A stretch of 61,270 bases of DNA, filler included, from Jimgerdemannia flammicorona (lineage: Eukaryota): the NCBI GenBank assembly GCA_003990765.1. It is 3 parts of 3 records of this genome, joined end to end, with 100 filler letters (N's around TTAATTAATTAA, not from the genome) between each part and the next. Parts side by side here need not be neighbours in the genome. Positions count along the whole stretch, not along the records: positions 20,461 to 40,818 come from RBNJ01001700.1; 2 more parts are not named here. One strand, given 5' to 3'. This document shows positions 1-61,270 of this stretch, in pieces. Positions within the stretch are counted from its first letter, which is position 1; the number at the start of each line of letters is the position of its first letter. Position numbers and translations under genes: made by a program. The notes under the pieces were generated by a model, which saw only the letters and a list, made by a program, of their open reading frames with translations, did not search any database and was not told the DNA's origin.

Positions 1-60
<60 letters not shown>
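1..60 (+). repeat. poly(A) tract, probably the 3' tail of a LINE lying upstream of the window
   Basis: 60 consecutive A, followed directly by the middle of a LINE ORF1 relic. Confidence 0.6.
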
Positions 61-62
<2 letters not shown>

Positions 63-314
63 TAGCATCTATGAAGTTGAGGTTGGATTTGTTGAGGAGA
101 AGTATTTGGTGGATATACTGGAGAAGAGAGTAAAGATAGGTGAGATAATAGTACTAATACCAATATTAGAGTATCTGAGATGGAATTCTAGAGTAGTATA
201 TCTAGTGGTTAAGGGGGTCCCCACAATATTGATAGAAGAGATAAAGAGTAGGATTAGGGTAATGATGTGAGAATATAGAGATATGGTAGATATAGATTTT
301 CAGATATAAGAGGG

Positions 315-1071
315 TATAATAGAATAAGCAATGAGTGATCATGTGACCTAGTGATGATATCATATGATCAAGTATGATATACAATATTATAAATGATGAA
401 TGAATGATGCAAAATAATACAGAAAATAATATCCAGCTTACCCCCAACAATTAGTACTACAGCAATTATTACTACAGCAGCTGATCATTACCTAGTAATT
501 GAGGTCCTGATCATAAAGTATTTTTTGCCACAAATTACCTAATAAAGGTTGCAATCACAAATCTTACTATAGTTACCAAATTAGTCACTTATATTTAGTC
601 AGAAATCACAAACCAACTTGTATAAATACCCCCCAGTTTCCTTTCGAAATAAATTAGTTTTAGTTCAGTTCTTGATACAAGAATCAAGTTCCCCCTACAC
701 ATATACATTCTCCTGAGTTTTAGTAATGATATCTAAGTAACTCTAGTATTTCTAGCTAAACTCCAGAAGCCTAGCTAACTTCTACCAGAACTGAGACTGG
801 TATACAAATCACAAAGACTTAAGTAAACCCATTGAACCTGAATTCCAAGGCAAATTCAGTCTGTATATAGTAAAGAACAAGACTCTTGAAAGATAGAGCA
901 AATCAGAAATATCTTTGAAAGATAAGGTACTGCTGCTATAATTACTTTTAAGTGAGCACTTCCTTAACTGAAGACTTCTTAGTATACATTGTATACTAAG
1001 TCCCTAAGTAATAGTCTTACTTCCCTAAGTATCCAAAAGATTAGAGAGGGATAGAAGTGAGAGATATTATA
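315..1071 (+). repeat. 5' LTR (757 bp) of the chromovirus
   Basis: Colinear with 6228-7015. Termini tataat...ttata (TG..CA after G->A/C->T). TATA box tataaat at 621-627. Confidence 0.92.
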
Positions 1072-1074
1072 ACT

Positions 1075-1085
1075 TGGTAGCAGTA
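1075..1085 (+). promoter_or_regulatory. Primer binding site, tRNA-iMet type
   Basis: TGGTAGCAG 3 nt after the LTR end, complementary to a ...CTGCTACCA tRNA 3' end. Confidence 0.75.
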
Positions 1086-2429
1086 GATTACTCAGCCAAG
1101 AAAGCATCAAGAATACACTCCTGAAAAGTTGGAACAAGACCAACCTTAGATATATAGGAGTAATTCTCAGGACTAATTGTGGATCTCTAAACCAGAGCCA
1201 GAGAAGCCCTTACCATTAGGACTAGGTGGTACCAGGAAACTACAGATCCAGGGACTCATCAGCTTGTAATTGACCAAGCTTATAAGGATCTATACCAGGC
1301 CTTTAGGACTTTCCACCCAGGACTTAGGAATATTGTCAGCTACTATAGGTTCTACAAACTCCTCTGTAGCTACATTGGAATCACTAGGACTCCAGAATCT
1401 ACTGCTACAGCCACCTAGGAATTTTTAGATCATATCTCACCCCCTGTTGCAAGAGAAGTTGCTGCCAAGTAGATTACTTCTGACAGATACCATCACACTC
1501 CTACTAAGACCTCACTTTACTATAGACTAGTTGTATACTATACCTCTGCTATAACAAGATATGAGAACAAGCAAGCAGGCCACTCATCTCCTACTGCTGA
1601 ACAAGAAGTAGGCTCATCTATCTAGCCAGAATCTAATATTCTCTTTAAAAGACCTAGTCAGTATGAGGATGCACTATCTCATCAGAAAAGGGAGTCAGAT
1701 GAAGACTCTATAGGTTACCAGTCTGATGATAGCTAACAAGGAACAGCAGGTCTAGAAATTTACCAAGGACCCACAGGTCAAGAAGATCAGACTCCAGAAC
1801 CAATCCAGCTATCAATACAGAGGTTTGATCTACCATCTCTTATAGGACTACTTGATCTGATCTCTAGGAATCAAGTAACCCCAAGTCATACAGCTCCACA
1901 ACCTCATTAGGTAGAACAATCTTCAGAAGAATCTACCCCTACAGGTCCACTACCAATAGTCAATACAATGGTAGATATCAATATTACAGCACTAGCTACC
2001 CAGCTAGCTATACTAGCAGAGATAGTAGGAAGAATTGCTAAACAGAACAAACCAACTAAGATCTTGCAAATCCCAACATTCAGTGGAAAAAACAGTGATA
2101 TCAAAACCTTCATCAATATAGTTGATACAGATTACTGAGCAAACCAATGGAATGATAATTGAGTACCAACAGGAATACTTACTAACAATCAGAACAATAT
2201 CCTTCAATAGTTATTTGCCACATCAGTAGCACAAGTGGAAACAGTAGCCACATTCTTCATTGGAATAGCAGCTGAGTTCTGGAATACCTTGGAAGAACAC
2301 TCAGTAACCTGAGAAGACTACCCTCAAATTACAGGCCAAGGATCTGGCAAAAACAGACCAGGATAGAATGATCATGAAGTAGGCCCAGGACTCAAGGCCC
2401 TGCTACTGACCAAATTCCAAAATGTAGCC

Positions 2430-4745
2430 TACATACAAGAAATGCTCAACATCTATGTTCTTATATATATTGATGATATACTAATCTATAGTGAAACAGT
2501 AGAGCTACACTATACCCACCTCAGACAGATACTGATCCTCCTGCAAGAACATCCACTCTATATCAAAATGAGTAAGTATAAGTTCTACCAAGACCAGATC
2601 AAGTATCTGGGACATATCATCTCTGCTAATGGTATCAACATAGACCCCCAAAAGATATCAGCCCTCAAGGATATTCTCATTCTCACTACCCTCAAACTAC
2701 TCCAGTGCTTCCGGGTATTGCTGGCTACTACTGAAGGTTTATCTAAGGATACTCTACTATTGCAGTCCCACTGACCAGCCTGGCCCACAAAGGAGTGAAT
2801 ATTAAAACTGAATAGACCTCTGAGTACATCCAGGCAATAGACCATCTTAAGATACTTCTCACTGAAGCCACAGTACTAATTGCACCTGATTCTACCAGAC
2901 CATTCACTCTGACCACAGATGCCTCTGATATTGCCATTGGAGCAGTACTTAGTCAAGAAGATTGCCCCGTAGCCTACTTTTCCCAAAAGCTCAATCCAAT
3001 ATACTACTCATGAGAAGGAACTCCTGGCCATTGTTACTGTACTCCAGAAATGATACCATTTCCTCCTAGGACAACTATTTGTGGCCTATACTGATCACCA
3101 TACTCTATGATATATTCACACACAGCCTATACTGACCCACATACAAGCTCACTGGATGGAAATCAAGTATATCCTAGGCAAAACCAACCATATAGCTAAT
3201 GGCTTCTCTAGATACATAGAAGATAAACTTGTCTTTATGATTGAGATAATTGGAGACCTTACTCATATGATCAAGGATGGCTACCAACAAGACAGCCCCC
3301 TAGTGAATTTCCTTCAATTCTGTCAAGACCCAGAGACTGAGGTCTCAGAACCCATGAGGCAAATGTCCAAAAGATTCACTTGCTATGATGGACTCATTTA
3401 TAGAGATCATGACAGAGTAGTTATACCCAATAATGATACTCTGTAACTCAAGATTATACAGAAACTCCATGATACTCCTATAGCAGGACATTTTGATTTT
3501 GAAAAGACTTATAATCTCCTCTCAAGAGAGTTCTACTGGCCAAAGGTGACCAAGGATATCAAAGACTTTGTGGCCTCATATGAGATATGCCAAAGGTTCA
3601 AAAGCAGTAATAAGCTACCAGCAGGACTTCTGCAACCCCTGCTCATCCCAAGTCACAACTGGGATCAGATTGCAATAGACTTCATTGTCTAGCTTTCCAA
3701 GACCAAGGCAGAATGGAATGCTATCATGGTATTTATAGACTGCCTAAGCAAATAAGCTCATTTTGTACCCACTAAGACCATCACTACAGTACCAGAGATT
3801 GCCAAAATCTTTCTCAACCAAGTATTTAGATTACATGGCATGCCTAGCACTATTGTATCTGACTGAGATGTAAAGTTTATAAGCAACTTCTGGAAAGTAT
3901 TCTTCTTACTCTATAAAACCAAGCTGAAGTTCTCCACTATATACTACCCCCAGATAGAAGTCAGACCAAGCAGACTAATAGGACCCTCAAGCAGATGCTA
4001 AGCATCTTCTGCTATTACAAATAGAATTATTGGGACAAGTATCTAGCCTATACCAAGTTTGCCTATAACAATAGTCAGCAAATCTCCACAAAGAAGACTC
4101 CATTCTTTCTGAACCATGGCCAACACCCAAGGACCCTGAGTACTACTGCCAAATCAGCAGTCCCAGTAGCCCAAGATTTGGCTGAGACCATTTCTGACCT
4201 CACCTGGATGATAAGAGATACTCTTATAAAAGTACAGAATTACCAGACCAAGTATGCAAACTTAAAGTGAAGGGAAGCCTCCTACATTATTAGTGACATA
4301 GTCATGCTTAGAACAGACCATCTTCACCCAGATGCTCTGATACAACAATCAGCCAAAAAACTCCATACTGGAAGAATTGGACCATATAGGATTGTGGAAA
4401 AAGTCAGTGAAGTCAACTATAAGTTATAACTCCCTAATAATATTTGAGTACACCCAGTATTCCATATCAGCCAACTAATAGACTACTATGAGAACTCCTT
4501 TCCCAAGCATATAGTTTTACCACTACTTTCAATTATCATGAGAAAATTGAAATTGAGGAAGTACTTGACTACAAGGTCTGCAAATATCCCAAAACAGTCA
4601 AGCAGTTTTTTCTTATTAAGTGGAAGGGATATTTCACCCATGATATCATCTGGGAAAAAGAAGAAGCTCTGGAGAATGCACATGAAGCCCTTCAGGACTA
4701 TATGGATATACTTACTCTCCAGCAAAGAAAGGAACTATAGCTCTA
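2430..4745 (+). pseudogene. pol: Chromovirus pol remnant: RT C-terminal half, RNase H, integrase, chromodomain
   Basis: YIDDILIYS, YLGHII, TTDASDIAIGAVLSQ, HEKELLA, TDH, LHDTPIAGHF, GPYRIV, HPVFHISQL, then EIEEVLD..FLIKWKGY..DIIWEKEEAL. Protease and RT N-terminus are missing, with gag-like sequence joining RT near 2430. Confidence 0.88.
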
Positions 4746-5388
4746 AAACAAAGAGCATATAGCAAAGAAAGAAAACACCTTATTTATCTGAAATATACAA
4801 TACCAAATATTACCAAAAAAGAGATACTATAACTAATTACTAAGAAGATACTCAAGCAAGAAACAATTCAGCATAGTGTAGTAAAACATATTTGAATAAC
4901 TCTTTTCATGCTATCTGTGTCATCTCTATTAGATGATGACAGATACTTCATTTAGAACTTAAGAAAGCTGATGATATTGAAACCAATCTAAGTCCATCTA
5001 TGTAACAGATATTATTACTAGAGATTGCCTCAGATTACAAGAAATACTATTTCCAAGAGATTCAAACCTCCAGCCATAACAATGGGAGCCCTTACCCTAG
5101 ACAAGGATGACTAATCCTCACAAATGTGCCAACTAGACAAAAAAAAAAGAGGACTAAGATTTGTCAACTCTGTGTAACTATAACTGTAAGTAGTAATATC
5201 TTTGAAATCAGGACTTTCTCAGGTGACCAGTACATACTCTGCTTACAGCAACAGGTTATACATTCTACTGTAAAGTGTGATCGAATTATGATCACACCAG
5301 ACAGATGAATAAGTATAAATACCCAAGGTAAGAATACACTGCAACCCTTACCCCCCTCCCTCTCCCCAAGGAAAAGACAAGATAAAGA

Positions 5389-6216
5389 ATGTCTACTACC
5401 TACTGCCAAACTGCCCACCAGAGTCAGCCTCTCCCCAGCCAGATTGACTGCCTCTTTGGACACCTCCAGGTTATTATTCAAGGAAGGAACTGCCACTCTG
5501 AGGCCCTTAACCTCTCCAGCTAGGACCTAGGACAGTATGTCCTTGACTACTGTGAACTTATCAAAAGGACCTATCTTGCTACCAGTCACCTAGAAATCTG
5601 GTATGAATACAAAATTGGCCATCAACTCTTTCAACATACAAAAGGCCTACCCACTGACCAGGTCTCAGACTAGACCTATCTGGACAGGCATGAGCAAAGA
5701 CTAGCTAAGAAAATCCATCAAATCATGTACCATGTATCTTTTGCGATTCCCAATCTCAACTACATCTAACTGAAGGATTTCCAGAACCTCTTCTTCTCTG
5801 AGATTGATGAGCTAGAAATCAAGGTAGCCCAAGAAGCCAACTTCTGGATTGTCCTCAAGTCCACTGACTGCAAATCTTACTGGAGCCCTCTTCTGAATGA
5901 CAACTCAGACTAATGGCTTCAAGGTCTCTCTGACCTCTTTGAAGGACCACCTATCTGAATGAATATTCCCAGACATAAGGATCAAGAACTCTACTTAGAT
6001 GGTCCCAACTGCATTAGATGGAGAACCCCTACACCAAGGCCTATACCAGTTCCAGAGCCATTTGTAGACCTCATTAACTTCTCCATCTTGAACACTAAGC
6101 CATAATCAGCTACTCCTCCTGCTACTGAAGGAGAAGACAACAACACTGAGGAAAATTGCCCATCTTTCTCTCCCCTGGTCCTCATTTTTCAAATCAATAA
6201 GGATATTGATTTCTAA
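5389..6216 (+). pseudogene. Accessory ORF (copy A, 276 codons, unknown function) between pol and the 3' LTR
   Basis: One frame from ATG 5389 to TAA 6216, no frameshift, six internal stops mostly compatible with C->T. Homologous to 31920-32777, 59547-60008 and 43650-44271. Confidence 0.8.
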
Positions 6217-6227
6217 GAGAGGAAAGA
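6215..6227 (+). promoter_or_regulatory. Polypurine tract
   Basis: aagagaggaaaga immediately before the 3' LTR. Confidence 0.8.
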
Positions 6228-7015
6228 TATAATAGAACAAGTGATGAGTGATCATGTGACCCAGCAATGATATCATATGATCAAGTATGATATACAATAT
6301 TATGAATGATAAATGAATGATGTAAAATGGTACAGAAAACAATATCCAGCTTACCCCCAACAATTAATACCACAGCAAATATTGTCACAGCAGTTGATTA
6401 TTGTCTAGTAATTGAGATCCTGATTACAAAGTGTTTTTTTCCACAAACCACCTGACAAAGGTCATGATCATAAACCTCACTATAGTTACCAAATTAGTCA
6501 CTTATACTTAGTCAGAAATCACAGACCAACTTGTATAAATACCCCCCAGTTTCTATTTGAAATAAATCAGTTTTAGTTCAGTCCTTGATATAAGAATCAA
6601 GTCCCCCCCATACACACACATTCTCCTGAGTCTTAGTAATAACATCTAAGTAACTCTAGTATTTCTGACTAAACTTCAGAAGTCTAGCTAACTTTTGCCA
6701 GAACTGAGACTAGTATACAAATCACAAAAAGACTTAAGTAAATCTATTGAACCTGAATCCTAAGGCAAATTCAGTCTGTGTATAGCAAAGAACAAGACTC
6801 TTAAAAGATAGGGCAAACCAGAAAGACTCTTGAAAGATAGAGCAAATCAGAAAGATCTTTGAAAGATAGGGCACTGCTGCTACAACTACTTTTAAGTGAG
6901 CACTTCCTCAACTGAAGGCTTCTTAGTATACATTGTGTACTAAGGCCCTAAGTAATAGTCTTACTCTCCTAAGTATCCAAAGGATCGGAGATGGATAAAA
7001 GTGAGAGATATTATA
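6228..7015 (+). repeat. 3' LTR (788 bp) of the chromovirus
   Basis: Direct repeat of 315-1071 with one extra ~30-bp unit (tcttgaaagatagagcaaatcagaaa-like). Confidence 0.92.
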
Positions 7016-7508
7016 GAGAGGACAAAGTTCAGGATAGGTAATGTGGAAGTAAGGCTATAGATGGCTGGAAAGAAGGTAACTAAGAAGCAAGAAGATTGGC
7101 TGAGGGTCCTGAAGTAGGAGCCCTTCAAGTATAAGGTCTTAAGGATGAAGAGAATAGAAGAGGAGGAGGAGGACTTATTGATAGTACTCTGGGAACTGGA
7201 TAGAGCTATTGAGCAGAGGACAAAGACTTGGGAGGCCTTTGAGAATGTAACTATAGTTGAGAAGGTAGAGAGTAGAAAGGTGAGAATAGATAAGAAGGTA
7301 TATAAGAGGATATAGGAGAGATATATATAGTGAGATCTGCTGGAGAGTTATAAGGAGTAACCTAGTGGGGTACAAGTGGAGTCATCTGAGAGTGCTGGGG
7401 GTCTGGAGTCTTTACAGTATGCTCTTAGATGTATGAAAATTGTTGGCAAGGATGAACCAGGGTTCTTTATATATAGATCTAAATGGTAATGAAAAGAGGC
7501 AGACAAGG

Positions 7509-10500
7509 CACCTGTCACCAGTAACATTCAGATGACACAAGACTCAGACAACACTTTTCACAATGTTTTGGTGAAAGGAGACTATCAACATAGACAGCAA
7601 CAAACATACTAGTGAGTATATCAGCCAGGGGGGCAGCAGTGCCTTTGACTGGCAGCATATAGGGAGGAGGCAGGGAGATGGTTTGGAGATGCCAGAGCCT
7701 TCTATGGTGGGCTGCAGCATTGGTGGTAGAGGGAGAGGCAGATTGAGGCAGCAATGAGAGAGGAGGACAACCTTTGCTGACAAGGTCAAGATGGAGAGAA
7801 TGGCATCTGGTCTGAATAGTTGGTTGGGACTGGAGAAGATATCAATGGCTTCAGTTGGGGGATAGGGAGGGGCCCCCATAGGAGGGTCAGGCAGTTGGGG
7901 GGGGGGGGGGGGGGGGGGGGGAGGAGGAGCTAGGGATGGGACTGCTGATGGAGCTGTAACTGGGGATCTGGAAAAAAAATCCAGATGTGATAGTTGTTGG
8001 CAGATCAGGACAGAGGGAGGGCACAAGGCCCAGGGACCTGGCAGATAGTATGACTAGCATGATGTCAGCACCATTACTCAAAAATTTGAGGTCAGAATTT
8101 GCTATCACATTGTGCTTTCAAGGCTTGGTGGTGACTGCAAGGACGATTTTGGGGCTGGTGGTGTAGAAGGTAAAGGGGGTGGCTTCAGTGAAGTTCTTAA
8201 AGGGAAAAGAAGGGGTCAAGATTAGATTTGAGATAGAGGCATCATTATTAGAGGCTGTGAAGAAGGGGGTAGTAGTGGGCAGAGTAGTGGTCCCTATGGT
8301 CAGGTGCATGTACTGGGACCCCTAAGTGATACAGTTGATAGTATTGGATCTTCTCATAGTGTTGAGGGAGAAGGCCAGAGAGTTGATTGTGGAGGTGGTC
8401 AAGGAATATGGAGAAATTATAGACATTGGGTTCAGAGTCTGGGAGGGTACTGAACTCTGGATGAGAGATGTTGACATCAGGGTGAGGCTGGCTGGGAGAG
8501 AGAATACTGGGAAGGTGAGGGATTGGCCAGTAACCCTTAAGTGGGGATTGGTTGAATATATGGTTTTGTGGTGAAGAAGATGCCAGAGAAAGAGGAGGAC
8601 TTGCTGGAGGCTCTTGAGGATTTAGCAGAAGCAGTGAAGAGGAGGAGATTGGCTTGGAAGAAGTATGAAGCCAAGATGGTGGTGGAGATTGTGGATGGAA
8701 AGAAGATCAGGATAGACTGGGTGGTCTGAGAGAAGATGCAGGAGAGGTGAATCCAGAAGGAGCTGTTAGAGAAGTTGAGAGAGAGTATAGTAGGTGGTGG
8801 TGTAGGAGAAGGGAGTGCCAGACTGATGGAGAGTGCTTGGGCAGGGGAGCACAGGTTGGCCCAGGATGTGGCCCAGAGTAGATTGAACAAGGAGGGACTG
8901 GGTGACTTGGTGGAGGATGCTGAAATGGGTGAGAAAGTCCACCCTCAGTATGGTGTCCTGAGCAGGGCAGGTGGGGAGGAGGAATAACTGGACATATTGG
9001 AGGAGGAGTGAGATGAGTCAGAGAGGAGGAGCACCTTGGTGGACCCTATAGTGGAGGTCGAAGGAGTTGCCTGGGGTGTTGCTGAGATGGTGGATGAAGA
9101 GAAGTGGCTGTGGAAGGCTCTGGAGAGAGTAGCAGCTAAGGAGCTGGGGAAGAGAACTTCTGGGTCCTAAGTGATAGGCATTGGGAGGAAATTCTCCATA
9201 GAGAGGAGGTGTTGAGGAAGATTAGAAATGAGATCCTGGTGGTGCTCTTAGAGTTGGAGGAATATCAAGTAGATGATCAGAGGGAGGAGGCCCTTTGAGA
9301 GATTGCAAATGACTAGATGGCATACTTGTGGAATTTGAGAAAGGGGTTGGAGAAGTGGAGAGTGGTATGTATGGATTATCAGGTGGAAATGGAGGTTGTG
9401 GATGGGGTAGAGTGTCAGGAAATCTTGGAAGCACTGGATGCTCAAGCTATAGTAGAGAGTGAGTTGGAGGCAGAGTGACACTTGGATTTTACTGGTGATG
9501 GGATGAGTATGGAATTCTATACTGGGCTCTCAAAATCTAAAATTATTCAATATGAACAGTACAACTAGAATCTTTTCTTTAAATGTGAATGGGTTGAGGA
9601 GAGCAGTACAGTGTAGGAATATATTTGGCTAATTGAAGGGACTGGATGCAGATCTCTTCTTACTGCAGGATGTGCAGTATGAGATAGATATGGACTTACA
9701 GGACTGGACTAGAGAATGGGGTGGGGCAGCTGTGTGGACTGGACTGGTGGGCATTCTGGTTCAAAAAGGGATGGGGGACATTGGGGATATTGGACATTGG
9801 GGAAGTAGGTTGGTATAGGGAGTATGGAAGAGACCTGAGTGGAACCCTTTGACTATTGGGGCATATTATTGCCCAGCTGAGAGGGGAGAATACATAGATT
9901 AGATCAGAGACTTGAGAGAGGCTGGTGTTATGGGTGAGGCAGAGATTGATTGCCTGGGGGGTAATTTCAACATAGTATGTGATAATGGAGCAGATAGAAC
10001 TGATGGTGGGAGAGGAATGAGAGGCAGAAGTGGTGGATTGGACAATTGGATGGAGATTGAGAGGTTGAGCTCCTTAGTTGACTTGGGGCAATAGTTTTGG
10101 GTAGAGTGCTGAATTTACACTCACTGGGTGACAGAGCTGGGCTCCAGAATCAACTGGATATTAATAGTGAAGTGCTGGGGAGTAAATGTCTGAGATATGT
10201 TAGAGGTAGTTTGGTGCCCATGGTTGGATCACTGGGGTCTAATAGGAAGTGAGAGATTTGGGGGAAGTGAGAATGGGCCTGGACATTAGTGACTGAATTC
10301 TTCTTTGTTGGAGGATGGTTCCTTATAGACAGACTGGGAGGTGAAAGTTATTGTGAAGATTAGTAGGTAGTGGGAACAGGGATTGATGATTAGTGATCAC
10401 TGGTGGCAGCTGAAATCAAGTACTCAGAGGTACTGGAGGGAGGCAGGGAAAGGAAGGAATGTTCAGTGGTGGCAGTGAGTGCTATGGGCTTTACAGAGAT

Positions 10501-12358
10501 TGGCAGTGCTTCTGAGGAGGTGGGCAGAGTTACTGGAGGATTGGGGGACAGATGATTGGTGAATTCTATAAATACAAAAAGAAGTCGATGAGCTAAAAGA
10601 AGTGTTACAAATGGAGGAAGAGGTTCAGCTGAAGGGAATGGTGGTGAGGTTGCAGTGGCAGGGATTGGAGGAGGGAGAGAGACCTACTAGATTTCTTTCA
10701 CAGTTGCTCCAAGCTTGGAGAATCAGACAGTAGTGAGATGGTATTTTAGATGAGGATGGGGAGATGGTGGCAGGGACTCCTAAGATTTTGGGATTGCTGA
10801 GAACTTACTGGAGAAATTTATAGAGTGATGAAGAAGGGGGTGAGGATGCTCTGAACATTGAACAGCAGTTGGAGAATTGGTATCTGGACCCAGCTCTGGG
10901 CCTGGGGACACTGGGAGCCCCAGTAAGGGGGGAGAAAATATACAAGGTCTTGGCTTCGACAAGTAAGGGGATAGCTCCAGGAGAGGATGGGCTTCTCTGG
11001 GATTTTTAGAAGAAGATGGCTGGGGTGGAGGTGATATTGGAGGAGATGACTGTAATGAGTGATGAGGTCCTTCAATCTGGAACTTGGATTGGAGGCCAGT
11101 GCCTAGGGCTGGTCTCCTTGCTCTATAAGGATAAGGGAAGAAGAGAAGATTGGAAGAACTGGCAGCCAATCAGGCTCCTGGACATGGACTGAAAGCTGGT
11201 GATGAAGATCTTGATAACTAGGCTACAGGGGATCACTCAGCAGGTACTAGAAGTGGAGCAGAGGGGATTTGTTGGTGGTCAGTTGATCCAAGATGGAACT
11301 GTCTGAGTCTATGGGATGATTGAAGGGGCTTGGGCAGCTGGGGTTGATGGCCAGTTAGTGTTTCTGGATCAGGAGAAGGTATATAACAGAGTGAGGAGGG
11401 TCTGGCTGGAGGGAGTGCTGAAATATATGAGAGTTCTCCCAGAGTTCAGGAGGTCATTAATCAGTCTATTGGAAAACAGTCAAGCAGCATTAGTGGTGAA
11501 TAGGCACAGAGGTGTGACTTTTTTGCTAGATCATAGGGTGCTATAAGGGGATCCTTTGTCACCTATCCTATATGCCCTTTCCTTGGAGCCCCTATTGGAT
11601 AGGATCTGGTATCATATTGGGGGTTTGGATATTTTGAGAATTAACTGGAAGGTGGGGGCTTTTGTGGATGACATGATGGTTGGACTGGGTTCCTTAGAAG
11701 ATGTGGAGGAATTAAGGAGAACTGTGGAATAGTATAAGAGGAGCTCAGGTGCTAAACTTAACTGGCACAAATATGAGACTCTAGTGCTAGGTGGTGGAAT
11801 AGTTGGCAGTAATATGATTGGAACAGTGGTTCCAATAAGAGAACAGGTCTGATACTTGGGGATCTACTTTTTAGTATATGGGTCTCTTCTGCCTCATGTA
11901 TGATAGGAACAGCAGCTACTAGTGTGGGGGAATGTTCTCTTGAGGTGGGGTGGTCAGCATATATCCTTGGCAGAAAGAGTGATAGTGCTGAATGTATATT
12001 GGCTATCAAAGCTATAATATGTGAGGTATTATCTGGACTTCTCAGTATGGGTGGTCAGGAGACTTCTGAAGATGGCAAGATCATAGATTTAGACCAGGCA
12101 GTGTAGTCAGATAGGCTGGGAGGTTCTGACTCTACCTGTTGACAGAGGCAGATAGGGCTTAGTAGACTTCACCAAGCACCTATATTGTCTGAGAGTATGG
12201 TGGCTGAAGAGAGCAAGTGAGTTAAGAGGCTGGGAGTGGGTACCACTCATACAGAGGGTGTAGGAAGTCTGGTACTCCTCTCATGGAGTGACTGGTGACC
12301 TGCTTGCGATGGTGGCCATAGATGGAAGCAGGAGGATGCATTACAAAGGCTTTTGGTG
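7509..12358 (+). mobile_element. L1/Tx1-like LINE, 5' end intact, interrupted in late ORF2 by the next LINE
   Basis: 5' end cacc..tcaccagtaa..gacacaagactcagacaacac shared with 12359. Decayed ORF1 to ~9520. ORF2 from ATG 9552: endonuclease (SLNVNGL, LLQD, GNFN, DHW) and RT (SSRRGW/PGEDG region, NWQPI, DQEKVYNRV, GDPLSP, FVDD, YLG). Confidence 0.9.
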
Positions 12359-14618
12359 CACACCTTTCACCAGTAATATTCAGGTGACACAAGACTCAGA
12401 CAACACTTCTTACAATGTTTTTGGTAATTGACAACTATCAATATGGATGGCAATGATCAAACTGGTGAGCATGCTGACCAGAGGGGTGGTGGTGCCTTTG
12501 GCTGGCAGCAAGTAGGGAGGAGGGAAGATGGTTTGGGGATACCAGGGGCCTCTATGGCTGGCCGAGGCACTGGTGGTGGAGGGAGGGGTAGTCTGAGGCA
12601 ATGAGAAGGGGAGAGGTCAACCTTTGTGAACAAGGTCAAGATGGAGAGAATGGTCTCTGGTCTGGATAGTTGGCTGGGCCTGGGGAAGGTATCGATGGCT
12701 GCTGCTGGGGGACAGGAAGGAGTGCCCAGGGGAGTGTCCAGTGGTAGGGGAGGGGGGGGAGTAGGGGCTGGAGATGTGACTGCTGATGGGGCTGTGACTG
12801 GAGATCTGGAAAAAAATCCAGATGTGATAGTGGTTGATGGTTCAGGACAGAGGATAGGTATAAGGCCCAGAGACCTGGCAGATAGAGTGACAGGCATGGT
12901 GTCAGCACTGTTACTCAAGAAATCAAGGTTGGAATTCACCATCACAATGTGTTTCAGGGGCTTGGTGGTGACTGCGAGGACAATCTTGGGGCTGGTGGCA
13001 CAGAAGGGAAAAGGGGCAGCATTGGTAAAGTTTTTGAAGGAGAAAGAAGAGCTTGAGGTGGGGTTTGAGGAAGAGGAAGCATTGCTGGCTACCATGAAGA
13101 AGAGGGTAACAGTGGGTGGGATTGTAGTCCCTATAGCCAGGTGCATGCACTGGGACCCCTGAGTGGTACAGTTGACAGTGCTGGATCTTCCTACAGTATT
13201 GAGGGAGAGGGCCAGAGAGCTGATTGTAGGGGCAGTCAAGAAGTATGGTGAGATTGTGGACATAGGGTTCAAGGTCTGGGAGGGTACAGAGCTCTGGACT
13301 GGTGATGTCAATGTTCAGGTGAGGCTGGCTGGAAAGGAGAATACAGGGAAGATAAGGGATTAGCTGGTGGCCCTGAAGTGGGGACCAGTGGAGTGCAAGG
13401 TCATGTGGGTGAAAGGGACTCAGGAAGAGGAGGAGGATTTGCTTGAGGCTCTGGAGGATCTGGCAGGTGCAGTTGAGAGGAGAAGATTGGCTTGAAAGGA
13501 GTTTGAAGCCAAGACAGTAGTGGAAGTAGTTGATGGGAAGAGGATTAGGATGAATCAGGGGACCTGGGAGAAGATGCAGGGGAGGAGAATCCAGAAGGAG
13601 CTACTGGTGAAGTTGGGTGGTGGTAGGGCTGGCAGCAGCAAAGGAGATGGGAGTGCAGAATTGCATACAAGTGCCTGGGTGGGGGAACATGAGACGGCCC
13701 AAGATGGGGCCCAGGATGGACCGAGGGAGGAGAGAGAGGGCAGTGTGGAGGCAGATGTGGAAATGAGTGATGGGGTTCACCCTCAGTATAGTGTCCCAAG
13801 TGGGGCAAGGGGTGAGGAGGAGTTGCTGGATATTCTGGATGAGGAGTGGGATGAGTCGGTAAGGAGGAGCACTTTGGTGGACCCAGAGATGGGGGGTGAT
13901 TGGGTTGTCCAGGATATAGCAGAGGCGGTGGATGAGGAGAAGTGGCTGTGGAAGACTCTGGAAGGGGTGGCAGTGGAGGAGCTGGGGGGAGAGGACTTCC
14001 AGGTTATGGAAGAGAGGTATTGGGAGGAATTCTTTGTAGTGAGGAGGTGCTACAAAAGGTGAGGAATGAGATCCTGGCGGTCCTCTTGAAATCAGTTGAA
14101 TATCAGGTCGATGATCAGAGAGAGGAGGAACTTAGAGAGATTGTGAATGATCAGGCGGCTTACTTGTGGAACTCAAGGAAGAGATTGGAGAAGTGGAGAG
14201 TGGTCTGCACAGACTATCAGTTAGAGATAGAGGTAGTGGATGGAGTGGAATGTCAGGAAATCTTGGAGGCATTGGATGTACAGACTGTTGTAGAGGGGGA
14301 CTTGGAAGTGGAGCAGTGCTTGGATCTGGCTGGGGATGAGATGAGCATAGAATACTAGGCTGGGGTCTCAAATCCAAACATTATTTATTATGAACAGTAC
14401 AACTAGAATATTCTCTTTGAATGTGAATAGGTTACAGGGGGCAGCTAGGAGGAAGTATATATTTGGATAGCTAAAGGGACTGGAGGTGGATCTCTTTTTA
14501 CTGCAGAATGTCCATTATGAGGTAGATGTGGACTTACAGGATTAGACTAAGGAATGGGGGGGGGCTGTGGTATGGATGGAGAGGGTGGGTATCCTTGTTC
14601 GAAAGGGGATGGGGGGGA
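12359..14618 (+). mobile_element. L1/Tx1-like LINE of the same family as 7509; ORF1 plus the start of ORF2, interrupted by the next LINE
   Basis: Colinear with 7509-9780. ORF2 ATG at 14390 (MNSTTRIFSLNVN). Similarity stops at ~14618. Confidence 0.9.
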
Positions 14619-14786
14619 CTTCTTTTGCTCAAACCATTCAGAGCGAGCTAAGCCACACGGACATCTTTTCGTGAAAAGCAACACGTTTTCAAGTTTTTAC
14701 TTTGTCTATACTGGTGTACAAGGTGTGGCAGGAGTCTAGTAACAGTTTACAGCAAGTTTCATCAAATTCCACAGAGTTTTCATCAA

Positions 14787-16631
14787 ATGGCGACCCAGGG
14801 TTCATCAAGCTCTGAGCACTTGGAGAGAAGGAGGCCTGGCCTGGGCCTCCCCAAGAGTTTTGCAGCAGCAGCTGGGACTGGTGCTGGAGCAGGAGGAGCA
14901 GGTGGTCAAGGAAGGCAGGCTGGTATCGAAAGTTGGCATACAGTGATGGGGGGCAGAAGGGCGGCTACTAGGCCCATGGGAGTAGGGCAGGGGGGATATA
15001 GTGTTGACAGGGGTAGAAGTCAGGTGACCAGCCAGGTGACTGGTCAGGTGACTGGTCAGGTGCCTGCCAGGGGCCAGGGGTCCGGAAGTGGTGCAGCTGG
15101 GACTGGCATTTCTGGGGCTGGGCCTGTGGCTGGGGTAACTGCTGAGATATCTGAGAATAAGAAGAAGGCTATGATGGTGGCAGGCTCTGGTGAACTGGTG
15201 GTGCACCCCTTCTTTCACAAGTCGGTGTTGACGTGGGCTATCTCAGCAAACTTTCTGGGGCTGGGGATGTCTACTAGAGAGGTCTTGTGGCTAGTGGGAG
15301 AGGAGGTTGCTGGGGCAGAGTCACTGAAGTTCATCCCATCAATGGAGGTGGTAGAGATAGGATTTGTGGAGGAGGAGGATATGGCGAAAGCCTTGGAGAA
15401 AGGGCTGGTCATCAAGAATATCAAGGTGGGTATGGTGAGGTGCCTGAGGTGGGACCTGTGTACCATACACCTGGTGATTGAGGGGCTGCTGATGTTGGGA
15501 AGACAGGAGACTAAAGGGATTATAGCAGAGGCACTGGGGGGCTTCGGCGAGATGGTTGACTTTGGGTTCATGTTCTGGGAGGGGACTAAGCTGAGGAATA
15601 GCAACTGCAAGGTAATGATGAGGCTGGAAGGCAAGGAGGCTATAGGGCTAGGGAGGGACTGGCCAGAGGTGATCTGTGTCGAAGGGCAGGAGTGCAAAGT
15701 GTGGAGAAGGAAGGGCTTGGAACAGGAGGAGGAGGAACTGCTAATTGCCCTAGAGGAGAGGGAGGTGGCAAAGGAAGTGTGGAAGAGGAGATGGGAGGAG
15801 TTTGCCAAGGACTGAATCTGGATTCCGATGGATGGGAGGAGGAAGAAGTGGAGGAGGGCAAACTGGGAGTGCTTACAGACAGTCCTCCAGGGCTCAAAAG
15901 TGGAGGAAGAAGAAAGGGCAGAGATGGCCAAGAGTCAGATGGAAGAGGTAGAGACAGCTTAGGTGTCCTATTCACAACTGGGGCAAGTAGAGGACTCGGC
16001 TCATGTGCCAGTAAAGGGGAAGTGGGCTGATAAGGAGGAGACGAATGTAGGGGGTTTTGAGGAGGTTGTCGAGGTGGTGCCAGAGACTCAGTTGGAGGAT
16101 GTTCAGATGGCAGGAGCAGCAAATGTTCATTGGGAATGTCCAGAGACCAGCGAAGTGGTGAGGCTGGAGAAGGGTATGGAGGAAGATAACCTAGTGAATA
16201 TGGCCTCTGATGTGTCGGTGGACAGAGAGATGTTACAGGAGCTGAGCAGGACCCCAAGGCCTGCCACCCCTGGGCCCTTGGTGATGATGGCTGATGATTG
16301 GTATCAGGCAGTACTCGAGGAACTGGCAGAGGAGGATATCAAGGAAGTGGATGTATTTAATGGATCTCAAGAGGCCTGGAAAGGGTTCCTCAATATAGCA
16401 TTACAGGGACCAAAGTTGGTGACAGCGATGGTGGCAGCACTTCTGGATGATGAAGGATATGAGATAGATGAGGACCATATGGCTGACATCAGGAAGGTGG
16501 CATCCAAGCAAGTGAATATATTCTGCAGTGGAGCAAATGGAGCCCGTATCTGGAGGGCAATCTGTGAGGAACAGAAGGCGATTATCTGTGGTCAGGCAGA
16601 GAAGGTGGTGGCGATTTCAGTGGAGCTTTAA
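14787..16631 (+). pseudogene. LINE ORF1: Gly-rich N-terminus, RRM-like middle, acidic C-terminus
   Basis: ORF track 14787..15815 and 15963..16631 share a frame, separated by stops compatible with C->T. Homologous to ORF1 of the neighbouring LINEs. Confidence 0.8.
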
Positions 16632-16646
16632 ACATTTTTATTTATA

Positions 16647-19600
16647 ATGATGAACAGTCTACATATCTTATCATTAAATGTCAATGGTTTGTATGATGGA
16701 GTGAAGTGAAGGCATCTATTTCATTGGCTGAAGGTCAGAAGATATGATGTTGTATTGCTACAGAACATTCGGGCATATGGGGAGCAAGATTATGAAGATT
16801 GGAGTAGGGAATGGTATGGAAGTACTGGTTGGAACGAGCAGGTGGGCATTTTGGTTGGCTTGGGGAGAGGTGAGCTGATGGAAGTTGCAGCATATGGTGA
16901 TTGATTGGTCTGAGGGAGGTTGAAAGGTGGAGCTGGAGATGGACTAGTGGTCGGCTCCGCTTATCTGCCAGTGGTTGGCAGAGAGCAGAACCAATGGGTG
17001 GAAGGCTGGTCGGCTTAGGGAGACAGAGAGGAGGTGGGGCTGGACATTCTAGGGAGGGACTTTAACATGGTACGTGATAGAACATTAGATAGATCTGATG
17101 GTAGAGTTGGTGTGGCTGTATCTACCGGGCTCTTACGGTGGCTCCAGGTAGAGAGGGATATGGGATTGGTTGATGGGGTTCAACAGCATCAAGGGGAAAG
17201 GCCAGGGCCATTCACTAGGTGGCACCTAGTTGGCAAGAACTTGGTTGGAATGAGGATTGATTGGATTCTGGTGGCAGAATGCTGGGGCAATGTATTGGAT
17301 TCAACAGGAGTATGGTGGTGTCCTTGGTCAGATTACTGGGGAGTTGAGGTGTGTGGGAGATTCCAGACAGTCAGTAGAGGTGGGGGTAGATGGTGACTCA
17401 ATATGGCACTACTCAAAAGGCAGGTGGAAAGGGACCAATTTGTGGAAATTGCAAGGCAGGAAGTGGCACAGTGGAAAGACAGTGGACAGTCAATAGTACA
17501 GTGGTGGGGGAAATTCAAACATTTGGCAGGTGCTTACTGGTGGGATGTGGGAGAGGTAGCTGGAAGGGAGCAGAAGGATAGAGAAAGGAGAGTTGAACAG
17601 GGGCTACATTGGCAGCTGAAATCCCTGGAGGGAGAGAATTTATCTAGAGAGAGACACTCCCAGTTGGCTAAGGAGGTGGCTGAATTGTGGCTAGATTTGA
17701 AGGCAGCAGAAGATAGGGTGGTAGATAGGCTACTGGCGAGGTTGTGGGCAAGGCGGTTGGAGGAAGGAGAGCGACCTACTAAGTATTTGTCCAGAATATT
17801 GAAGGCCAGAAGAGTGTGGCACAGCTGGGCTTCAGTGTTGCAGAAGGATGGTGTTGAGGTTACTGGTATTACTGATATGCTTGGAGAGATCTCGGGGCAA
17901 TGGCGTGCTCTATGGCAAGATGGAGGAGGTCTGGTGGAGGGAGTGTCTCTACTAGAGGATAATGACAATCTTGTTAGCAGCTGGCCAGTGGTGGCAGTGC
18001 CTGAGATAGGTGGGGTGGTAATGAGTAGGGTGGCCCTTGAAGAGGTTTTGGAGGTACTGCGGAAAGTGCAGGCTGGCTCATCACCAGGAGAGGATGGGCT
18101 GCCTTGGGAGTTCTGGAAGGAATTCCAAGTCGAGTTTGGGGGATGGCTTGTTGAAATGGCAAACTTTGTGATAGGTGAAGGCTGCTGGGTTGGCAATGGC
18201 TCCTTAGGGTTAGTCTCTCTGCTCTACAAGGAGAAAGGGGATTGCCGTGTGTGGCAGAACTGGTGGCCCATTATGGTACTGAATGTAGATAGGAAGTTGA
18301 TATCCAAGATCCTGGCTAGGAGGATGCAACATTGGATTGGCCAATTGGTGGGTAAAGAACAGCAAGAATTTGTGAAGGGGAGACAGATCCAAGACAGCAC
18401 AGCCTGGGTGCAAAATGTATTAGAGGGCTGTCGAAGCTAGCAAGTGGATGGGAGAATAGTGTTCTTGGATCAGGAAAAAGCATATGATAGAGTGAGGTGG
18501 GACTATCTGGAGGCAGTTCTGCGAAAGACAGGATTCAGTATAGTGGAGGCTTGAAAACTGATGGGCCTGGTGCAAAGCTGTCAGGCTGTGGTCCTAATGA
18601 ATGGGTGGAGTGGCCCAGAGTTTGTCTTGGGGAGAGACATGCCACAGAGGGATCCTCTCTCACCCCTACTCTACATCCTATCCTTGGAGCCTCTGTTGAC
18701 ATGGTGAGAGGAAGGCTCACCAGGCTGAAGATGGGGGAGGTGGTCTGGAAGCTGGGGGCCTTCGCTGATGATATGGTGGTAGGGTTAGGCTGTATGGTGG
18801 ATGTAACAAGACTGCAGGAAGGAGTGAGGCAGTATGAGAGGCTGGCAGGGGTGAAGCTGAATTGGGGCAAGTATGAGACTATGGAGCTGGGAGCTGGTTT
18901 GGGAGAATATGGACATCTTGGTCAACTGGTCCATACAGAAGAGGCAGTCCGATATCTGGGTGTCTGGTTCTCAGTATATGGAACAGTTTGCCAAAGGAGT
19001 GGTGGAGTGGAATGATACAGAAGTGGGAGAATGCCTTGGTAGGCTGGTCAGGGAGGGGCTTCTCCTTGGTGGAGAGGATTGTAGTTCTGAATGTATATTG
19101 GCTACTGAAGCTGTGGTATTTGGGATATCATTTGGACTTTCCCAGTTGGGTGGTACAGAAACTGAAGAAGGTAGTGGAAGGATGGCTGTGGCAAGGAAGA
19201 AGACCACAGATTAGTTGGGAGACAGTAGTGATGCATACAGTAGATGGTGGATTGGGGCTGGTGGATTTTAGGAGGCAGCTGGAGGTGCTTCAGGTTTGGT
19301 GGGGCTGTCGATTGGCTGAATTAGAAGTGGATAGTTGGGGCAAACTGGCTATGGACAATTGGGAAGTCAGGTTTTGCCCCCATGGTAAGGTTCGAAAGGA
19401 TATACGTGGGTTGCTACAGATTGGAAGGGTTAGCAGATTGCAGTACTGGGGGTTCTGGTGGGGCATTGTAGAAGCTTGGCTGGCAATGAGCCTCACAGGT
19501 CCGGAGCCGGATAAAGAGGAGGATATGGAATAGAGATGGTGGCGACTTGGCAATATTTGTATTGGTGGCCACTGGTTGGCAGAATACTCTCTGTCTGGGG

Positions 19601-20265
19601 CAATGGAATGGATCTGGATGGGTCCACTTGAGAGATGGCCAGTTGGTTGGCAGAAGGCTGGATTTGGAGAAGATTGGGAGTGGGGCCCGGTTTGGGAATG
19701 GGGGACCTCATTGCTCAAGGTTATACTACCTAAGTTCTGGGTGGTATGGGTGGAGGAATGTCATGCTGGGGTACAGGATAGGGTGGATGGAGGCTGAAGG
19801 TGTGAGGGTATGCAAGTAGTATTGTGAGCTAGATGGGAGTGTGGTGCAGACACCGGAGCATGTTGTGGCAGTATGCCCAGGGGTGGAGGGATTTTGGCAG
19901 ACATTGGAAAGCTACTGGAGTGGCAAAAGTGAGCATGCAGGGGGCCCCACTAGTCGGGTGGTCAAGCGGCAACTGGTGGGCGAGATTGGGGACATTTGGG
20001 GGGGCCTAGGCCGGATTATTGGCATCTGGGTCCTGATGGTGATACACTGGCGATGGGTGTTCGAGAAGGATCCTTGGATGGGGATTGGCAAATTGGTGGA
20101 GTGGTGGAAAGGGTTGCTTCTGGAAGTGGTACAAGGGTGGTAGTATCAGGGGAAGAGGTACCAGTTGGGAGCCATGAGGAAGGTACTAGACATTGTCTGG
20201 AAAAGTCAAGAGCACCTAGTACTTAGTGAGAAGGGGGTGCAGTGGAAAGAAGGAGTTGGCTGATA
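16647..20265 (+). pseudogene. LINE ORF2: AP-type endonuclease, reverse transcriptase, C-terminal Cys/His motif
   Basis: ILSLNVNGL, DVVLLQ, RDFN, IDWIL, SSPGEDG, NWWPIMVLNVDRKL, DQEKAYDRV, DPLSP, FADD, YLGV, C..C..TPEHVVAVCP; several stops and frameshifts. Confidence 0.9.
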
Positions 20266-20360
20266 GGCCCTTCTTTATATATATATTTATAGTAGTTATC
20301 AGATAGGGTCTTGTTTATTAGATAGTTCCGTAATAAAGGAGTCCAAGTGACTATAAAAAA

Positions 20361-20460
20361 NNNNNNNNNNNNNNNNNNNNNNNNNNNNNNNNNNNNNNNN
20401 NNNNTTAATTAATTAANNNNNNNNNNNNNNNNNNNNNNNNNNNNNNNNNNNNNNNNNNNN
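20361..20460. other. Assembly gap with artificial six-frame stop spacer
   Basis: N-run containing TTAATTAATTAA at 20405-20416. Confidence 0.95.
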
Positions 20461-20885
20461 TTACCAGTCAGGGTCAAGGGTAGAGGGCCAATTACATCCA
20501 TTGCTATATGGGCAAATGGTACTGGTTCTATGTGTGCTGATCCTGGGGCTTGATTCCATTGGTCTTGTTTCTGTTTCTGGCATTTGTCGCATGTTTTGAC
20601 GAATTGTCTGATGTCTTCCTCCATTCCTGGCCAACATATTGTTCTTCTTGCCTTATCATATGTATTCGTTCCTCCTAGATGGCCAAGTTCATGTACTGAT
20701 TTCATCGCTTGCTCCTTCTTGTGTTCTGGTATGACCAGTAGTTTTCCTTTCTTCAGTGTTTCTCCATCGGTTTCGAATTGTTTCCATGTCCTGTTGATAA
20801 TTGTTTGTGTCCATTCTTCCAGATGTTGGGGCATCTTTCGCTGTCCCAGGTATGTGATGATCCTGTAGTAGAGCTCCTTATTCAT
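20461..20885 (-). CDS. Integrase N-terminus as a separate ORF (truncated by the gap)
   Basis: ATG at 20885: MNKELYY..HELGHLG..WPGM..CDKCQ..PFAHIAMDVIGPLP. Different frame from RNase H. Confidence 0.85.
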
Positions 20886-23800
20886 GATTGATTTGTTGGT
20901 TGGAGGTGGTTCGAGGTGTCTGTGAGAGAGCATCTGTATTGGAATTTGTTCTTCCAGGGCAGTGCACGATGGTTACATCATAGGCTTGTAACTTCATTAT
21001 CCATCTGGCATAGATTCCCTTGGGTTGTCCAGTTGTCAGTAGCCAGGTGAGAGCTGAGTGGTCTGTCTGGATGGTGAAGTGTCTTCCGGCCAGATAGTAG
21101 TGGAACTTTTCCACAGCCCAGATGACTGCAAGGCATTCCAACTTGTAGGACTCATATTCTTTTTCAGCTCCTCGGGTTCCGCAGCTAAGATATGTAATGA
21201 CATACTCTTTTTTGTCTTCTTTTTGAGCTAGGACTGCTCCTAGTCCTTGTGCGCTTGCATCCGTCTGAAGGATAAATTCTTGAGTCCAATTGGGTCATCT
21301 GAGGATGAGTGCCTGAGTTAGTCTGATCTTGAGTTCATCAAATGCTTTTTGTTGTATGCCAGTCCACTGGAACTTGGTATCCTTCTTGTTGAGTTCGTAG
21401 ATTGGGCCTGCAATGTTGGAGAATCCTCTAATGAATCTGTGATAGTAGGAGGCAAGTCCCATGAAGGCTTGGGTTTCCGTGACAGTAGTGGGCCTTGGGT
21501 ATGCTGCTACCACTTGTATTTTGAGGGGGTCCGTGTGTGTTCCATCTCGATTGATGATATGGCCAAGATAGGAGATCTCGATTTCTGCAAACTTGCACTT
21601 CTTGGGTTTGATATAAAGGCCATATTGTCTTAGTCTCTCCATTATCTACTGTATGTGCTGCAGATATTCCTCAGGTGTCTTGCTGTAGATAATTACATCA
21701 TCAACGTAGACCATCATCCATCTTCCCATGTCATAGTGGAAGATTTTGTTCATCATTTTCTGAAAGCTTGCTGGTGCATTGCACATTCCGAATGGCATTT
21801 GTAGGTAGATGTAGGTTCTGTCTGGGGTGATGAAGGCTGACTTTTCACTTGCCATTTCTGTGAGTCCGATTTGGTGGAATCCTGAGTATAAATCCAAGGT
21901 GCTGTAGTACTGTGCTTCGTCTCCCAGTGTTATAAGAATGTTGCTGATGAGCAGCAGTGGTTGGCGATCCTTCTTGGTGACTGCATTGAGCTTTCTGTAG
22001 TCAACACAGAGCCTTGGGGCAAATTCTCCAGGTTTGCTTCCTTTTTTCGGGGCTAGTACAACTGGTGAAGACCAGGGGCTGCTGGCTTCTTTGATGATAC
22101 TGGCTTCTTCCATCTGCTTGATTTCTTCTCTGAGCCATTCTCGGTAGGCTGGCGGGACAGGTCTTGCCTTCTGGTAAATTGGTTCAGTGTCTCCAGTATC
22201 TACCTCATGATAGTAGTGTGGGGTCTTTCCCTTGATATCCTTGAAATCCGTGGCAAGGACATTCTCGAATTTGTGGAGTATTTTCTTGAGTTCCTCCTTG
22301 AGTGGGAATTCATCTCCAATGGTATAACTGTGCTTGCTCGTGTTTTCCTCCTTCTTGTGCTTGAGTTCAGTGATCTTGGTGCTGGCAAATACTCCTCTTC
22401 CTGTGGATCCGAATCCTTTCTTTCCTCTTTTCGTTTCCTCCAGATTCTTGACTTCTATGATTCTTGGCTGTATGATTGGGAAGATCAACATCTGTGCCAA
22501 TCGGTCCTTCTTCTTGACTGGGAATGGAATTGTAGGATTGTGGTTCCTAGCAATGAGTAGAATTTCTCCAGTACAGTCTGAATCAATGACTCCTCCTTCG
22601 ATTGTGATTTCGCTTCTAGCCAGACTGCTTCTTGTCTTGAGAATCCTGACATAATCCTTTGGGATGGTCATCTCTAGTCCAGTTGCAAGTAGGGTGGTTA
22701 TCTGGGGTTCGAGTACAGTTTCTTCTACTGTAGTGATGTCCATTCCGGCTGCATTTTCTGACTTGTATTCTGGCAAGACTGCATTGGGGTGGATCCTTCG
22801 AATCTTGACCTTGATTTCTTCTTCATCATCGCTGTCCTCCAGGAGGGCTGGTGGTTCATCATCTTCCTCCTTCCCTTCTTCCCTGATCTGTTTTTCGAGA
22901 GCTTTCTGGCTTCTTTTCTGGTAGATCTTCCTGGTTCCGATAGTGCACTGGTAGCAATCATTGACATGCTCCATACAGTACATCTTGATTCCATGAGGAC
23001 AGACTCCTTGTAGGGCATAGCCTTCTGCAATCTTCTTGCACCATTCTTCTTCACTCATCCATCCGACTTTCTTCTTCTTTAGAGTAGTTACCATATAAGC
23101 TTCCTCTTGCTCGCTCTCTTCTTCCTCCATATTGGGCAGGACTCCTTTGTTGACATTGATGGGAATTCGTATCTTCTGTCCCTGGTAGGTGATTTGCATC
23201 TTCTGGACATTAAGATCGATTACTGCCTTGGCTTTGTGAAGCCATTGATTGCCAATGAGGATGTCATAGTTGGTGGCATTGGTTATGATTACATCTACTG
23301 GGATTGTTACTTCTCCGATCTTGATGGGAACATCTTGGATCTATCCCAGAGGTGTGGCTCTTGTGCCATTGGCTGTGATGAATACTAGCTTGGTTGCTTC
23401 TTCCACATCCCAACCTAGGCAGTCTGCTGCCTTCTTACTGAGGAGACATCCTCCTGCTCCTGTGTCAATGATGGCTTCAAAGACTCGATCCTCAATTTGG
23501 CATGTTGCATAAGCAGAGATTTTGCGATTGTCCTCACTTTCTTCTCCTGAGTCCTCTTGAACATTATTGGCCTCAGTTATCTTCCATCCTTGTTCCTTGG
23601 TTGTTTCAGCAAGTCCAAACCTCATTTGCTGTCTAAATGTTGGGATTTCTGCGAGCTGACCAAAGGTTGCATTGACCTTTTGTTGGCTGAGATCCTTGAA
23701 GATAACATACTTGAAGGTCTTGGTCTTGCAAAGCTTCTTTTCTTTTTCTCCTTCACTGGCTGGAGTGGTTTCTCGGATGATATCTTGAACTGCTTGCTCC

Positions 23801-24929
23801 AGCTCAATATCCTGGTCCATCTCTTCGGCTTGACTTTCCATGGCAGTTTCCATCTGCTTTTCCACTGGGTTCTTCTTGGGTCTTTCTGGCGGTCTCTTGT
23901 AGGGTTCTTTGCGAACATCCTTCTTAGTGGTCTGAGCAGGATAGGCCTCCCATTCCTCTTCATCGGATTCTCCGATTTCTTCGAAGGTGATTATATTGGC
24001 CTGCTCCTTGTTTCATATGGCATTGCTTGGTTGAGCCTTGTGTTTGGTTTCACTCATACATTCATAGGAGTAGTGGCCTTCTTCTCTGCAGCTGTAGCAG
24101 GTACCTTTCTTCTTATCTGAGGTGGCGGCAAACTTCTGAACAGAGTGGCAATCTCTTCCTTGGATTTCCTTTACCACATCTCCCAGGTGGGCAGTCATTT
24201 CAGCAAACCTTTTGGCAAGTTCCTCCATAGGGTCACTGTTCTTTTGCTGCTCTGTAGCTTTTGGCTGAGGTGTGTTTCGATTGATCATTGTGGTGGGGAT
24301 CACACTGGTTGCCTTGGGTGCCTCGATTCTGACTTCTGTAACTCTTTCCATTATATGGTCTTGTGGGTGTCTGGCTATCTAGTATCGCTGAGCATAGGTG
24401 ACCCTCTGTGGCAGATCCAGAATCACTGGTGATGAGCAAAATGGCCATGGCTATTTCTGGATAGACTCCTTTCATGAAGGTTGCTTCAGCTACTTGATCT
24501 CGGGTAGTAGCAGCATAATCTACAAGGATTATCTGATATCGAATTCTGGTATAAAATGTGTTTGGATCCTCACTCATTCCTTGGTACGTTGTGTTGAGCT
24601 GATCCTTCAGGGCTTGCTTGATCTTGTCTGTATAATATGTATTTCAGAGCCAGGTCTTCTGTACTGTCAGTACAGCATCGGCATTATTTCCTGCATGGGT
24701 TGTGGCTGTGAATGCTGCTCTGGTAGGGCCTCATAGGCTGAAGGGCATGAGGGCTACTTGCTGTGCTGCTGTCAGGGTCCTTACAGCAGCATACTGCTCG
24801 AAATCGTCAATAAAGGTGATGATTGATTCATCTGAGGTATATCCATGGAATACTGGTGGTCTCATATCCATCTTATCTGGGTATTGGGGCTCAGTTTGTA
24901 TGGTTGTTCAGGTGGTGGCAGTTGTTCAT
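20878..24929 (-). pseudogene. Gag-protease-dUTPase-RT-RNase H polyprotein in a single frame
   Basis: ORF-track segments starting at 24351, 23865, 23199, 21642 and 21141 are all in one frame, broken by point stops. One small frameshift in early gag. Confidence 0.88.
22400..22812 (-). CDS. dut: Trimeric-type dUTPase domain within the polyprotein
   Basis: All five motifs: AGMD, RSSLA, GVIDSD(C/Y)TGEI, DRLAQML, RGKKGFGSTG. Confidence 0.95.
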
Positions 24930-24985
24930 TGTTCAGCTTGAAAGTGAGGGATTCATCTTGAATCACCAGCCAATGGGCACCAAGT

Positions 24986-25461
24986 TGTAATGTAGCGGAT
25001 GCTTACTCTTGAAAGTACGTCGGATTTCTGTATCTTGAAAACTTAACTGTTCTGACTCTCGCAGAGTCTCTTGAAGTGGCAGGGGAGAGTGGGTGAGTTC
25101 GAAGTATATCTGCCCACAGGCTTACTAGTTCCTTTGCTATCTCTTTGCTTTGAACTATTTTGATCTGAGGTTTATTCACTCGAAGATACTGGGTTATTTA
25201 TACAAGTTTGCTAGCTATGAGAGGGTGGCTAAGTAATAAATGAGTCATTTGGACTTTGTCGAAACATTTGGACAATGTCTAAATGCTATACTAAATCGGG
25301 GTATCTGATTTGGATAATGTCTAAAATTTAGACAATGTCTAAGAATTTAGACAATGTTGAAATCGAGGACTGCTAACTATAAGGCTATACTACTTTGGAA
25401 ATGGGTGCGATCAAGTGTCTATTCCCTATTTCCTTCTTCCCAATTTGGCTATACCATCACA
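24986..25461 (-). repeat. 5' LTR (476 bp), short-LTR type
   Basis: Reverse complement begins tgtgatggtatagcc and ends ctacattaca, like 60046-60500. PBS TGGTGCCCATTG adjacent. Confidence 0.92.
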
Positions 25462-25719
25462 ATAGTTAAATCACTTGGCTATACTATTCTACTAAGTTAT
25501 ATAATATAACAGTTAAATCAAATTAGTAACATAAATCAGAAGAATAAACATTTAATAATAGTATCTGAATCTGATTTTCTGATTTATTATAGTATAGAAA
25601 TTACCTTTACTGTAGATATTATATCTAAAATATTATCAGTGAAACTATTGTTACTTTCATAAATGTTGAGATTTAATAATTATTGAGATTTCATGGATAT
25701 TAAGAATCCATACTTGTGA

Positions 25720-25956
25720 AAAGTAACTTATAGAAAATATGGTCATAACTTAGCCTCATATTTAGTAGCAGAATTAGTATATAAATCTATATAAATGTCT
25801 CTAGTATCTAGAGTAAATAATCTTCAGGTAAAAAGAGTTTGAGCCTCACTCTAATAGTCTGATGATATCAGATAGATACCACTTGTGACTCTGAGAAGTC
25901 AAGAAGAGTTATGGAAATCTACTGCATTTTTCTGGTTATACACCTACTATATTATA
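25720..25956 (+). repeat. Decayed LTR fragment related to the short LTR
   Basis: tataaat..tagtatctagagtaaataa..cag, gactctgagaagtcaagaaga and terminal ctatattata match the TATA/R/U5 of 60046-60500. Left boundary uncertain. Confidence 0.55.
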
Positions 25957-25959
25957 ATA

Positions 25960-27373
25960 CAGTAAGGGACAAAAATGGACCAATGTTATATAATTATTAC
26001 TTTATAAATTTATTATAATTTAAATATAAATATTATTAAATTGATACTAATAATAAAATAATTATATACCTTTTAGAAAATATAAAATTTATCTATATTT
26101 GGTTAATTAATTACATAGTTATTACTATTTAAAGTTAAATTAATCATTGGCCCATTTTTGTCCCTCACTGTTATGTTAACATTCTTTATATCATAATTTA
26201 TTTTATAATAAAGCTAAATATTTAAAAAATTTTCCATATATTTATTTTGATATTCTCTACCTCTCTATACCATTTTAATTTTTTTTAAATGATGAAAAAG
26301 TTGTCTACTGATATCTGAAACCATATCATCAGTGAGTTAAAGTCTGGCAAAAAAAACCAACAAATTACATAACAAATAGGGGTTGGTATGGCAACCATGA
26401 AACATATACGAATGGCAGAGTGTGTTGACGTCAAAAAGCGTATGAAACGAGGCCGCCCGCATAAGCTTTCCATTCGCAATGAGGTATGGGTCATTTGTCA
26501 ATGAGGCATGAGTCATTCATTAGGTGATGACGGGCAAGGCAGATAATGGCGAAACAACTTAAAGACGATGGCAAAGACGACGGTGAAACATGTGTTAGCA
26601 TTTAGCCCTATGACAATAGCGTTTGTGTGAAAAAAAACCAGGAAAAATGCTTGAGCCACCTCACATGAGCAGTTCAGTGATTGTTTGGTGGTGTATGATG
26701 TACCACGGTATCCGATAGGTGATCCTCATAGGACTAATGCTAAGCCATCATCTTTGCTGTCATCTTTAAGTTGTTTTGCCATATCTGTCTTACCCGTTGT
26801 CATCTGACGAATAACTCATGCCTCATTAATGAATGACCCATACCTCATTGCGAATGGAAAGCTTATGCAGGCAGCCTCGTTTCATATGCTTTTTGACGTC
26901 AACACACTCCGCCATTCGTATACATTTCATGGTTGCCATACCAACCCCTATTTGTTATGCAATCTGTTGGTTTTTCTTGCCAGACTTCAACTTACTGATG
27001 ATATGGTTTCAGATATCAGTAGACAACTTTTTCATCATTTAAAAGAAGTTAAAATGGTATAGAGAGGTAGAGGATATCAAAATAAATATATGGAAAAAAT
27101 TTTAAATATTTAGCTTTATTATAAAATGAATTATGGCATAAATAACATTAAGACAACAGTGAGAGACAAAAATGGGCCAATGATTAATTTAACTTTAAAT
27201 AGTAATAACTATGTATTTAATTAACCAAATATAGATAAATTTTAAATTTTCTAAAAGATATATAATTACTTTATTATTGGCTAAAATATCAATTTAATAA
27301 TATTTATATTTAAATTATAATAAATTTATAAAGTAATAATTATATAACATTGGCCCATTTTTGTCCCTCACTG
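25960..27373. mobile_element. Non-autonomous fold-back DNA transposon with Tc1/mariner-type ends, 1414 bp
   Basis: Ends CAGT(A/G)AGGGACAAAAATGG..CCATTTTTGTCCCTCACTG flanked by TA. ~650-bp inverted arms around a ~113-bp spacer. No transposase. Confidence 0.88.
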
Positions 27374-27617
27374 TATATAAAGCTATTATTTAATAATATA
27401 TACTATATTTTCTCAAGTACTACTTAAATACACTATTAATATATTCTTATCTATTATCTGAGTATATAGTATATATTTTATATTCTATTTTATTTTCTAT
27501 AATTATTTTAAATTCTTTAAATTTATCTAAGACTTTACTTTCTATTAATAAGATATATATATATATATACTTTTTATATATAATTATCAATAAATATAAT
27601 GAAATATTTCTTCTTAC

Positions 27618-27860
27618 TAGTACTCTGATTAAGTTAGAGAAATTTGAACCAAATTTGAATTTACCAACTATGTAACTAATTTAAGTCAGTTTGAATTTAT
27701 CATATAATAAATTTAAATTAATTTAAATATATATTACAATAAATTTTAATTTGTCATATGATGAATTTAAGTTGATTTGAATCTATTCTAGAATTAGTTC
27801 AAATCAGCTTTAATTTTATTTATGAGAAATTTGGATTTGCTCAAATTTATCCTCAGGCTA
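27618..27860 (+). mobile_element. Possible decayed hAT-type element end
   Basis: tagtactc (compare TAGTGCTC at 44773 and 53812) followed by many ttgaattt-like subterminal repeats. Partner end not found. Confidence 0.3.
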
Positions 27861-29779
27861 ACCAGTATAGATTAGCTGGTAAGCCCTCTAAAAAAGGCAA
27901 TTTTTTATTAAAAAAAAAAACTGATAAAATATTTTACTCTCTCTAAACTTTTATAAAATAAATAAAACTTCTATCAAATGTCTAAAACTAAATATAATAT
28001 AAAACCAACTATTAAATATATAAAATATCTATAGATTTTTCTACTCTTCTAAGTTTCCAAAAAATTTATTATAATATCATATAGCTTTCAAGGTTCTATA
28101 ATAAATACTTAATAATAAAATATTTAAAACTTTCTAATTTTCTATAACTATTGAGCTATATAGTTAATTTGAATGAAATACTATCTCATATTAGACTCTA
28201 AGAGTAATACTAATAATATAAGCCAAATTATAGAATAGCTCTCCAGATTTAAGAGTATACTGTCTTTTATATTTGATAATATAGAGTAAAACAAGTATTA
28301 CATATATCTTGATTAGTATAAATAAGAGAGCTTATATATTATCAAAAAAATATATTACTAACTATTGCTATATTTTACTCAAACTGAAATACTCTAAGTT
28401 AAAAATATACTCTAGATTGATCCAGATTTACCTAACTTCTATCTATTTTAGATAATTTCAAAGATAAAGAGGATACTGATATCAAAGTTGAGAACTTCAG
28501 CACTAAAGTTGAGGATGCTGATGATGTTGAGATACTCTTAGAAATTTCCTCAAGAGATAGATAATAGGAGCATTGAATTGACTGAAATAGAGGAATTTGT
28601 CACCATATTTGACAGAAAGTATTAAAGAGAAGTAAAGCTGTCTCTATAATAGCTATTTCATATTCCTCCTATTTATTCTGTCTATTTTTAGTTAAAAATT
28701 GTTGAGAGATATAATACAGTAATATATTCTATTAGTATAGATCAAAGTATAGCCAGCTAATATATAAGACCTAGTTTCAGATTGAGCTTTATCATATAAT
28801 TTAGCTCTTTGAACTTCAAATATATCCTCATAAATATTTACTAAATCTGGCTTACTTGATCTTCTAAAATCTTCCTTCAAACTACTAAAACAACTTCCCC
28901 TATATTAGTATCTAAGATAAGATAATTGCAATACAAATTTAGAATATCAGCTGGTGAAATAGAAAACTCTAAAATTTAATAATTTAAAATCAATTTTGAT
29001 GTCTTTTTTTAAAGAATTGATAGGATGCTGATATTCTACTTTTTCTTGATCTTATATATAAAGTATTGTTGTCTGGTCTTCTGGAAGATCAAGCCTTAGA
29101 ATTCTCAGTATTTTAAAATTTAAGAGACTTAAAATACAAAATTGAGTCAAGATAAATTTAGTTTTAAGATTCTGCTAATTTTCTTAGTATTATTATTATT
29201 GATCTAAAAAATTAGCTCATTATACTTTATCTAGATCCTTTTTCACTTTTTAAAATATAAAATAAAAGCAAAATAACCTCATCAATAACTGAGATTTAGT
29301 GGGTATAATCTCTCACCTCCTTATAGAAAAAAAATAAGAAATCTATCTGAATAGTGAGAAGATACTGAAAAATTAAATTATATATTTTCTGATCCATCAG
29401 AGAGAGGTTTTCAGAAAAATAAAAACATTATAGCTCAAATAATCTCTTATAGTAAAGGCTCCTGAATATCTCTTGAAATATGTTAATTTTTTGTTTTATA
29501 TCGATCACATAAGTCAGTAAGCTCAAAAATCTTTCCAAAATATCTTATTTCAGAGGTTTTTCAAAACCCAACCTCAGGATAACTCTACTTAATAGAAGAG
29601 TAGAAGGTGCTAACAGAGTAGTCTCTAGCTCCCACTTTGAAGCAGTTAGCAATTTACTCAGATTGAAGTCAGTAGAGATGAAATTGTCTTTTATTCTACA
29701 AAAATGTATGAGAGAAAACTAGAAGTAGCAGAGGGGAGAAAATGCTAATAAAGGAAAAAAAATGGGAGAAAATATCACC

Positions 29780-30320
29780 CAGAAGAGATATTGAAAACTA
29801 GCCATAAGAGGTTCTCCTTAAAAGAAAGAGAATATTATTAATATAGATCAGAAGTTATTCTCTCAACTGGTCTCTAGTTGCTACTACAATGAGATGCCTG
29901 AGACTAGCCAAGAAGGATCCTCTTCTGAAGAGCAAGGATAGTATCAGCCAATTACTACTATAAGGAGATATCAAAGACTAGTCAAGAGAGGTCCTCTCCT
30001 GAAGAGAGAGTACATTACTGATATAAATCAGAAGACACTCTCCTGATTGACCTCCTTGAGATACTAAAGGCTAGCTGTGAGAAGTCCTCCTCTAAAGAGA
30101 GAGTATATTACTGGTACAAATTAAAGAATACTCCTCTGATTGATCTCATTGAGATGCCTGAGACTAACTATAAGAAGTTCTCCTCTAAAGAGAGAGTACA
30201 TTACTGGTGCAAATCTGAAGACACCCTCCTGATTAGCCTCTTGGATAAAATATTAAAGACTGGCTACAAGAGGTCTTCCTCAGAAAAGAGAGAGTATATT
30301 TTTGATCCAGATCAGAAGAT
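29780..30320 (+). repeat. Degenerate ~93-bp tandem repeat (~6 units)
   Basis: gagat(g/a)c..aga/ggcta..gaggtcctct..gagaga.tacattactg recurs at about 29786, 29891, 29965, 30058, 30151, 30247. Confidence 0.7.
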
Positions 30321-30479
30321 ATCCTCCCAAACAGTCTCCAAGTTACCTATATAGGTAAGTATTATAAGTATCACAAATATTATAAATATTGCAAACATCA
30401 TTATAGCAAGAAGTTAATATAGATAATAAATATAATATACTAAAAATAAGTAGGAAGATATAAAATTATTCAAAGAGAG

Positions 30480-31642
30480 TAACTTTTTTAAGTAGTGAGA
30501 TATATCAGAGAATATATATAATATACTTTAAGTAAGAAGTATAAATAGTCTTTTCAAGTAGTAAGGTATATCAGAGTGATCAGAATGATGAGATGGTATA
30601 TCAAAATAGATATCAGAATAGGTACTAGAGTGAATAGTGAGTCAGAGAGTAAAGGTGTATCAGAATGAGTATGACATAAGTCAGAGCAATAAAAACAAAG
30701 CTATTAGAATAGAGTATGTACCCCCTCTCCTCTTAAAAAAAAAAAAAAAAAGATATATAGAATATATGTAATATATGCTAAGTAAAGAGTATAGATAGTC
30801 TTTTCAAGTAGTGAGATATGTCAGAGTAATCAGAATGGTGAGATAGTATACTGAAATAGGTATCAGATTAAGCACTAGAGTAGATAGTAAGACAGAGAGT
30901 AAAGGTATATCAGAATGAGAGCAATACAAGTTAAAGTGATAAAAATAAGACTATCAGAATAGAGCACACACTCTCTCTCCTCAAAAAAAAAAAAAAAAAA
31001 AACATGAGGAATATATATAATATATCTTAAGTAAGGAGTATAGATAGTCTTATTAAGTGGCAAAGTATGTTGGAGTGATCAGAATGGTGAGATAGGGTAC
31101 CAAAATAGGTACCAGAATAGGTACTAGAGTAGATAGTAAGAGAGAGAGTAAATATGTATCAGAATGAGAGTAATATAAGTCAGAGTGACAAAAACAAGAT
31201 CATTATAATTAGTTATATACTCTTTCCTCTTCTCAAAAAAAAAACAAAAAACAAAACAAAAAAAATAATATAGAGAATATATAATATATCTTAAGTAAGG
31301 AGTATAGAGAGCCTTTTTAAGTAAAAGATATATATATAGAAGATGAACTGTAAGAATCAGAGCCTTTTTTCAAGCTATAAAAATCAGAAATATAAGAAAT
31401 AAAGAGTGAGAAAATGAAGTAGAGAGAGTAAAGGCCTCTCCAAAAAAAAAAAAAAAAAAAAAAAAAAAGTACAGAAAATGTATATAATATATATATCTTA
31501 AGTAAGAAGTATGGACAGCTTTTTGAAGTAGTGAGATATAGAAGATGAGCTACAATAATCAGAGTCTTTTTTTGAGCTGAATTAGAGTCTTAAAAACCAA
31601 AGCTGTAAAAAATAAAGAATGAGAGAATAAGTAAAGGCCTCT

Positions 31643-31645
<3 letters not shown>
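30480..31645 (+). repeat. Tandem ~250-bp units each ending in ctctcctc-poly(A)
   Basis: gaatatata..ttaagtaagXagtataXatagtcttttcaagtagt recurs at about 30510, 30760, 31009, 31275, 31475, with A-runs at about 30735, 30983, 31234, 31442. Confidence 0.75.

Positions 31646-31677
<32 letters not shown>
31646..31677. repeat. (AT)n microsatellite directly upstream of an LTR
   Basis: About 16 AT units. Confidence 0.9.
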
Positions 31678-31680
<3 letters not shown>

Positions 31681-31919
31681 AATGGTGACCCCAGAATGAT
31701 GACATCAGCACAGAAGACAGTCTTTCCTTGCAAGCCATCAGATCAGAGCACAAGAAGATCATATGGCATATAAGATGAGCAATGATGACCAACTGTGAGT
31801 CATTGTGACCATAGTATAAGTATCTTGAGAAATATAAAAGAAGGATCAGGAAATTGTAGTAGCAGCAACCAACAAGACCCACCAATCCCAAAATAGCTCA
31901 AAGACTTACCACAAACAAA

Positions 31920-32777
31920 ATATCTGCTGCCTGCCAAACCTCAAGGTCAAGGAACCACCAAGGCACCTCAGTTGAAGAAAGGATGTTCCAAGACATCAAA
32001 AGAGCCATGAGGACATGCTCAAGAAGGATACCTAGTGTCAACCTAGGTACTAGTGACCCTTATCACTATATTCTCTACTGCTGTGAAATGGAAACAAGGA
32101 TCACCATTACTACTGAATGCCTCCAAATGTGGTAGGAGTATGAAATAGGAAACCTCCTCTGCCAGGAGTTCCTACAGGCCAGTCCTCAAGAGCTACAAGA
32201 TGCCACTCTCATAGATATATGCGAGGCAAGGACAGCTAAGAAGATCCATCAGATCTTCAGGCATGCACCATGGTTGATCCCCAACTTGGAGTATATTAGA
32301 GTCTCAGATTTCAGAGATCTGTCATCTTACCATATCAATGTACTAGAAGTCAGGGTGGCTACAGAAGCCCAGTCCACCATCACCCTCAATAGTGATGAAG
32401 TAGAAGACTTCTGGCATCCCATCCTTCAGGACAACCCAGACCAATTCCTGCAAGGGTTGATCTCAGTATTCCAAGACCCAAGCATCCAGATTAGACCTCC
32501 CCAAGACCCCACATTTATCCCCTATTTTGTGGAAGAGAACCTCATAGACCGGAGAGCTCCAGATCTCCTTGTTCCTGATTTCCCCACTGCCAAACATGAT
32601 GATGTCATTAGTGATGATGTCATCCCATGTGACATACACGAGATGCATAACAAAGCACATGAAGTATGCAAAATGCATGACCTATACAATGAATTCATAG
32701 ACCTCATCTCCTTCGAAGATATCCTGACCTCTGATAATGAGGATGAAGCCTCTATGATCCTGAACATTCTGCTCTAA
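31920..32777 (+). pseudogene. Accessory ORF (copy B, 286 codons) inside the LTR U3 region
   Basis: One frame with a single internal TAG and an ATA start (ATG in the sister LTR at 60944). Aligns along its length with 5389-6216. Confidence 0.85.
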
Positions 32778-32783
32778 GTCTCT

Positions 32784-32895
32784 TGTTATACTGAATAATG
32801 CCTGCACCAGTATTTGATGTAACACTGAATAATACCAGCACCAGTATTTGATGTAACACTGAATAATGCCAGCACCAGTATTTTGATGTGACACC
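32784..32895 (+). repeat. 34-bp tandem repeat (3 units plus a partial) in the LTR
   Basis: tgtaacactgaataat(g/a)ccagcaccagtatttga at 32784, 32818, 32852; partial at 32887. Confidence 0.9.
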
Positions 32896-33339
32896 AAATT
32901 ATACTAGTATCTTGAACCTGTACAACCATCAGTGCTGACCCTAGAACTTAGCAGTTTTTCCTGTTCTGGCATTTTATTTTAGTTATTGGAATTTATATTT
33001 AGCTTTCTACCTTAGCAAACATTGAATTATATTTTATATAAATACCCCTCTTATTTCCTCTGAAATAAAGTCAGTCAAGTTTCAGTCAAGTTCACTTACT
33101 CTCAATTCCATGCAAGCCATCTAAGAGATAACAAGACAGTTAAAGATAAGAAGTTTGAGGACTATAAGACTTTGGGAAGGCACTTCAATAAGAACTTGCT
33201 TATAACAAACTTGAGTTAGTCTAAGAGATATACCTTGAAGAGTATCTGGTATATTTGAAGGACTCAGTGACCACTACTTGACAACTTGGTGCCCATTGGC
33301 TGGTGATTCAAGATGAATCCCTCACTTTCAAGCTAGAAA

Positions 33340-36300
33340 ATGAACAACCCCCACAACAACTACCCTGACTATAAGATTCACCCCTGCAAGAATTCAAGAT
33401 AAGATAGAAATGCATCCCTCCACATTCTATAGATATACTACTGAAGAGTCAATCCTGACCTTTATTGAAGACTTTGAACAATTTGCTGCTGTATGATCTC
33501 TTAGTGTGGATGCACAATTGGCCCTTCTACTAGTCAGCCTCAGTGGACCTGCCAGAGACAAGTTCAATGCAGCCACTATTGCTGATAATGGTGCAGCCAA
33601 ACTTGCCAATATGAAGGCCTTCCTCAGAATAACATATTATACTGAAGAGATCAAGCAAGCTCTCAAGGATCAACTCAATACTATCTGCCAGAGACTTAGT
33701 GAAGATCCCAACTCATTTTATATCTGAATCTACTACCAGATTGTTCTGGCTGGCTATAATGATGCCCTCAAGAAACAAATAGCAGATTCAACCTTCCTTA
33801 AAAGAGTTCACCCTGAAATTGCCCTAGCAATCCAGTCTACCCCAGCTGTACTGACCCTTGATCAGGAAGTAGTCTTTGCACAGAGATATTGGACTGCCAG
33901 ACACCCTGCCAAACACTCAATGAAGAAAATAACTGGCATCAAGATAGAGCCATCAAAGCCAACTAGTATTATATCCACTACAGTTGTAAACAGACAACCA
34001 ACCCCACCTACCCCCAAGACAACCAAAGCTGACCCAGTGAAAGAACTTGCCAAGCAGTTTGCCAAGATGACTGCATATCTTAGAGATGTTGTTAGAGAAG
34101 TCTGAAGCACCAACAAGAGACAAGTATAGATATTTGCAGCTGCTACAGAAGAATGCAATATCACATACTTCAGATATGGAGAAGAAGGCCACTATGTAAA
34201 GAATTGTATGACTGAAACAAGACACAAAGCCCAACTAAGCAATGCTAGCAAAACCAGAGAACAAACCAATACAGTAGTCATCGAGGAGATTGGTGATACT
34301 GATGATGAAGAATACTATGAGGAGCTTGAATTCTACCCTGCTACTGAAGGTACCAGAACCCAGTCCAAGCCCTATAACAAGAAGAGCAACAGTAAGCCAG
34401 TTGGAAGACCAAAGAAGACTCCAGCTGTCACTATTCAAAGCAAGACTCAACCTAAGGAGATTGATCAAGATATGGAGTTAGATGAAGCTGCCCACCAAAT
34501 CATTGAAGGCACTACTCCAGTCTTAGGAGAAAGTGAAAGCAAGAAGGAACAGAAGCTGTGCAAGACCAAGATCTACCAGTGTGATATCTACAAGGATCTC
34601 AAGGAACAGAAGGTCAATGCTACCTTTGGACAGCTAGCTGAAGTCCCTGCCTTCAGACAGCAGTTGAGAGTAGGACTTACAACTACTGCCAAGAATCAAG
34701 AGTACAAGATTGTAGAAGCTCACAATATACAGAAAGAATCTGAGAACTCAGGTGAAGAATCCAAAGACCAGTGTAAGACATTAGTCTATACCCTATGTCA
34801 GATTGAAGACTGTATCTTTGATGCCATCATTGATACTGGTACTAGAGGATGCCTCATGAGCAAGAAGGCAATTGACCACCTAGGCTGGGACATTTAAGAG
34901 TCCACCAAGATGGTTTATGTTACAGCAGATAGTATATGAGCTACCCCCCTTGGCAAAATCTGAGAAGTCTCCATCAAGATAGAAGGAGCTACCATCTCAG
35001 TAGATGTGATTGTTACAAATGCCACCAACTATGACATTCTCATTAGCAACCAATGGCTTCACAAGGCCAAGACCATCATTGACCTCAATGCCCCAAAGAT
35101 GCAGATCAACTTTAGAGAAAGAAAGGTATGAGTCTCTATCAATGTCCACAAGGGAGTCCTACTAGACATGGAGGAAGAAGATGAAGAAGACACAGAGGTC
35201 TTCATGCACTTGGTGACCAAGAACAAGAACAAGAACAAGACACCTAAGCTCACAGATGAGCAGTGGTACAACAAGATCATCAATGGGTATGCCTCTCAAG
35301 AAAGATGCCCCCATGGTACTAGGATGTACTGCTCTGAATACCTGAATGACTGTTGGTCCTACATCAGTAAAGTCAGGAAAATCTGCCAACAGAAATACAT
35401 ATAAGCAAGAAGCCACCAAAGCAAAAAAGAAAGCCGAAGAAGATGACCAGCCCCCAGAGCTTCAAGCTGACAGTGATGATGAGGAGGAATAAGAATCAAA
35501 CATTATCCTCAAAGTCATGAAATTTCACCCTGAAGCCAAGATCCCAGAATACAAGACTGAAAGAGCCATAGGAATGGACCTTGCCAGCATTCAAGATACT
35601 ACCCTTGAACCACAGGCCACTACCCTACTTGGCACTGAAATTGGAGTCAAGCTGCCAGAAAACCATGCCAGAATTATCAAGATCAGGAGCAGTCTGGCCA
35701 AAAGCGAAACCTCAGTTGAAGGAGGAGTAATTGACCCTGATTACACCGGCAAGATCTTCCTCATAGTCAGGAATCACAACACCACCACCCCATTCGAAGT
35801 CAAGAAGCATGACAGGATTGGCCAGATGCTGATCCATGAAATCAAGAAGCCCAAGATCATAGAAGCCATCAAACTCATCAAGACTAAGAGAGGAGAACAA
35901 GGCTTTGGATCTACTGGAAGAGGAGCCTATGCTGCCACCAAGTTACCAAACTTGAGCACAAGAAAGACAAGGACCAGAACAAGCACACATATACTATTGG
36001 AGAAAACTTTTCCCTGGAAGAACAACTTCTCAAGATCCTGCATCAGAATGAAGGAGTACTTGCTACAGACTTCAGGGATATCCACAATCAAGAACCCAAG
36101 TACTACTACAAAGTTGACACTGGTGATACCAAGCCTATCTACCAGAAAGCCAGACCCATACCACCTACCTACAGAGAATGACTGCAAGCAGAACTCAAGG
36201 AAATAGAAGAAGTCAGAATCATCAAACAAGCTATCAGCCCCTGGGCTTCACCCATTGTCCTTGCCACAAAGAAAGGAAGCAAGACTGGAGAGTTTGCACC

Positions 36301-38627
36301 AAGACTCTGTATTGACTACAGGAAGCTCAATGCCATCACCAAAAAGGATAGACAGCCCTTGCCAAATATTCAAGAGATCCTTACCACTCTTGAAAATGAA
36401 GCCAAATACTACACCACCTTGGATCTGTTCTCAGGCTTCCATCAGATTGGTCTCACTCAAGATACCAGTGAGAAATCAGCCTTTATCATACCTGATGCCA
36501 CCTATATCTACCTGTGAATGCTATTTGGAATGTGTAATGCCCCAGCAAGTTTCCAGCAAATAATGAACAGAGTCTTCAGCAATGAGATTGGAAAATGGCT
36601 CTTTGTCTATGTTGATGATGTGATCATCTTCAGCAACACTGTATGGGAACATGTCAATCATATACAGCTAGCCCTCAAGAAGCTCAAGAAGCATGGCCTT
36701 TACATCAAGCCCAAGAAATGCAAGTTTGTGGCTCAGGAAATTACCTACCTAGGACACCTCATCAACCAGACCAGAATCCACACAGACCCCATGAAGATTG
36801 AGGCTGTTGCAGTCTACCTGAGACCCAGAACAATCACAGAAGTCCATGCCTTCCTTGGACTGGCCAGCTACTACAGAAGGTTCATCAAAGGATACTCCAA
36901 CATTGCAGTACCTATCTATGAGCTACTGAAGAAGGAGACCAAATTCGAATGAACCAAGGAGTATCAAGAAACCTTCAATAAACTCAAGACCAGGTTGATC
37001 CAAGCACCTATCCTCAGAAGACCAGATTGGAACCTAGAATTTATCCTGCAGACAGATACGAGTACTATAGGACTTGGAGCAGTCCTAGCTTAGAAGAAAG
37101 ATGGACATGAATATGCCATCTCCTATACAAGCCAAGATACCCATGGAGCAGAACAAAACTATGAGGCATGCAAGCTCAAATGCTTGGCAGTAGTCTGGGC
37201 AGTAGACATGTTCCACTACTATCTAGCTGAGAAATACTTCACTATTCAAACAGACCATTCTGCCCTTGCCTGGCTATTCCACACTCTGAACCCCAAAGGA
37301 ATATATATCAGATGGATCTACAGGCTGCAAGAGTATGACTGTACTGTCAAGTATCACTCAGGAAAGACTAATACTAATGCCAATACACTCTCAAGGACAC
37401 CCCAAAACACCCCCATCAAGACTATTCAACATAAATAAGAAGCTATACTATGAATTAATCAGCTATCTTGGGCAGTGGAAGATACCCAACTACCTCAAAC
37501 CCTGGACAATCACTATCATTAACCAGACTTGGAAACAGTTTGAACTAGACAACACTATACTCAGAAAAGGTAGAAAGCTAGTAATACCTGAACACAAGAA
37601 GTATCAAGTAATGAAGGAAGTACATGAGCAAGGATACCTAGGAGGAACCAATACATATGACAAGGCAAGAAGAACCATATGGTGGCCCAAGATGGAAGAA
37701 GACCTGTGCCAATTTGTCAAAGAGTTTGATAAGTGCCAAAAACAGAAATAAGATCAGTAAGACCAGGTACCTGGGTCATCAAGAATTGAGCCTATCTCCT
37801 TCCACCACATTGCAATAGATATTATTGGACCACTACCAGTAACACTCTCAGGAAACTGCTATATTATAGTTATTGTAGACCTCTTCACCAAATGGATAGA
37901 GGCAGGAGCATTACAAGAAGCCAATGCTCTCTCTATAGCTGACTTCCTGTACCAAGAAATCATCTGCCACTACAAGACACCAAAGCAAATCACAACAGAC
38001 CACAGCACAGAATTTATCAATGGATTCCATGAGATAATATATCAGAAATACAAGATCCAGCACATCAAGACCACCATGTACCACTTTCAAGAAAATGGAC
38101 AGACAGAGAGAACCAATAAGACCCTTAAGAACATCCTAGTGAAGATCTCAGAGACATATGAGAATTGGGATAACTATCTCCCAACTGCCCTCTCTGTCCT
38201 ATGAGACATATGGTCACAGAGCACAGACTTTACCCCAAGAGAGCTGCTCTTCAGAGAAGAAGATTCTGATGGAACCTCAGGTACAAATCTGGACCTAACT
38301 TAGAGATAAGTTGATGCAGAAATCTGGAGACTATACCAAATCAGGAAAAAGGCTGAAGATTACATCACCAAGTCACAAGCACTGATAGGGAAGAATGCAG
38401 AAAAGAATCACAAGACTCTAGAACCTATCTGAATTGGAGAAAAGGTTCTACTATATTGAAATATGGTAGAAGCCTCATGGTCATGAAAACTGGAGCCCAA
38501 ATGGGAAGGACCCTTCTATGTGCAAGATATCAAAGGAACCACCTTCTGACTCAGAAAAATCTCAGGAACCATACTGCCTACCATGGTACATAGGAACAGA
38601 CTCAAGAAGTACTATGAACCTATATAA
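33340..38627 (+). pseudogene. Decayed gag-PR-dUTPase-RT-RNase H (to 37438) and integrase (37431-38627)
   Basis: IIDTGT, RSSLA / GVIDPDYTGKI / RGEQGFGSTG, YVDD, TDH, IDIIGPLP, ITTDHSTEF, KWEGPF. Confidence 0.9.
35502..35918 (+). CDS. dut: dUTPase domain
   Basis: IGMDL, RSSLA, GVIDPDYTGKI, DRIGQML, RGEQGFGSTG. Confidence 0.92.
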
Positions 38628-39154
38628 GAGAAGTAAAATATTATGACTGCCCACAAGATTCTAGTCTGTGAATCATAACAGTATGTCCTGTGACTAGCAG
38701 GCTATCTGTCTGGACCATTCTCTAAGGGATATGGCTCTGGCAACTACTCATCCATGAGACTTTCGAAGTCAGAGGAGTTCGAACCATCAACTGATTGGTC
38801 AAGATCAGAATCAGGCCCTTGCTCTATATGAAGGGAGCGACCCTTCACTATCATGCCAAAATATAAAGAGAAGACACTAGCCTATAAATACCACTTTTCG
38901 ACCCCTTGTCAGAGGTTATAGAATCAGCAAATTTTTCAGGACTGGATTAATGAATAAGGATGCTCAAGAAGATCCTTATTCAGGAGGAAGATGTAATGGT
39001 GACTCCAAAATGATGACATCAGCACAGGAGACAGTCTTTCCTTGTAAGCCATCAGATCGGAGTATAAAAAGATCCAGGACCTTTCTCCTGTACAATTCAC
39101 ATTACACAAACTTCAAGTAACGGTTTTCAACACAACTCAGAGAAAAGGTATTAT

Positions 39155-40562
39155 ACAGGCAACATGGGCAACATGGGTAATACGGGCAACACAGGTGGAC
39201 AAGACAGGCAAGATGGGCAAGATGGGCAAGATGGCAAGATGACAAGACGGGTGACATGAAGATGGGCAAGATGGGCAAGATGGGCAAGACGGGTAAGACG
39301 GGCAAGATGGGTAAGACGGCAAGATGGCAAGATGGGCGACATGGGTAAGATGGGCGACATGGGCAAGATGGGCAGATGGCAAGACAGGCGACATGGACAA
39401 AATGGGCAAAATGGGCAAAATGGGCAAAACGGGCAACATGGGCAACATGGGCAACACGGGTAACACAGGTGGGCAACACGGGCAACACAGGCAATATAGG
39501 TGGGCAACATGGGCAATACGGGCAACACAGGCAACATGGGCAACACGGGCAATATGGGCGGATAAGATGGACAAGATGGGCAAGACAGGCAAGATGGCAA
39601 GATGACAAGATGGGCGACATGAAGACAGGCAAGATGGGCAAGACAGGCAAGACGGGCAAGACAGGCAAGACAGGCAAGATGGCAAGATGGCAAGATGGGC
39701 GACATGGACAAGATGGACAACATGGGTAAGATGGGCAGACGGCAAGATAGGCGACATGGGCAAAACAGGCAAAATGGGCAAAATGGGCAAAATGAGCAAC
39801 ACAGGCAACACAGGCAACACGGGTAGGCAACACGGGCAACACGGGCAACACGGGCGGGCAACAAGGCAACATGGGCAACACGGGCAACATGGGCAACATG
39901 GGCAACACAGGCAACATGGGCAACACAGGTGGGCAAGATGGGCAAGATGGGCAAGATAGGCAAGATGGGCAAGATGACAAGACGGGTGACATAGGTAAGA
40001 CGGGCAAGATGGGCAAGACGGGCAAGACAGGCAAGACGGGTAAGACAGGCAAGATGGCAAGATGGCAAGATGGGTGACATGGGCAAGATGGGCAGATGGC
40101 AAGACAGGTGACATGGGCAAAACAGGCAAAACGGGCAAAATGGGCAAAATGGGCAAAACAGGCAAAACAGGCAAAACAGGCAAAACGGGCAAAATGGGCA
40201 ACACGGGCAACATGGGCAACATGGGCGGGCAACACAGGCAACACGGGCAACATGGGCGGCAACACAGGCAACACGGGCAATACGGGCAACATAGGCAAGC
40301 AAGATGGGCAAGACGGGTAAGACAGGCAAGATGGCAAGATGGGTGACATGGGTAAGACGGGCAGATGGCAAGACAGGCAACATGGGCAAGACGGGCAAAA
40401 CGGGCAACACGGGCAACACGGGCAACACAGGCAACATGGGCAACATGGGTGGGCAAGACAGGCAAGACAGGCAAGATGGGCAAGATGGGCAAGATGAGCA
40501 AGATGACAAGATGGCAACACGAGCAACATGGGCAGACAAGACGAGCTAGATGGGCAAGACAG
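39155..40562. repeat. 9-bp-based minisatellite (GGCAA[GCA]A[TC]G) with ~360-bp higher-order period
   Basis: Continuous 8-9 bp units. Landmark ggcaga(t/c)ggc at 39371, 39734, 40091, 40360; atgacaag at 39239, 39602, 39974. Confidence 0.92.
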
Positions 40563-40818
40563 GAGGCACTAATAGGGGTAGGTCAGGTACACTAGATGCC
40601 AAATACTTGAGATGGTTGGGGCTCACAACCCATACCCACTGGGTGGGGCAGGTCGGGTAGGAGGATCTAGTTACTCGGGCAGTGAGGTCGCAACTCATAC
40701 CCTAAAGGTGCAAGGCTGGGAGTGAGTTGAGATTGGGGTGGAATGGGGCTACTAATGTTGTATGAGGATATGTGGCATGTTATAGATAGTTAATAAATGA
40801 GACAAAAAGTGGTAAAAA

Positions 40819-40918
40819 NNNNNNNNNNNNNNNNNNNNNNNNNNNNNNNNNNNNNNNNNNNNTTAATTAATTAANNNNNNNNNNNNNNNNNNNNNNNNNN
40901 NNNNNNNNNNNNNNNNNN
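40819..40918. other. Assembly gap with artificial six-frame stop spacer
   Basis: N-run containing TTAATTAATTAA at 40863-40874. Confidence 0.95.
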
Positions 40919-42442
40919 CTAAATAAATATATTTTATATTATAATATATTATAGTTTTATATTAGAGATATTTAAAAATATTAAATTTATTGTTTTTAAA
41001 TTTTTATTTTATCTTTAAAAAAAAATCTAAAAAAAAAAATTTATTAGTTCAGTTTTGGAACCAAATTATTTATAAATATTCTTTATTTAATAAATAGACA
41101 ATAAATTTAGATATATATTTAAAACTTATTATAATTATTCTTTTAATATTTCTCTATAATCTTATATATTTTATCTTTTGAAAAAATAATAAAAAAACTC
41201 TTTTTAAATATATATAAATATATATAATATATTATTAATATACTTAATTCAAACATTAAAGCAATAATATTTTGTCCAAAGAAGGCTATTTAAATATACT
41301 TTCTACTCATAATAAATTATAATTTATTTATTAAATAGATTAGTTATAGTTTGAAATTATATAAATTACTAGTGTATTAAATATATATATATAAATAATA
41401 GGAGAATAAATATATACTATACAGATAAGACTGATATTAGGTAACTAGAAGTATATAGTATCCTCTAATAAAACAAAAATCAATTATTTTGGATTCTGCA
41501 TATGACATCTGCCTTTTTCCGTCATCTTCAAATTTTACGTCAATCGATGTCACGTGACTTTTCCACATTGAAAATGCCGCGAAACTACTTTAAACTGACT
41601 GTAAAACTACTTTAAATTGACTGCAAATTCTCAAATAATATATTATTATTATTTCAAATATCTAAGATACTACAAAATTGAATCAAAGATACGAAATATC
41701 ACTTAATGCAAGTCACGTGACATCGATTGACGTAAAATTCGAAGATGACGGAAAAAGGCAGATGTCATATGCAGAATCCAAAATAATTGATTTTTGTTTT
41801 ATTAGAGGATACTATATACTTCTAGTTACTTAATATTAGTCTTTTCTGTACAGTATCTATTTATTCTCCTATTATTTATATATATATATTTAATACTCTA
41901 GTAATTTATATAATTTCAAACTATAACTAATCTATTTAATAAATAAATTATAATTTATTATGAGTAGAAAATATACTTAAATAGCCTTCTTTGGACAAAA
42001 TATCATTGCTTTAATGTTTGAATTCAGTATATTAATAATATATTATATATATTTATATATATTTAAAAAGAGTTTTTTTATTATTTTTTTAAAAGATAAA
42101 ATAATTAAGATTTTAAAAAATAAATTATATAAAATTATAGAGAAATATTAAAAGAATAATTATAATAAGTTTTAAATATATATCTCAATTTATTGTCTAT
42201 CTATTAAATAAAGAATATTTATAAATAATTTGGTTCCAAAACTGAACCAATAAATTTTTTTTTTTAGATTTTTTTTTAAGATAAAATAAAAATTTAAAAA
42301 CAATAAATTTAATATTTTTAAATATCTCTAATATAAAACTATAATATATTATAATATAAAATATATTTATTTAGAGCATTTTTATTTAAATAATTAAAAT
42401 ATAAAATTTAATAAAACATTGGTTCAGTTTTGAAATATACTG
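40919..42442. mobile_element. Second fold-back DNA transposon family (left tip lost in the gap)
   Basis: Near-perfect inverted arms 40919-41560 and 41710-42374. Right end CATTGGTTCAGTTTTGAAATATACTG followed by TA. Matching end at 61133. Confidence 0.88.
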
Positions 42443-42509
42443 TATAAAGATTACCTTGTATCAATACTGTTATAATCTCTTTATTATTCTTCAAACTATA
42501 TATTATTAC

Positions 42510-44537
42510 TGTTAAAGAGTACTTTATTAGGATACTATTACATAGTTCTGGAAGAGTTTTCTAGAAGTTCTGGATATTCTAGAAGACTGTCTTCTTAAGG
42601 TCAAGATTAATTTTATATAGAGTATATTCTCTATACTTATTGATTTCAAGATTGAGTTAATGTCTCAATGAAAGTTCTTTCTCAGACTCATTCTGGATGT
42701 TCAGGATTTTTCTTATTTCAGAAAGTTCAAGAAACTAAGACCAGCTTAGTTGAATTGATATATTACTGCAGATAATACCCAATTAGAAAATTTCTAAATC
42801 TAGTTAGAAGTGGGATCTAATAAAGTGTGAGTTTACTTAAGAGTAGTTTATAGATTATTAAATAGATTTATTTACTATTCATAATATTACTATTGGCTAA
42901 TATATATCAGATATAGTATATGAAGAGATAATTATGAGGAGAAGTATTTATCTAATTTTTATCAATATTCTTATCTGAGTTTCTGAGGTTTGGGAGAGGG
43001 AATATTTATACTAATGAGAGGCTATCTAGGCTAGACTAAATATGGGTATAGTACTTTAGTATTTAATGAGTCAGAATACAGTCATATAGTATAAAGTATG
43101 AACTTATAAGTTAAGAGATCTACTGATTGATAAGTTAGAATATAGTTATATAGTATAAGACTAATCTAACTATACTAATAACTGCTAAACTATTTATAGA
43201 TTTAGATAATATCTGGATATTCCTCAATGAGGTCCCTATTGATGATATTACCTTTAATAAAGTAGTCATCTAAGAAGAGTGATTCTTAGATTATATTTTT
43301 CTATTTATTTATATAGTAGTATATTGGAATTAAGTTGTCATCTCACAGGATAGAATCATCTATCTCATATGTTGGATATAGTATTGATGAGCAGAGAAAG
43401 GATATATTATCTTTGATAAATTACAGCACTATATATATATTGTAGAGTTGTAGTAAGCTGATAGTTATTCTTTATATTATCTATACTTAAGAGATAGAGT
43501 CATTGGTTCTATCTTGAGAGTTGTCTAGATATATAGATTATATTCTCTTATTTCTTCATTATAGTTGAAGTAGTTAGACTTAAATGTAGATTAGTACTCA
43601 TGTTAGTAATTGTTATTTTAATAAGTCTTATAGATAGTTATAAACTATTATAAGTTTATTGATAAGATTAGCAGAGTAATCAGGGTTGGCAGAGATTCTT
43701 GGCTAGAAGTCATCTCTATATCAAAGAGATCATTGTCTTCTATTTCATCATTATTGAACTAAATTATATTATAAATATCTTTTATAGTATATCTAACTTG
43801 AAGTATTTATAGAATATGGTCATCTGAATATAAAAAGGATCTGTTTGTGATTTGAGCATACTCAAAGTATTTCTAATTGAATTCTTATACCATGTCATCA
43901 ATTTGGCTATAAGTCAGAGTAGTAATCATTTTAGTAGTAGTAACTTAGAGATAGAGAATAAAGGTATTATACTCATAGAAGAGTTCTCAGTGTTTACAGA
44001 TGATGAGTTTCTAGTGTTGTGATATTTTGGTAATATCTATATTATAGTAGTGATTAACTATATCTTCTAGAAGATAGCTGATTTAATAGTAGCTTGAAAT
44101 TTATCTGATTCAGTGGGCCTTACTAAGTATGTTCAGAGTATTTCATTGTGCTTCTATAAAGTAGAGAGATACTAGACTATGGATATTCATAAGAGATAGA
44201 GATGTTGTAGCCAGGTTGACTACAGCATTCTAAATGTCAGCATGAATACAGTTGTAGACTTCAGTGATCATGTCTGGATAAATGTTTGAGAGTTGTAATT
44301 ATTATTTTAGTTTATTATAGTTCTTTATTTTGTTATATTATATATTCAGTATATATACTTTTGATCTTGATTAGTAAGATTCTGTTTTCATATATCTTGT
44401 ATTCTATAACTTCAAGTTAACTTAGTTTTATGATCTGTGACTTTGGCTTGACTCAGCTTTGTGATCTTACATGTAATTTCTAGATTTATTCTGAGAATAA
44501 TGTACAATTTCAGTGACTTAGAGGTTGTACACTTACA
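42510..44537 (-). mobile_element. 2028-bp solo LTR
   Basis: TG..CA termini; 5-bp TSD attac (42505-42509) / attgc (44538-44542); Copia sequence resumes on both sides; TATA box near 43003-43010 on the minus strand; no gag or pol. Confidence 0.8.
43650..44271 (-). pseudogene. Accessory ORF (copy D, heavily mutated) inside the solo LTR
   Basis: Minus-strand frame reads SSYY*ISYLL..IICKH*ELFYEYNTFILYL*VTTTKMITTLTYSQIDDM, in gap-free register with the core of copies A-C. Confidence 0.6.
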
Positions 44538-44772
44538 ATTGCTTTCTTAGGGTATATACATATTTCTTTATTACTGTGAGCCATTATTTTGCCAATTGAG
44601 AAGAGGTTCTTGTCTATTTTTAGAATATATAGTATATTCTGAAAAGTACTAGTAGGCTCTATAATATTTCTATAGAGATATATATCAACATTTTCTCTTT
44701 TTTAAGAATATATAATATTATTATTTCTTAACTTAATTGATACTAGATACTCAAATGACTCATATATAGAAA

Positions 44773-45318
44773 TAGTGCTCCTAATGAGTCAATTTAATCC
44801 AGATGGGATTCGGATTAATTCGGATTGAATCCCATCCAGATCAACTTGGATGGGATTCAAATCAATGATTGTTTTGATTTCCAAATTAGACAATTAAATG
44901 TTTACATCAATAACTTGATGAATAATCATCCAAATTTAATGATCTTGATGTCATTTGAAAGCTCTTAATAGGGCCTTTCTAATGATATCAAGAAAATTGA
45001 AATCAGATCATGTGTTGCTGAGTTATGAAGGAACCCATCTGAATTGCCGATTTTGGAAATTTCAGCAAATGGAATGGTTTCCTTAATATCTCGGCAATGC
45101 ATAATCCGATTTTAATGTTCTTGGTATCATTAGAAAGGCCTTATTAAGAGCTTTTAAATAACACTAAGATCATTAAATTTGGATGATTATTCATCGAGTT
45201 ATTGATGTAAACATTTAATTGTCTAATTTGGAAATCAAAACAATCGTTGATTCAATCCATCTGGATGGGATTCGAATCCCATCTGAATCCCATCCGGATT
45301 GACTCGTTCGGAGCACTA
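44773..45318. mobile_element. hAT-type MITE, 546 bp, largely palindromic
   Basis: TIR TAGTGCTCC..GGAGCACTA; 8-bp TSD tatagaaa/catagaga; subterminal gatgggatt repeats. Confidence 0.88.
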
Positions 45319-46789
45319 CATAGAGAGCTATTCTCAGTAGGCTATTATATATTATGTAGTACCTGAATCCATGAGTTATATATTATTATTATCAGCTATA
45401 TTGATGCATACTTTATTTATATTATTTATATTATTGATATTACTACTTTTCACTAGCTTGAAAATATATGGCTTAGTTATGAATATAGATATTTTCTCCA
45501 GATGCTGAATATATCTCTACTCTGGTTATCATTAGTTTTGATAGTATTTGTATTATATTGATCTTTGCTATAATTCTTTCTACTATTCCCATATTGCTAA
45601 TATTGACTTCTATGCTTATTTTCATCATTCTCCTTATCTTTATAATAGTAGTCATTCTGCATATATCCATACTTATCACAGTAATTATAGTTGCTATCAA
45701 ACTTGGTAGATTTATATTTTCTGACCTTATTGATACTTCTTGCCTCATCTGTATAATTTGTAGAATACTTTCTTATTATTATCATTATTGCTATTTTATT
45801 AATATATCTCTTCACTGATGAGACTTATTATTACTTTTAAAGTTTTCTACTCTTATATATAGCTACTACTATAATATTATATACTTTGAGAAAGTCTCTT
45901 ATAAGGATCAGAATCTTGTCTTTATCACTGATATACTCTGCTGACATACTTAGAGAATTTACCTGATTTACTAGATTATTAACATATTCAATATATTTAT
46001 AGATACTCTTCTTGAGCTTCATTCATAAATTAAATAACTGAGATTTTAGTTGTAATTAATTTAATAAAGATACTTTTATATGATAATTATATAGGATTAT
46101 CATAAGCTATTATAGTATACATTATAAGCTTTATTTGCTAGTTTAATAATATAAAAGTAATCCCTCATAATACTTAGTAATTATTTGTAATATTATAATC
46201 TTAAATCTATATTTGTGATTTTATATACTCAACTAATCTATACTCCTCTAGAAGATTACTCATATAGAATGTCTAAACAGTATAATCCTTATTATCAAAG
46301 ATTAAAATTGACCTCTTGACTATGTTTATATTTGCTATGAAGACTGTGATCATCATCATATCTATTTCAGAGATATCTATATTTGCTGTATTTGATATGC
46401 TCATACTGGCTCTTTAATTTATTATTTATAATATCTTGATATAGAGTAGTATATAGTTTGAGACTCATAATCTTTGTTGTAACTTTTGTTGATAATATGA
46501 AGTAGAGAGAAGCAATAGTATTATTTATTAATTACTTATATTTTTACATATTAAGTGATATAGCTCAAGAATAACATAGATATAAATAAGCTACAAATTA
46601 TCAAGATATAATAATTTTAATAAAAATAATAAGCAGATCTATAAAAAATATATATAAAGATAAATATTTATCTATATATCTAATTTAAGATTATCATAAA
46701 AGTATATAATATATATAATAGTTGATCTGAATTAGGAATAACAATCAGAGAATAGATATTTAATTATAGTACTTAAATCTAATTCTTAA

Positions 46790-49700
46790 TATAATATAGC
46801 ATAATATATAGTTTAGTAGTCACTTAATCTCATAGTTATATAATTTGTATAATTATATATATATATCTCTCAACTATATGAATTTCACAGATACATATAT
46901 AGATCTCTCAATTATACAGATTTTACAGATATATAGATCTTACAACTATATGAAATAACTCATAGGAAAGAAAGTTTTAACTTAGCTACCATATAGTTAG
47001 CAAACTTATATAAATATCTCTAATATCTAGAGTGAATAAATCTTAGATCAAAATAGTTCAAGCAAAGAGATAAGAAATTAGTAAGCCTAGACAGATATAC
47101 TTTGAACTCACCCACCTCTATACCTGAGGACTCTGAGAAACTAAAGAAAATTACATATTTAAGATAAAGAAATCTACTACACTTCTGTTAATATATATTT
47201 ACTATATTACAACTTAGTACCCATTGTTTAATAATTTAAGACAAATCTCTCACTTTTAAGCTAAATAATAAATAATCTCTACTACTCAAATATATACTCA
47301 AACCAAATCAAGACATTTAGATTAGATATAAGATCACTAGTATTTTATAGATATATCTCTGATAAATCAATTATTATCTTCCTTAATTATTTTAAATAAT
47401 ATACTACTATAAGAACTCTATCAATATAATAACAAATATCTCTAATATTATTCAGTCTTTAAGAATCTGCAAGAGCTGTATTTAGAGCTATAAATTATGT
47501 CAAAAATAATGATACTATAATACTGATAGTACAGAAGATCTAGTTGTAAGCCATCTACTATAGATAAAATCAAGCAGGCTCTAAAGAATCAATTTAATAG
47601 TATTTAGTAAAGAATAAATAAAGACCCAAATATCTTCTATACCTAAATCTACTATTAGATAATCTTGGCTAATTATACTGATACTATCAGAGATTAAGTA
47701 GCTAAAGTAATCTTTATAAAAGAAATTCATCCAGAGATAGCTATAGCAATCTGATCAATGCTAATAGTCCTGAACTTAGTATAGAAGGTGACTTATGCTT
47801 AGTAATATTGGATAGCAAGATACTTATAAGACTATACAATAGGGAGTCACTGGAGTCTAAATTGAAATACTCAAAGTAACTAGTATAATTTCTATAACTA
47901 TAATCAATTGAAATACACCTCAACCAAAGGTCATAGAGTAGTAGAGAAATAGTGATTCTATAGAGGAACTTGTTGAGAAGTTTTCTGAAATAACTATTTA
48001 TCTGAGAGATATAGTAAAGGAAATCAGTAAAAGATATCATCAGCTCCTTTCTCCACTACCTTACTAGTTACAATAATTTGGTAGACAATCTTCCAAGTCC
48101 ACTTTCTATACCTAATATCCCCTCTACCTTGGGTTGGTTTGTTATATTTATTGCAGAGCAGTGGAAGAGAGATAATAGTAATGAGTTGCCTCTTTATCAG
48201 TATCAGATTAGTGTCTTCTCTACTTTTTTATAGTTTCTGATACCTTTAGCTACATCTAGGATATACTCATTTTGATGCAGTACCTTCTTTCTTTTGCTAT
48301 TGCCAACAAGGTATTGTCTTGGTATTTCACAGATTATGTAGAGAGTCAGCTGACCTTGAGCATCAAGTGTTCAGTATAGGTTATCTATAGGTTCTTAGTA
48401 TCTATAGTGGGGCCCTCTGGCTTTGGCAAGCTTCCCAGCAAGTACAGTTCTGGTATAGGTGACTGTTTTTCAGATGATATTAGGATGGGAGAAGAGTTGG
48501 CCATTACAGATAGGAGAAAGGATGATAATGGTAGACCAATAGGGTGCTAGGCTGGGGGCAGTCATCGGGGCTAGGGCAGGTGCTGCTTCAGTGGGGCCTT
48601 TTGATTAGTACAGAGTAGTTAGGTGATAGATATTACTCTTGGCTACTTTTGGCAATTTGTGAGATTGGGTCTCAGTTATTGAGAGTAACTGAAGGGCCTA
48701 AGGCTACTCATGTCAGATATCTTAGCTACACTCAACTGAAACTAAAAGCTGATATAGTAATATAATTGAGGTCTACAGGCTTGAGTAGTAAGATATTAGG
48801 AGTCTCCTCTCACCTTACATATAAGTTCACTACTTATCTTACTTGAGAGAACTAAGCTCTACCCACTATTCTGTACTTTGAGGAGAGTTTTTTCTTTACT
48901 TATCATTTCTACTTGGGGTAGCAGAAGCTATTCTATTTAGCTCAGATATGGTCTTATACATATGTTGGGGTTTTGAGCATATACTTTCAGTCATTGGTAT
49001 ATGGCTGAGTTCTCCCTGGTAGTAGAGAGAGTATAGTATGCAGAATGAGGTATAGACTGCTTTAGGCCCTGCTGTGCCTAGTATGGTTGAGCTGCTGGAT
49101 AATAGTTAGTCTAAGTTTAATGGGGGGGTGGTGTTCAGTGAGTGGTAGAGGAGGGTTTTGATCTATATAGTCTAGGTTCCCTTCTAATAAAAATCTGCAG
49201 AACTCTGAATAAAATAAAAAAAAATAAAAAAATAAAAATAAAAAAGGAAAAAATATCATTACCCAGTTAAGAAGTTTGCTACTACTATAGATAAGAAGAG
49301 ATGAACCTGCTATACTTGTAAAGTAGAAGACCACTACTCTTATAAATATATGAGTAAGACTGAGCATAAGGTCTAGCTAAGAAATACTGTTAGAAAATAT
49401 AAACAGACCAATATTATCAACTTGGAAGAGATTGGATATTTAGAGAAAGAGAAAGAATAGAAAGCTTATCTAGCTCTTATCTTTAAAAGAATATCTATCA
49501 GAAATCCTATAAGAGACTATTAGGAAGACTTAAGAAAAAAGTAGTAGAACAGCCTATAGAAAGATAAATAGAGATATTTACAGAAATTGAAACTATGATG
49601 GAAATCTTCATCTTTTGATAATAAATAAGACTAGAACTCACAGAAATAGTTAAGGATCAAGGGTGGAAGATAGTTGAGGCCAATAATATATAAAAGGATT

Positions 49701-51092
49701 CAGATAAAGAAAGTGAAAAAGATAACTATAAGACCTCTATCTATGCTATCTGTCAGATCAAAGACAGAATCTTTGAAGCTATCATTGATATAGGAGCAGG
49801 AGGATACCTCCTCAGTAAGAAAGCTATAGACTGCCTAGGTTGGAAAATTAAAGAAGCTATAAAATTAGTGTTTGTTAAAGTAGATTACAAAAGTCACCTA
49901 TCTAGAAAAGATTTGAGATATTTCTATCAAGTTCAGAGGAGCAACTATTTTAGTAGATGTGATCATTACAAATGCTACTAATTATAATATTTTTATTGAC
50001 AATTAGTAGCTTCACAAGACTAAGGCTATAATTAATATAAACTCTCAGAAGATATAGATTATCTACTAAGAATAAAAGATGTAAATTTCTCATCAATATC
50101 AATAAAGATATATCTTCTAAGATAGAGAAAGAATGTAGCAAGCAAGAAGAAGTCTATATGGTAACCACTCAGAAGAAGAAGAAGATTAGATAGATTAGTA
50201 AAGAAAACTAGTACAAGAAGATTACTGAAAGATATATCTCAAAAGGAGTATGTTCTCATAGAATTTGAATATACTATATAAAGCTATAAATGAGTATTAT
50301 CAATAAATTGCTAAGATCTATAAGATTTATTATAAGAAGAAGAAAAGAAGACAGAAGTAACAAGAAAAGAAAGATCAGAAGGATTAATCACTAGTTTTTC
50401 TAGAGAATAGTGATGGTAAAGAAGAAATCAAGATTAAGATTTAGAATATTTATTCTGATATAGATCTGCTAGAATATAAGTTAGAAAATGTAGTTGAAAT
50501 AGATATTATCATAGTTGAAGAGATAATTCTTAAACCTTAGATAATAACTCTACTTACAACTAGTTCAGAAATAATCATTTCTAAGGATCATGTTAGAATA
50601 TCCAAGATAAGGAGCAGTCTAACCAAGAGTGAAATTTTAATTGAAGGAGAAGTCATCAATTCTGATTATATTAGAGAAATCTTGCTCATTGTCAGAAACT
50701 ACAATCTTATAATTCTATTTGTAGTTAAGAAGAAAAAGAACTAACTTACATAAATACTAATCTTTCTAAAGCTATAATCTAGAATTTTGGAAGTCAAAAA
50801 GCTGGAGGAAATGAAAAGAGAAAGGAGAGGATTTGGATATATAGAAAGAGGAGTTTTTATCAGTATCAAGATTACCAAATTAGATCACAAGAAGGAGAAA
50901 ATCACAGATAAGTATAGCTATACTATTGAAAATGAATTTTTATTCAAAAAGATACTCAAAAAGTATTATATAAATTTGAGGATATCTTTTCCACTGATTT
51001 CAAGAATATTAAAGAAAAGATACTATATTACTATTATGATATAAATATAGAAGACATTGAGCCAATATATCAAAAAATAAGACCAATTCTAC
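46790..51092 (+). mobile_element. Ty3/Gypsy dUTPase element (copy 3), extremely decayed, truncated before RT
   Basis: LTR end attaca at 47211, PBS relic tagtacccattg, FEAIIDIGAGG, RSSL, EGEVINSDY, RRGFG, colinear with copy 1. Left boundary approximate. Confidence 0.85.
48041..49247 (+). mobile_element. Poly(A)-tailed retroposed insert, probably a 5'-truncated LINE 3' end, in gag of copy 3
   Basis: A-rich tail at 49208-49246; flanking duplication aaagatatcat/aaaaatatcat; gag resumes afterwards (PVKKFA). Confidence 0.65.
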
Positions 51093-51095
51093 TAA

Positions 51096-51935
51096 TATAT
51101 CTATACTAAGAATTATATACTGTAAATAGCAATTATATAATCTAGTAATAATGTTAAATAAGTGACATGTAAATAAGACAAATAAGACAAATAAGATAAA
51201 TACAGAAAATGAAATATCAAATCCCCTAAACTTTAAAACCTGTACTAATACTATAGTAACTATACTACTTAACCAGTATACTACCAAAGCATTTATTCTG
51301 AGCATAAAGCCAAAAGCTACTACTCAGAACACAAAGATCAACTATTTATAGAACAAGTAACCAAGTAGTTATATAACTAATTAGTTATATATAGATAGCC
51401 AAAAAACTACAAAATATTACTTATCTAATATATATAAATATCTCAGTAATTATATTTGAAATAAACCAGCTCTTAGTCAAGTATAAATCTCTCTTAATGA
51501 ACTCTAAGTTACTCCAGTATTTCTAACTAAACTTCAAAAGTCTAGCTAACTTCTACTAGAACTAAGAACTGATATATAAATTAAAAAAAAAACCCCTCCT
51601 CTTTAAACCTGAATTATAAGAGATTCAGTCTATATATAGCAAGAACAAGTTCCTTATAACTATAGTTACTGAAAAAGGCTAATAATGTTATTCTGCTACA
51701 AAGAAATAGTACTTTCTCAAATCTTAATAAATACTACTAAATAAAAGAACAATTGAAAGACTTCTTAAAAAATATATATATTAAGTCTCTAAGTAATATC
51801 TTATTACTTAAGTTATCTAAAAATATAAGAGGTATTGAAATAAGTATTATTATAACTTAATAGTAGTAGAATTTTCAAGCCAAGATAGTATTAAGACTCT
51901 TCTGCAAGTTGGACCTAGTTTCAACCTTAGACAAA
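51096..51935 (+). repeat. Decayed LTR plus PBS/leader related to the chromovirus LTR
   Basis: ctaagttactccagtatttctaactaaacttcaaaagtctagctaacttctac matches 733-786. Ends ttata at 51854, followed by the PBS relic acttaatagtagtaga. Confidence 0.75.
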
Positions 51936-51959
51936 AGGTATTGAAATTTCTATTATTTT

Positions 51960-53811
51960 GACATCTTGATAATATAACTTATACATATATTTAACTATAT
52001 CATCTTTGAGTTATATTACTCAATACATAAATATACATTATCTGAAATAATAAACAATACTCTACTCTCTCTTTCTCTAGTTTCTACTCTACTAAGTTAT
52101 ATCAAAGATTATGAGCCCTACTTAATAGCTAATAATAAATACCTCTCTAAGACTCTATACCAAGATATTAGTAAAGACAAACCAAGGAATCAGTGTGAAT
52201 GTATCAAATACAGCAGACATGAGTATCTCTGGAATATATATAATAGTTATAGTTTTTATAGTAAATATAAATACAGCTAAGAGGTCAATTCTTATCTTTA
52301 ATAATAAGTATTATACTATTTAGATATTCTATATAAGAGTGTGGCTTGGTGGAGTATGTAAAATAGCAGATATAGATTTAAGGTTATGATGTTATAAATA
52401 ATCACTAAGTATTATGAGAGATTGTCTTCATATTATTAAACTAACAAATGAAACTTATAATATATACTATGACAGTCTATAATATATGGAAGACTCTATA
52501 CAATTATTATATATAAATATTCTTGTTGAATAGATTCTATCTGAAATCTCAGCTATTTTATCTATAAATGAAATCTAAGAAGAGTATTTACAAATATACT
52601 AATTATATTAATGATCTGATAAATCAGGTGAATTCTCTAAGTATACTAGTAGAGTATATCAGTGATGAAGATAAGATTCTGGCCCTTATATGAGATCTTC
52701 TTAAAATGTATAATATTATAGTAGCAGTTATATATATATAAGAGCAAAAAACTTATAAACTATACCTATATAACAATAAGCCTCATTAATGAAGAGATGC
52801 ATCAAGAAAATAGTAGTAATGATAATGATGACAAAGTATTCTATAAGTTATGCAGATAAGGCAAAAAGTATCAATAAGGTCAAAAATGTAAAAAAATTGA
52901 TAAAAACTATCATTATTATGATAAGTATAGATATATATAAAATAATTACTATTATAAAGATAAGTTAAATAATCAAAATAAGTATAGAAGCTAGTATTGG
53001 TAATGTGAGAGTAGTGGAAAGAAATGTGATAATAAAGAACAATATAATATAAATATATACTACTGAAACTAATAATAATAGTAGTATGTTTTTTATATAA
53101 ATAATATCTTTATATACATTTACTAATAAGAATATAGCTAGCAAGAGTATCAATATTACCAATGACAATAATGTTTGACTTATAGATTCAAGTACTACAT
53201 AATATATAATAGCTTACCAAGAATAGTTCTTAAAATACAAGTTATTTGAATATCTCATATCTATCAAGTTAGGTAATACATAACAATATTGTATATACTC
53301 AAGAAAGAGAAAATATCAGTATATATCTTTATAAAAATATTGCAGAGCCTACTGGTACTTTTCAAAATATATTATATACTCTAAAGATAGAAAAGAATCT
53401 CTTTTTAATTAGCAAAATAATGGCCTATAGTAATAAAGAAATATATATATATCTGATGGAAGCAAAAGTATATAGTTTGAAGAATAACAAGAAGATTATA
53501 ATAATGTCAAAAAGAGGCAATCTTTATATAATCAATAATATACTAAGTAGTATGAAGATTTCTATATATATATGTGACAACTATGCTTAATATATCCAAT
53601 ATATATTATCAATACTTAAGATATATAGGGAAATTGAGCTTAGAAAGTTAATTTGAAACAGATCTATATAATAATTACTGATAATATATCCTAATGACAA
53701 TTTCTGTAAGAATTGTACAACAAATAAAGTATCCTAGTATCTATTTGAAAAGTAGACAAAATATATATCTAACATACTTGATTTAATCCATACAGATATA
53801 TATAGCCCAAT
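51960..53811 (+). mobile_element. Decayed Ty1/Copia element (LTR end, gag, protease, start of integrase)
   Basis: PBS gattatgagccc at 52107-52118; *LIDSSTT; FCKNC; LDLIHTDIYSP (LDLIHTDVCGP type). Confidence 0.8.
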
Positions 53812-53971
53812 TAGTGCTCTTAAATAAATTGAATTAATGAATCAAATTGAGGTCTGATTTAATTTGAAATTGAAAGTCAAACTTTGAAATATAATAACTT
53901 GACAAAAATATATCCAAATTTAATGAATTTTAGTTTGTTAGATTTATCTTAATAAGACAAATCTAGTATGT
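53812..53971 (+). mobile_element. Truncated hAT-type MITE end
   Basis: Begins TAGTGCTC like 44773 and resembles 44860-44960; fused to a 5'-truncated LTR. Confidence 0.55.
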
Positions 53972-54358
53972 ATTGTCTAAATCAAACACCCCGATTTAGT
54001 ATAGCATTTCGACATTGTCTAAGTTTCTAGACATTGTCTAAATGACTCATAACTTAGCCACATAACTCAGTAGCCATTGCATAGCTAGCAAACTTGTATA
54101 AATAACTCAGTATCTTGGAGTGAATAAACCTCAGATTGAAAGTGTTAGAAAAAGAACAAGTATACCAATAAAGGGACTTTCGGGATTACCTCTTTAAATA
54201 CATTTGGCCTCAAGGAACTACTGACTCTGGGAGTCAAGAAGACAAGAATTCAAGATAAAGAAATCTGATGTACTTGCCCATCTTAACATCTGCTACGTTA
54301 CAACTTGGTGCCCATTGACTGGTAATTCAAGATGAATCCCTCACTTTCAAGCTGAACA

Positions 54359-57300
54359 ATGAACAACTGCAACCAGAACCCACACAACACAATCAGACAG
54401 AATGGATATGAGACCACCCATATTCCATGGATATACCTCTGATGAATCAATCATCACCTTCATTGATGATTTTGAGCAGTATGCTGCTGTAAGAACCTTA
54501 TTGGCAGCACAACAAGTAGCCCTACTCCCTGTGAGCCTATGAGGCCCAGAAAGAACTGCGTTTACTACAGCTAATGTACAATGAGCTGACAATCCAACAA
54601 GAATCCTGGCCTTCAAGGCCTGGCTTCGAGTAACCTATTATACAGATGAAATCAAACAAATACTCAAGGATCAACTGAATACCATCTGCCAAGGAATGTC
54701 TGAAGACCCAAACACATTCTACACAAGAATCCGACATCAAATAGTCCTTGCTGACTACCCCAATGCAGTTCAAGACCAAGTGGCTGAGAATACCTTTATG
54801 AAAGGCATTTACCAAGAAATCACTTTAGCCATTCGATCTACCTCAACACCACTAGACCTGGGACAGAAGGTTACCTACGCCCAAAGATATTGGACTGCCA
54901 GACACCCTCAAGGCCATACAATGGAAAGGATAACTGGAGTAAAAATCAAACAAGCACCAAGAGTCACCAATATAATCTCGGCCACCATAGTTAACCAGAA
55001 TACACAACCGCAACCACAAGACTAGAGAAGGGTCGACCCAATGGAGGAACTGGCCAAACAGTTCGCAGAAATAACTGCACACCTCAGTGATGTAGTCAAA
55101 GAGTTCAAGAAGAAGCCAGTACAGAAGTTTGCTACTACAAATGCAAGATGATCCATAATATGCTACAACTGCGGAGAAGAAGGCCACTATGCCTCCGAAT
55201 GCATAACAGAAACCAAGTGAAAGGCCAACCCAAGCAATGCAACCAGGAACCGCAAGCAGGCAAACACTATCACCTTTGAGGAGATTGGAGAATCTGAGGA
55301 AGAAAGAGAGGAATGGGAAGCTTACCCTGCTACCTCAAGTAAGAAGGATGCCCGATCTAGTTCTTACAAAAAATCTCCAGGCAGACCTCCTAAGAAGACC
55401 CAGACACAAATAAAGTAACTGGAAGTTGTCATTAGAAATGAGACCCAGCAGAGTGAAGCCGATCAAGAAATAGAGTTGGAACAAGATGCTAAACTGGAAC
55501 AAGCAGTAGAAGATATTATTCGAAATACTACCCCATCAAGCGAAGGGAAGAAGGAGCAGAAACTGCACAAGAGCAAGACCTTCAAATATGACATCTTCAA
55601 GGACCTCAAGGACCAAAAGGTCAATGCAACCTTTGGCCAGCTGACTGAAATCCCAACATTCAGACAATAAATAAGAACAGGAATCTCAGACATCAGCAAA
55701 GACCAAGGTTACAGAATAATCAAAGCCAACAATGCACAAGAAGATTCAGATGAAGAGAGTGAAGATAATCAGAAAACATCAGCCTATGCTACCTGCCAGA
55801 TCGAGGACTGGGTCTTTGAAGCCATCATTGATACAGGAGCAGGAGGATGTCTCATCACCAAGAAAGCAGTAGACTGCCTAGGTTGGGAAATAGAAGAAGC
55901 CACCAAATTGGTGTTTGTCACAGCTGATGGGACATGAGCAACACCCTTGGGAAAAATCCAAGACGTACCAATCAAGTTCGGAGAGGCCACTATCCCTGTG
56001 GATGTCATCATCACCAATACAACCAACTATGATATCCTCATCAGCAATCAATGGCTTCATAAAGCCAAGGCAATGATTGACCTCAGTGCACAGAAGATGC
56101 AGATTGTCTACTGGGGAAAGAAGATCAGAATTCCCATCAATGTCCACAAAGGAGTCTGCCCCAAGATAGAGGAAGACCAAGAAGAAGAAGTCTATATGGT
56201 TACTATGAAGAAAGGAAAAGGCAAGCAATTGACAGAGGAAGAATGGTATACAAGAATCGCAGATGGATATGCCCCCTAGGAAGGTGCCCCTATGGTGAAA
56301 GAATGTACCATGCCCAGTACTTGGATCGCTGCTACACTTGTATCATTGAGGTAAAGAAGATCACCAACAAGCCAAAGAAGAACCAGGAGGAACCAGAAGA
56401 TGGACCACCAGAACTACTGGATGACAGTGATGATGAAGAAGATGTCACAGTCAAGATATAAAGAATCTACCCTGATGCAGTCATGCCACAATACAAATCA
56501 GAGAATACAGCAGAAATGGACCTATCCACCACAATACACACAATACTCAAACTACAGACCACTATCATTCTAGGAACAGGAATTGAAGTAACCATCCCGC
56601 CAAACCACGTCGGAATCCTCAAGACAAGGAGCAGCTTGGCAAAGAGTGAAATATCTATAGAAGGAGGAGTCATCAATTCAGATTATACTGGAGAAATCCT
56701 TCTCCTTGCCAGGAACTACAATCCAACAATCCCATTCGAAGTAAGGAAGAAGGATCAGCTGGCACAAATGCTCATCCTACCTGTCCTTAATCCAAGAATC
56801 AAAGAGGTCACAAACATCAGACAGACTCAGCGAGGAAAAGCTGGATTCGGCTCTACAGGAAGAGGAGTCCTCGCAGCAACTAAGATCACCAAATTGGAGT
56901 ACAAGAAGGAGGAAAGCCAAGACAAACACACCTATACAATCGGAAGAAACTTCCCACTCAAGGAAGAATTGCAGAGCCTCTTGCATACATTCGAGGATAT
57001 ACTGGCCACAGATTTCAAGGATATCAAGACCAAGAAACTCTTGTATTATCATGATGTCAATACTGGAGATGCAAAGCCAATCTATCAGAAGGCCCACCCC
57101 ATTCCACCAGCATACAGAGAATGGCTCAAGACAGAGATCAAGGAAATGGAGGAGTCTGATATTATTGAAGAAGCCAGCAGCCCTTAGTCCTCTCCCATCG
57201 TCCTTGCACCAAAGAAAGGAAGCCAACCAGGAGAATTTGCACCAAGACTCTGTATGGACTATAGAAGACTCAATGAGGTCACAGAGAAGGACAGACAACC

Positions 57301-58381
57301 ATTGCCCAATATTGGTGACATTCTTATTATGCTAGGGAATGAAGCACGATTCTATACCACCTTGGATCTATTCTCTGGATTCTACCAAATCAGCCTCATG
57401 TCTGAAGCCAGCAAAAGGTCAGCCTTCATCACCCTAGATGGAACTTATGTCTATCTCTGCATGCCCTTTGGAATGTGCAATGCACCAGCAAGTTTCCAGC
57501 AAATGATGAATAGTATCTTCAGGAATGTAATGGAAAAATGGATGATAGTATACATAGATGATGTGATCATCTTCAGCCGAACAGCCAAAGAACACTTGGA
57601 CCATATTGAGGAAATCCTCAGAAGGCTTCACAAACATGGCCTCTATATCAAGCCCAAGAAATGCAAGTTTGGAGAAGAAGAAATTGCATACCTTGGACAT
57701 ATCATCAACCATGAAGGAACACATATGGACCCTACAAAGATCAAGGCAGTAGCAGCATACCCAGTACCTACCAGCATCACCAAAGCCCGAGCCTTCATGG
57801 GACTTGCATCCTACTACAGAAGATTTATTAGAAGTTTCTCCCACATTGCCAGTCCTATCTATGACCTGTTCAGAAAAGAGGTCAAGTTCCAGTAGACTCA
57901 GCAGCAGCAACTAGCCTTTGACAAGCTCAAGACCAGATTGACCCAGGCCCCAATCCTGAGAAGACCCGACTGGACTCAAGAGTTTCTTCTGCAGACGGAT
58001 GTCAGTGCAATGGGACTTGGAGCTGTCCTCGCACAAAAGAAGAATGGTGCCGAATACATGATAGCTTATCTCAGCCAAGGTATACGAGGAGCTGAGCAGT
58101 CCTATGAATCATACAAGTTGGAATGCCTTGCAGTCATTTGGGCTGTAGAGAAGTTCCACTACTATCTGGCTGGCAGACACTTCACCATTCAGACAGATCA
58201 TTTGGCACTCACCTGGTTGCTCACTACCAGTGAGCCCAAAGGAATCTATGCCTGATGGATCATGAAGCTGCAAGCATATGATGCCACAATCACCCACCAC
58301 CCTGGAAGAACCAATGCCAATGCTGATGCCCTCTCATGGACACTCTGAAGGACCCCACCCCTACAAAATCGCAATGAATAA
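54359..58381 (+). pseudogene. Gag-PR-dUTPase-RT-RNase H polyprotein
   Basis: CYNCGEEGHYASEC, IIDTGAG, dUTPase motifs, YIDD, QTDVS, TDH; stops mostly at CGA/CAA/CAG-derived codons. Confidence 0.9.
56449..56860 (+). CDS. dut: dUTPase domain
   Basis: AEMDL, RSSLA, GVINSDYTGEI, DQLAQML, RGKAGFGSTG. Confidence 0.92.
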
Positions 58382-59557
58382 GGAGCTGTACTATGGAATC
58401 ATCAGCTACCTGGAGCAGCGAAAGATGCCCCCGCATCTGGAAGAATGGACAAAAACAATTATTAATCGGACATGGAAACAATTCGAAACTGATAGAGAAA
58501 TACTCAAGAAAAGACAACAATTAGTCATCCCTGAGCACTGGAAGAATCAAGTGATGAAAGAAGTACATAAACAAGGCCACGTAGGAGGAACAAACATATA
58601 TGACAAAGCAAGAAGAACCTTGTGGTGGCCTGGAATGGAAGAAGATATCAGACAATTTGTCAGAACCTGTGACAAATACCAGAAACAGAAACAAGACCAA
58701 TGAGATCAAGCCCCTGGATCAGCAGACATCGAACCAATACCATTTGCCCACATCGTAATGGATGTAATTGGCCCCCTACCCCTGACATTGACTGGCAACT
58801 GATATGTCATTGTAATAGTGGATCTATTTATAAAATGGATAGAGGCCAGACCCCTTAAGGAAGCCAATGCACAGTCAATTGCCAATTTCTTTCATAGAGA
58901 AATCATCTGCTAATTCAAGACCCCAAAGCAAGTTACTACAGACAGAGGAACAGAATTTGTCAACCAGTTCCATGAGGTTCTTTACAAGAAGTATAAGAAC
59001 CAGCACATCAAAACCACAGCCTATCACCTACAAGGAAACGAATAAGCAGAGAGAACCAACAAGACCCTCAAGAATATCATTGCCAAGATCTGTGATGAAT
59101 ACGGAAACTAGGACCACTATCTTCTAATAGCATTATCCACTCTGTGGGACATACAATCACAAAGCACCCATTTTACACCATGAGAAATGCTATTCAGCAA
59201 AGAAAGTTCTAGTAGAAGTTTGTCAGCAAATAATAATGCAATTTGGAAGCATGTGGACATGGAGATATAGAGATTACACCAGATCAGGAAAAAGGCAGAG
59301 GATTACATAATCAAGGCGCAGGTACTGCAATGGAACAATGCGGAAAAAACCCACAAGCTCCAGGAGATTATTAAGATAGGAGATGATATCGGAATATGGT
59401 AGAAGCTTCTTGGTCATGAAAACTGGAGCCTAAATGGGAAGGACCTTACCTGGTGCAAGATATAAAAGGGACCACTTTCCGACTACAAAAGCTCTCAGGC
59501 ACAATAATCCCCACCACTATTCACTGAAACCGACTCAAGAAGTACCATGGCCAATAA
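58374..59557 (+). pseudogene. Integrase (separate ORF)
   Basis: ATG 58374 MNKELYY; HKQGHVG, MDVIGPLP, VTTDRGTEF, AERTN, KWEGPY; no chromodomain. Confidence 0.88.
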
Positions 59558-60008
59558 CCAGAGCACTGCAGCAGCACTCAAGATCACTAGTGCTGCACAA
59601 AAGGCTATCGAAAGACAATGGTGCACCACCGAGCCTCCAACTATAGAGGAATGTTATGATAGTATTTAGAGTATTGTGCAGACTCATCTCTCTTAGATCT
59701 TGCATTTTAGCATCTACCAACATCAGGCAGAGTTCCAAGAGTACTTCAAGCTTGGACAGGTGCTTAACCAGGATCCAGCTAAGACCAAAGAAGACTGGAT
59801 CGCAGAGTGCCAACTCTCTTACTCACAGATCACTATCGCCAAAAGGATCCACAAGCTATTTTGAGAAGATGAATCAGCATTAGCTCACCTGTGAGGAGTA
59901 ACCCCTACCGACTTTGATAAAGTAAGGAGACATCATTGAGAGACAGTTATGCAGCAAATTGAACAGTACAAAACCATACAGACAGTTGAAGCCTGGGAGT
60001 TTGAATAG
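59547..60008 (+). pseudogene. Accessory ORF (copy C, 154 codons) after integrase
   Basis: ATG overlaps the integrase stop. One frame with five internal TGA/TAG stops compatible with C->T. EYFKLGQVL..IAKRIHKLF*EDESALAHL*GVTPTDFDKV. Confidence 0.75.
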
Positions 60009-60045
60009 ATGCCTCAGAGACAAGACCATCTATTCAGGAGGAAGT

Positions 60046-60500
60046 TGTGATGGTATAGCCGAATTAGGAAGAAGGAAATAGGGAATAGATACTTGATCGC
60101 ACCCATTCCCAAAGTAGTATAGTTTATAGTTAGCAGTCACCGATTTTGATATTGTCTAAATTTCTAGACATTGTCTAAATCGAACACCCTGATTTAGTAT
60201 AGCATTTTGACATTGTCTAAGTTTCTAGACATTGTCTAAATGACTCATAACTTAGCCATGTAACTCAGTAGCCATCGCATAGCTAGCAAACTTGTATAAA
60301 TAACCCAGTATCTTGGAGTAAATAAACCTCAGATCAAAAGTGTTAGAAAAAGAATAAGTATACCGATAAAGGGACTTTCAGGATTACCTCTTTAAACATA
60401 TTTGGCCTCAAGGAACTACTGACTCTGGGACTCAAGAAGACAAGAATTCAAGATAAAGAAATCTGACATACTTGCCCATCTTAGTGTCTGCTACATTACA
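60046..60500 (+). repeat. 3' LTR (455 bp)
   Basis: Direct repeat of 53972-54302; TG..CA termini. Confidence 0.93.
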
Positions 60501-60691
60501 ATAGCCAGATTATCATATTTCTATTAGGCTGAAGCTATCAATATAGTGATATACATATATATATAATAAATATATATCTCAAGTATTAAGTAAGGAATCT
60601 GGCAATAATAATAAGTATTTCAGAGATGATGATCTTACTCCTGAAGAGTTATAGAGCAGAATAAAGTCAAATATATATATTATATTAATAT

Positions 60692-61132
60692 TATAATAGT
60701 GACCTCAGAATAATGATATTAGTATAGAAGATAGCCTTTCCTTATAAGTTATCAGATTAAGCACAAGAAGATCATATGGTATGACTCACCCAAGCTATAA
60801 GATGAGTAATGATGACCAATTGTGAGTCATTATGACTACAAGACAGACATCTTGAGAAATATAAAAGAAGGATCAAGAAACTACAGTAGCAGTAACTCAA
60901 ACAAAGCTTACAGAAATAGTTCAAAAGACTTACTACAAATAAAATGCCTACTCTTACCAAACCTCAAGGTCCAGGAATCACCAAGACCTCTCAGTCTAGG
61001 AAAGGATGTTTCAAGACATTAGAAGAGCCATAAGAACCCATACAAGAAGAACTCCTAGTCTCAACCTGGGTACTAGTGACCCTTATCATTATATCCTCTA
61101 CTATTGCAAAATGGAAACAAGAATCACTATTA
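60692..61132 (+). repeat. 5' part of a second long-type LTR, including the start of the accessory ORF (ATG 60944)
   Basis: Colinear with 31678-32110; interrupted at a TA by a DNA transposon. Confidence 0.88.
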
Positions 61133-61270
61133 CAGTATGTTCCAAAACTGAACCAATGTTTTATTAAATTTTACATTTTAATTATTTTGAATATAAATGC
61201 TATATAAAAAAAAATATATTATTATACTTTATTGTAGCCCTATATCAGGGGTATCCAGGATACAAAATTT
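61133..61270 (+). mobile_element. Left end of a TA-flanked element related to 40919-42442
   Basis: CAGTATGTTCCAAAACTGAACCAATG matches the reverse complement of 42417-42442. Confidence 0.85.

Follow-up and report, generated by a model that had tools for sequence, protein, structure and literature searches.

On balance, our analysis makes it probable that ORFs A, B and B' (long form) and C (short form) are copies, damaged by repeat-induced point mutation (RIP), of one hitherto undescribed and fast-evolving accessory gene of Ty3/gypsy retrotransposons. Judged from the sequences compared here, ascomycete-type Ty3/gypsy elements appear to carry this accessory gene at their 3' end, in the sense direction. 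Intact, the long form has about 270-340 aa, and the short form has 153 aa. A fourth candidate of an earlier, preliminary description of this DNA, D, is a non-member on present evidence.

LTR retrotransposons and RIP in the window

The window, that is, the whole stretch of DNA analyzed (61 kb), is a nest of LTR retrotransposons that is AT-rich (23-52% GC) and riddled with transitions. Elements were defined by self-BLAST of the window together with Pfam searches on stop-tolerant translations. E1 (about 314-7015, plus strand) is a chromovirus whose LTR pair, with the 5' LTR at about 314-1071, is 85% identical by self-BLAST. Its pol ends with a chromodomain at 4549-4707 (plus strand; Pfam Chromo, E 4.6e-7), upstream of which the reverse transcriptase (RT), RNase H, integrase and SH3_Tf2-1 domains were found with Pfam. 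E2, a dUTPase-carrying gypsy element on the plus strand, consists of a 5' LTR of ~1.6 kb (31678-33284) and an internal part that reaches to ~38991 and has protease, dUTPase, RT, RNase H and integrase domains (Pfam). The E2 LTR starts with TGTAATGG, and the identical start is found again at 38992, immediately behind the purine tract AGGAGGAAGA. The 3' end of E2 (38980-39070, plus strand) comprises this polypurine tract (38982-38991) and a 3' LTR stub of ~80 nt, since a tandem array truncates the 3' LTR ~80 nt past its start. Internal homology of E2 to E3 starts at 33274 (self-BLAST), and the primer-binding-site-like TGGTGCCC comes next. E3 (53972-60501, plus strand), a gypsy element with the same domain order as E2, has LTRs of 332 bp that are 93% identical; E4 (20461-25462) is an inverted E3-like fragment, and the region from 41 to 54 kb contains degraded copia elements.

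Between repeat copies, the ratios of transitions to transversions are 80:10, 21:1 and 65:14, and the mutated C mostly stands before A (CpA), in 47 of 80, 12 of 21 and 36 of 65 cases, respectively. Such a transition bias at CpA is the signature of RIP, which is known from ascomycetes, and by this substitution pattern the repeat region of the window appears to be RIP-mutated and of ascomycete type. The internal stops of the ORFs had been attributed in the preliminary description to C-to-T changes in a repeat-mutating genome. This attribution agrees with the transition excess, with the CpA bias and with the homologues, some of which have Q, R or W at most, but not all, of the 12 internal stop positions, most clearly at A175, A190, B72 and C41-C116; the internal stops in A, B and C are thus consistent with an origin by RIP. 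As a side observation, the copies in the window are all inactivated and were not spared by RIP, so that they give no sign of protection against it.

Members of the family in the window

The four translations quoted in the preliminary description (A, B, C and D) were re-read from the sequence and match. A (5389-6216, plus strand) is the long-form accessory ORF of E1 and has 6 internal RIP-type stops, and B (31920-32777, plus strand) is the long-form accessory ORF inside the E2 LTR, with a start codon mutated to ATA and one internal stop. BLASTP aligns A and B, which are homologous well beyond chance, with an E value of 7e-38 (122 bits, 34% identity over 216 residues), and all 7 gap positions of the BLASTP alignment lie outside the quoted core. 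An extra copy that is absent from the preliminary description, B', was found at 60693-61137 (plus strand), where a second E2-type LTR start is followed by an ORF fragment (60944-61137) with the N-terminal ~65 codons from the ATG at 60944; B' is cut off by another repeat, and 60693-61137 shares 78% DNA identity with 31656-32110 (self-BLAST). C (59547-60008, plus strand), the short-form member of E3, has 153 codons and 5 internal stops.

A profile made from 11 database proteins only, run with hmmsearch on the six-frame translation of the window, matched B (31983-32774, E 1e-107), A (5452-6141, E 2.3e-71), B' (61006-61137, E 8.9e-13) and C (59736-59957, E 4e-4). Pairwise, C is marginal, with BLASTP E values of 0.03 to A and 0.008 to B. 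Comparison of the A/B-family profile (13 rows) with the C-family profile (7 rows) by hhalign gave a probability of 88% (E 3e-6 over 113 columns), in the same register as given in the preliminary description. Furthermore, P0010, a divergent database member, matches the A/B profile with an E value of 8e-16 and has the 'AHLQGVT' stretch that is common to the C group; P0010 bridges the A/B and C groups. Given this bridging and the profile matches, C is best read as a distant short form that would have kept the N-terminal helical region and in which the second half is absent. Hence, the claim of four homologous copies stands for A and B by direct comparison and for C by profile comparison, and it is not supported for D, for which every test was non-significant.

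Breadth of the family

With B as the query, 6 proteins at 55-76% identity were found, and with C as the query, 6 other proteins at 68-83% identity; all of them are open frames. A profile search of 1.84 billion cluster representatives, carried out with no length filter, returned 6 proteins (138-342 aa) at E <= 0.001, and a word-seeded search with combined alignment returned 14 proteins. All relatives come from ENA or JGI metagenome contigs. The intact ones on these contigs are 153-342 aa long, as exemplified by P0001 (271 aa), P0008 (342 aa) and P0012 (153 aa), and the metagenome loci L001 and L002 have open frames of 323 and 291 codons, respectively. By these searches, the accessory family is real but narrow.

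The Pfam search that the preliminary description had suggested was carried out with Pfam-A and gave no described domain at the curated cut-off for the 4 window frames or the 6 intact relatives, the best results being sub-threshold chance matches (E 0.026-0.12). The PDB sequence profile search had 0 matches at E <= 10, the best feature scores in the ESM Atlas (0.88 and 0.86) were below the meaningful level, and full-text literature searches, which covered the additional ORFs of Botrytis in text passages, found no description of the family. Together with the lack of a fold match (see below), these results agree with the earlier view that the protein family is unknown.

The narrowness of the family, with 6 of 1.84 billion representatives, would suit an ORF that is a mere passenger, captured or arisen de novo, that is without a role and persists since the sampled copies are young. 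The highly variable C-terminal half points the same way, as does a weak constraint proxy, based on transversions only (codon positions 1+2 over fourfold sites, 0.55-0.89), which cannot serve as dN/dS because of too few sites and saturation. However, frames of 271-342 codons are open in copies that are only 45-50% identical at the protein level, and motifs are conserved between A-type and B-type proteins although the integrases of the elements are 23% identical. Moreover, the gene has been kept in two retrotransposon lineages and in three positions, and no host-gene relative was found with B as the query, in the profile search of 1.84 billion representatives or in the word-seeded search. A passenger is thus unlikely, and the claimed conservation at the protein level is upheld by the open frame kept across divergent copies.

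Placement at the 3' end of the element

In E1, A is flanked by the chromodomain on one side and the polypurine tract on the other and hence, as described earlier, follows pol of a chromovirus. Its stop (6214-6216) runs into the polypurine tract (6215-6226, plus strand), after which the 3' LTR (6227-7015) follows, as seen from the alignment with the 5' LTR and locus L002. The same order is found in the un-mutated metagenome locus L002, with ..DIDF, the stop, GGAGGGAGGA and TGTAATA. The second placement, inside an LTR, was likewise confirmed, since 31678-33284 contains the whole ORF B. The ORF is preceded by the purine tract AGGAGGAAGA and by TGTAATGG, the start of the LTR (38982-38999; LTR start also at 31678), and therefore the whole B ORF is LTR sequence, spanning positions 243 to 1100 of about 1607 of the LTR. 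B' has the same layout in a second E2-type LTR, and both E2-type LTR starts that extend far enough contain the ORF. C was correctly placed after the integrase: in the +1 frame, its start (ATG, within ACCATGG) and the pol stop (59555-59557) share an overlap of 11 nt, and the ORF ends 160 nt before the E3 3' LTR, which starts at 60170.

The plus strand carries A, B, B' and C as well as the pol domains of these elements, E1, E2 and E3. A and C have the position of sense 'additional ORFs' (aORFs), in an LTR element, outside gag and pol and between pol and the 3' LTR, and B is placed just past the LTR boundary, inside the LTR. The placements of A, B and C are one context, the 3' end of the element RNA, and the sole difference among them is the position of the polypurine tract and LTR boundary relative to the cassette. 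The four different contexts of the preliminary description are thereby reduced to variants of one, D having failed. The start of the long form is kept as MP.. in A-type and B-type proteins, which are 46% identical; the start of the short form is MANN.. in 4 of 6 relatives, and the other 2 begin at an internal Met.

An alternative is that the ORF forms a C-terminal extension of Pol, which would be made by read-through, frameshift or termination-reinitiation and which the protease would set free. A shares its reading frame with the E1 chromodomain, and the overlap of start and stop codons seen in C is an arrangement that is typical of coupled translation, so that A and C may be translationally coupled to pol. 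However, ~600 nt with many stops lie between the chromodomain and A with its TATA box, and intact L002 is without an open frame into the ORF, with upstream stops in all frames. In addition, the polypurine tract and the LTR boundary separate B from pol, the start is conserved as MP.., and 0 of the 6 representatives from the search without length limit are fused to pol. An extension of Pol is, in our judgment, quite unlikely.

A putative promoter of the accessory gene

In 6 of 6 copies, a single TATA[AT]A motif occurs in the 200 nt that precede the start, and it is at -65 to -87. The boxes are TATAAATA at -75 in A (5314-5321, plus strand) and TATAAAAG at -87 in B (31833-31840, plus strand), at -84 in B' (60860, plus strand) and at -86 in C (59461-59468, plus strand), where the box is within the integrase C-terminal coding sequence; in L001 and L002, the motif is at -65 and -80, respectively. 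These are the only two un-mutated loci with upstream DNA, which in L001 amounts to 68 nt, and on both strands of their contigs TATA[AT]A occurs 2 times in total in L001 and once in L002. In the alignment of five upstream regions, the TATAAA core is an invariant block with diverged flanks, and a second conserved block, AAGACTYACYACAAAYAAA, stands just before the ATG in the four B-type and L002 rows, from which the mutated A departs.

The presence of a TATA box in 6 of 6 copies, always 65-87 nt ahead of the conserved start, points to an autonomous cassette that would have a promoter of its own. There is moderate evidence, drawn from these upstream regions, for an internal promoter that would give rise to a short mRNA ending at the LTR polyadenylation site. 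Since the TATA box of C is in coding sequence, its conservation could have another cause. In E2, where no short-form ORF follows, the homologous part of the integrase lacks TATAAAAG. As to word frequencies, TATA-like words are common in AT-rich mutated DNA, and TATAAAAG has 11 occurrences on both strands of the 61-kb window (5.4 expected), 3 of which sit 84-87 nt before B, B' and C.

That the conserved thing is DNA or RNA, namely a cis-acting U3 or 3'-UTR region with enhancers, packaging or polyadenylation signals that is open by chance, would suit the location (cis elements are to be expected in U3 and in the 3' untranslated part) and the conserved blocks in the upstream DNA, but it is very unlikely in view of the protein match of A and B (E 7e-38) that has no counterpart at the DNA level (window self-BLAST, E 1e-10), of the long open frames that persist in diverged intact copies and of fourfold sites that change more than codon positions 1+2.

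Probable movement between lineages and a model for the cassette

E2 and E3 are sisters, with identities of 63% in RT/RNase H (over 480 aa), 63% in integrase (over 303 aa) and 53% in gag-protease, and E1 is far from both (RT 38-42%, integrase 23%). The accessory gene is present in two Ty3/gypsy lineages with far-apart pol genes. E2 has the long form inside its LTR, and E3 has the short form before its LTR. The C type is only 14-20% identical to the long form, for which the A-type protein P0007 served as the reference, and the A type is 46% identical to the B type in intact relatives and 34-36% on the mutated window copies. The tree of the accessory gene is therefore unlike the pol tree, which makes at least one exchange or replacement likely and lends support to the relocation proposed in the preliminary description. 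The usual route of such an exchange is a template switch, near the 3' end, from one co-packaged RNA to another, and the accessory cassette may have moved in this way. For the Podospora element crapaud, template switching is discussed in connection with U3 variation (PMC10787394). A construction of the E2 LTR from the cassette and an E3-like LTR found no support: the alignment of the E2 LTR with the E3 LTR scored 40.5, at the level of shuffles (mean 39.3).

In our model, the ORF would be a self-contained cassette that is transcribed from its own TATA promoter. The cassette mRNA would be short and end at the LTR polyadenylation site, and neither splicing nor read-through of pol would be needed. 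For the E2 lineage, this would make each LTR a gene in its own right, even where it is a solo LTR. As a unit complete in itself and located beside the strand-transfer region, the cassette would be swappable between co-packaged element RNAs, which would account for the conflict of its tree with the pol tree. More weakly, we infer that the product would act in trans on element expression or on a host factor. The model in its most far-reaching form seems doubtful to us. In it, the E2 LTR, also as a solo LTR, would be an autonomous gene made up of TATA box, ORF and LTR polyadenylation site that goes on providing a trans factor once the remainder of the element is gone; template switching at the 3' end would have carried the cassette between unrelated Ty3/gypsy lineages, and the factor would act against the host's control of repeats (through silencing, heterochromatin or a RIP-linked process) or switch on element LTRs.

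Properties of the protein and possible role

Intact members are acidic (pI 4.5-4.9), with an uneven distribution of charge: a net charge of +1 to +8 makes the N-terminal 60 residues, with their Arg-rich helix, basic, and beyond residue 190 a strongly acidic tail (net charge -14 to -26) is dotted with hydrophobic residues and has recurrent DLI[SNT]F and terminal LNF.. motifs. The short form is the helical part only. No membrane segment was found in 7 intact members, the maximal Kyte-Doolittle mean over 19 residues being 0.19-1.05, and because there is no hydrophobic segment, the accessory protein is not Env-like, in line with the preliminary description.

Structure prediction, which had been named there as a further check, gave a useless first AlphaFold model (8 rows, pLDDT 42). 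The second model (20 rows, P0007) is mostly helical, with a pLDDT of 70.2 and a pTM of 0.64; its better part comprises residues about 20-170, with a helical core of ~150 residues. Searches with the whole P0007 model had a best E value of 0.47 in the PDB (Foldseek) and of 0.13 in BFVD, and VIA-align against 48,161 chains had a best Z of 4.7, with none at Z >= 5. The outcome is a middling helical model that points to no function and resembles no PDB or BFVD fold beyond chance. The sequence features and this model would suit a soluble adaptor or regulator more than a component of the particle, whether structural or enzymatic. Transcription activators and some chaperones have acidic tails of this kind, dotted with hydrophobic residues. 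A trans-acting regulatory role, either in element activation or in interference with host repeat control, may tentatively be considered, although we regard it as rather less than probable. The more specific function suggested in the preliminary description, that of an anti-silencing factor (such as VANC) or a transactivator, is not supported: the RIP-riddled copies of the window give no sign of protection, and no Pfam family was matched.

Candidate D

D (43650-44271, minus strand) is AT-rich, RIP-degraded DNA. BLASTP of D gave E values of 0.27 and 0.058, on scraps of 9-24 residues, hhalign gave a probability of 0.07% (E 0.67), and hmmsearch with three profiles gave no match at E <= 10. The RIP-tolerant (transition-tolerant) DNA alignment of D to the A, B and C regions scored 100, 105 and 75, compared to shuffle means of 96, 98 and 80, respectively. 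A RIP-aware profile alignment, which allows for any T or A having once been C or G, placed 16 of the 270 AT-rich null windows at or above the score of D. A and B scored ten times higher than D, and C was missed too, so that this alignment is able to find only an A/B-like copy.

The location of D in a solo LTR, as stated in the preliminary description, could not be demonstrated either. Self-BLAST found no repeat of the D stretch in the window that would mark an LTR, and matches to copia gag (about 46085-45827) and Pol_BBD (44758-44578) were found upstream of D on the same strand. D is ~300 nt downstream of this copia-type Pol_BBD match, which was the only one found with Pfam at E <= 10 in the three minus frames of 41500-44800. 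With copia gag and Pol_BBD just upstream on the same strand, D is at the expected place of copia pol, and from its position it would be copia pol. That D is a fourth member in a solo LTR, degraded beyond detection, is highly improbable: hhalign does return the register of the preliminary description (ICKH against AKKIH), though with an E value of 0.67, and the RIP-aware score is in the upper tail, but all six tests were non-significant, the stretch is without a repeat in the window and the copia matches lie just upstream.

Relation to known accessory genes

Extra genes of LTR retrotransposons are the raw material for retroviral accessory and envelope genes. To our knowledge, a function has been established for almost none of them, and sense-strand examples from fungi have hardly been described. 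Among retroviruses, MMTV sag is encoded in U3 of the LTR; the likeness to the B ORF inside its LTR is one of layout only. Foamy-virus tas/bet are driven by an internal promoter, and here, too, the likeness is one of layout only, a TATA box ahead of a 3' accessory gene, with the promoter in our case being putative.

According to passages of PMC7264820, plant LTR retrotransposons have sense aORFs between pol and the 3' LTR that are present across the copies of a family and whose function is mostly unknown; some aORFs have their own promoter, the example shown being the antisense gene23 of maize Grande. Like these aORFs, the window family is additional to gag and pol and situated between pol and the 3' LTR. 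As far as those passages go, it differs in its fungal host, in being sense but not Env-like, in its unrelated sequence without a Pfam match, in its location inside the LTR in one lineage and in being common to a chromovirus and a dUTPase-carrying gypsy element. CERV of Cer1, a Ty3/gypsy element of C. elegans, is described in an extract of PMC10309623 as a family-specific accessory protein for nuclear export of genomic RNA in trans. By this description, it is similar in being a novel, family-specific accessory protein of an LTR retrotransposon; CERV, however, comes from a spliced mRNA, and the window family is proposed to have its own promoter. For Boty/BcGypsy of Botrytis cinerea, passages of PMC8365987 report an antisense gene, brtn, and other additional ORFs, and thus extra ORFs in gypsy elements of a RIP-proficient ascomycete. 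In contrast to brtn, the window family is sense; the other Botrytis ORFs, as far as they are described in those passages, could coincide with it.

Hence, extra ORFs between pol and the 3' LTR (in plants) and single accessory proteins (in animals) are already known. What is new here is the protein family, together with its occurrence on the sense strand in fungi, its putative promoter, its location within the LTR in one lineage and the fact that a chromovirus and a dUTPase-carrying gypsy lineage have it in common. The family is a tractable case: it offers a compact cassette with a putative promoter, intact environmental-fungal versions, long and short forms, three placements relative to the LTR boundary and signs of movement between lineages. 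If the protein acts on host repeat control, it bears on the survival of retrotransposons in repeat-mutating genomes; an inert protein would leave the gene useful as a marker of recombination between retrotransposon families. More generally, masking of transposable elements conceals whole protein families from annotation.

None of the sequencing runs on record as holding the stretch is listed as an RNA run, and those that hold small shares of the B LTR are mostly labelled as soil metagenomes. We base no conclusion about expression on run X13, which is LTR-baited and only guessed to be RNA, and in which the word depth of contigs was ~500-4100 over the B LTR and near 0 over gag-pol.

The chromovirus E1, which carries the long-form copy A of the accessory ORF, is possibly the second member of a tandem arranged as element-LTR-element. 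Immediately 5′ of its 5′ LTR, positions 240-313 hold the last codons of an A-type ORF (..MVDIDF) together with a purine tract; further 5′, at 1-60, comes a poly(A) run.

In the E2/E3-type gypsy elements, Pfam places a dUTPase domain between the protease and the RT. The domain was found in E2, the element with copy B in its 5′ LTR, at 34900-35400 (E = 3.4e-24), and in E3, the carrier of the short-form copy C, at 56400-56900 (E = 2.7e-23); a third, weak match lies in a degraded copy at ~50500. The 3′ LTR of E2 is broken off, about 80 nt past its start, by a dense tandem array (39102-40568) with a register of 9 nt and, at a higher order, a unit length near 363 nt, through which three minus-strand frames stay open for 464-488 codons. 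The LTR holding B′, the N-terminal part of the ORF, is interrupted by another AT-rich repeat (61137-61270), whose translation (..KTEPMFY.IL.FNY..) is found again on the minus strand at ~41500-42000.

The residues LAHL.GVTPTDF of the short form (C, 59840-59900) and their counterpart IAHLQGVT in P0010, a divergent database member of the family, may bear a faint likeness to a helix-hairpin-helix motif; none of the Pfam HhH models matched the four window frames or the six intact relatives.

N occurs in four 44-base runs, arranged as two pairs at 20361-20460 and 40819-40918. The 99% "repeat" family D5 is an artefact of these runs.

The two strands of the 13 kb at 7509-20300 differ very markedly in composition (GC skew +0.43 to +0.53), at a GC content of about 50%. 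Pfam gave no match for the six long ORFs of this stretch, and self-BLAST of the window revealed a 4.8-kb direct repeat within it (7509-9777 versus 12361-14615, 75% identity).

Follow-up and report, generated by a model that had tools for sequence, protein, structure and literature searches.

The ancestral layout of a Ty3/gypsy-like LTR retrotransposon family in the genome of Jimgerdemannia flammicorona (assembly GCA_003990765.1) is, as reconstructed from sequence, one long open reading frame (ORF) running from Gag through protease (PR), dUTPase and reverse transcriptase (RT) to RNase H (RH), with integrase (IN) encoded downstream by an ORF of its own in the +1 frame. In retroelement textbooks, IN is a protease-released part of Pol, and recoding takes place at the gag/pol border. 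The arrangement found here is best explained, with slightly better than even confidence in the explanation as a whole, by split ORFs, an IN that has its own AUG and termination-reinitiation between the two.

The window, which is the whole stretch of 61,270 nucleotides analysed, holds four copies of this one family by self-comparison, and all four are decayed. Copy 1 lies on the minus strand at 20461-25318, copy 2 at about 33271-38616 and copy 4, with its 332-nt LTRs, at 53972-60501, while copy 3 consists of fragments at 46980-51084 that fall short of the junction between RNase H and IN. DNA identity between the copies is 67-72%, i.e. a difference of 28-33%. Copy 1 carries a frame change inside gag plus in-frame stops, and copies 2 and 4 each carry several private frame changes, with about 10 stops apiece within IN alone. 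A sequence-only reading of the window had described Gag to RNase H as a single frame, which these frame changes and stops contradict in the window copies themselves, but which holds in L001, a relative described below. Pfam searches of 10 other ORFs in the window returned RT fragments only. Contigs of four sequencing runs (three of them from soil metagenomes) that are at least 80% alike cover the stretch, and the short contigs of these four runs showed no indel inside 20878-20885. Indels at 20889-20906 each occur in a single low-depth contig, with a net change of 0 or -2.

By homology, the window family is a member of the Ty3/gypsy group with what appears to be a variant expression layout. A Gag CCHC knuckle, C-x2-C-x4-H-x4-C, was read in translations of the window copies and of L001. 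The IN has an HHCC finger, a DDE core and a GPY-type C-terminus, and its best match among solved structures is the Ty3 Gag-Pol of the Ty3 intasome (7q5b; 2.3e-24). The domain order along the element is PR - RT - RNase H - IN, as in the Metaviridae (Pfam), although IN does not share one frame with RNase H, as is otherwise a trait of that family. Canonical Ty3/gypsy elements such as Ty3 thus resemble the window family in their LTRs, CCHC Gag, PR-RT-RH-IN order and HHCC/DDE/GPY IN. In the canonical elements, however, IN is the C-terminal part of Pol, from which it is released by the protease, and recoding occurs between gag and pol, whereas in the window family gag and pol form one frame and a distinct +1 ORF, with an AUG of its own, encodes IN.

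At the junction of copy 1, the minus strand at 20885-20878 reads ATGAATAA, within which the RNase H frame stops and the IN frame starts at +1. The RNase H frame reads ...AAT CAT GAA TAA (..INHE-stop), and the +1 frame reads c ATG AAT AAG GAG CTC..., translating as MNKELYYRIITYLGQ.. and leading onward into the HHCC zinc finger. When viewed frame by frame, the junction of copy 4 is ATGAATAAGGA at 58374 (+), with the overlap string ATGAATAA at 58374-58381, and that of copy 2 is ATAAATAAGAA at 37431 (+), with the overlap string ATAAATAA at 37431-37438. All three overlaps had been noticed in the sequence-only reading, including the change of ATG to ATA in copy 2, and the sequence is as it described them. 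The features of the three copies that reach the junction are as follows.

20878-20885, minus strand: start/stop overlap ATGAATAA of copy 1, with the IN ATG at 20885-20883 and the Pol-frame TAA at 20880-20878
20878-23340, minus strand: Pol frame of copy 1, ending ..DALSQTPRTTSNQQINHE-stop, with two internal stops and including the end of PR
about 22399-22782, minus strand: dUTPase of copy 1 (Pfam dUTPase, 5.8e-26)
about 21553-22050, minus strand: RT of copy 1 (Pfam RVT_1, 1.5e-31)
about 20980-21366, minus strand: RNase H of copy 1 (Pfam RT_RNaseH, 3.4e-34)
20461-20885, minus strand: first 141 codons of copy 1 IN in the +1 frame (MNKELYY.., HHCC finger; Integrase_H2C2, 7.1e-19)
20781-20885, minus strand: first ~35 IN codons, a candidate RNA signal just past the start/stop, with the lowest synonymous divergence of the IN ORF among relatives
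58374-58381, plus strand: start/stop overlap ATGAATAA of copy 4 (from sequence and alignment)
58374-59564, plus strand: IN ORF of copy 4 in the +1 frame, decayed, with 10 in-frame stops (Integrase_H2C2, 1.1e-16; rve, 4.2e-11)
56462-58381, plus strand: dUTPase-RT-RNase H frame of copy 4, ending ..NRNE-stop (from translation)
53972-54303, plus strand: 5' LTR of copy 4, 332 nt, 93.4% identical to the 3' LTR
60170-60501, plus strand: 3' LTR of copy 4, 332 nt (from self-comparison)
37431-37438, plus strand: junction ATAAATAA of copy 2, in which the start codon is ATA and the Pol-frame TAA is kept
37431-38627, plus strand: IN ORF of copy 2 in the +1 frame, decayed, with 10 in-frame stops (from translation and Pfam)
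35900-37438, plus strand: RT-RNase H frame of copy 2, ending ..IQHK-stop (from translation)

The IN of copy 1 is truncated after 141 codons by a run of N at 20361-20460. Upstream of its junction, Pfam identifies RVP_2, dUTPase, RVT_1 and RT_RNaseH in the Pol frame, the dUTPase (PF00692) occupying residues 187-314 of P0001 between PR and RT; the closest database relative, P0005, likewise has a dUTPase. In the +1 frame, Integrase_H2C2 is found in copies 1, 2 and 4, and rve in copies 2 and 4. Inspection of the individual frames shows the Pol frame to be conserved as far as ..NADALSR; the 12-15 residues between this motif and the stop are variable. The +1 frame is conserved from exactly the M onward and not upstream of it. 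IN lies in the +1 frame relative to RNase H in all three window copies that reach the junction, and also in the relatives L001-L003. The alignment of the three window junctions extends over 201 nt with zero gaps, and the junctions are common by descent. Since they are inherited, chance is not at issue; the question is one of selection for the layout.

Junction DNA is also available from four close relatives, L001-L004, all from one metagenome scan. On the 6.5-kb contig L001, the Gag-PR-dUTPase-RT-RH frame extends from 627 to a TAA at 4617, about 1,330 codons with one internal TGA, and IN, which has one premature stop, begins with an ATG at 4612, such that the junction is again ATGAATAA. In L002, a near relative of copy 2, ATGAATAA is found at 173 and the IN ORF remains open for 415 codons; as L002 has the ATG, the ATA of copy 2 is a later change in a dead copy. 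A shared frame for RNase H and IN in the youngest intact copies had been named beforehand as the observation that would overturn the split, and L001 and L002, the most intact of the relatives, instead keep the two in different frames. In the more distant L003 (58% identical IN), an ATG at 258 is followed by a Pol-frame TGA at 266-268, reading ATGGAGCGTGA. In L004 (52%), whose contig begins just inside IN with no Pol sequence or ATG visible, a TGA follows shortly after the contig start; it occupies the homologous position and the frame used by Pol in the relatives.

The stops of L003 and L004 lie 3 nt further downstream than that of ATGAATAA, so that the distance from the A of the IN AUG to the Pol stop is either 5 nt (ATGAATAA) or 8 nt (ATGGAGCGTGA). 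Stop and start fall within 11 nt of each other in all four lineages with DNA (for L004, the stop only), and the DNA-level geometry therefore derives from four lineages and two geometries. In the main family, ATGAATAA is present in four of five sequences, copy 2 having ATAAATAA, and the ATG is seen at the DNA level in five of six sequences. By contrast, RH and the next IN share one frame at 15 of 16 distant gypsy loci (L005-L019; L020 differs), many of which are copies from the same two samples and not independent. Scans with the IN alignment gave matches of only 24-28% identity among viral contigs, and only bacterial IS-type integrases among genome contigs.

Judging from protein databases, the separate-IN layout extends across a large clade. 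With the IN of L002 as query, a word-based search found about a hundred proteins of 400-450 residues with 40-50% identity, and nearly all of the 47 matches examined begin M-N/D-x-x-L-Y-Y. The same query, when limited to longer proteins, found fused Pol-IN at no more than 36% identity and 219 bits. A profile of the 47 stand-alone INs was run over 1.84 billion representatives without a length filter, and all 507 proteins gathered, from length-restricted word searches and one unrestricted search, were re-scored per domain. All per-domain scores of at least 350 bits come from stand-alone INs or fragments of these, and the best fused protein scores 349, on a profile that was built from stand-alone INs and favours them. 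Long matches of 2,000-3,600 aa were considered as fused relatives and rejected; these are chimeric gene models, each uniting several ordinary copies of gypsy or BEL-like type whose bit scores had been added up, and their per-domain scores are below 330.

The start of these proteins is invariant. M occupies the first column of the profile in 108 of 108 proteins that have a full IN start and score at least 350 bits, and it is residue 1 in 103 of them and internal, behind an extension, in the other 5. In the 103 predicted proteins this M comes from gene callers, and the underlying codon could be GTG or TTG, whereas the internal M of the five extended proteins indicates a true Met codon there. At residue 2, the 108 proteins have N (64), D (38) or E (6). 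A stop at the +5 place would be allowed by residue 3 in no more than 54 of the 108 and is excluded by it in at least 54, and hence the position of the stop varies among relatives. The same pattern means that the N/D/E rule is no by-product of an overlapping stop, and that the constraint must be one on the protein or on its N-terminus. N-termini of the Met-Asn/Asp/Glu class are those that NatB acetylates.

In a single FastTree run on IN only, comprising 213 IN domains (121 stand-alone, 80 fused and 12 intermediate), the window family falls inside a pure stand-alone clade of 89 tips with a support of 0.991. This clade is nested within another of 123 tips (support 0.998), 26 further tips of which are mixed (stand-alone, 18; fused, 5; intermediate, 3). 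Within 90% clusters, stand-alone ORFs of full length turn up repeatedly, on many contigs, as in one cluster where 10 of 13 members are exactly 430 residues long. Additionally, residues 46-305 of the IN query match residues 46-302 of the PFV integrase chain (395 residues), a register that puts the start of the ORF roughly at the beginning of a mature IN that has an N-terminal extension domain.

Thus, IN very probably begins at its own AUG, as the invariant Met together with N/D/E at residue 2 (108/108) argues for a start at this codon and disfavours a fusion made by +1 frameshifting. As to how ribosomes reach the AUG, termination-reinitiation may well be the route, a proposal on which confidence is evenly divided. 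It is favoured because the stop follows 5-8 nt after the AUG, because a purine is found at -3 of the IN AUG in six of six sequences, and because synonymous change is lowered downstream. The last of these emerged from a scan of the IN ORF of L001-L004 (six pairs, 83 windows of 20 codons), in which the four windows of lowest pS out of 83 are the first four of the ORF, at 0.51-0.58 against a mean of 0.78 (sd 0.12); the dip comes from four sequences, has a p of roughly 0.05, and involves synonymous sites that are saturated in many pairs. This dip at the start of IN suggests a constraint at the RNA level in the ~100 nt after the stop. Two small hairpins recur downstream of the stop, where the predicted RNA structure of six sequences is not more stable than that of shuffles (z of -2.1 to +0.8), and a consensus fold of -12.3 kcal/mol has compensatory changes in 3 of 19 pairs, i.e. 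weak covariation. Against reinitiation it counts that tight ORF overlaps also arise from simple compaction, and that reinitiation after an ORF of ~1,330 codons would be unusual for a eukaryotic cell.

Under the proposed mechanism, ribosomes would finish the ~1,330-codon upstream ORF and terminate beside the AUG about 4 kb into the RNA, and a fraction of the terminated ribosomes would re-initiate at the IN AUG, possibly with the help of a signal that the RNA carries in the initial ~100 nt of the IN ORF. The product would be a free IN, in lower amount than Gag-Pol, which would join the particle or the pre-integration complex by binding and not within Gag-Pol.

Precedents for reinitiation after a long ORF include calicivirus VP1/VP2 and influenza B M1/BM2 (both TURBS systems), the UAAUG of hypovirus CHV1 and the UAAUG between ORF1 and ORF2 of the SART1 retrotransposon, as listed in the text available from PMC10275272. 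According to the same text, stop and start in such systems lie within 20 nt of each other, the start often being upstream and out of frame, and reinitiation in caliciviruses has an efficiency of 3-20% (PMC10275272). In SART1, reinitiation depends on downstream RNA structure, in the portions available of two sources (PMC10275272, PMC2699510). The window family and L003 both have a stop and a start within about 20 nt and out of frame, as that description gives it (PMC10275272). Like TURBS, CHV1 and SART1, the window family has stop and start a few nt apart, a start upstream of the stop and ORFs that are out of frame with each other, and in all of these the second product is expected in lower amount. 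The window family is unlike the TURBS systems in that UGGGA is found upstream in none of six sequences, in that no structure is significant, and in that the upstream ORF has about 1,330 codons. The motif in question (TGGGA, sought from -150 to -1) is motif 1 of the calicivirus type, which is part of a structured element and has complementarity to 18S rRNA. Moreover, the second ORF of the window family encodes an LTR-element enzyme and not a capsid or matrix-type protein.

The broader reading, which is tentative and falls somewhat short of an even chance, is of a large, hitherto undescribed clade of gypsy-like elements in which free IN is made by reinitiation through a signal unlike TURBS, probably located in the first ~100 nt, with its dose set by translation, its recruitment in trans and its Met-Asn/Asp/Glu N-terminus functional. 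In such a clade this N-terminus would be, for example, a target of N-terminal acetylation. A partial parallel exists in the foamy viruses, in which a replication enzyme is made from its own AUG and not as a Gag fusion, and is thus recruited to particles by binding. Foamy viruses resemble the window family in having an enzyme with its own AUG, and the PFV IN lies in the same residue register, but they set the whole of Pol, including IN, apart from Gag by means of a spliced mRNA, whereas in the window family only IN is set apart.

The sequence-only reading had offered termination-reinitiation, a +1 frameshift and a subgenomic RNA side by side as possible controls of IN dosage; the first and third survive, and the frameshift is disfavoured by the Met and N/D/E residues (108/108). 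The remaining alternative to reinitiation retains the AUG of IN but has it reached through a spliced or internally promoted subgenomic mRNA or an IRES, with the overlap with Pol a matter of mere compaction, and it is rather unlikely, if well short of negligible. The invariant Met and the N/D/E at residue 2 are no less compatible with it, and subgenomic RNAs are used by LTR elements and retroviruses alike, retroviral env and foamy-virus pol being the precedents. The 40 nt before the AUG are rich in C+A and poor in G (2-6 G of 40), as expected for an unstructured leader, this low-G stretch ranks within the lowest 3.5% of L001 windows in four of six sequences, and the last 36-55 nt before the start are free of AUG. 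Against it, no upstream AG acceptor is conserved in position, the homologous site reading CAG, TGG, CGG, AAG, AAG and CGG in the six sequences. A separate RNA or IRES also leaves unexplained the constant proximity of the Pol stop to the AUG (5-8 nt) in lineages with different letters, and why synonymous change is lowest just past the stop, although an IRES or enhancer could account for the latter. The string CTCTCTCACAG in copy 1, a candidate 3' splice site, was rejected as a look-alike whose AG is not kept in the other five sequences.

A programmed +1 frameshift at or before the Pol stop, yielding a minor Gag-Pol-IN fusion and making the ATG incidental, is improbable. Known +1 sites include GCG AGU U in Ty3, CUU AGG C in Ty1 and the antizyme site at UGA. 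As at the sites of Ty3, Ty1 and antizyme, the downstream frame of the window family is +1 and the 0 frame has a stop, which could serve as the slow codon; L003 reads GCG TGA A, a likeness to both the Ty3 site and the yeast antizyme site GCG UGA C. The +1 frame is, furthermore, open for 30-47 codons upstream of the ATG, and a fusion would solve the packaging of IN. Unlike those sites, though, the junction keeps an AUG and an N/D/E residue 2 in the absence of a conserved shift heptamer, none being found across the three lineages (GAA TAA G, GCG TGA A, CAG TGA A), and the codon before the stop varies between GAA, GCG and CAG (AAA in the decayed copy 2). A shift at the stop would skip both the M and the N/D/E residue; as internal residues these would be expected to vary, and their invariance in 108 of 108 counts against frameshifting, as does conservation of the +1 frame that starts at the M and not before it. 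A variant genetic code was likewise tried and rejected: L001 has one in-frame TGA in about 1,330 codons, and a Pol frame read with TAA as sense yields no IN-like sequence.

Finally, the junction layout is, on the evidence of substitution patterns, kept by selection through long divergence and is not a product of decay. The LTRs of copy 4 differ by 6.6%, compared with 28-33% between copies, so most of the divergence predates insertion and accrued in replicating lineages that already had the junction. Nei-Gojobori dN/dS is 0.07-0.14 in six of six pairs for RT-RH and 0.05-0.28 for IN in the 11 of 21 pairs that are not saturated; the remaining 10 of the 21 IN pairs have a pS of 0.75-0.81 and a pN of 0.16-0.33. 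These ranges indicate that purifying selection acted alike on RT and on IN in its +1 frame. The purifying selection, together with the intact relatives and the clade-wide Met, bears out the original suggestion that random decay did not create the junction. An inherited defect, in which IN was lost to a single ancestral 1-nt indel and the copies were then carried along non-autonomously by intact elements, would suit the decay of all four window copies, the known trans-mobilisation of defective LTR elements and the relative P0409, which seems to hold ..ALSR.. and the IN Met in one frame, but it is scarcely credible and already contradicted by an IN dN/dS in the same range as that of RT-RH, by the 415-codon open IN of L002 (neutral chance about (61/64)^415, roughly 2e-9), by the same layout in L003 and L004 despite a different place for the stop, by the 103 stand-alone INs that start at the same Met, and by the absence of a fused form among the close relatives found.

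The dUTPase of the window family has counterparts elsewhere. A dUTPase between PR and RT is known from Juno, Vesta and TelKA of bdelloid rotifers and from PosPlaTy3-5 of a basidiomycete, all of which resemble the window family in this respect, and Vesta1b and Mag are described without a gag-pol frameshift (PMC5408684, for the latter point; PMC5408684 and PMC2864245, for the former; both as far as their available text extends). These dUTPase-bearing elements differ in that their pol is described, in the available parts of the same two sources, as having PR, RT, RH and IN 'in that order' with no mention of a separate IN ORF, and it is by these descriptions that they are set apart (PMC5408684, PMC2864245). 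No description of an LTR element with a separate IN ORF was found in the literature searched, outside of which lie most subscription journals and Repbase, and which included the available portions of PMC5911963, PMC2864245 and PMC10275272; the same is true of those of PMC13468544, 10.1101/073510, PMC2582038 and PMC5408684.

A clade in which IN has stayed a separate ORF overlapping with Pol while divergence reached saturation would imply that IN stoichiometry and packaging can be solved differently from the textbook model. If true, free IN made by reinitiation would represent a third way of organising retroelement enzymes, besides Gag-Pol fusion and the spliced Pol of foamy type. To our knowledge, few cellular or transposon examples of termination-reinitiation after a long ORF exist, and the stand-alone IN clade would offer a natural and sequence-diverse test set for this process in eukaryotic cells. 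Annotation pipelines that expect a fused Pol will call elements with a separate IN broken. The nearest IN-only Atlas clusters, of ~390-417 aa, are labelled Rotifera and Mucoromycota, which is a lead only.

In part of this Ty3/gypsy-like family the gag frame is interrupted at codon 47, where an in-frame TGA (..SL-stop-GP..) is common to copies 1 and 4, two of the decayed elements of the window, and to L001, a nearly intact metagenomic relative. These stops lie as follows:

24731-24733, (-) strand, gag codon-47 TGA of copy 1
54540-54542, (+) strand, gag codon-47 TGA of copy 4
771-773 of L001, gag codon-47 TGA

Copy 2, a further decayed member of the family, carries AGT (Ser) at this codon, not TGA. 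Within the TGA-bearing clade of copy 1, copy 4 and L001, the 46 gag codons upstream of the stop are under strong purifying selection (pN 0.04-0.06 vs pS 0.31-0.45), and the nucleotide context of the stop is TGA GGC CC. The codon-47 TGA looks like a candidate second recoding site, which would act through stop read-through or reinitiation.

Two relatives are exceptional in the frame relation of RNase H and integrase. In the 292-residue protein P0409, the RNase H end motif (..QALSR..) is situated 13 residues before the conserved MNSETY start and in the same frame; within the clade with stand-alone integrase, this protein may be a copy that is fused or that carries an indel. In L020, a distant gypsy element (29-34% identical), RNase H and integrase occupy separate frames (5045-6633), in contrast to the 15 other distant gypsy loci, and this split may reflect either decay or an independent event.

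Many of the in-frame stops in the integrase ORFs of copies 2 and 4 fall at Trp or Arg codon positions of intact relatives, and differences among related contigs are mainly transitions, a combination that fits the expectation of deamination-type decay. Copy 1 also encodes a dUTPase between protease and reverse transcriptase, with homologous parts in copies 2 and 4:

22399-22782, (-) strand, dUTPase (PF00692, 5.8e-26)

Two earlier reports describe a dUTPase at this position in LTR elements of bdelloid rotifers and some basidiomycetes (PMC5408684, PMC2864245).

No host genes were recognised in the window, which seems to consist solely of remnants of transposons and of AT-rich spacer with a GC content of 23-28%. 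Its other features include the following:

2367-2774, (+) strand, piece of a further reverse transcriptase (RVT_1 match, 2.1e-11)
20361-20404 and 20417-20460, 44-nt N-blocks 12 nt apart, where copy 1 ends inside integrase
40819-40862 and 40875-40918, 44-nt N-blocks 12 nt apart, ~250 nt past a tandem array

A region of ~12 kb (7500-20000; GC 47-53%) has very strong GC skew (+0.43 to +0.53) and holds a 2.3-kb repeat (7509-9777 vs 12361-14615, 75% identical). Its long (+) ORFs, such as 14652-15815 and 17397-18440, gave zero Pfam matches, the sole Pfam signal in the region being a faint RVT_1 trace at 18491-19015. Directly 3' of copy 2 lies the ~1.5-kb short-tandem-repeat array (39102-40568), in which all three (-) frames are open for 464-488 codons and translate into GQD/GKM-type repeats.

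Follow-up and report, generated by a model that had tools for sequence, protein, structure and literature searches.

A probable orphan gene within the U3 region of a Ty3/gypsy-type LTR retrotransposon of Jimgerdemannia flammicorona

Introduction

The closest described parallel to the locus reported here is the sag gene of mouse mammary tumor virus (MMTV), an open reading frame (ORF) of about 300 codons that lies in the U3 region of an unusually long LTR and is doubled with it. Its product, Sag, is a type II membrane protein, and a spliced subgenomic RNA is one route for sag expression. Two regulators from complex retroviruses also bear on our interpretation: foamy virus Tas is a trans-activator that is encoded at the 3' end and has an internal promoter, and HTLV-1 Tax acts on three 21-bp repeats in U3. 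As for other additions to pol, a dUTPase lies between protease and reverse transcriptase (RT) in the rotifer elements Juno, Vesta, and TelKA and in basidiomycete gypsy elements.

Plant LTR retrotransposons carry additional ORFs (aORFs; examples are those of Grande, RIRE2, and Retand, and env-like ORFs). A review describes these as family-wide, of unknown function, and present in most copies, and places them after pol and ahead of the 3' LTR, in either the sense or the antisense orientation; it has no wording for an ORF in, within, or inside an LTR (PMC7264820). In a report on elements of bdelloid rotifers, the dUTPase is upstream of RT in Juno, Vesta, and TelKA and is called rare in retrotransposons; these elements have LTRs of 159-551 bp and a captured ORF3 after pol, which can be env-like, a GDSL esterase, or a DEDDy exonuclease, and their extra ORFs are lineage-specific and absent from early branches (PMC5408684). 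In a search of the open-access literature, with most hits judged by title and abstract, we found no paper that describes a non-retroviral LTR retrotransposon as having an ORF within its LTR; the papers on ORFs in LTRs were mostly about MMTV. Here we describe a gypsy-type LTR from J. flammicorona whose U3 region appears to hold a gene of its own.

Results

Retroelements in the window

The window, by which we mean the whole 61,270-nucleotide stretch that was analysed, chains three contigs through linkers of the form N44-TTAATTAATTAA-N44 (20361-20460 and 40819-40918). It is AT-rich (GC of 0.23-0.53 in 2-kb bins) and packed with decayed retroelements. Self-comparison of the window and Pfam identified an LTR retrotransposon, el1, on the middle contig (20461-40818), which is the site of the ORF-bearing LTR. 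The features of el1 and of its relatives are collected in Table 1.

A sequence-only reading of this DNA had proposed that 31678-33283 is an LTR that holds a 286-codon frame with one stop, preceded by its own TATAAA and followed by 34-bp repeats and the main TATAAA. All of these features are in the sequence, and so are the marks given for the LTR itself: TG..CA (TG at 31678, CA at 33282-33283), an adjacent PBS-like stretch, and a 5' end that recurs after the polypurine tract (PPT). The end of the LTR aligns with the LTR ends of two related elements, el2 (53972-60501) and el3 (25462-20461, minus strand), and is followed, as in those elements, by the common PBS-like stretch. We place the end at 33283 because el2 and el3 share both this stretch and the terminal sequence CTAC.TT.ACA. 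The 26 bases of the PBS-like stretch contain TGG and recur almost unchanged after the LTRs at 54304 and 24985 (minus strand). A tRNA scan and an Rfam scan of the window gave no match and no tRNA gene.

The internal parts of el2 and el3 are 65-72% identical to that of el1. Their LTRs measure about 455 bp in el2 (3' LTR at 60047-60501) and 474 bp in el3, and neither holds an ORF. A fourth element, el4, is described below. Three elements each lack one end in the window: el1 its 3' end, and el2 and el4 their 5' ends.

In el1, Pfam places a dUTPase (35493-36206, E = 7.7e-26) directly upstream of RT, and then RVT_1 (from 36518), RT_RNaseH (from 37094), Integrase_H2C2 (from 37290), and rve (37761-38204). 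Both el1 and el4 have the order RT, RNase H, integrase, as in Ty3/gypsy. The gag-like frames of the el1 internal region had no match in Pfam, Pfam found no protease domain in the decayed frames, and no env gene was detected in el1. As the domains are scattered over several frames, el1 is dead: it is the remnant of a Ty3/gypsy-type (Metaviridae-type) element encoding a dUTPase. The ORF copies in the window are likewise inactive.

The best relative of the RT is a metagenome protein that is 65% identical and combines dUTPase with RT. Among the 120 matches listed, 17 carried the name of an organism (16 animals and 1 plant), and these were 32-44% identical over 27-40% of the query. The sequencing runs that contain parts of the el1 LTR are mostly soil metagenomes, with no RNA sample among those listed.

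CpG is nearly absent from el1 and el4 (observed/expected of 0.02-0.06, and 0.15 window-wide), the ratio (CpA+TpG)/(ApC+GpT) is 1.2-1.6, and the differences between copies are mainly transitions. We considered RIP-type mutation and rejected it, as the near absence of CpG and the value of this ratio point to CpG depletion.

Table 1. Coordinates of the ORF-bearing LTRs and associated features, counted along the window
Feature	Position	Strand	Details
el4 5' LTR remnant	289..1071	+	87.7% identical to 6202-7015; ORF-bearing part absent
Putative el4 3' LTR	5162..7015	+	preceded by purine-rich run 5139-5159; TATAAA 5314, ATG 5389, TATAAA 6534, AATAAA 6561
Second copy of the U3 ORF (el4)	5389..6105	+	238 codons, 5 in-frame stops
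el1 5' LTR	31678..33283	+	1606 bp, TG..CA; start recurs after PPT
TGAGTCA motif	31796..31802	+	31 bp upstream of first TATAAA, kept in sister copy
First TATAAA of el1 LTR	31833..31838	+	87 bp upstream of ORF start position
U3 ORF (el1)	31920..32777	+	286 codons including final TAA
Tandem repeat	32790..32894	+	34-bp unit, 3.1 copies, between ORF and main promoter
Main core promoter	33035..33069	+	TATATAAATA and the single AATAAA (33064); conserved in all el1-el4 LTRs
PBS-like stretch	33284..33309	+	26 bases, begins ACTTGGTGCCCATTGG; near-identical in el1, el2, and el3
el1 internal region	33310..38981	+	domains split over many frames
Polypurine tract	38982..38991	+	AGGAGGAAGA
el1 3' LTR stub	38992..39074	+	first 83 bp only, then unrelated sequence
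Sister LTR fragment	60692..61133	+	80.7% identical to 31678-32110; ORF start region decayed

The U3 ORF belongs to an orphan family

The el1 frame is broken twice: it has an in-frame TAG at 32133-32135, and its start position, where the start codon of its homologues aligns, reads ATA. When the el1 LTR was simulated 3000 times under a first-order Markov model, a stop-free run of at least 213 codons arose only once. Of 59 candidate proteins compared with the stop-free part of the ORF, 6 matched at E ≤ 0.01, with 59-74% identity. Profile searches extended the family: 8000 candidates were scored and gave 11 protein clusters (defined at 90% identity), and 5 cluster representatives reached E ≤ 0.001 among 1.84 billion. 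The 11 clusters are 27-80% identical and form three subgroups, and every one of them derives from metagenomes, where the encoding contigs measure 0.6-4.8 kb. Open members of the family have 247, 271, 325, and 342 amino acids. The full-length homologues start at the position that the sequence-only reading had chosen, and they span both of the el1 breaks intact. Within the variable C-terminal part, members differ only by indels that keep the frame, and all retain the conserved end.

The protein has no recognizable relative outside this family in the collections that we searched. Four members of the family had no match in Pfam at E ≤ 1, nor did the pieces of the window, and searches with the U3 ORF protein against NCBIfam and against PDB sequences gave no match. 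A copy of gag or pol is ruled out, as the profile, run over the window in 1351 six-frame pieces, matched nothing but the ORF copies. Scans of contigs with the ORF profile yielded no relative among 210 pattern matches in viral contigs and none among 15 in genome contigs. The scan of metagenome contigs returned a single locus, which we rejected as a chance match to the peptide pattern (30% over 78 residues, with many stops).

The profile search of the six-frame pieces also found a second copy of the ORF, in el4, whose translation is 37.5% identical to that of the el1 ORF. Across 232 codons, the two copies have 115, 89, and 136 differences at codon positions 1, 2, and 3 (chi-square, P = 0.0075); this is the order (2 < 1 < 3) that would be expected of coding sequence, with the proviso that the codons were aligned by way of the protein, which somewhat favours positions 1 and 2. 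We take these comparisons to show that coding constraint held on the U3 gene while the lineage was active, and we regard the el1 frame as a genuine gene, once under selection, from an orphan family.

The ORF lies within U3

In el1, the LTR starts upstream of the ORF, which begins 242 bp downstream of the LTR start as defined by the PPT. Downstream of the ORF is a core block, TTGTATAAATA-CC...AATAAA, that is kept in 6 of 6 aligned LTR ends from four elements. The el1 ORF is wholly within U3.

The el4 copy is at the other end of its element. The pol domains of el4 (RT from 2367, RNase H from 2816, integrase Zn from 3447, and SH3_Tf2-1 at 4271-4426, all by Pfam) lie upstream of the ORF, with about 960 bp separating the SH3_Tf2-1 match from the ORF and about 230 bp separating a purine-rich run from it. 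The start of the putative 3' LTR was placed by eye from this run, not by a repeat. Only 6202-7015 of the putative 3' LTR is matched by the 5' LTR remnant of el4, which starts about 100 bp past the position of the ORF's end. The U3 gene is present in at least two divergent element families in the window and is absent from the nearest sister lineage.

Could these be ordinary third ORFs between pol and the 3' LTR, with the LTR boundaries drawn too wide? Extra ORFs commonly come after pol (PMC7264820; PMC5408684), and in el4 the part shared between LTRs begins only at 6202, past the ORF. However, the el1 ORF occupies the 5' end of its element, with the flank on one side and gag on the other, and upstream of it is the same 83-bp sequence that el1 has behind the PPT at its 3' end. 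Nor does 6202 look like the edge of an LTR, as no purine tract precedes it and the shared part starts in mid-sequence without TG. We consider it very improbable that the boundaries are misplaced in this way, and we retain the placement of the ORF within U3.

The 3' end of el1

No element in the window has the ORF in both of its LTRs: el1 has it in the 5' LTR only and el4 in the putative 3' LTR only. The el1 3' LTR (38992-39074) matches 31678-31760 with 90% identity over 81-83 bp and then, after 83 bp, parts from the 5' LTR exactly at 31760. What follows is unrelated DNA, a 9-bp satellite (39196-40563, about 150 copies), and the end of the contig. The el1 3' end is 1.7 kb from the contig end and may be misassembled.

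The sequence-only reading had taken complete 3' LTRs without the ORF as the mark of a secondary insertion. In that case, a block at about 31761-33000 would have been inserted or captured later in some LTRs, the ancestral LTR would have been short, and the el1 stub would be original. The departure at 31760 fits this account, as do the ORF-less LTRs of 455-475 bp in the nearest lineages (el2 and el3) and the lack of the ORF part in the el4 5' LTR remnant. But the sister copy at 60692-61133, which sits in a different contig from el1, is continuous across the 31760 junction. Also, the stub does not continue into promoter, R, and U5, as a short LTR would; instead, it runs into unrelated DNA and the satellite, so that it looks like a broken LTR. 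Furthermore, three divergent subgroups under coding constraint would need long persistence in replicating lineages. Finally, there is weak evidence from contig depth, a summed value that does not give the number of copies. Over 31667-32467, this depth was about 2-4 times that of the internal region in three DNA runs: 1049-1445 versus 326-642 in run X1, 59-74 versus 8-46 in run X4, and 39-70 versus 7-30 in run X7. This excess fits two or more ORF copies per element, if only weakly. Overall, we consider a later insertion quite unlikely. We read the departure of the el1 3' LTR as damage or misassembly and not as the original state, because the sister copy is unbroken across the junction, because the stub enters unrelated sequence, and because the second ORF copy is at the 3' end of el4.

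The sister fragment had also been said to retain the ATG. It does have an ATG at the corresponding position, but this ATG is out of frame because of a gap of 1 base directly after it and several stops.

One contig from run X4 links 39044 to 31732. It hints that the el1 3' LTR continues like the 5' LTR.

If the ORF is an original part of U3, as we propose, then its duplication would follow from the mechanism of replication. Reverse transcription would copy everything between the PPT and R to both ends of the element, so the U3 gene would be doubled at every insertion and retained in solo LTRs. The same mechanism speaks to the parent of el1: the sequence from the flank to R at the 5' end is copied from the part of the parental RNA that follows the PPT, so the 3' end of the parent would have included the ORF.

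Promoter-like and poly(A) signals

The two LTRs that bear the ORF each contain exactly two TATAAA motifs and one AATAAA, and the ORF-less LTR of el2 contains one of each. The first TATAAA of el1 and its surroundings are identical in the sister copy, which also keeps the upstream TGAGTCA (a candidate AP-1/Gcn4-type site). In el4, the first TATAAA is 75 bp before the ORF start and repeats the GTATAAATACCC of the main promoter. The main TATAAA of the el1 LTR, at 33037, is 27 bp before the AATAAA. A motif search of the ORF-bearing LTRs found no AATAAA in the ORF or elsewhere upstream of the main promoter; the single AATAAA of the LTR comes about 300-450 bp past the stop codon of the ORF. The number of 34-bp repeat copies differs among contigs of other runs, and the U3 region of el4 has no repeats of this type before its main promoter.

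From these motifs, we propose that the U3 gene would form its own transcription unit inside the LTR. As no AATAAA comes before the LTR's own, a transcript from the first TATAAA would run to that signal and be about 1.2 kb long. Any LTR, whether 5', 3', or solo, could then give a monocistronic mRNA without the genomic RNA. Run X13, whose RNA label is a guess, would fit LTR transcripts and DNA rich in solo LTRs equally well, and we count it for neither. The genomic RNA itself, given a main TATAAA only 27 bp before the AATAAA, would start at or behind that signal and would thereby skip it in the 5' LTR.

Another possibility is that the U3 gene is real but is read from a spliced subgenomic RNA that runs from the main promoter to an acceptor before the ORF of the 3' LTR. 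In any case, the ORF is within the 3' end of the genomic RNA. AT-rich DNA commonly holds TATAAA, and in el4 a 23-base pyrimidine run that ends in AG lies 18 bases before the ATG (found by eye). In el1, however, the only acceptor-like site is weak. The TATAAA is at a like distance from the ORF (87 and 75 bp) in two families whose proteins are just 37.5% identical, and both the match between the surroundings of the motif in el1 and the sister copy and the repetition of the main core promoter's sequence in el4 argue against this route. We think that expression by splicing is unlikely, and we favour a separate transcription unit that would begin near the first TATAAA.

Predicted properties of the U3 protein

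The U3 protein has no predicted membrane segment (the highest 19-residue hydropathy window is at most 1.07). Its C-terminal tail is strongly acidic and studded with hydrophobic residues: the net charge of the last 70 residues is −17, −17, −17, −8, and −15 in the five members tested. The first 60 residues are basic in some family members. AlphaFold2 reached a mean pLDDT of 36 with 6 sequences and 53 with 14 (pTM 0.48), and at this low confidence the protein is modelled as mostly helical.

Searches with structure gave little. Foldseek had no match in the PDB at E ≤ 0.001. The best VIA-align hit was to a TetR-type helix-turn-helix (residues 64-111, Z = 5.0) and the Arc C-lobe scored Z = 3.6; both values are inside the noise range of the tool. 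In a protein atlas, the best score was 0.88, to an unnamed cluster.

On composition and the low-confidence model, the product would be soluble and would act in trans as a regulator of the element, which is the weakest step of our proposal. Our leading guess is that it would be an activator at the main LTR promoter; alternatively, it could be a factor that counters host silencing. The regulator reading is suggested by the acidic tail, by the separate promoter-like unit, and by the three 34-bp repeats before the main promoter, which are found in el1 only. Still, the odds that the protein is a trans-acting regulator are low.

Discussion

We propose that the LTR of el1 carries an orphan gene in U3, that the gene was doubled along with the LTR, and that it had its own putative transcription unit and a regulator as its product. 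We assign this reading as a whole a probability of roughly 60%.

The likeness to the U3 genes of complex retroviruses, which the sequence-only reading had raised, holds for position and not for the protein. As with MMTV sag, the ORF is wholly in the U3 of a long LTR. In contrast to MMTV, which is a retrovirus (Betaretrovirus), the carrier here is of Ty3/gypsy type, with no env detected. The encoded protein also differs from Sag, as it lacks a membrane segment and has no common Pfam family. Another difference from sag is that the TATAAA directly before the ORF in both el1 and el4 suggests, as a motif, that the gene had a promoter of its own. Thus, el1 is probably a new variant, in which a gypsy-type element has an orphan gene, unrelated to sag, at the place that sag takes in MMTV.

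Known retrotransposon genes compare as follows. Unlike the plant aORFs, the el1 ORF is downstream of the PPT and inside the LTR, not in the internal region. The dUTPase upstream of RT resembles Juno, Vesta, and TelKA in domain content, but the U3 protein is unrelated to the ORF3 types of the rotifer elements. As for Tas and Tax, we use them as a working analogy only: a 3'-end or U3 gene that may have had its own promoter, a product with an acidic tail, and the three 34-bp repeats that el1 has between the gene and the main TATAAA. No relation to either was found in sequence or fold, and the el4 U3 is without such repeats.

A stronger version of our proposal is that the LTR is a self-sufficient gene cassette, with its own promoter, an orphan regulator gene, and a poly(A) signal. 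Each insertion would then bring two expressed copies, and solo LTRs would be working genes that feed elements in trans or are adopted by the host. We consider this version doubtful.

LTR retrotransposons normally carry their extra genes downstream of pol and ahead of the 3' LTR, and conserved genes within U3 are known, apart from the case described here, mainly from a single genus of retroviruses. If what we see in el1 is general for its lineage, then LTRs would be more than regulatory DNA, the dosage of the gene would double at every insertion, and solo LTRs, which are usually counted as dead remnants, could remain protein-coding. Reference proteomes, moreover, do not show the family: 11 of 11 clusters are from metagenome contigs. 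As it is seen there only, repeat masking may conceal a whole class of genes that are borne by such elements.

Sister elements and adjoining repeats

Two sister elements, both with a dUTPase, share 65-72% identity with element 1, the dead Ty3/gypsy-type element that has the 286-codon ORF in the U3 of its 5' LTR. Neither sister has the ORF in its LTRs (455-475 bp), so gain or loss of the ORF block took place inside the group of element 1 and its sisters. Another LTR end of the type of element 4, the second element with a divergent copy of the ORF, is present with the beginning of its internal region and has no ORF copy upstream.

Directly upstream of the element 1 LTR is an A-rich tandem repeat (~249 bp) with poly(A) runs, and a related piece adjoins the truncated 5' LTR of element 4. 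The repeat may serve as a favoured target or as a partner in recombination. Behind the 3' LTR stub of element 1 lies a satellite in which a 9-bp unit (TGGGCAAGA) is repeated ~150 times; it also shows higher-order periods of 88-110 bp. Its minus strand holds three long open frames (464-488 aa), which have no match in Pfam and are meaningless. In sequencing run X13, satellite depth equals LTR depth.

Positions of linkers and repeats in the window
Feature	Positions
Linker (44 N, TTAATTAATTAA, 44 N)	20361-20460; 40819-40918
Sister elements	53972-60501; 25462-20461 (minus)
Element 4-type LTR end	51369-51931
A-rich repeat, upstream of element 1	30485-31636
Related piece, at element 4	1-288
A-rich repeat or related piece	49208-49276
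Satellite	39196-40563
G-rich block	7016-20360
Direct repeats	7666-9489 vs 12516-14327
RVT_1 match	18491-19015
Inverted repeat	40919-41500; 42374-41770

Window composition

The linkers mark the window as three contigs set end to end, and adjacency across them is not biological. The first contig contains a G-rich block (GC ~0.5, GC skew +0.43 to +0.53), in which direct repeats (72-76% identity) are spaced ~4838 bp apart. Frames in this block reach 387 aa and match no Pfam family; a single weak match to RVT_1 was found there (E 0.005). The third contig starts with a 600-bp inverted repeat (93% identity) set in very AT-rich DNA.

The observed/expected ratio of CpG is 0.15 for the whole window and only 0.02-0.06 in elements 1 and 4, and transitions predominate between repeat copies. 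Together, this extreme depletion and the predominance of transitions suggest that CpG sites in the host are heavily methylated.
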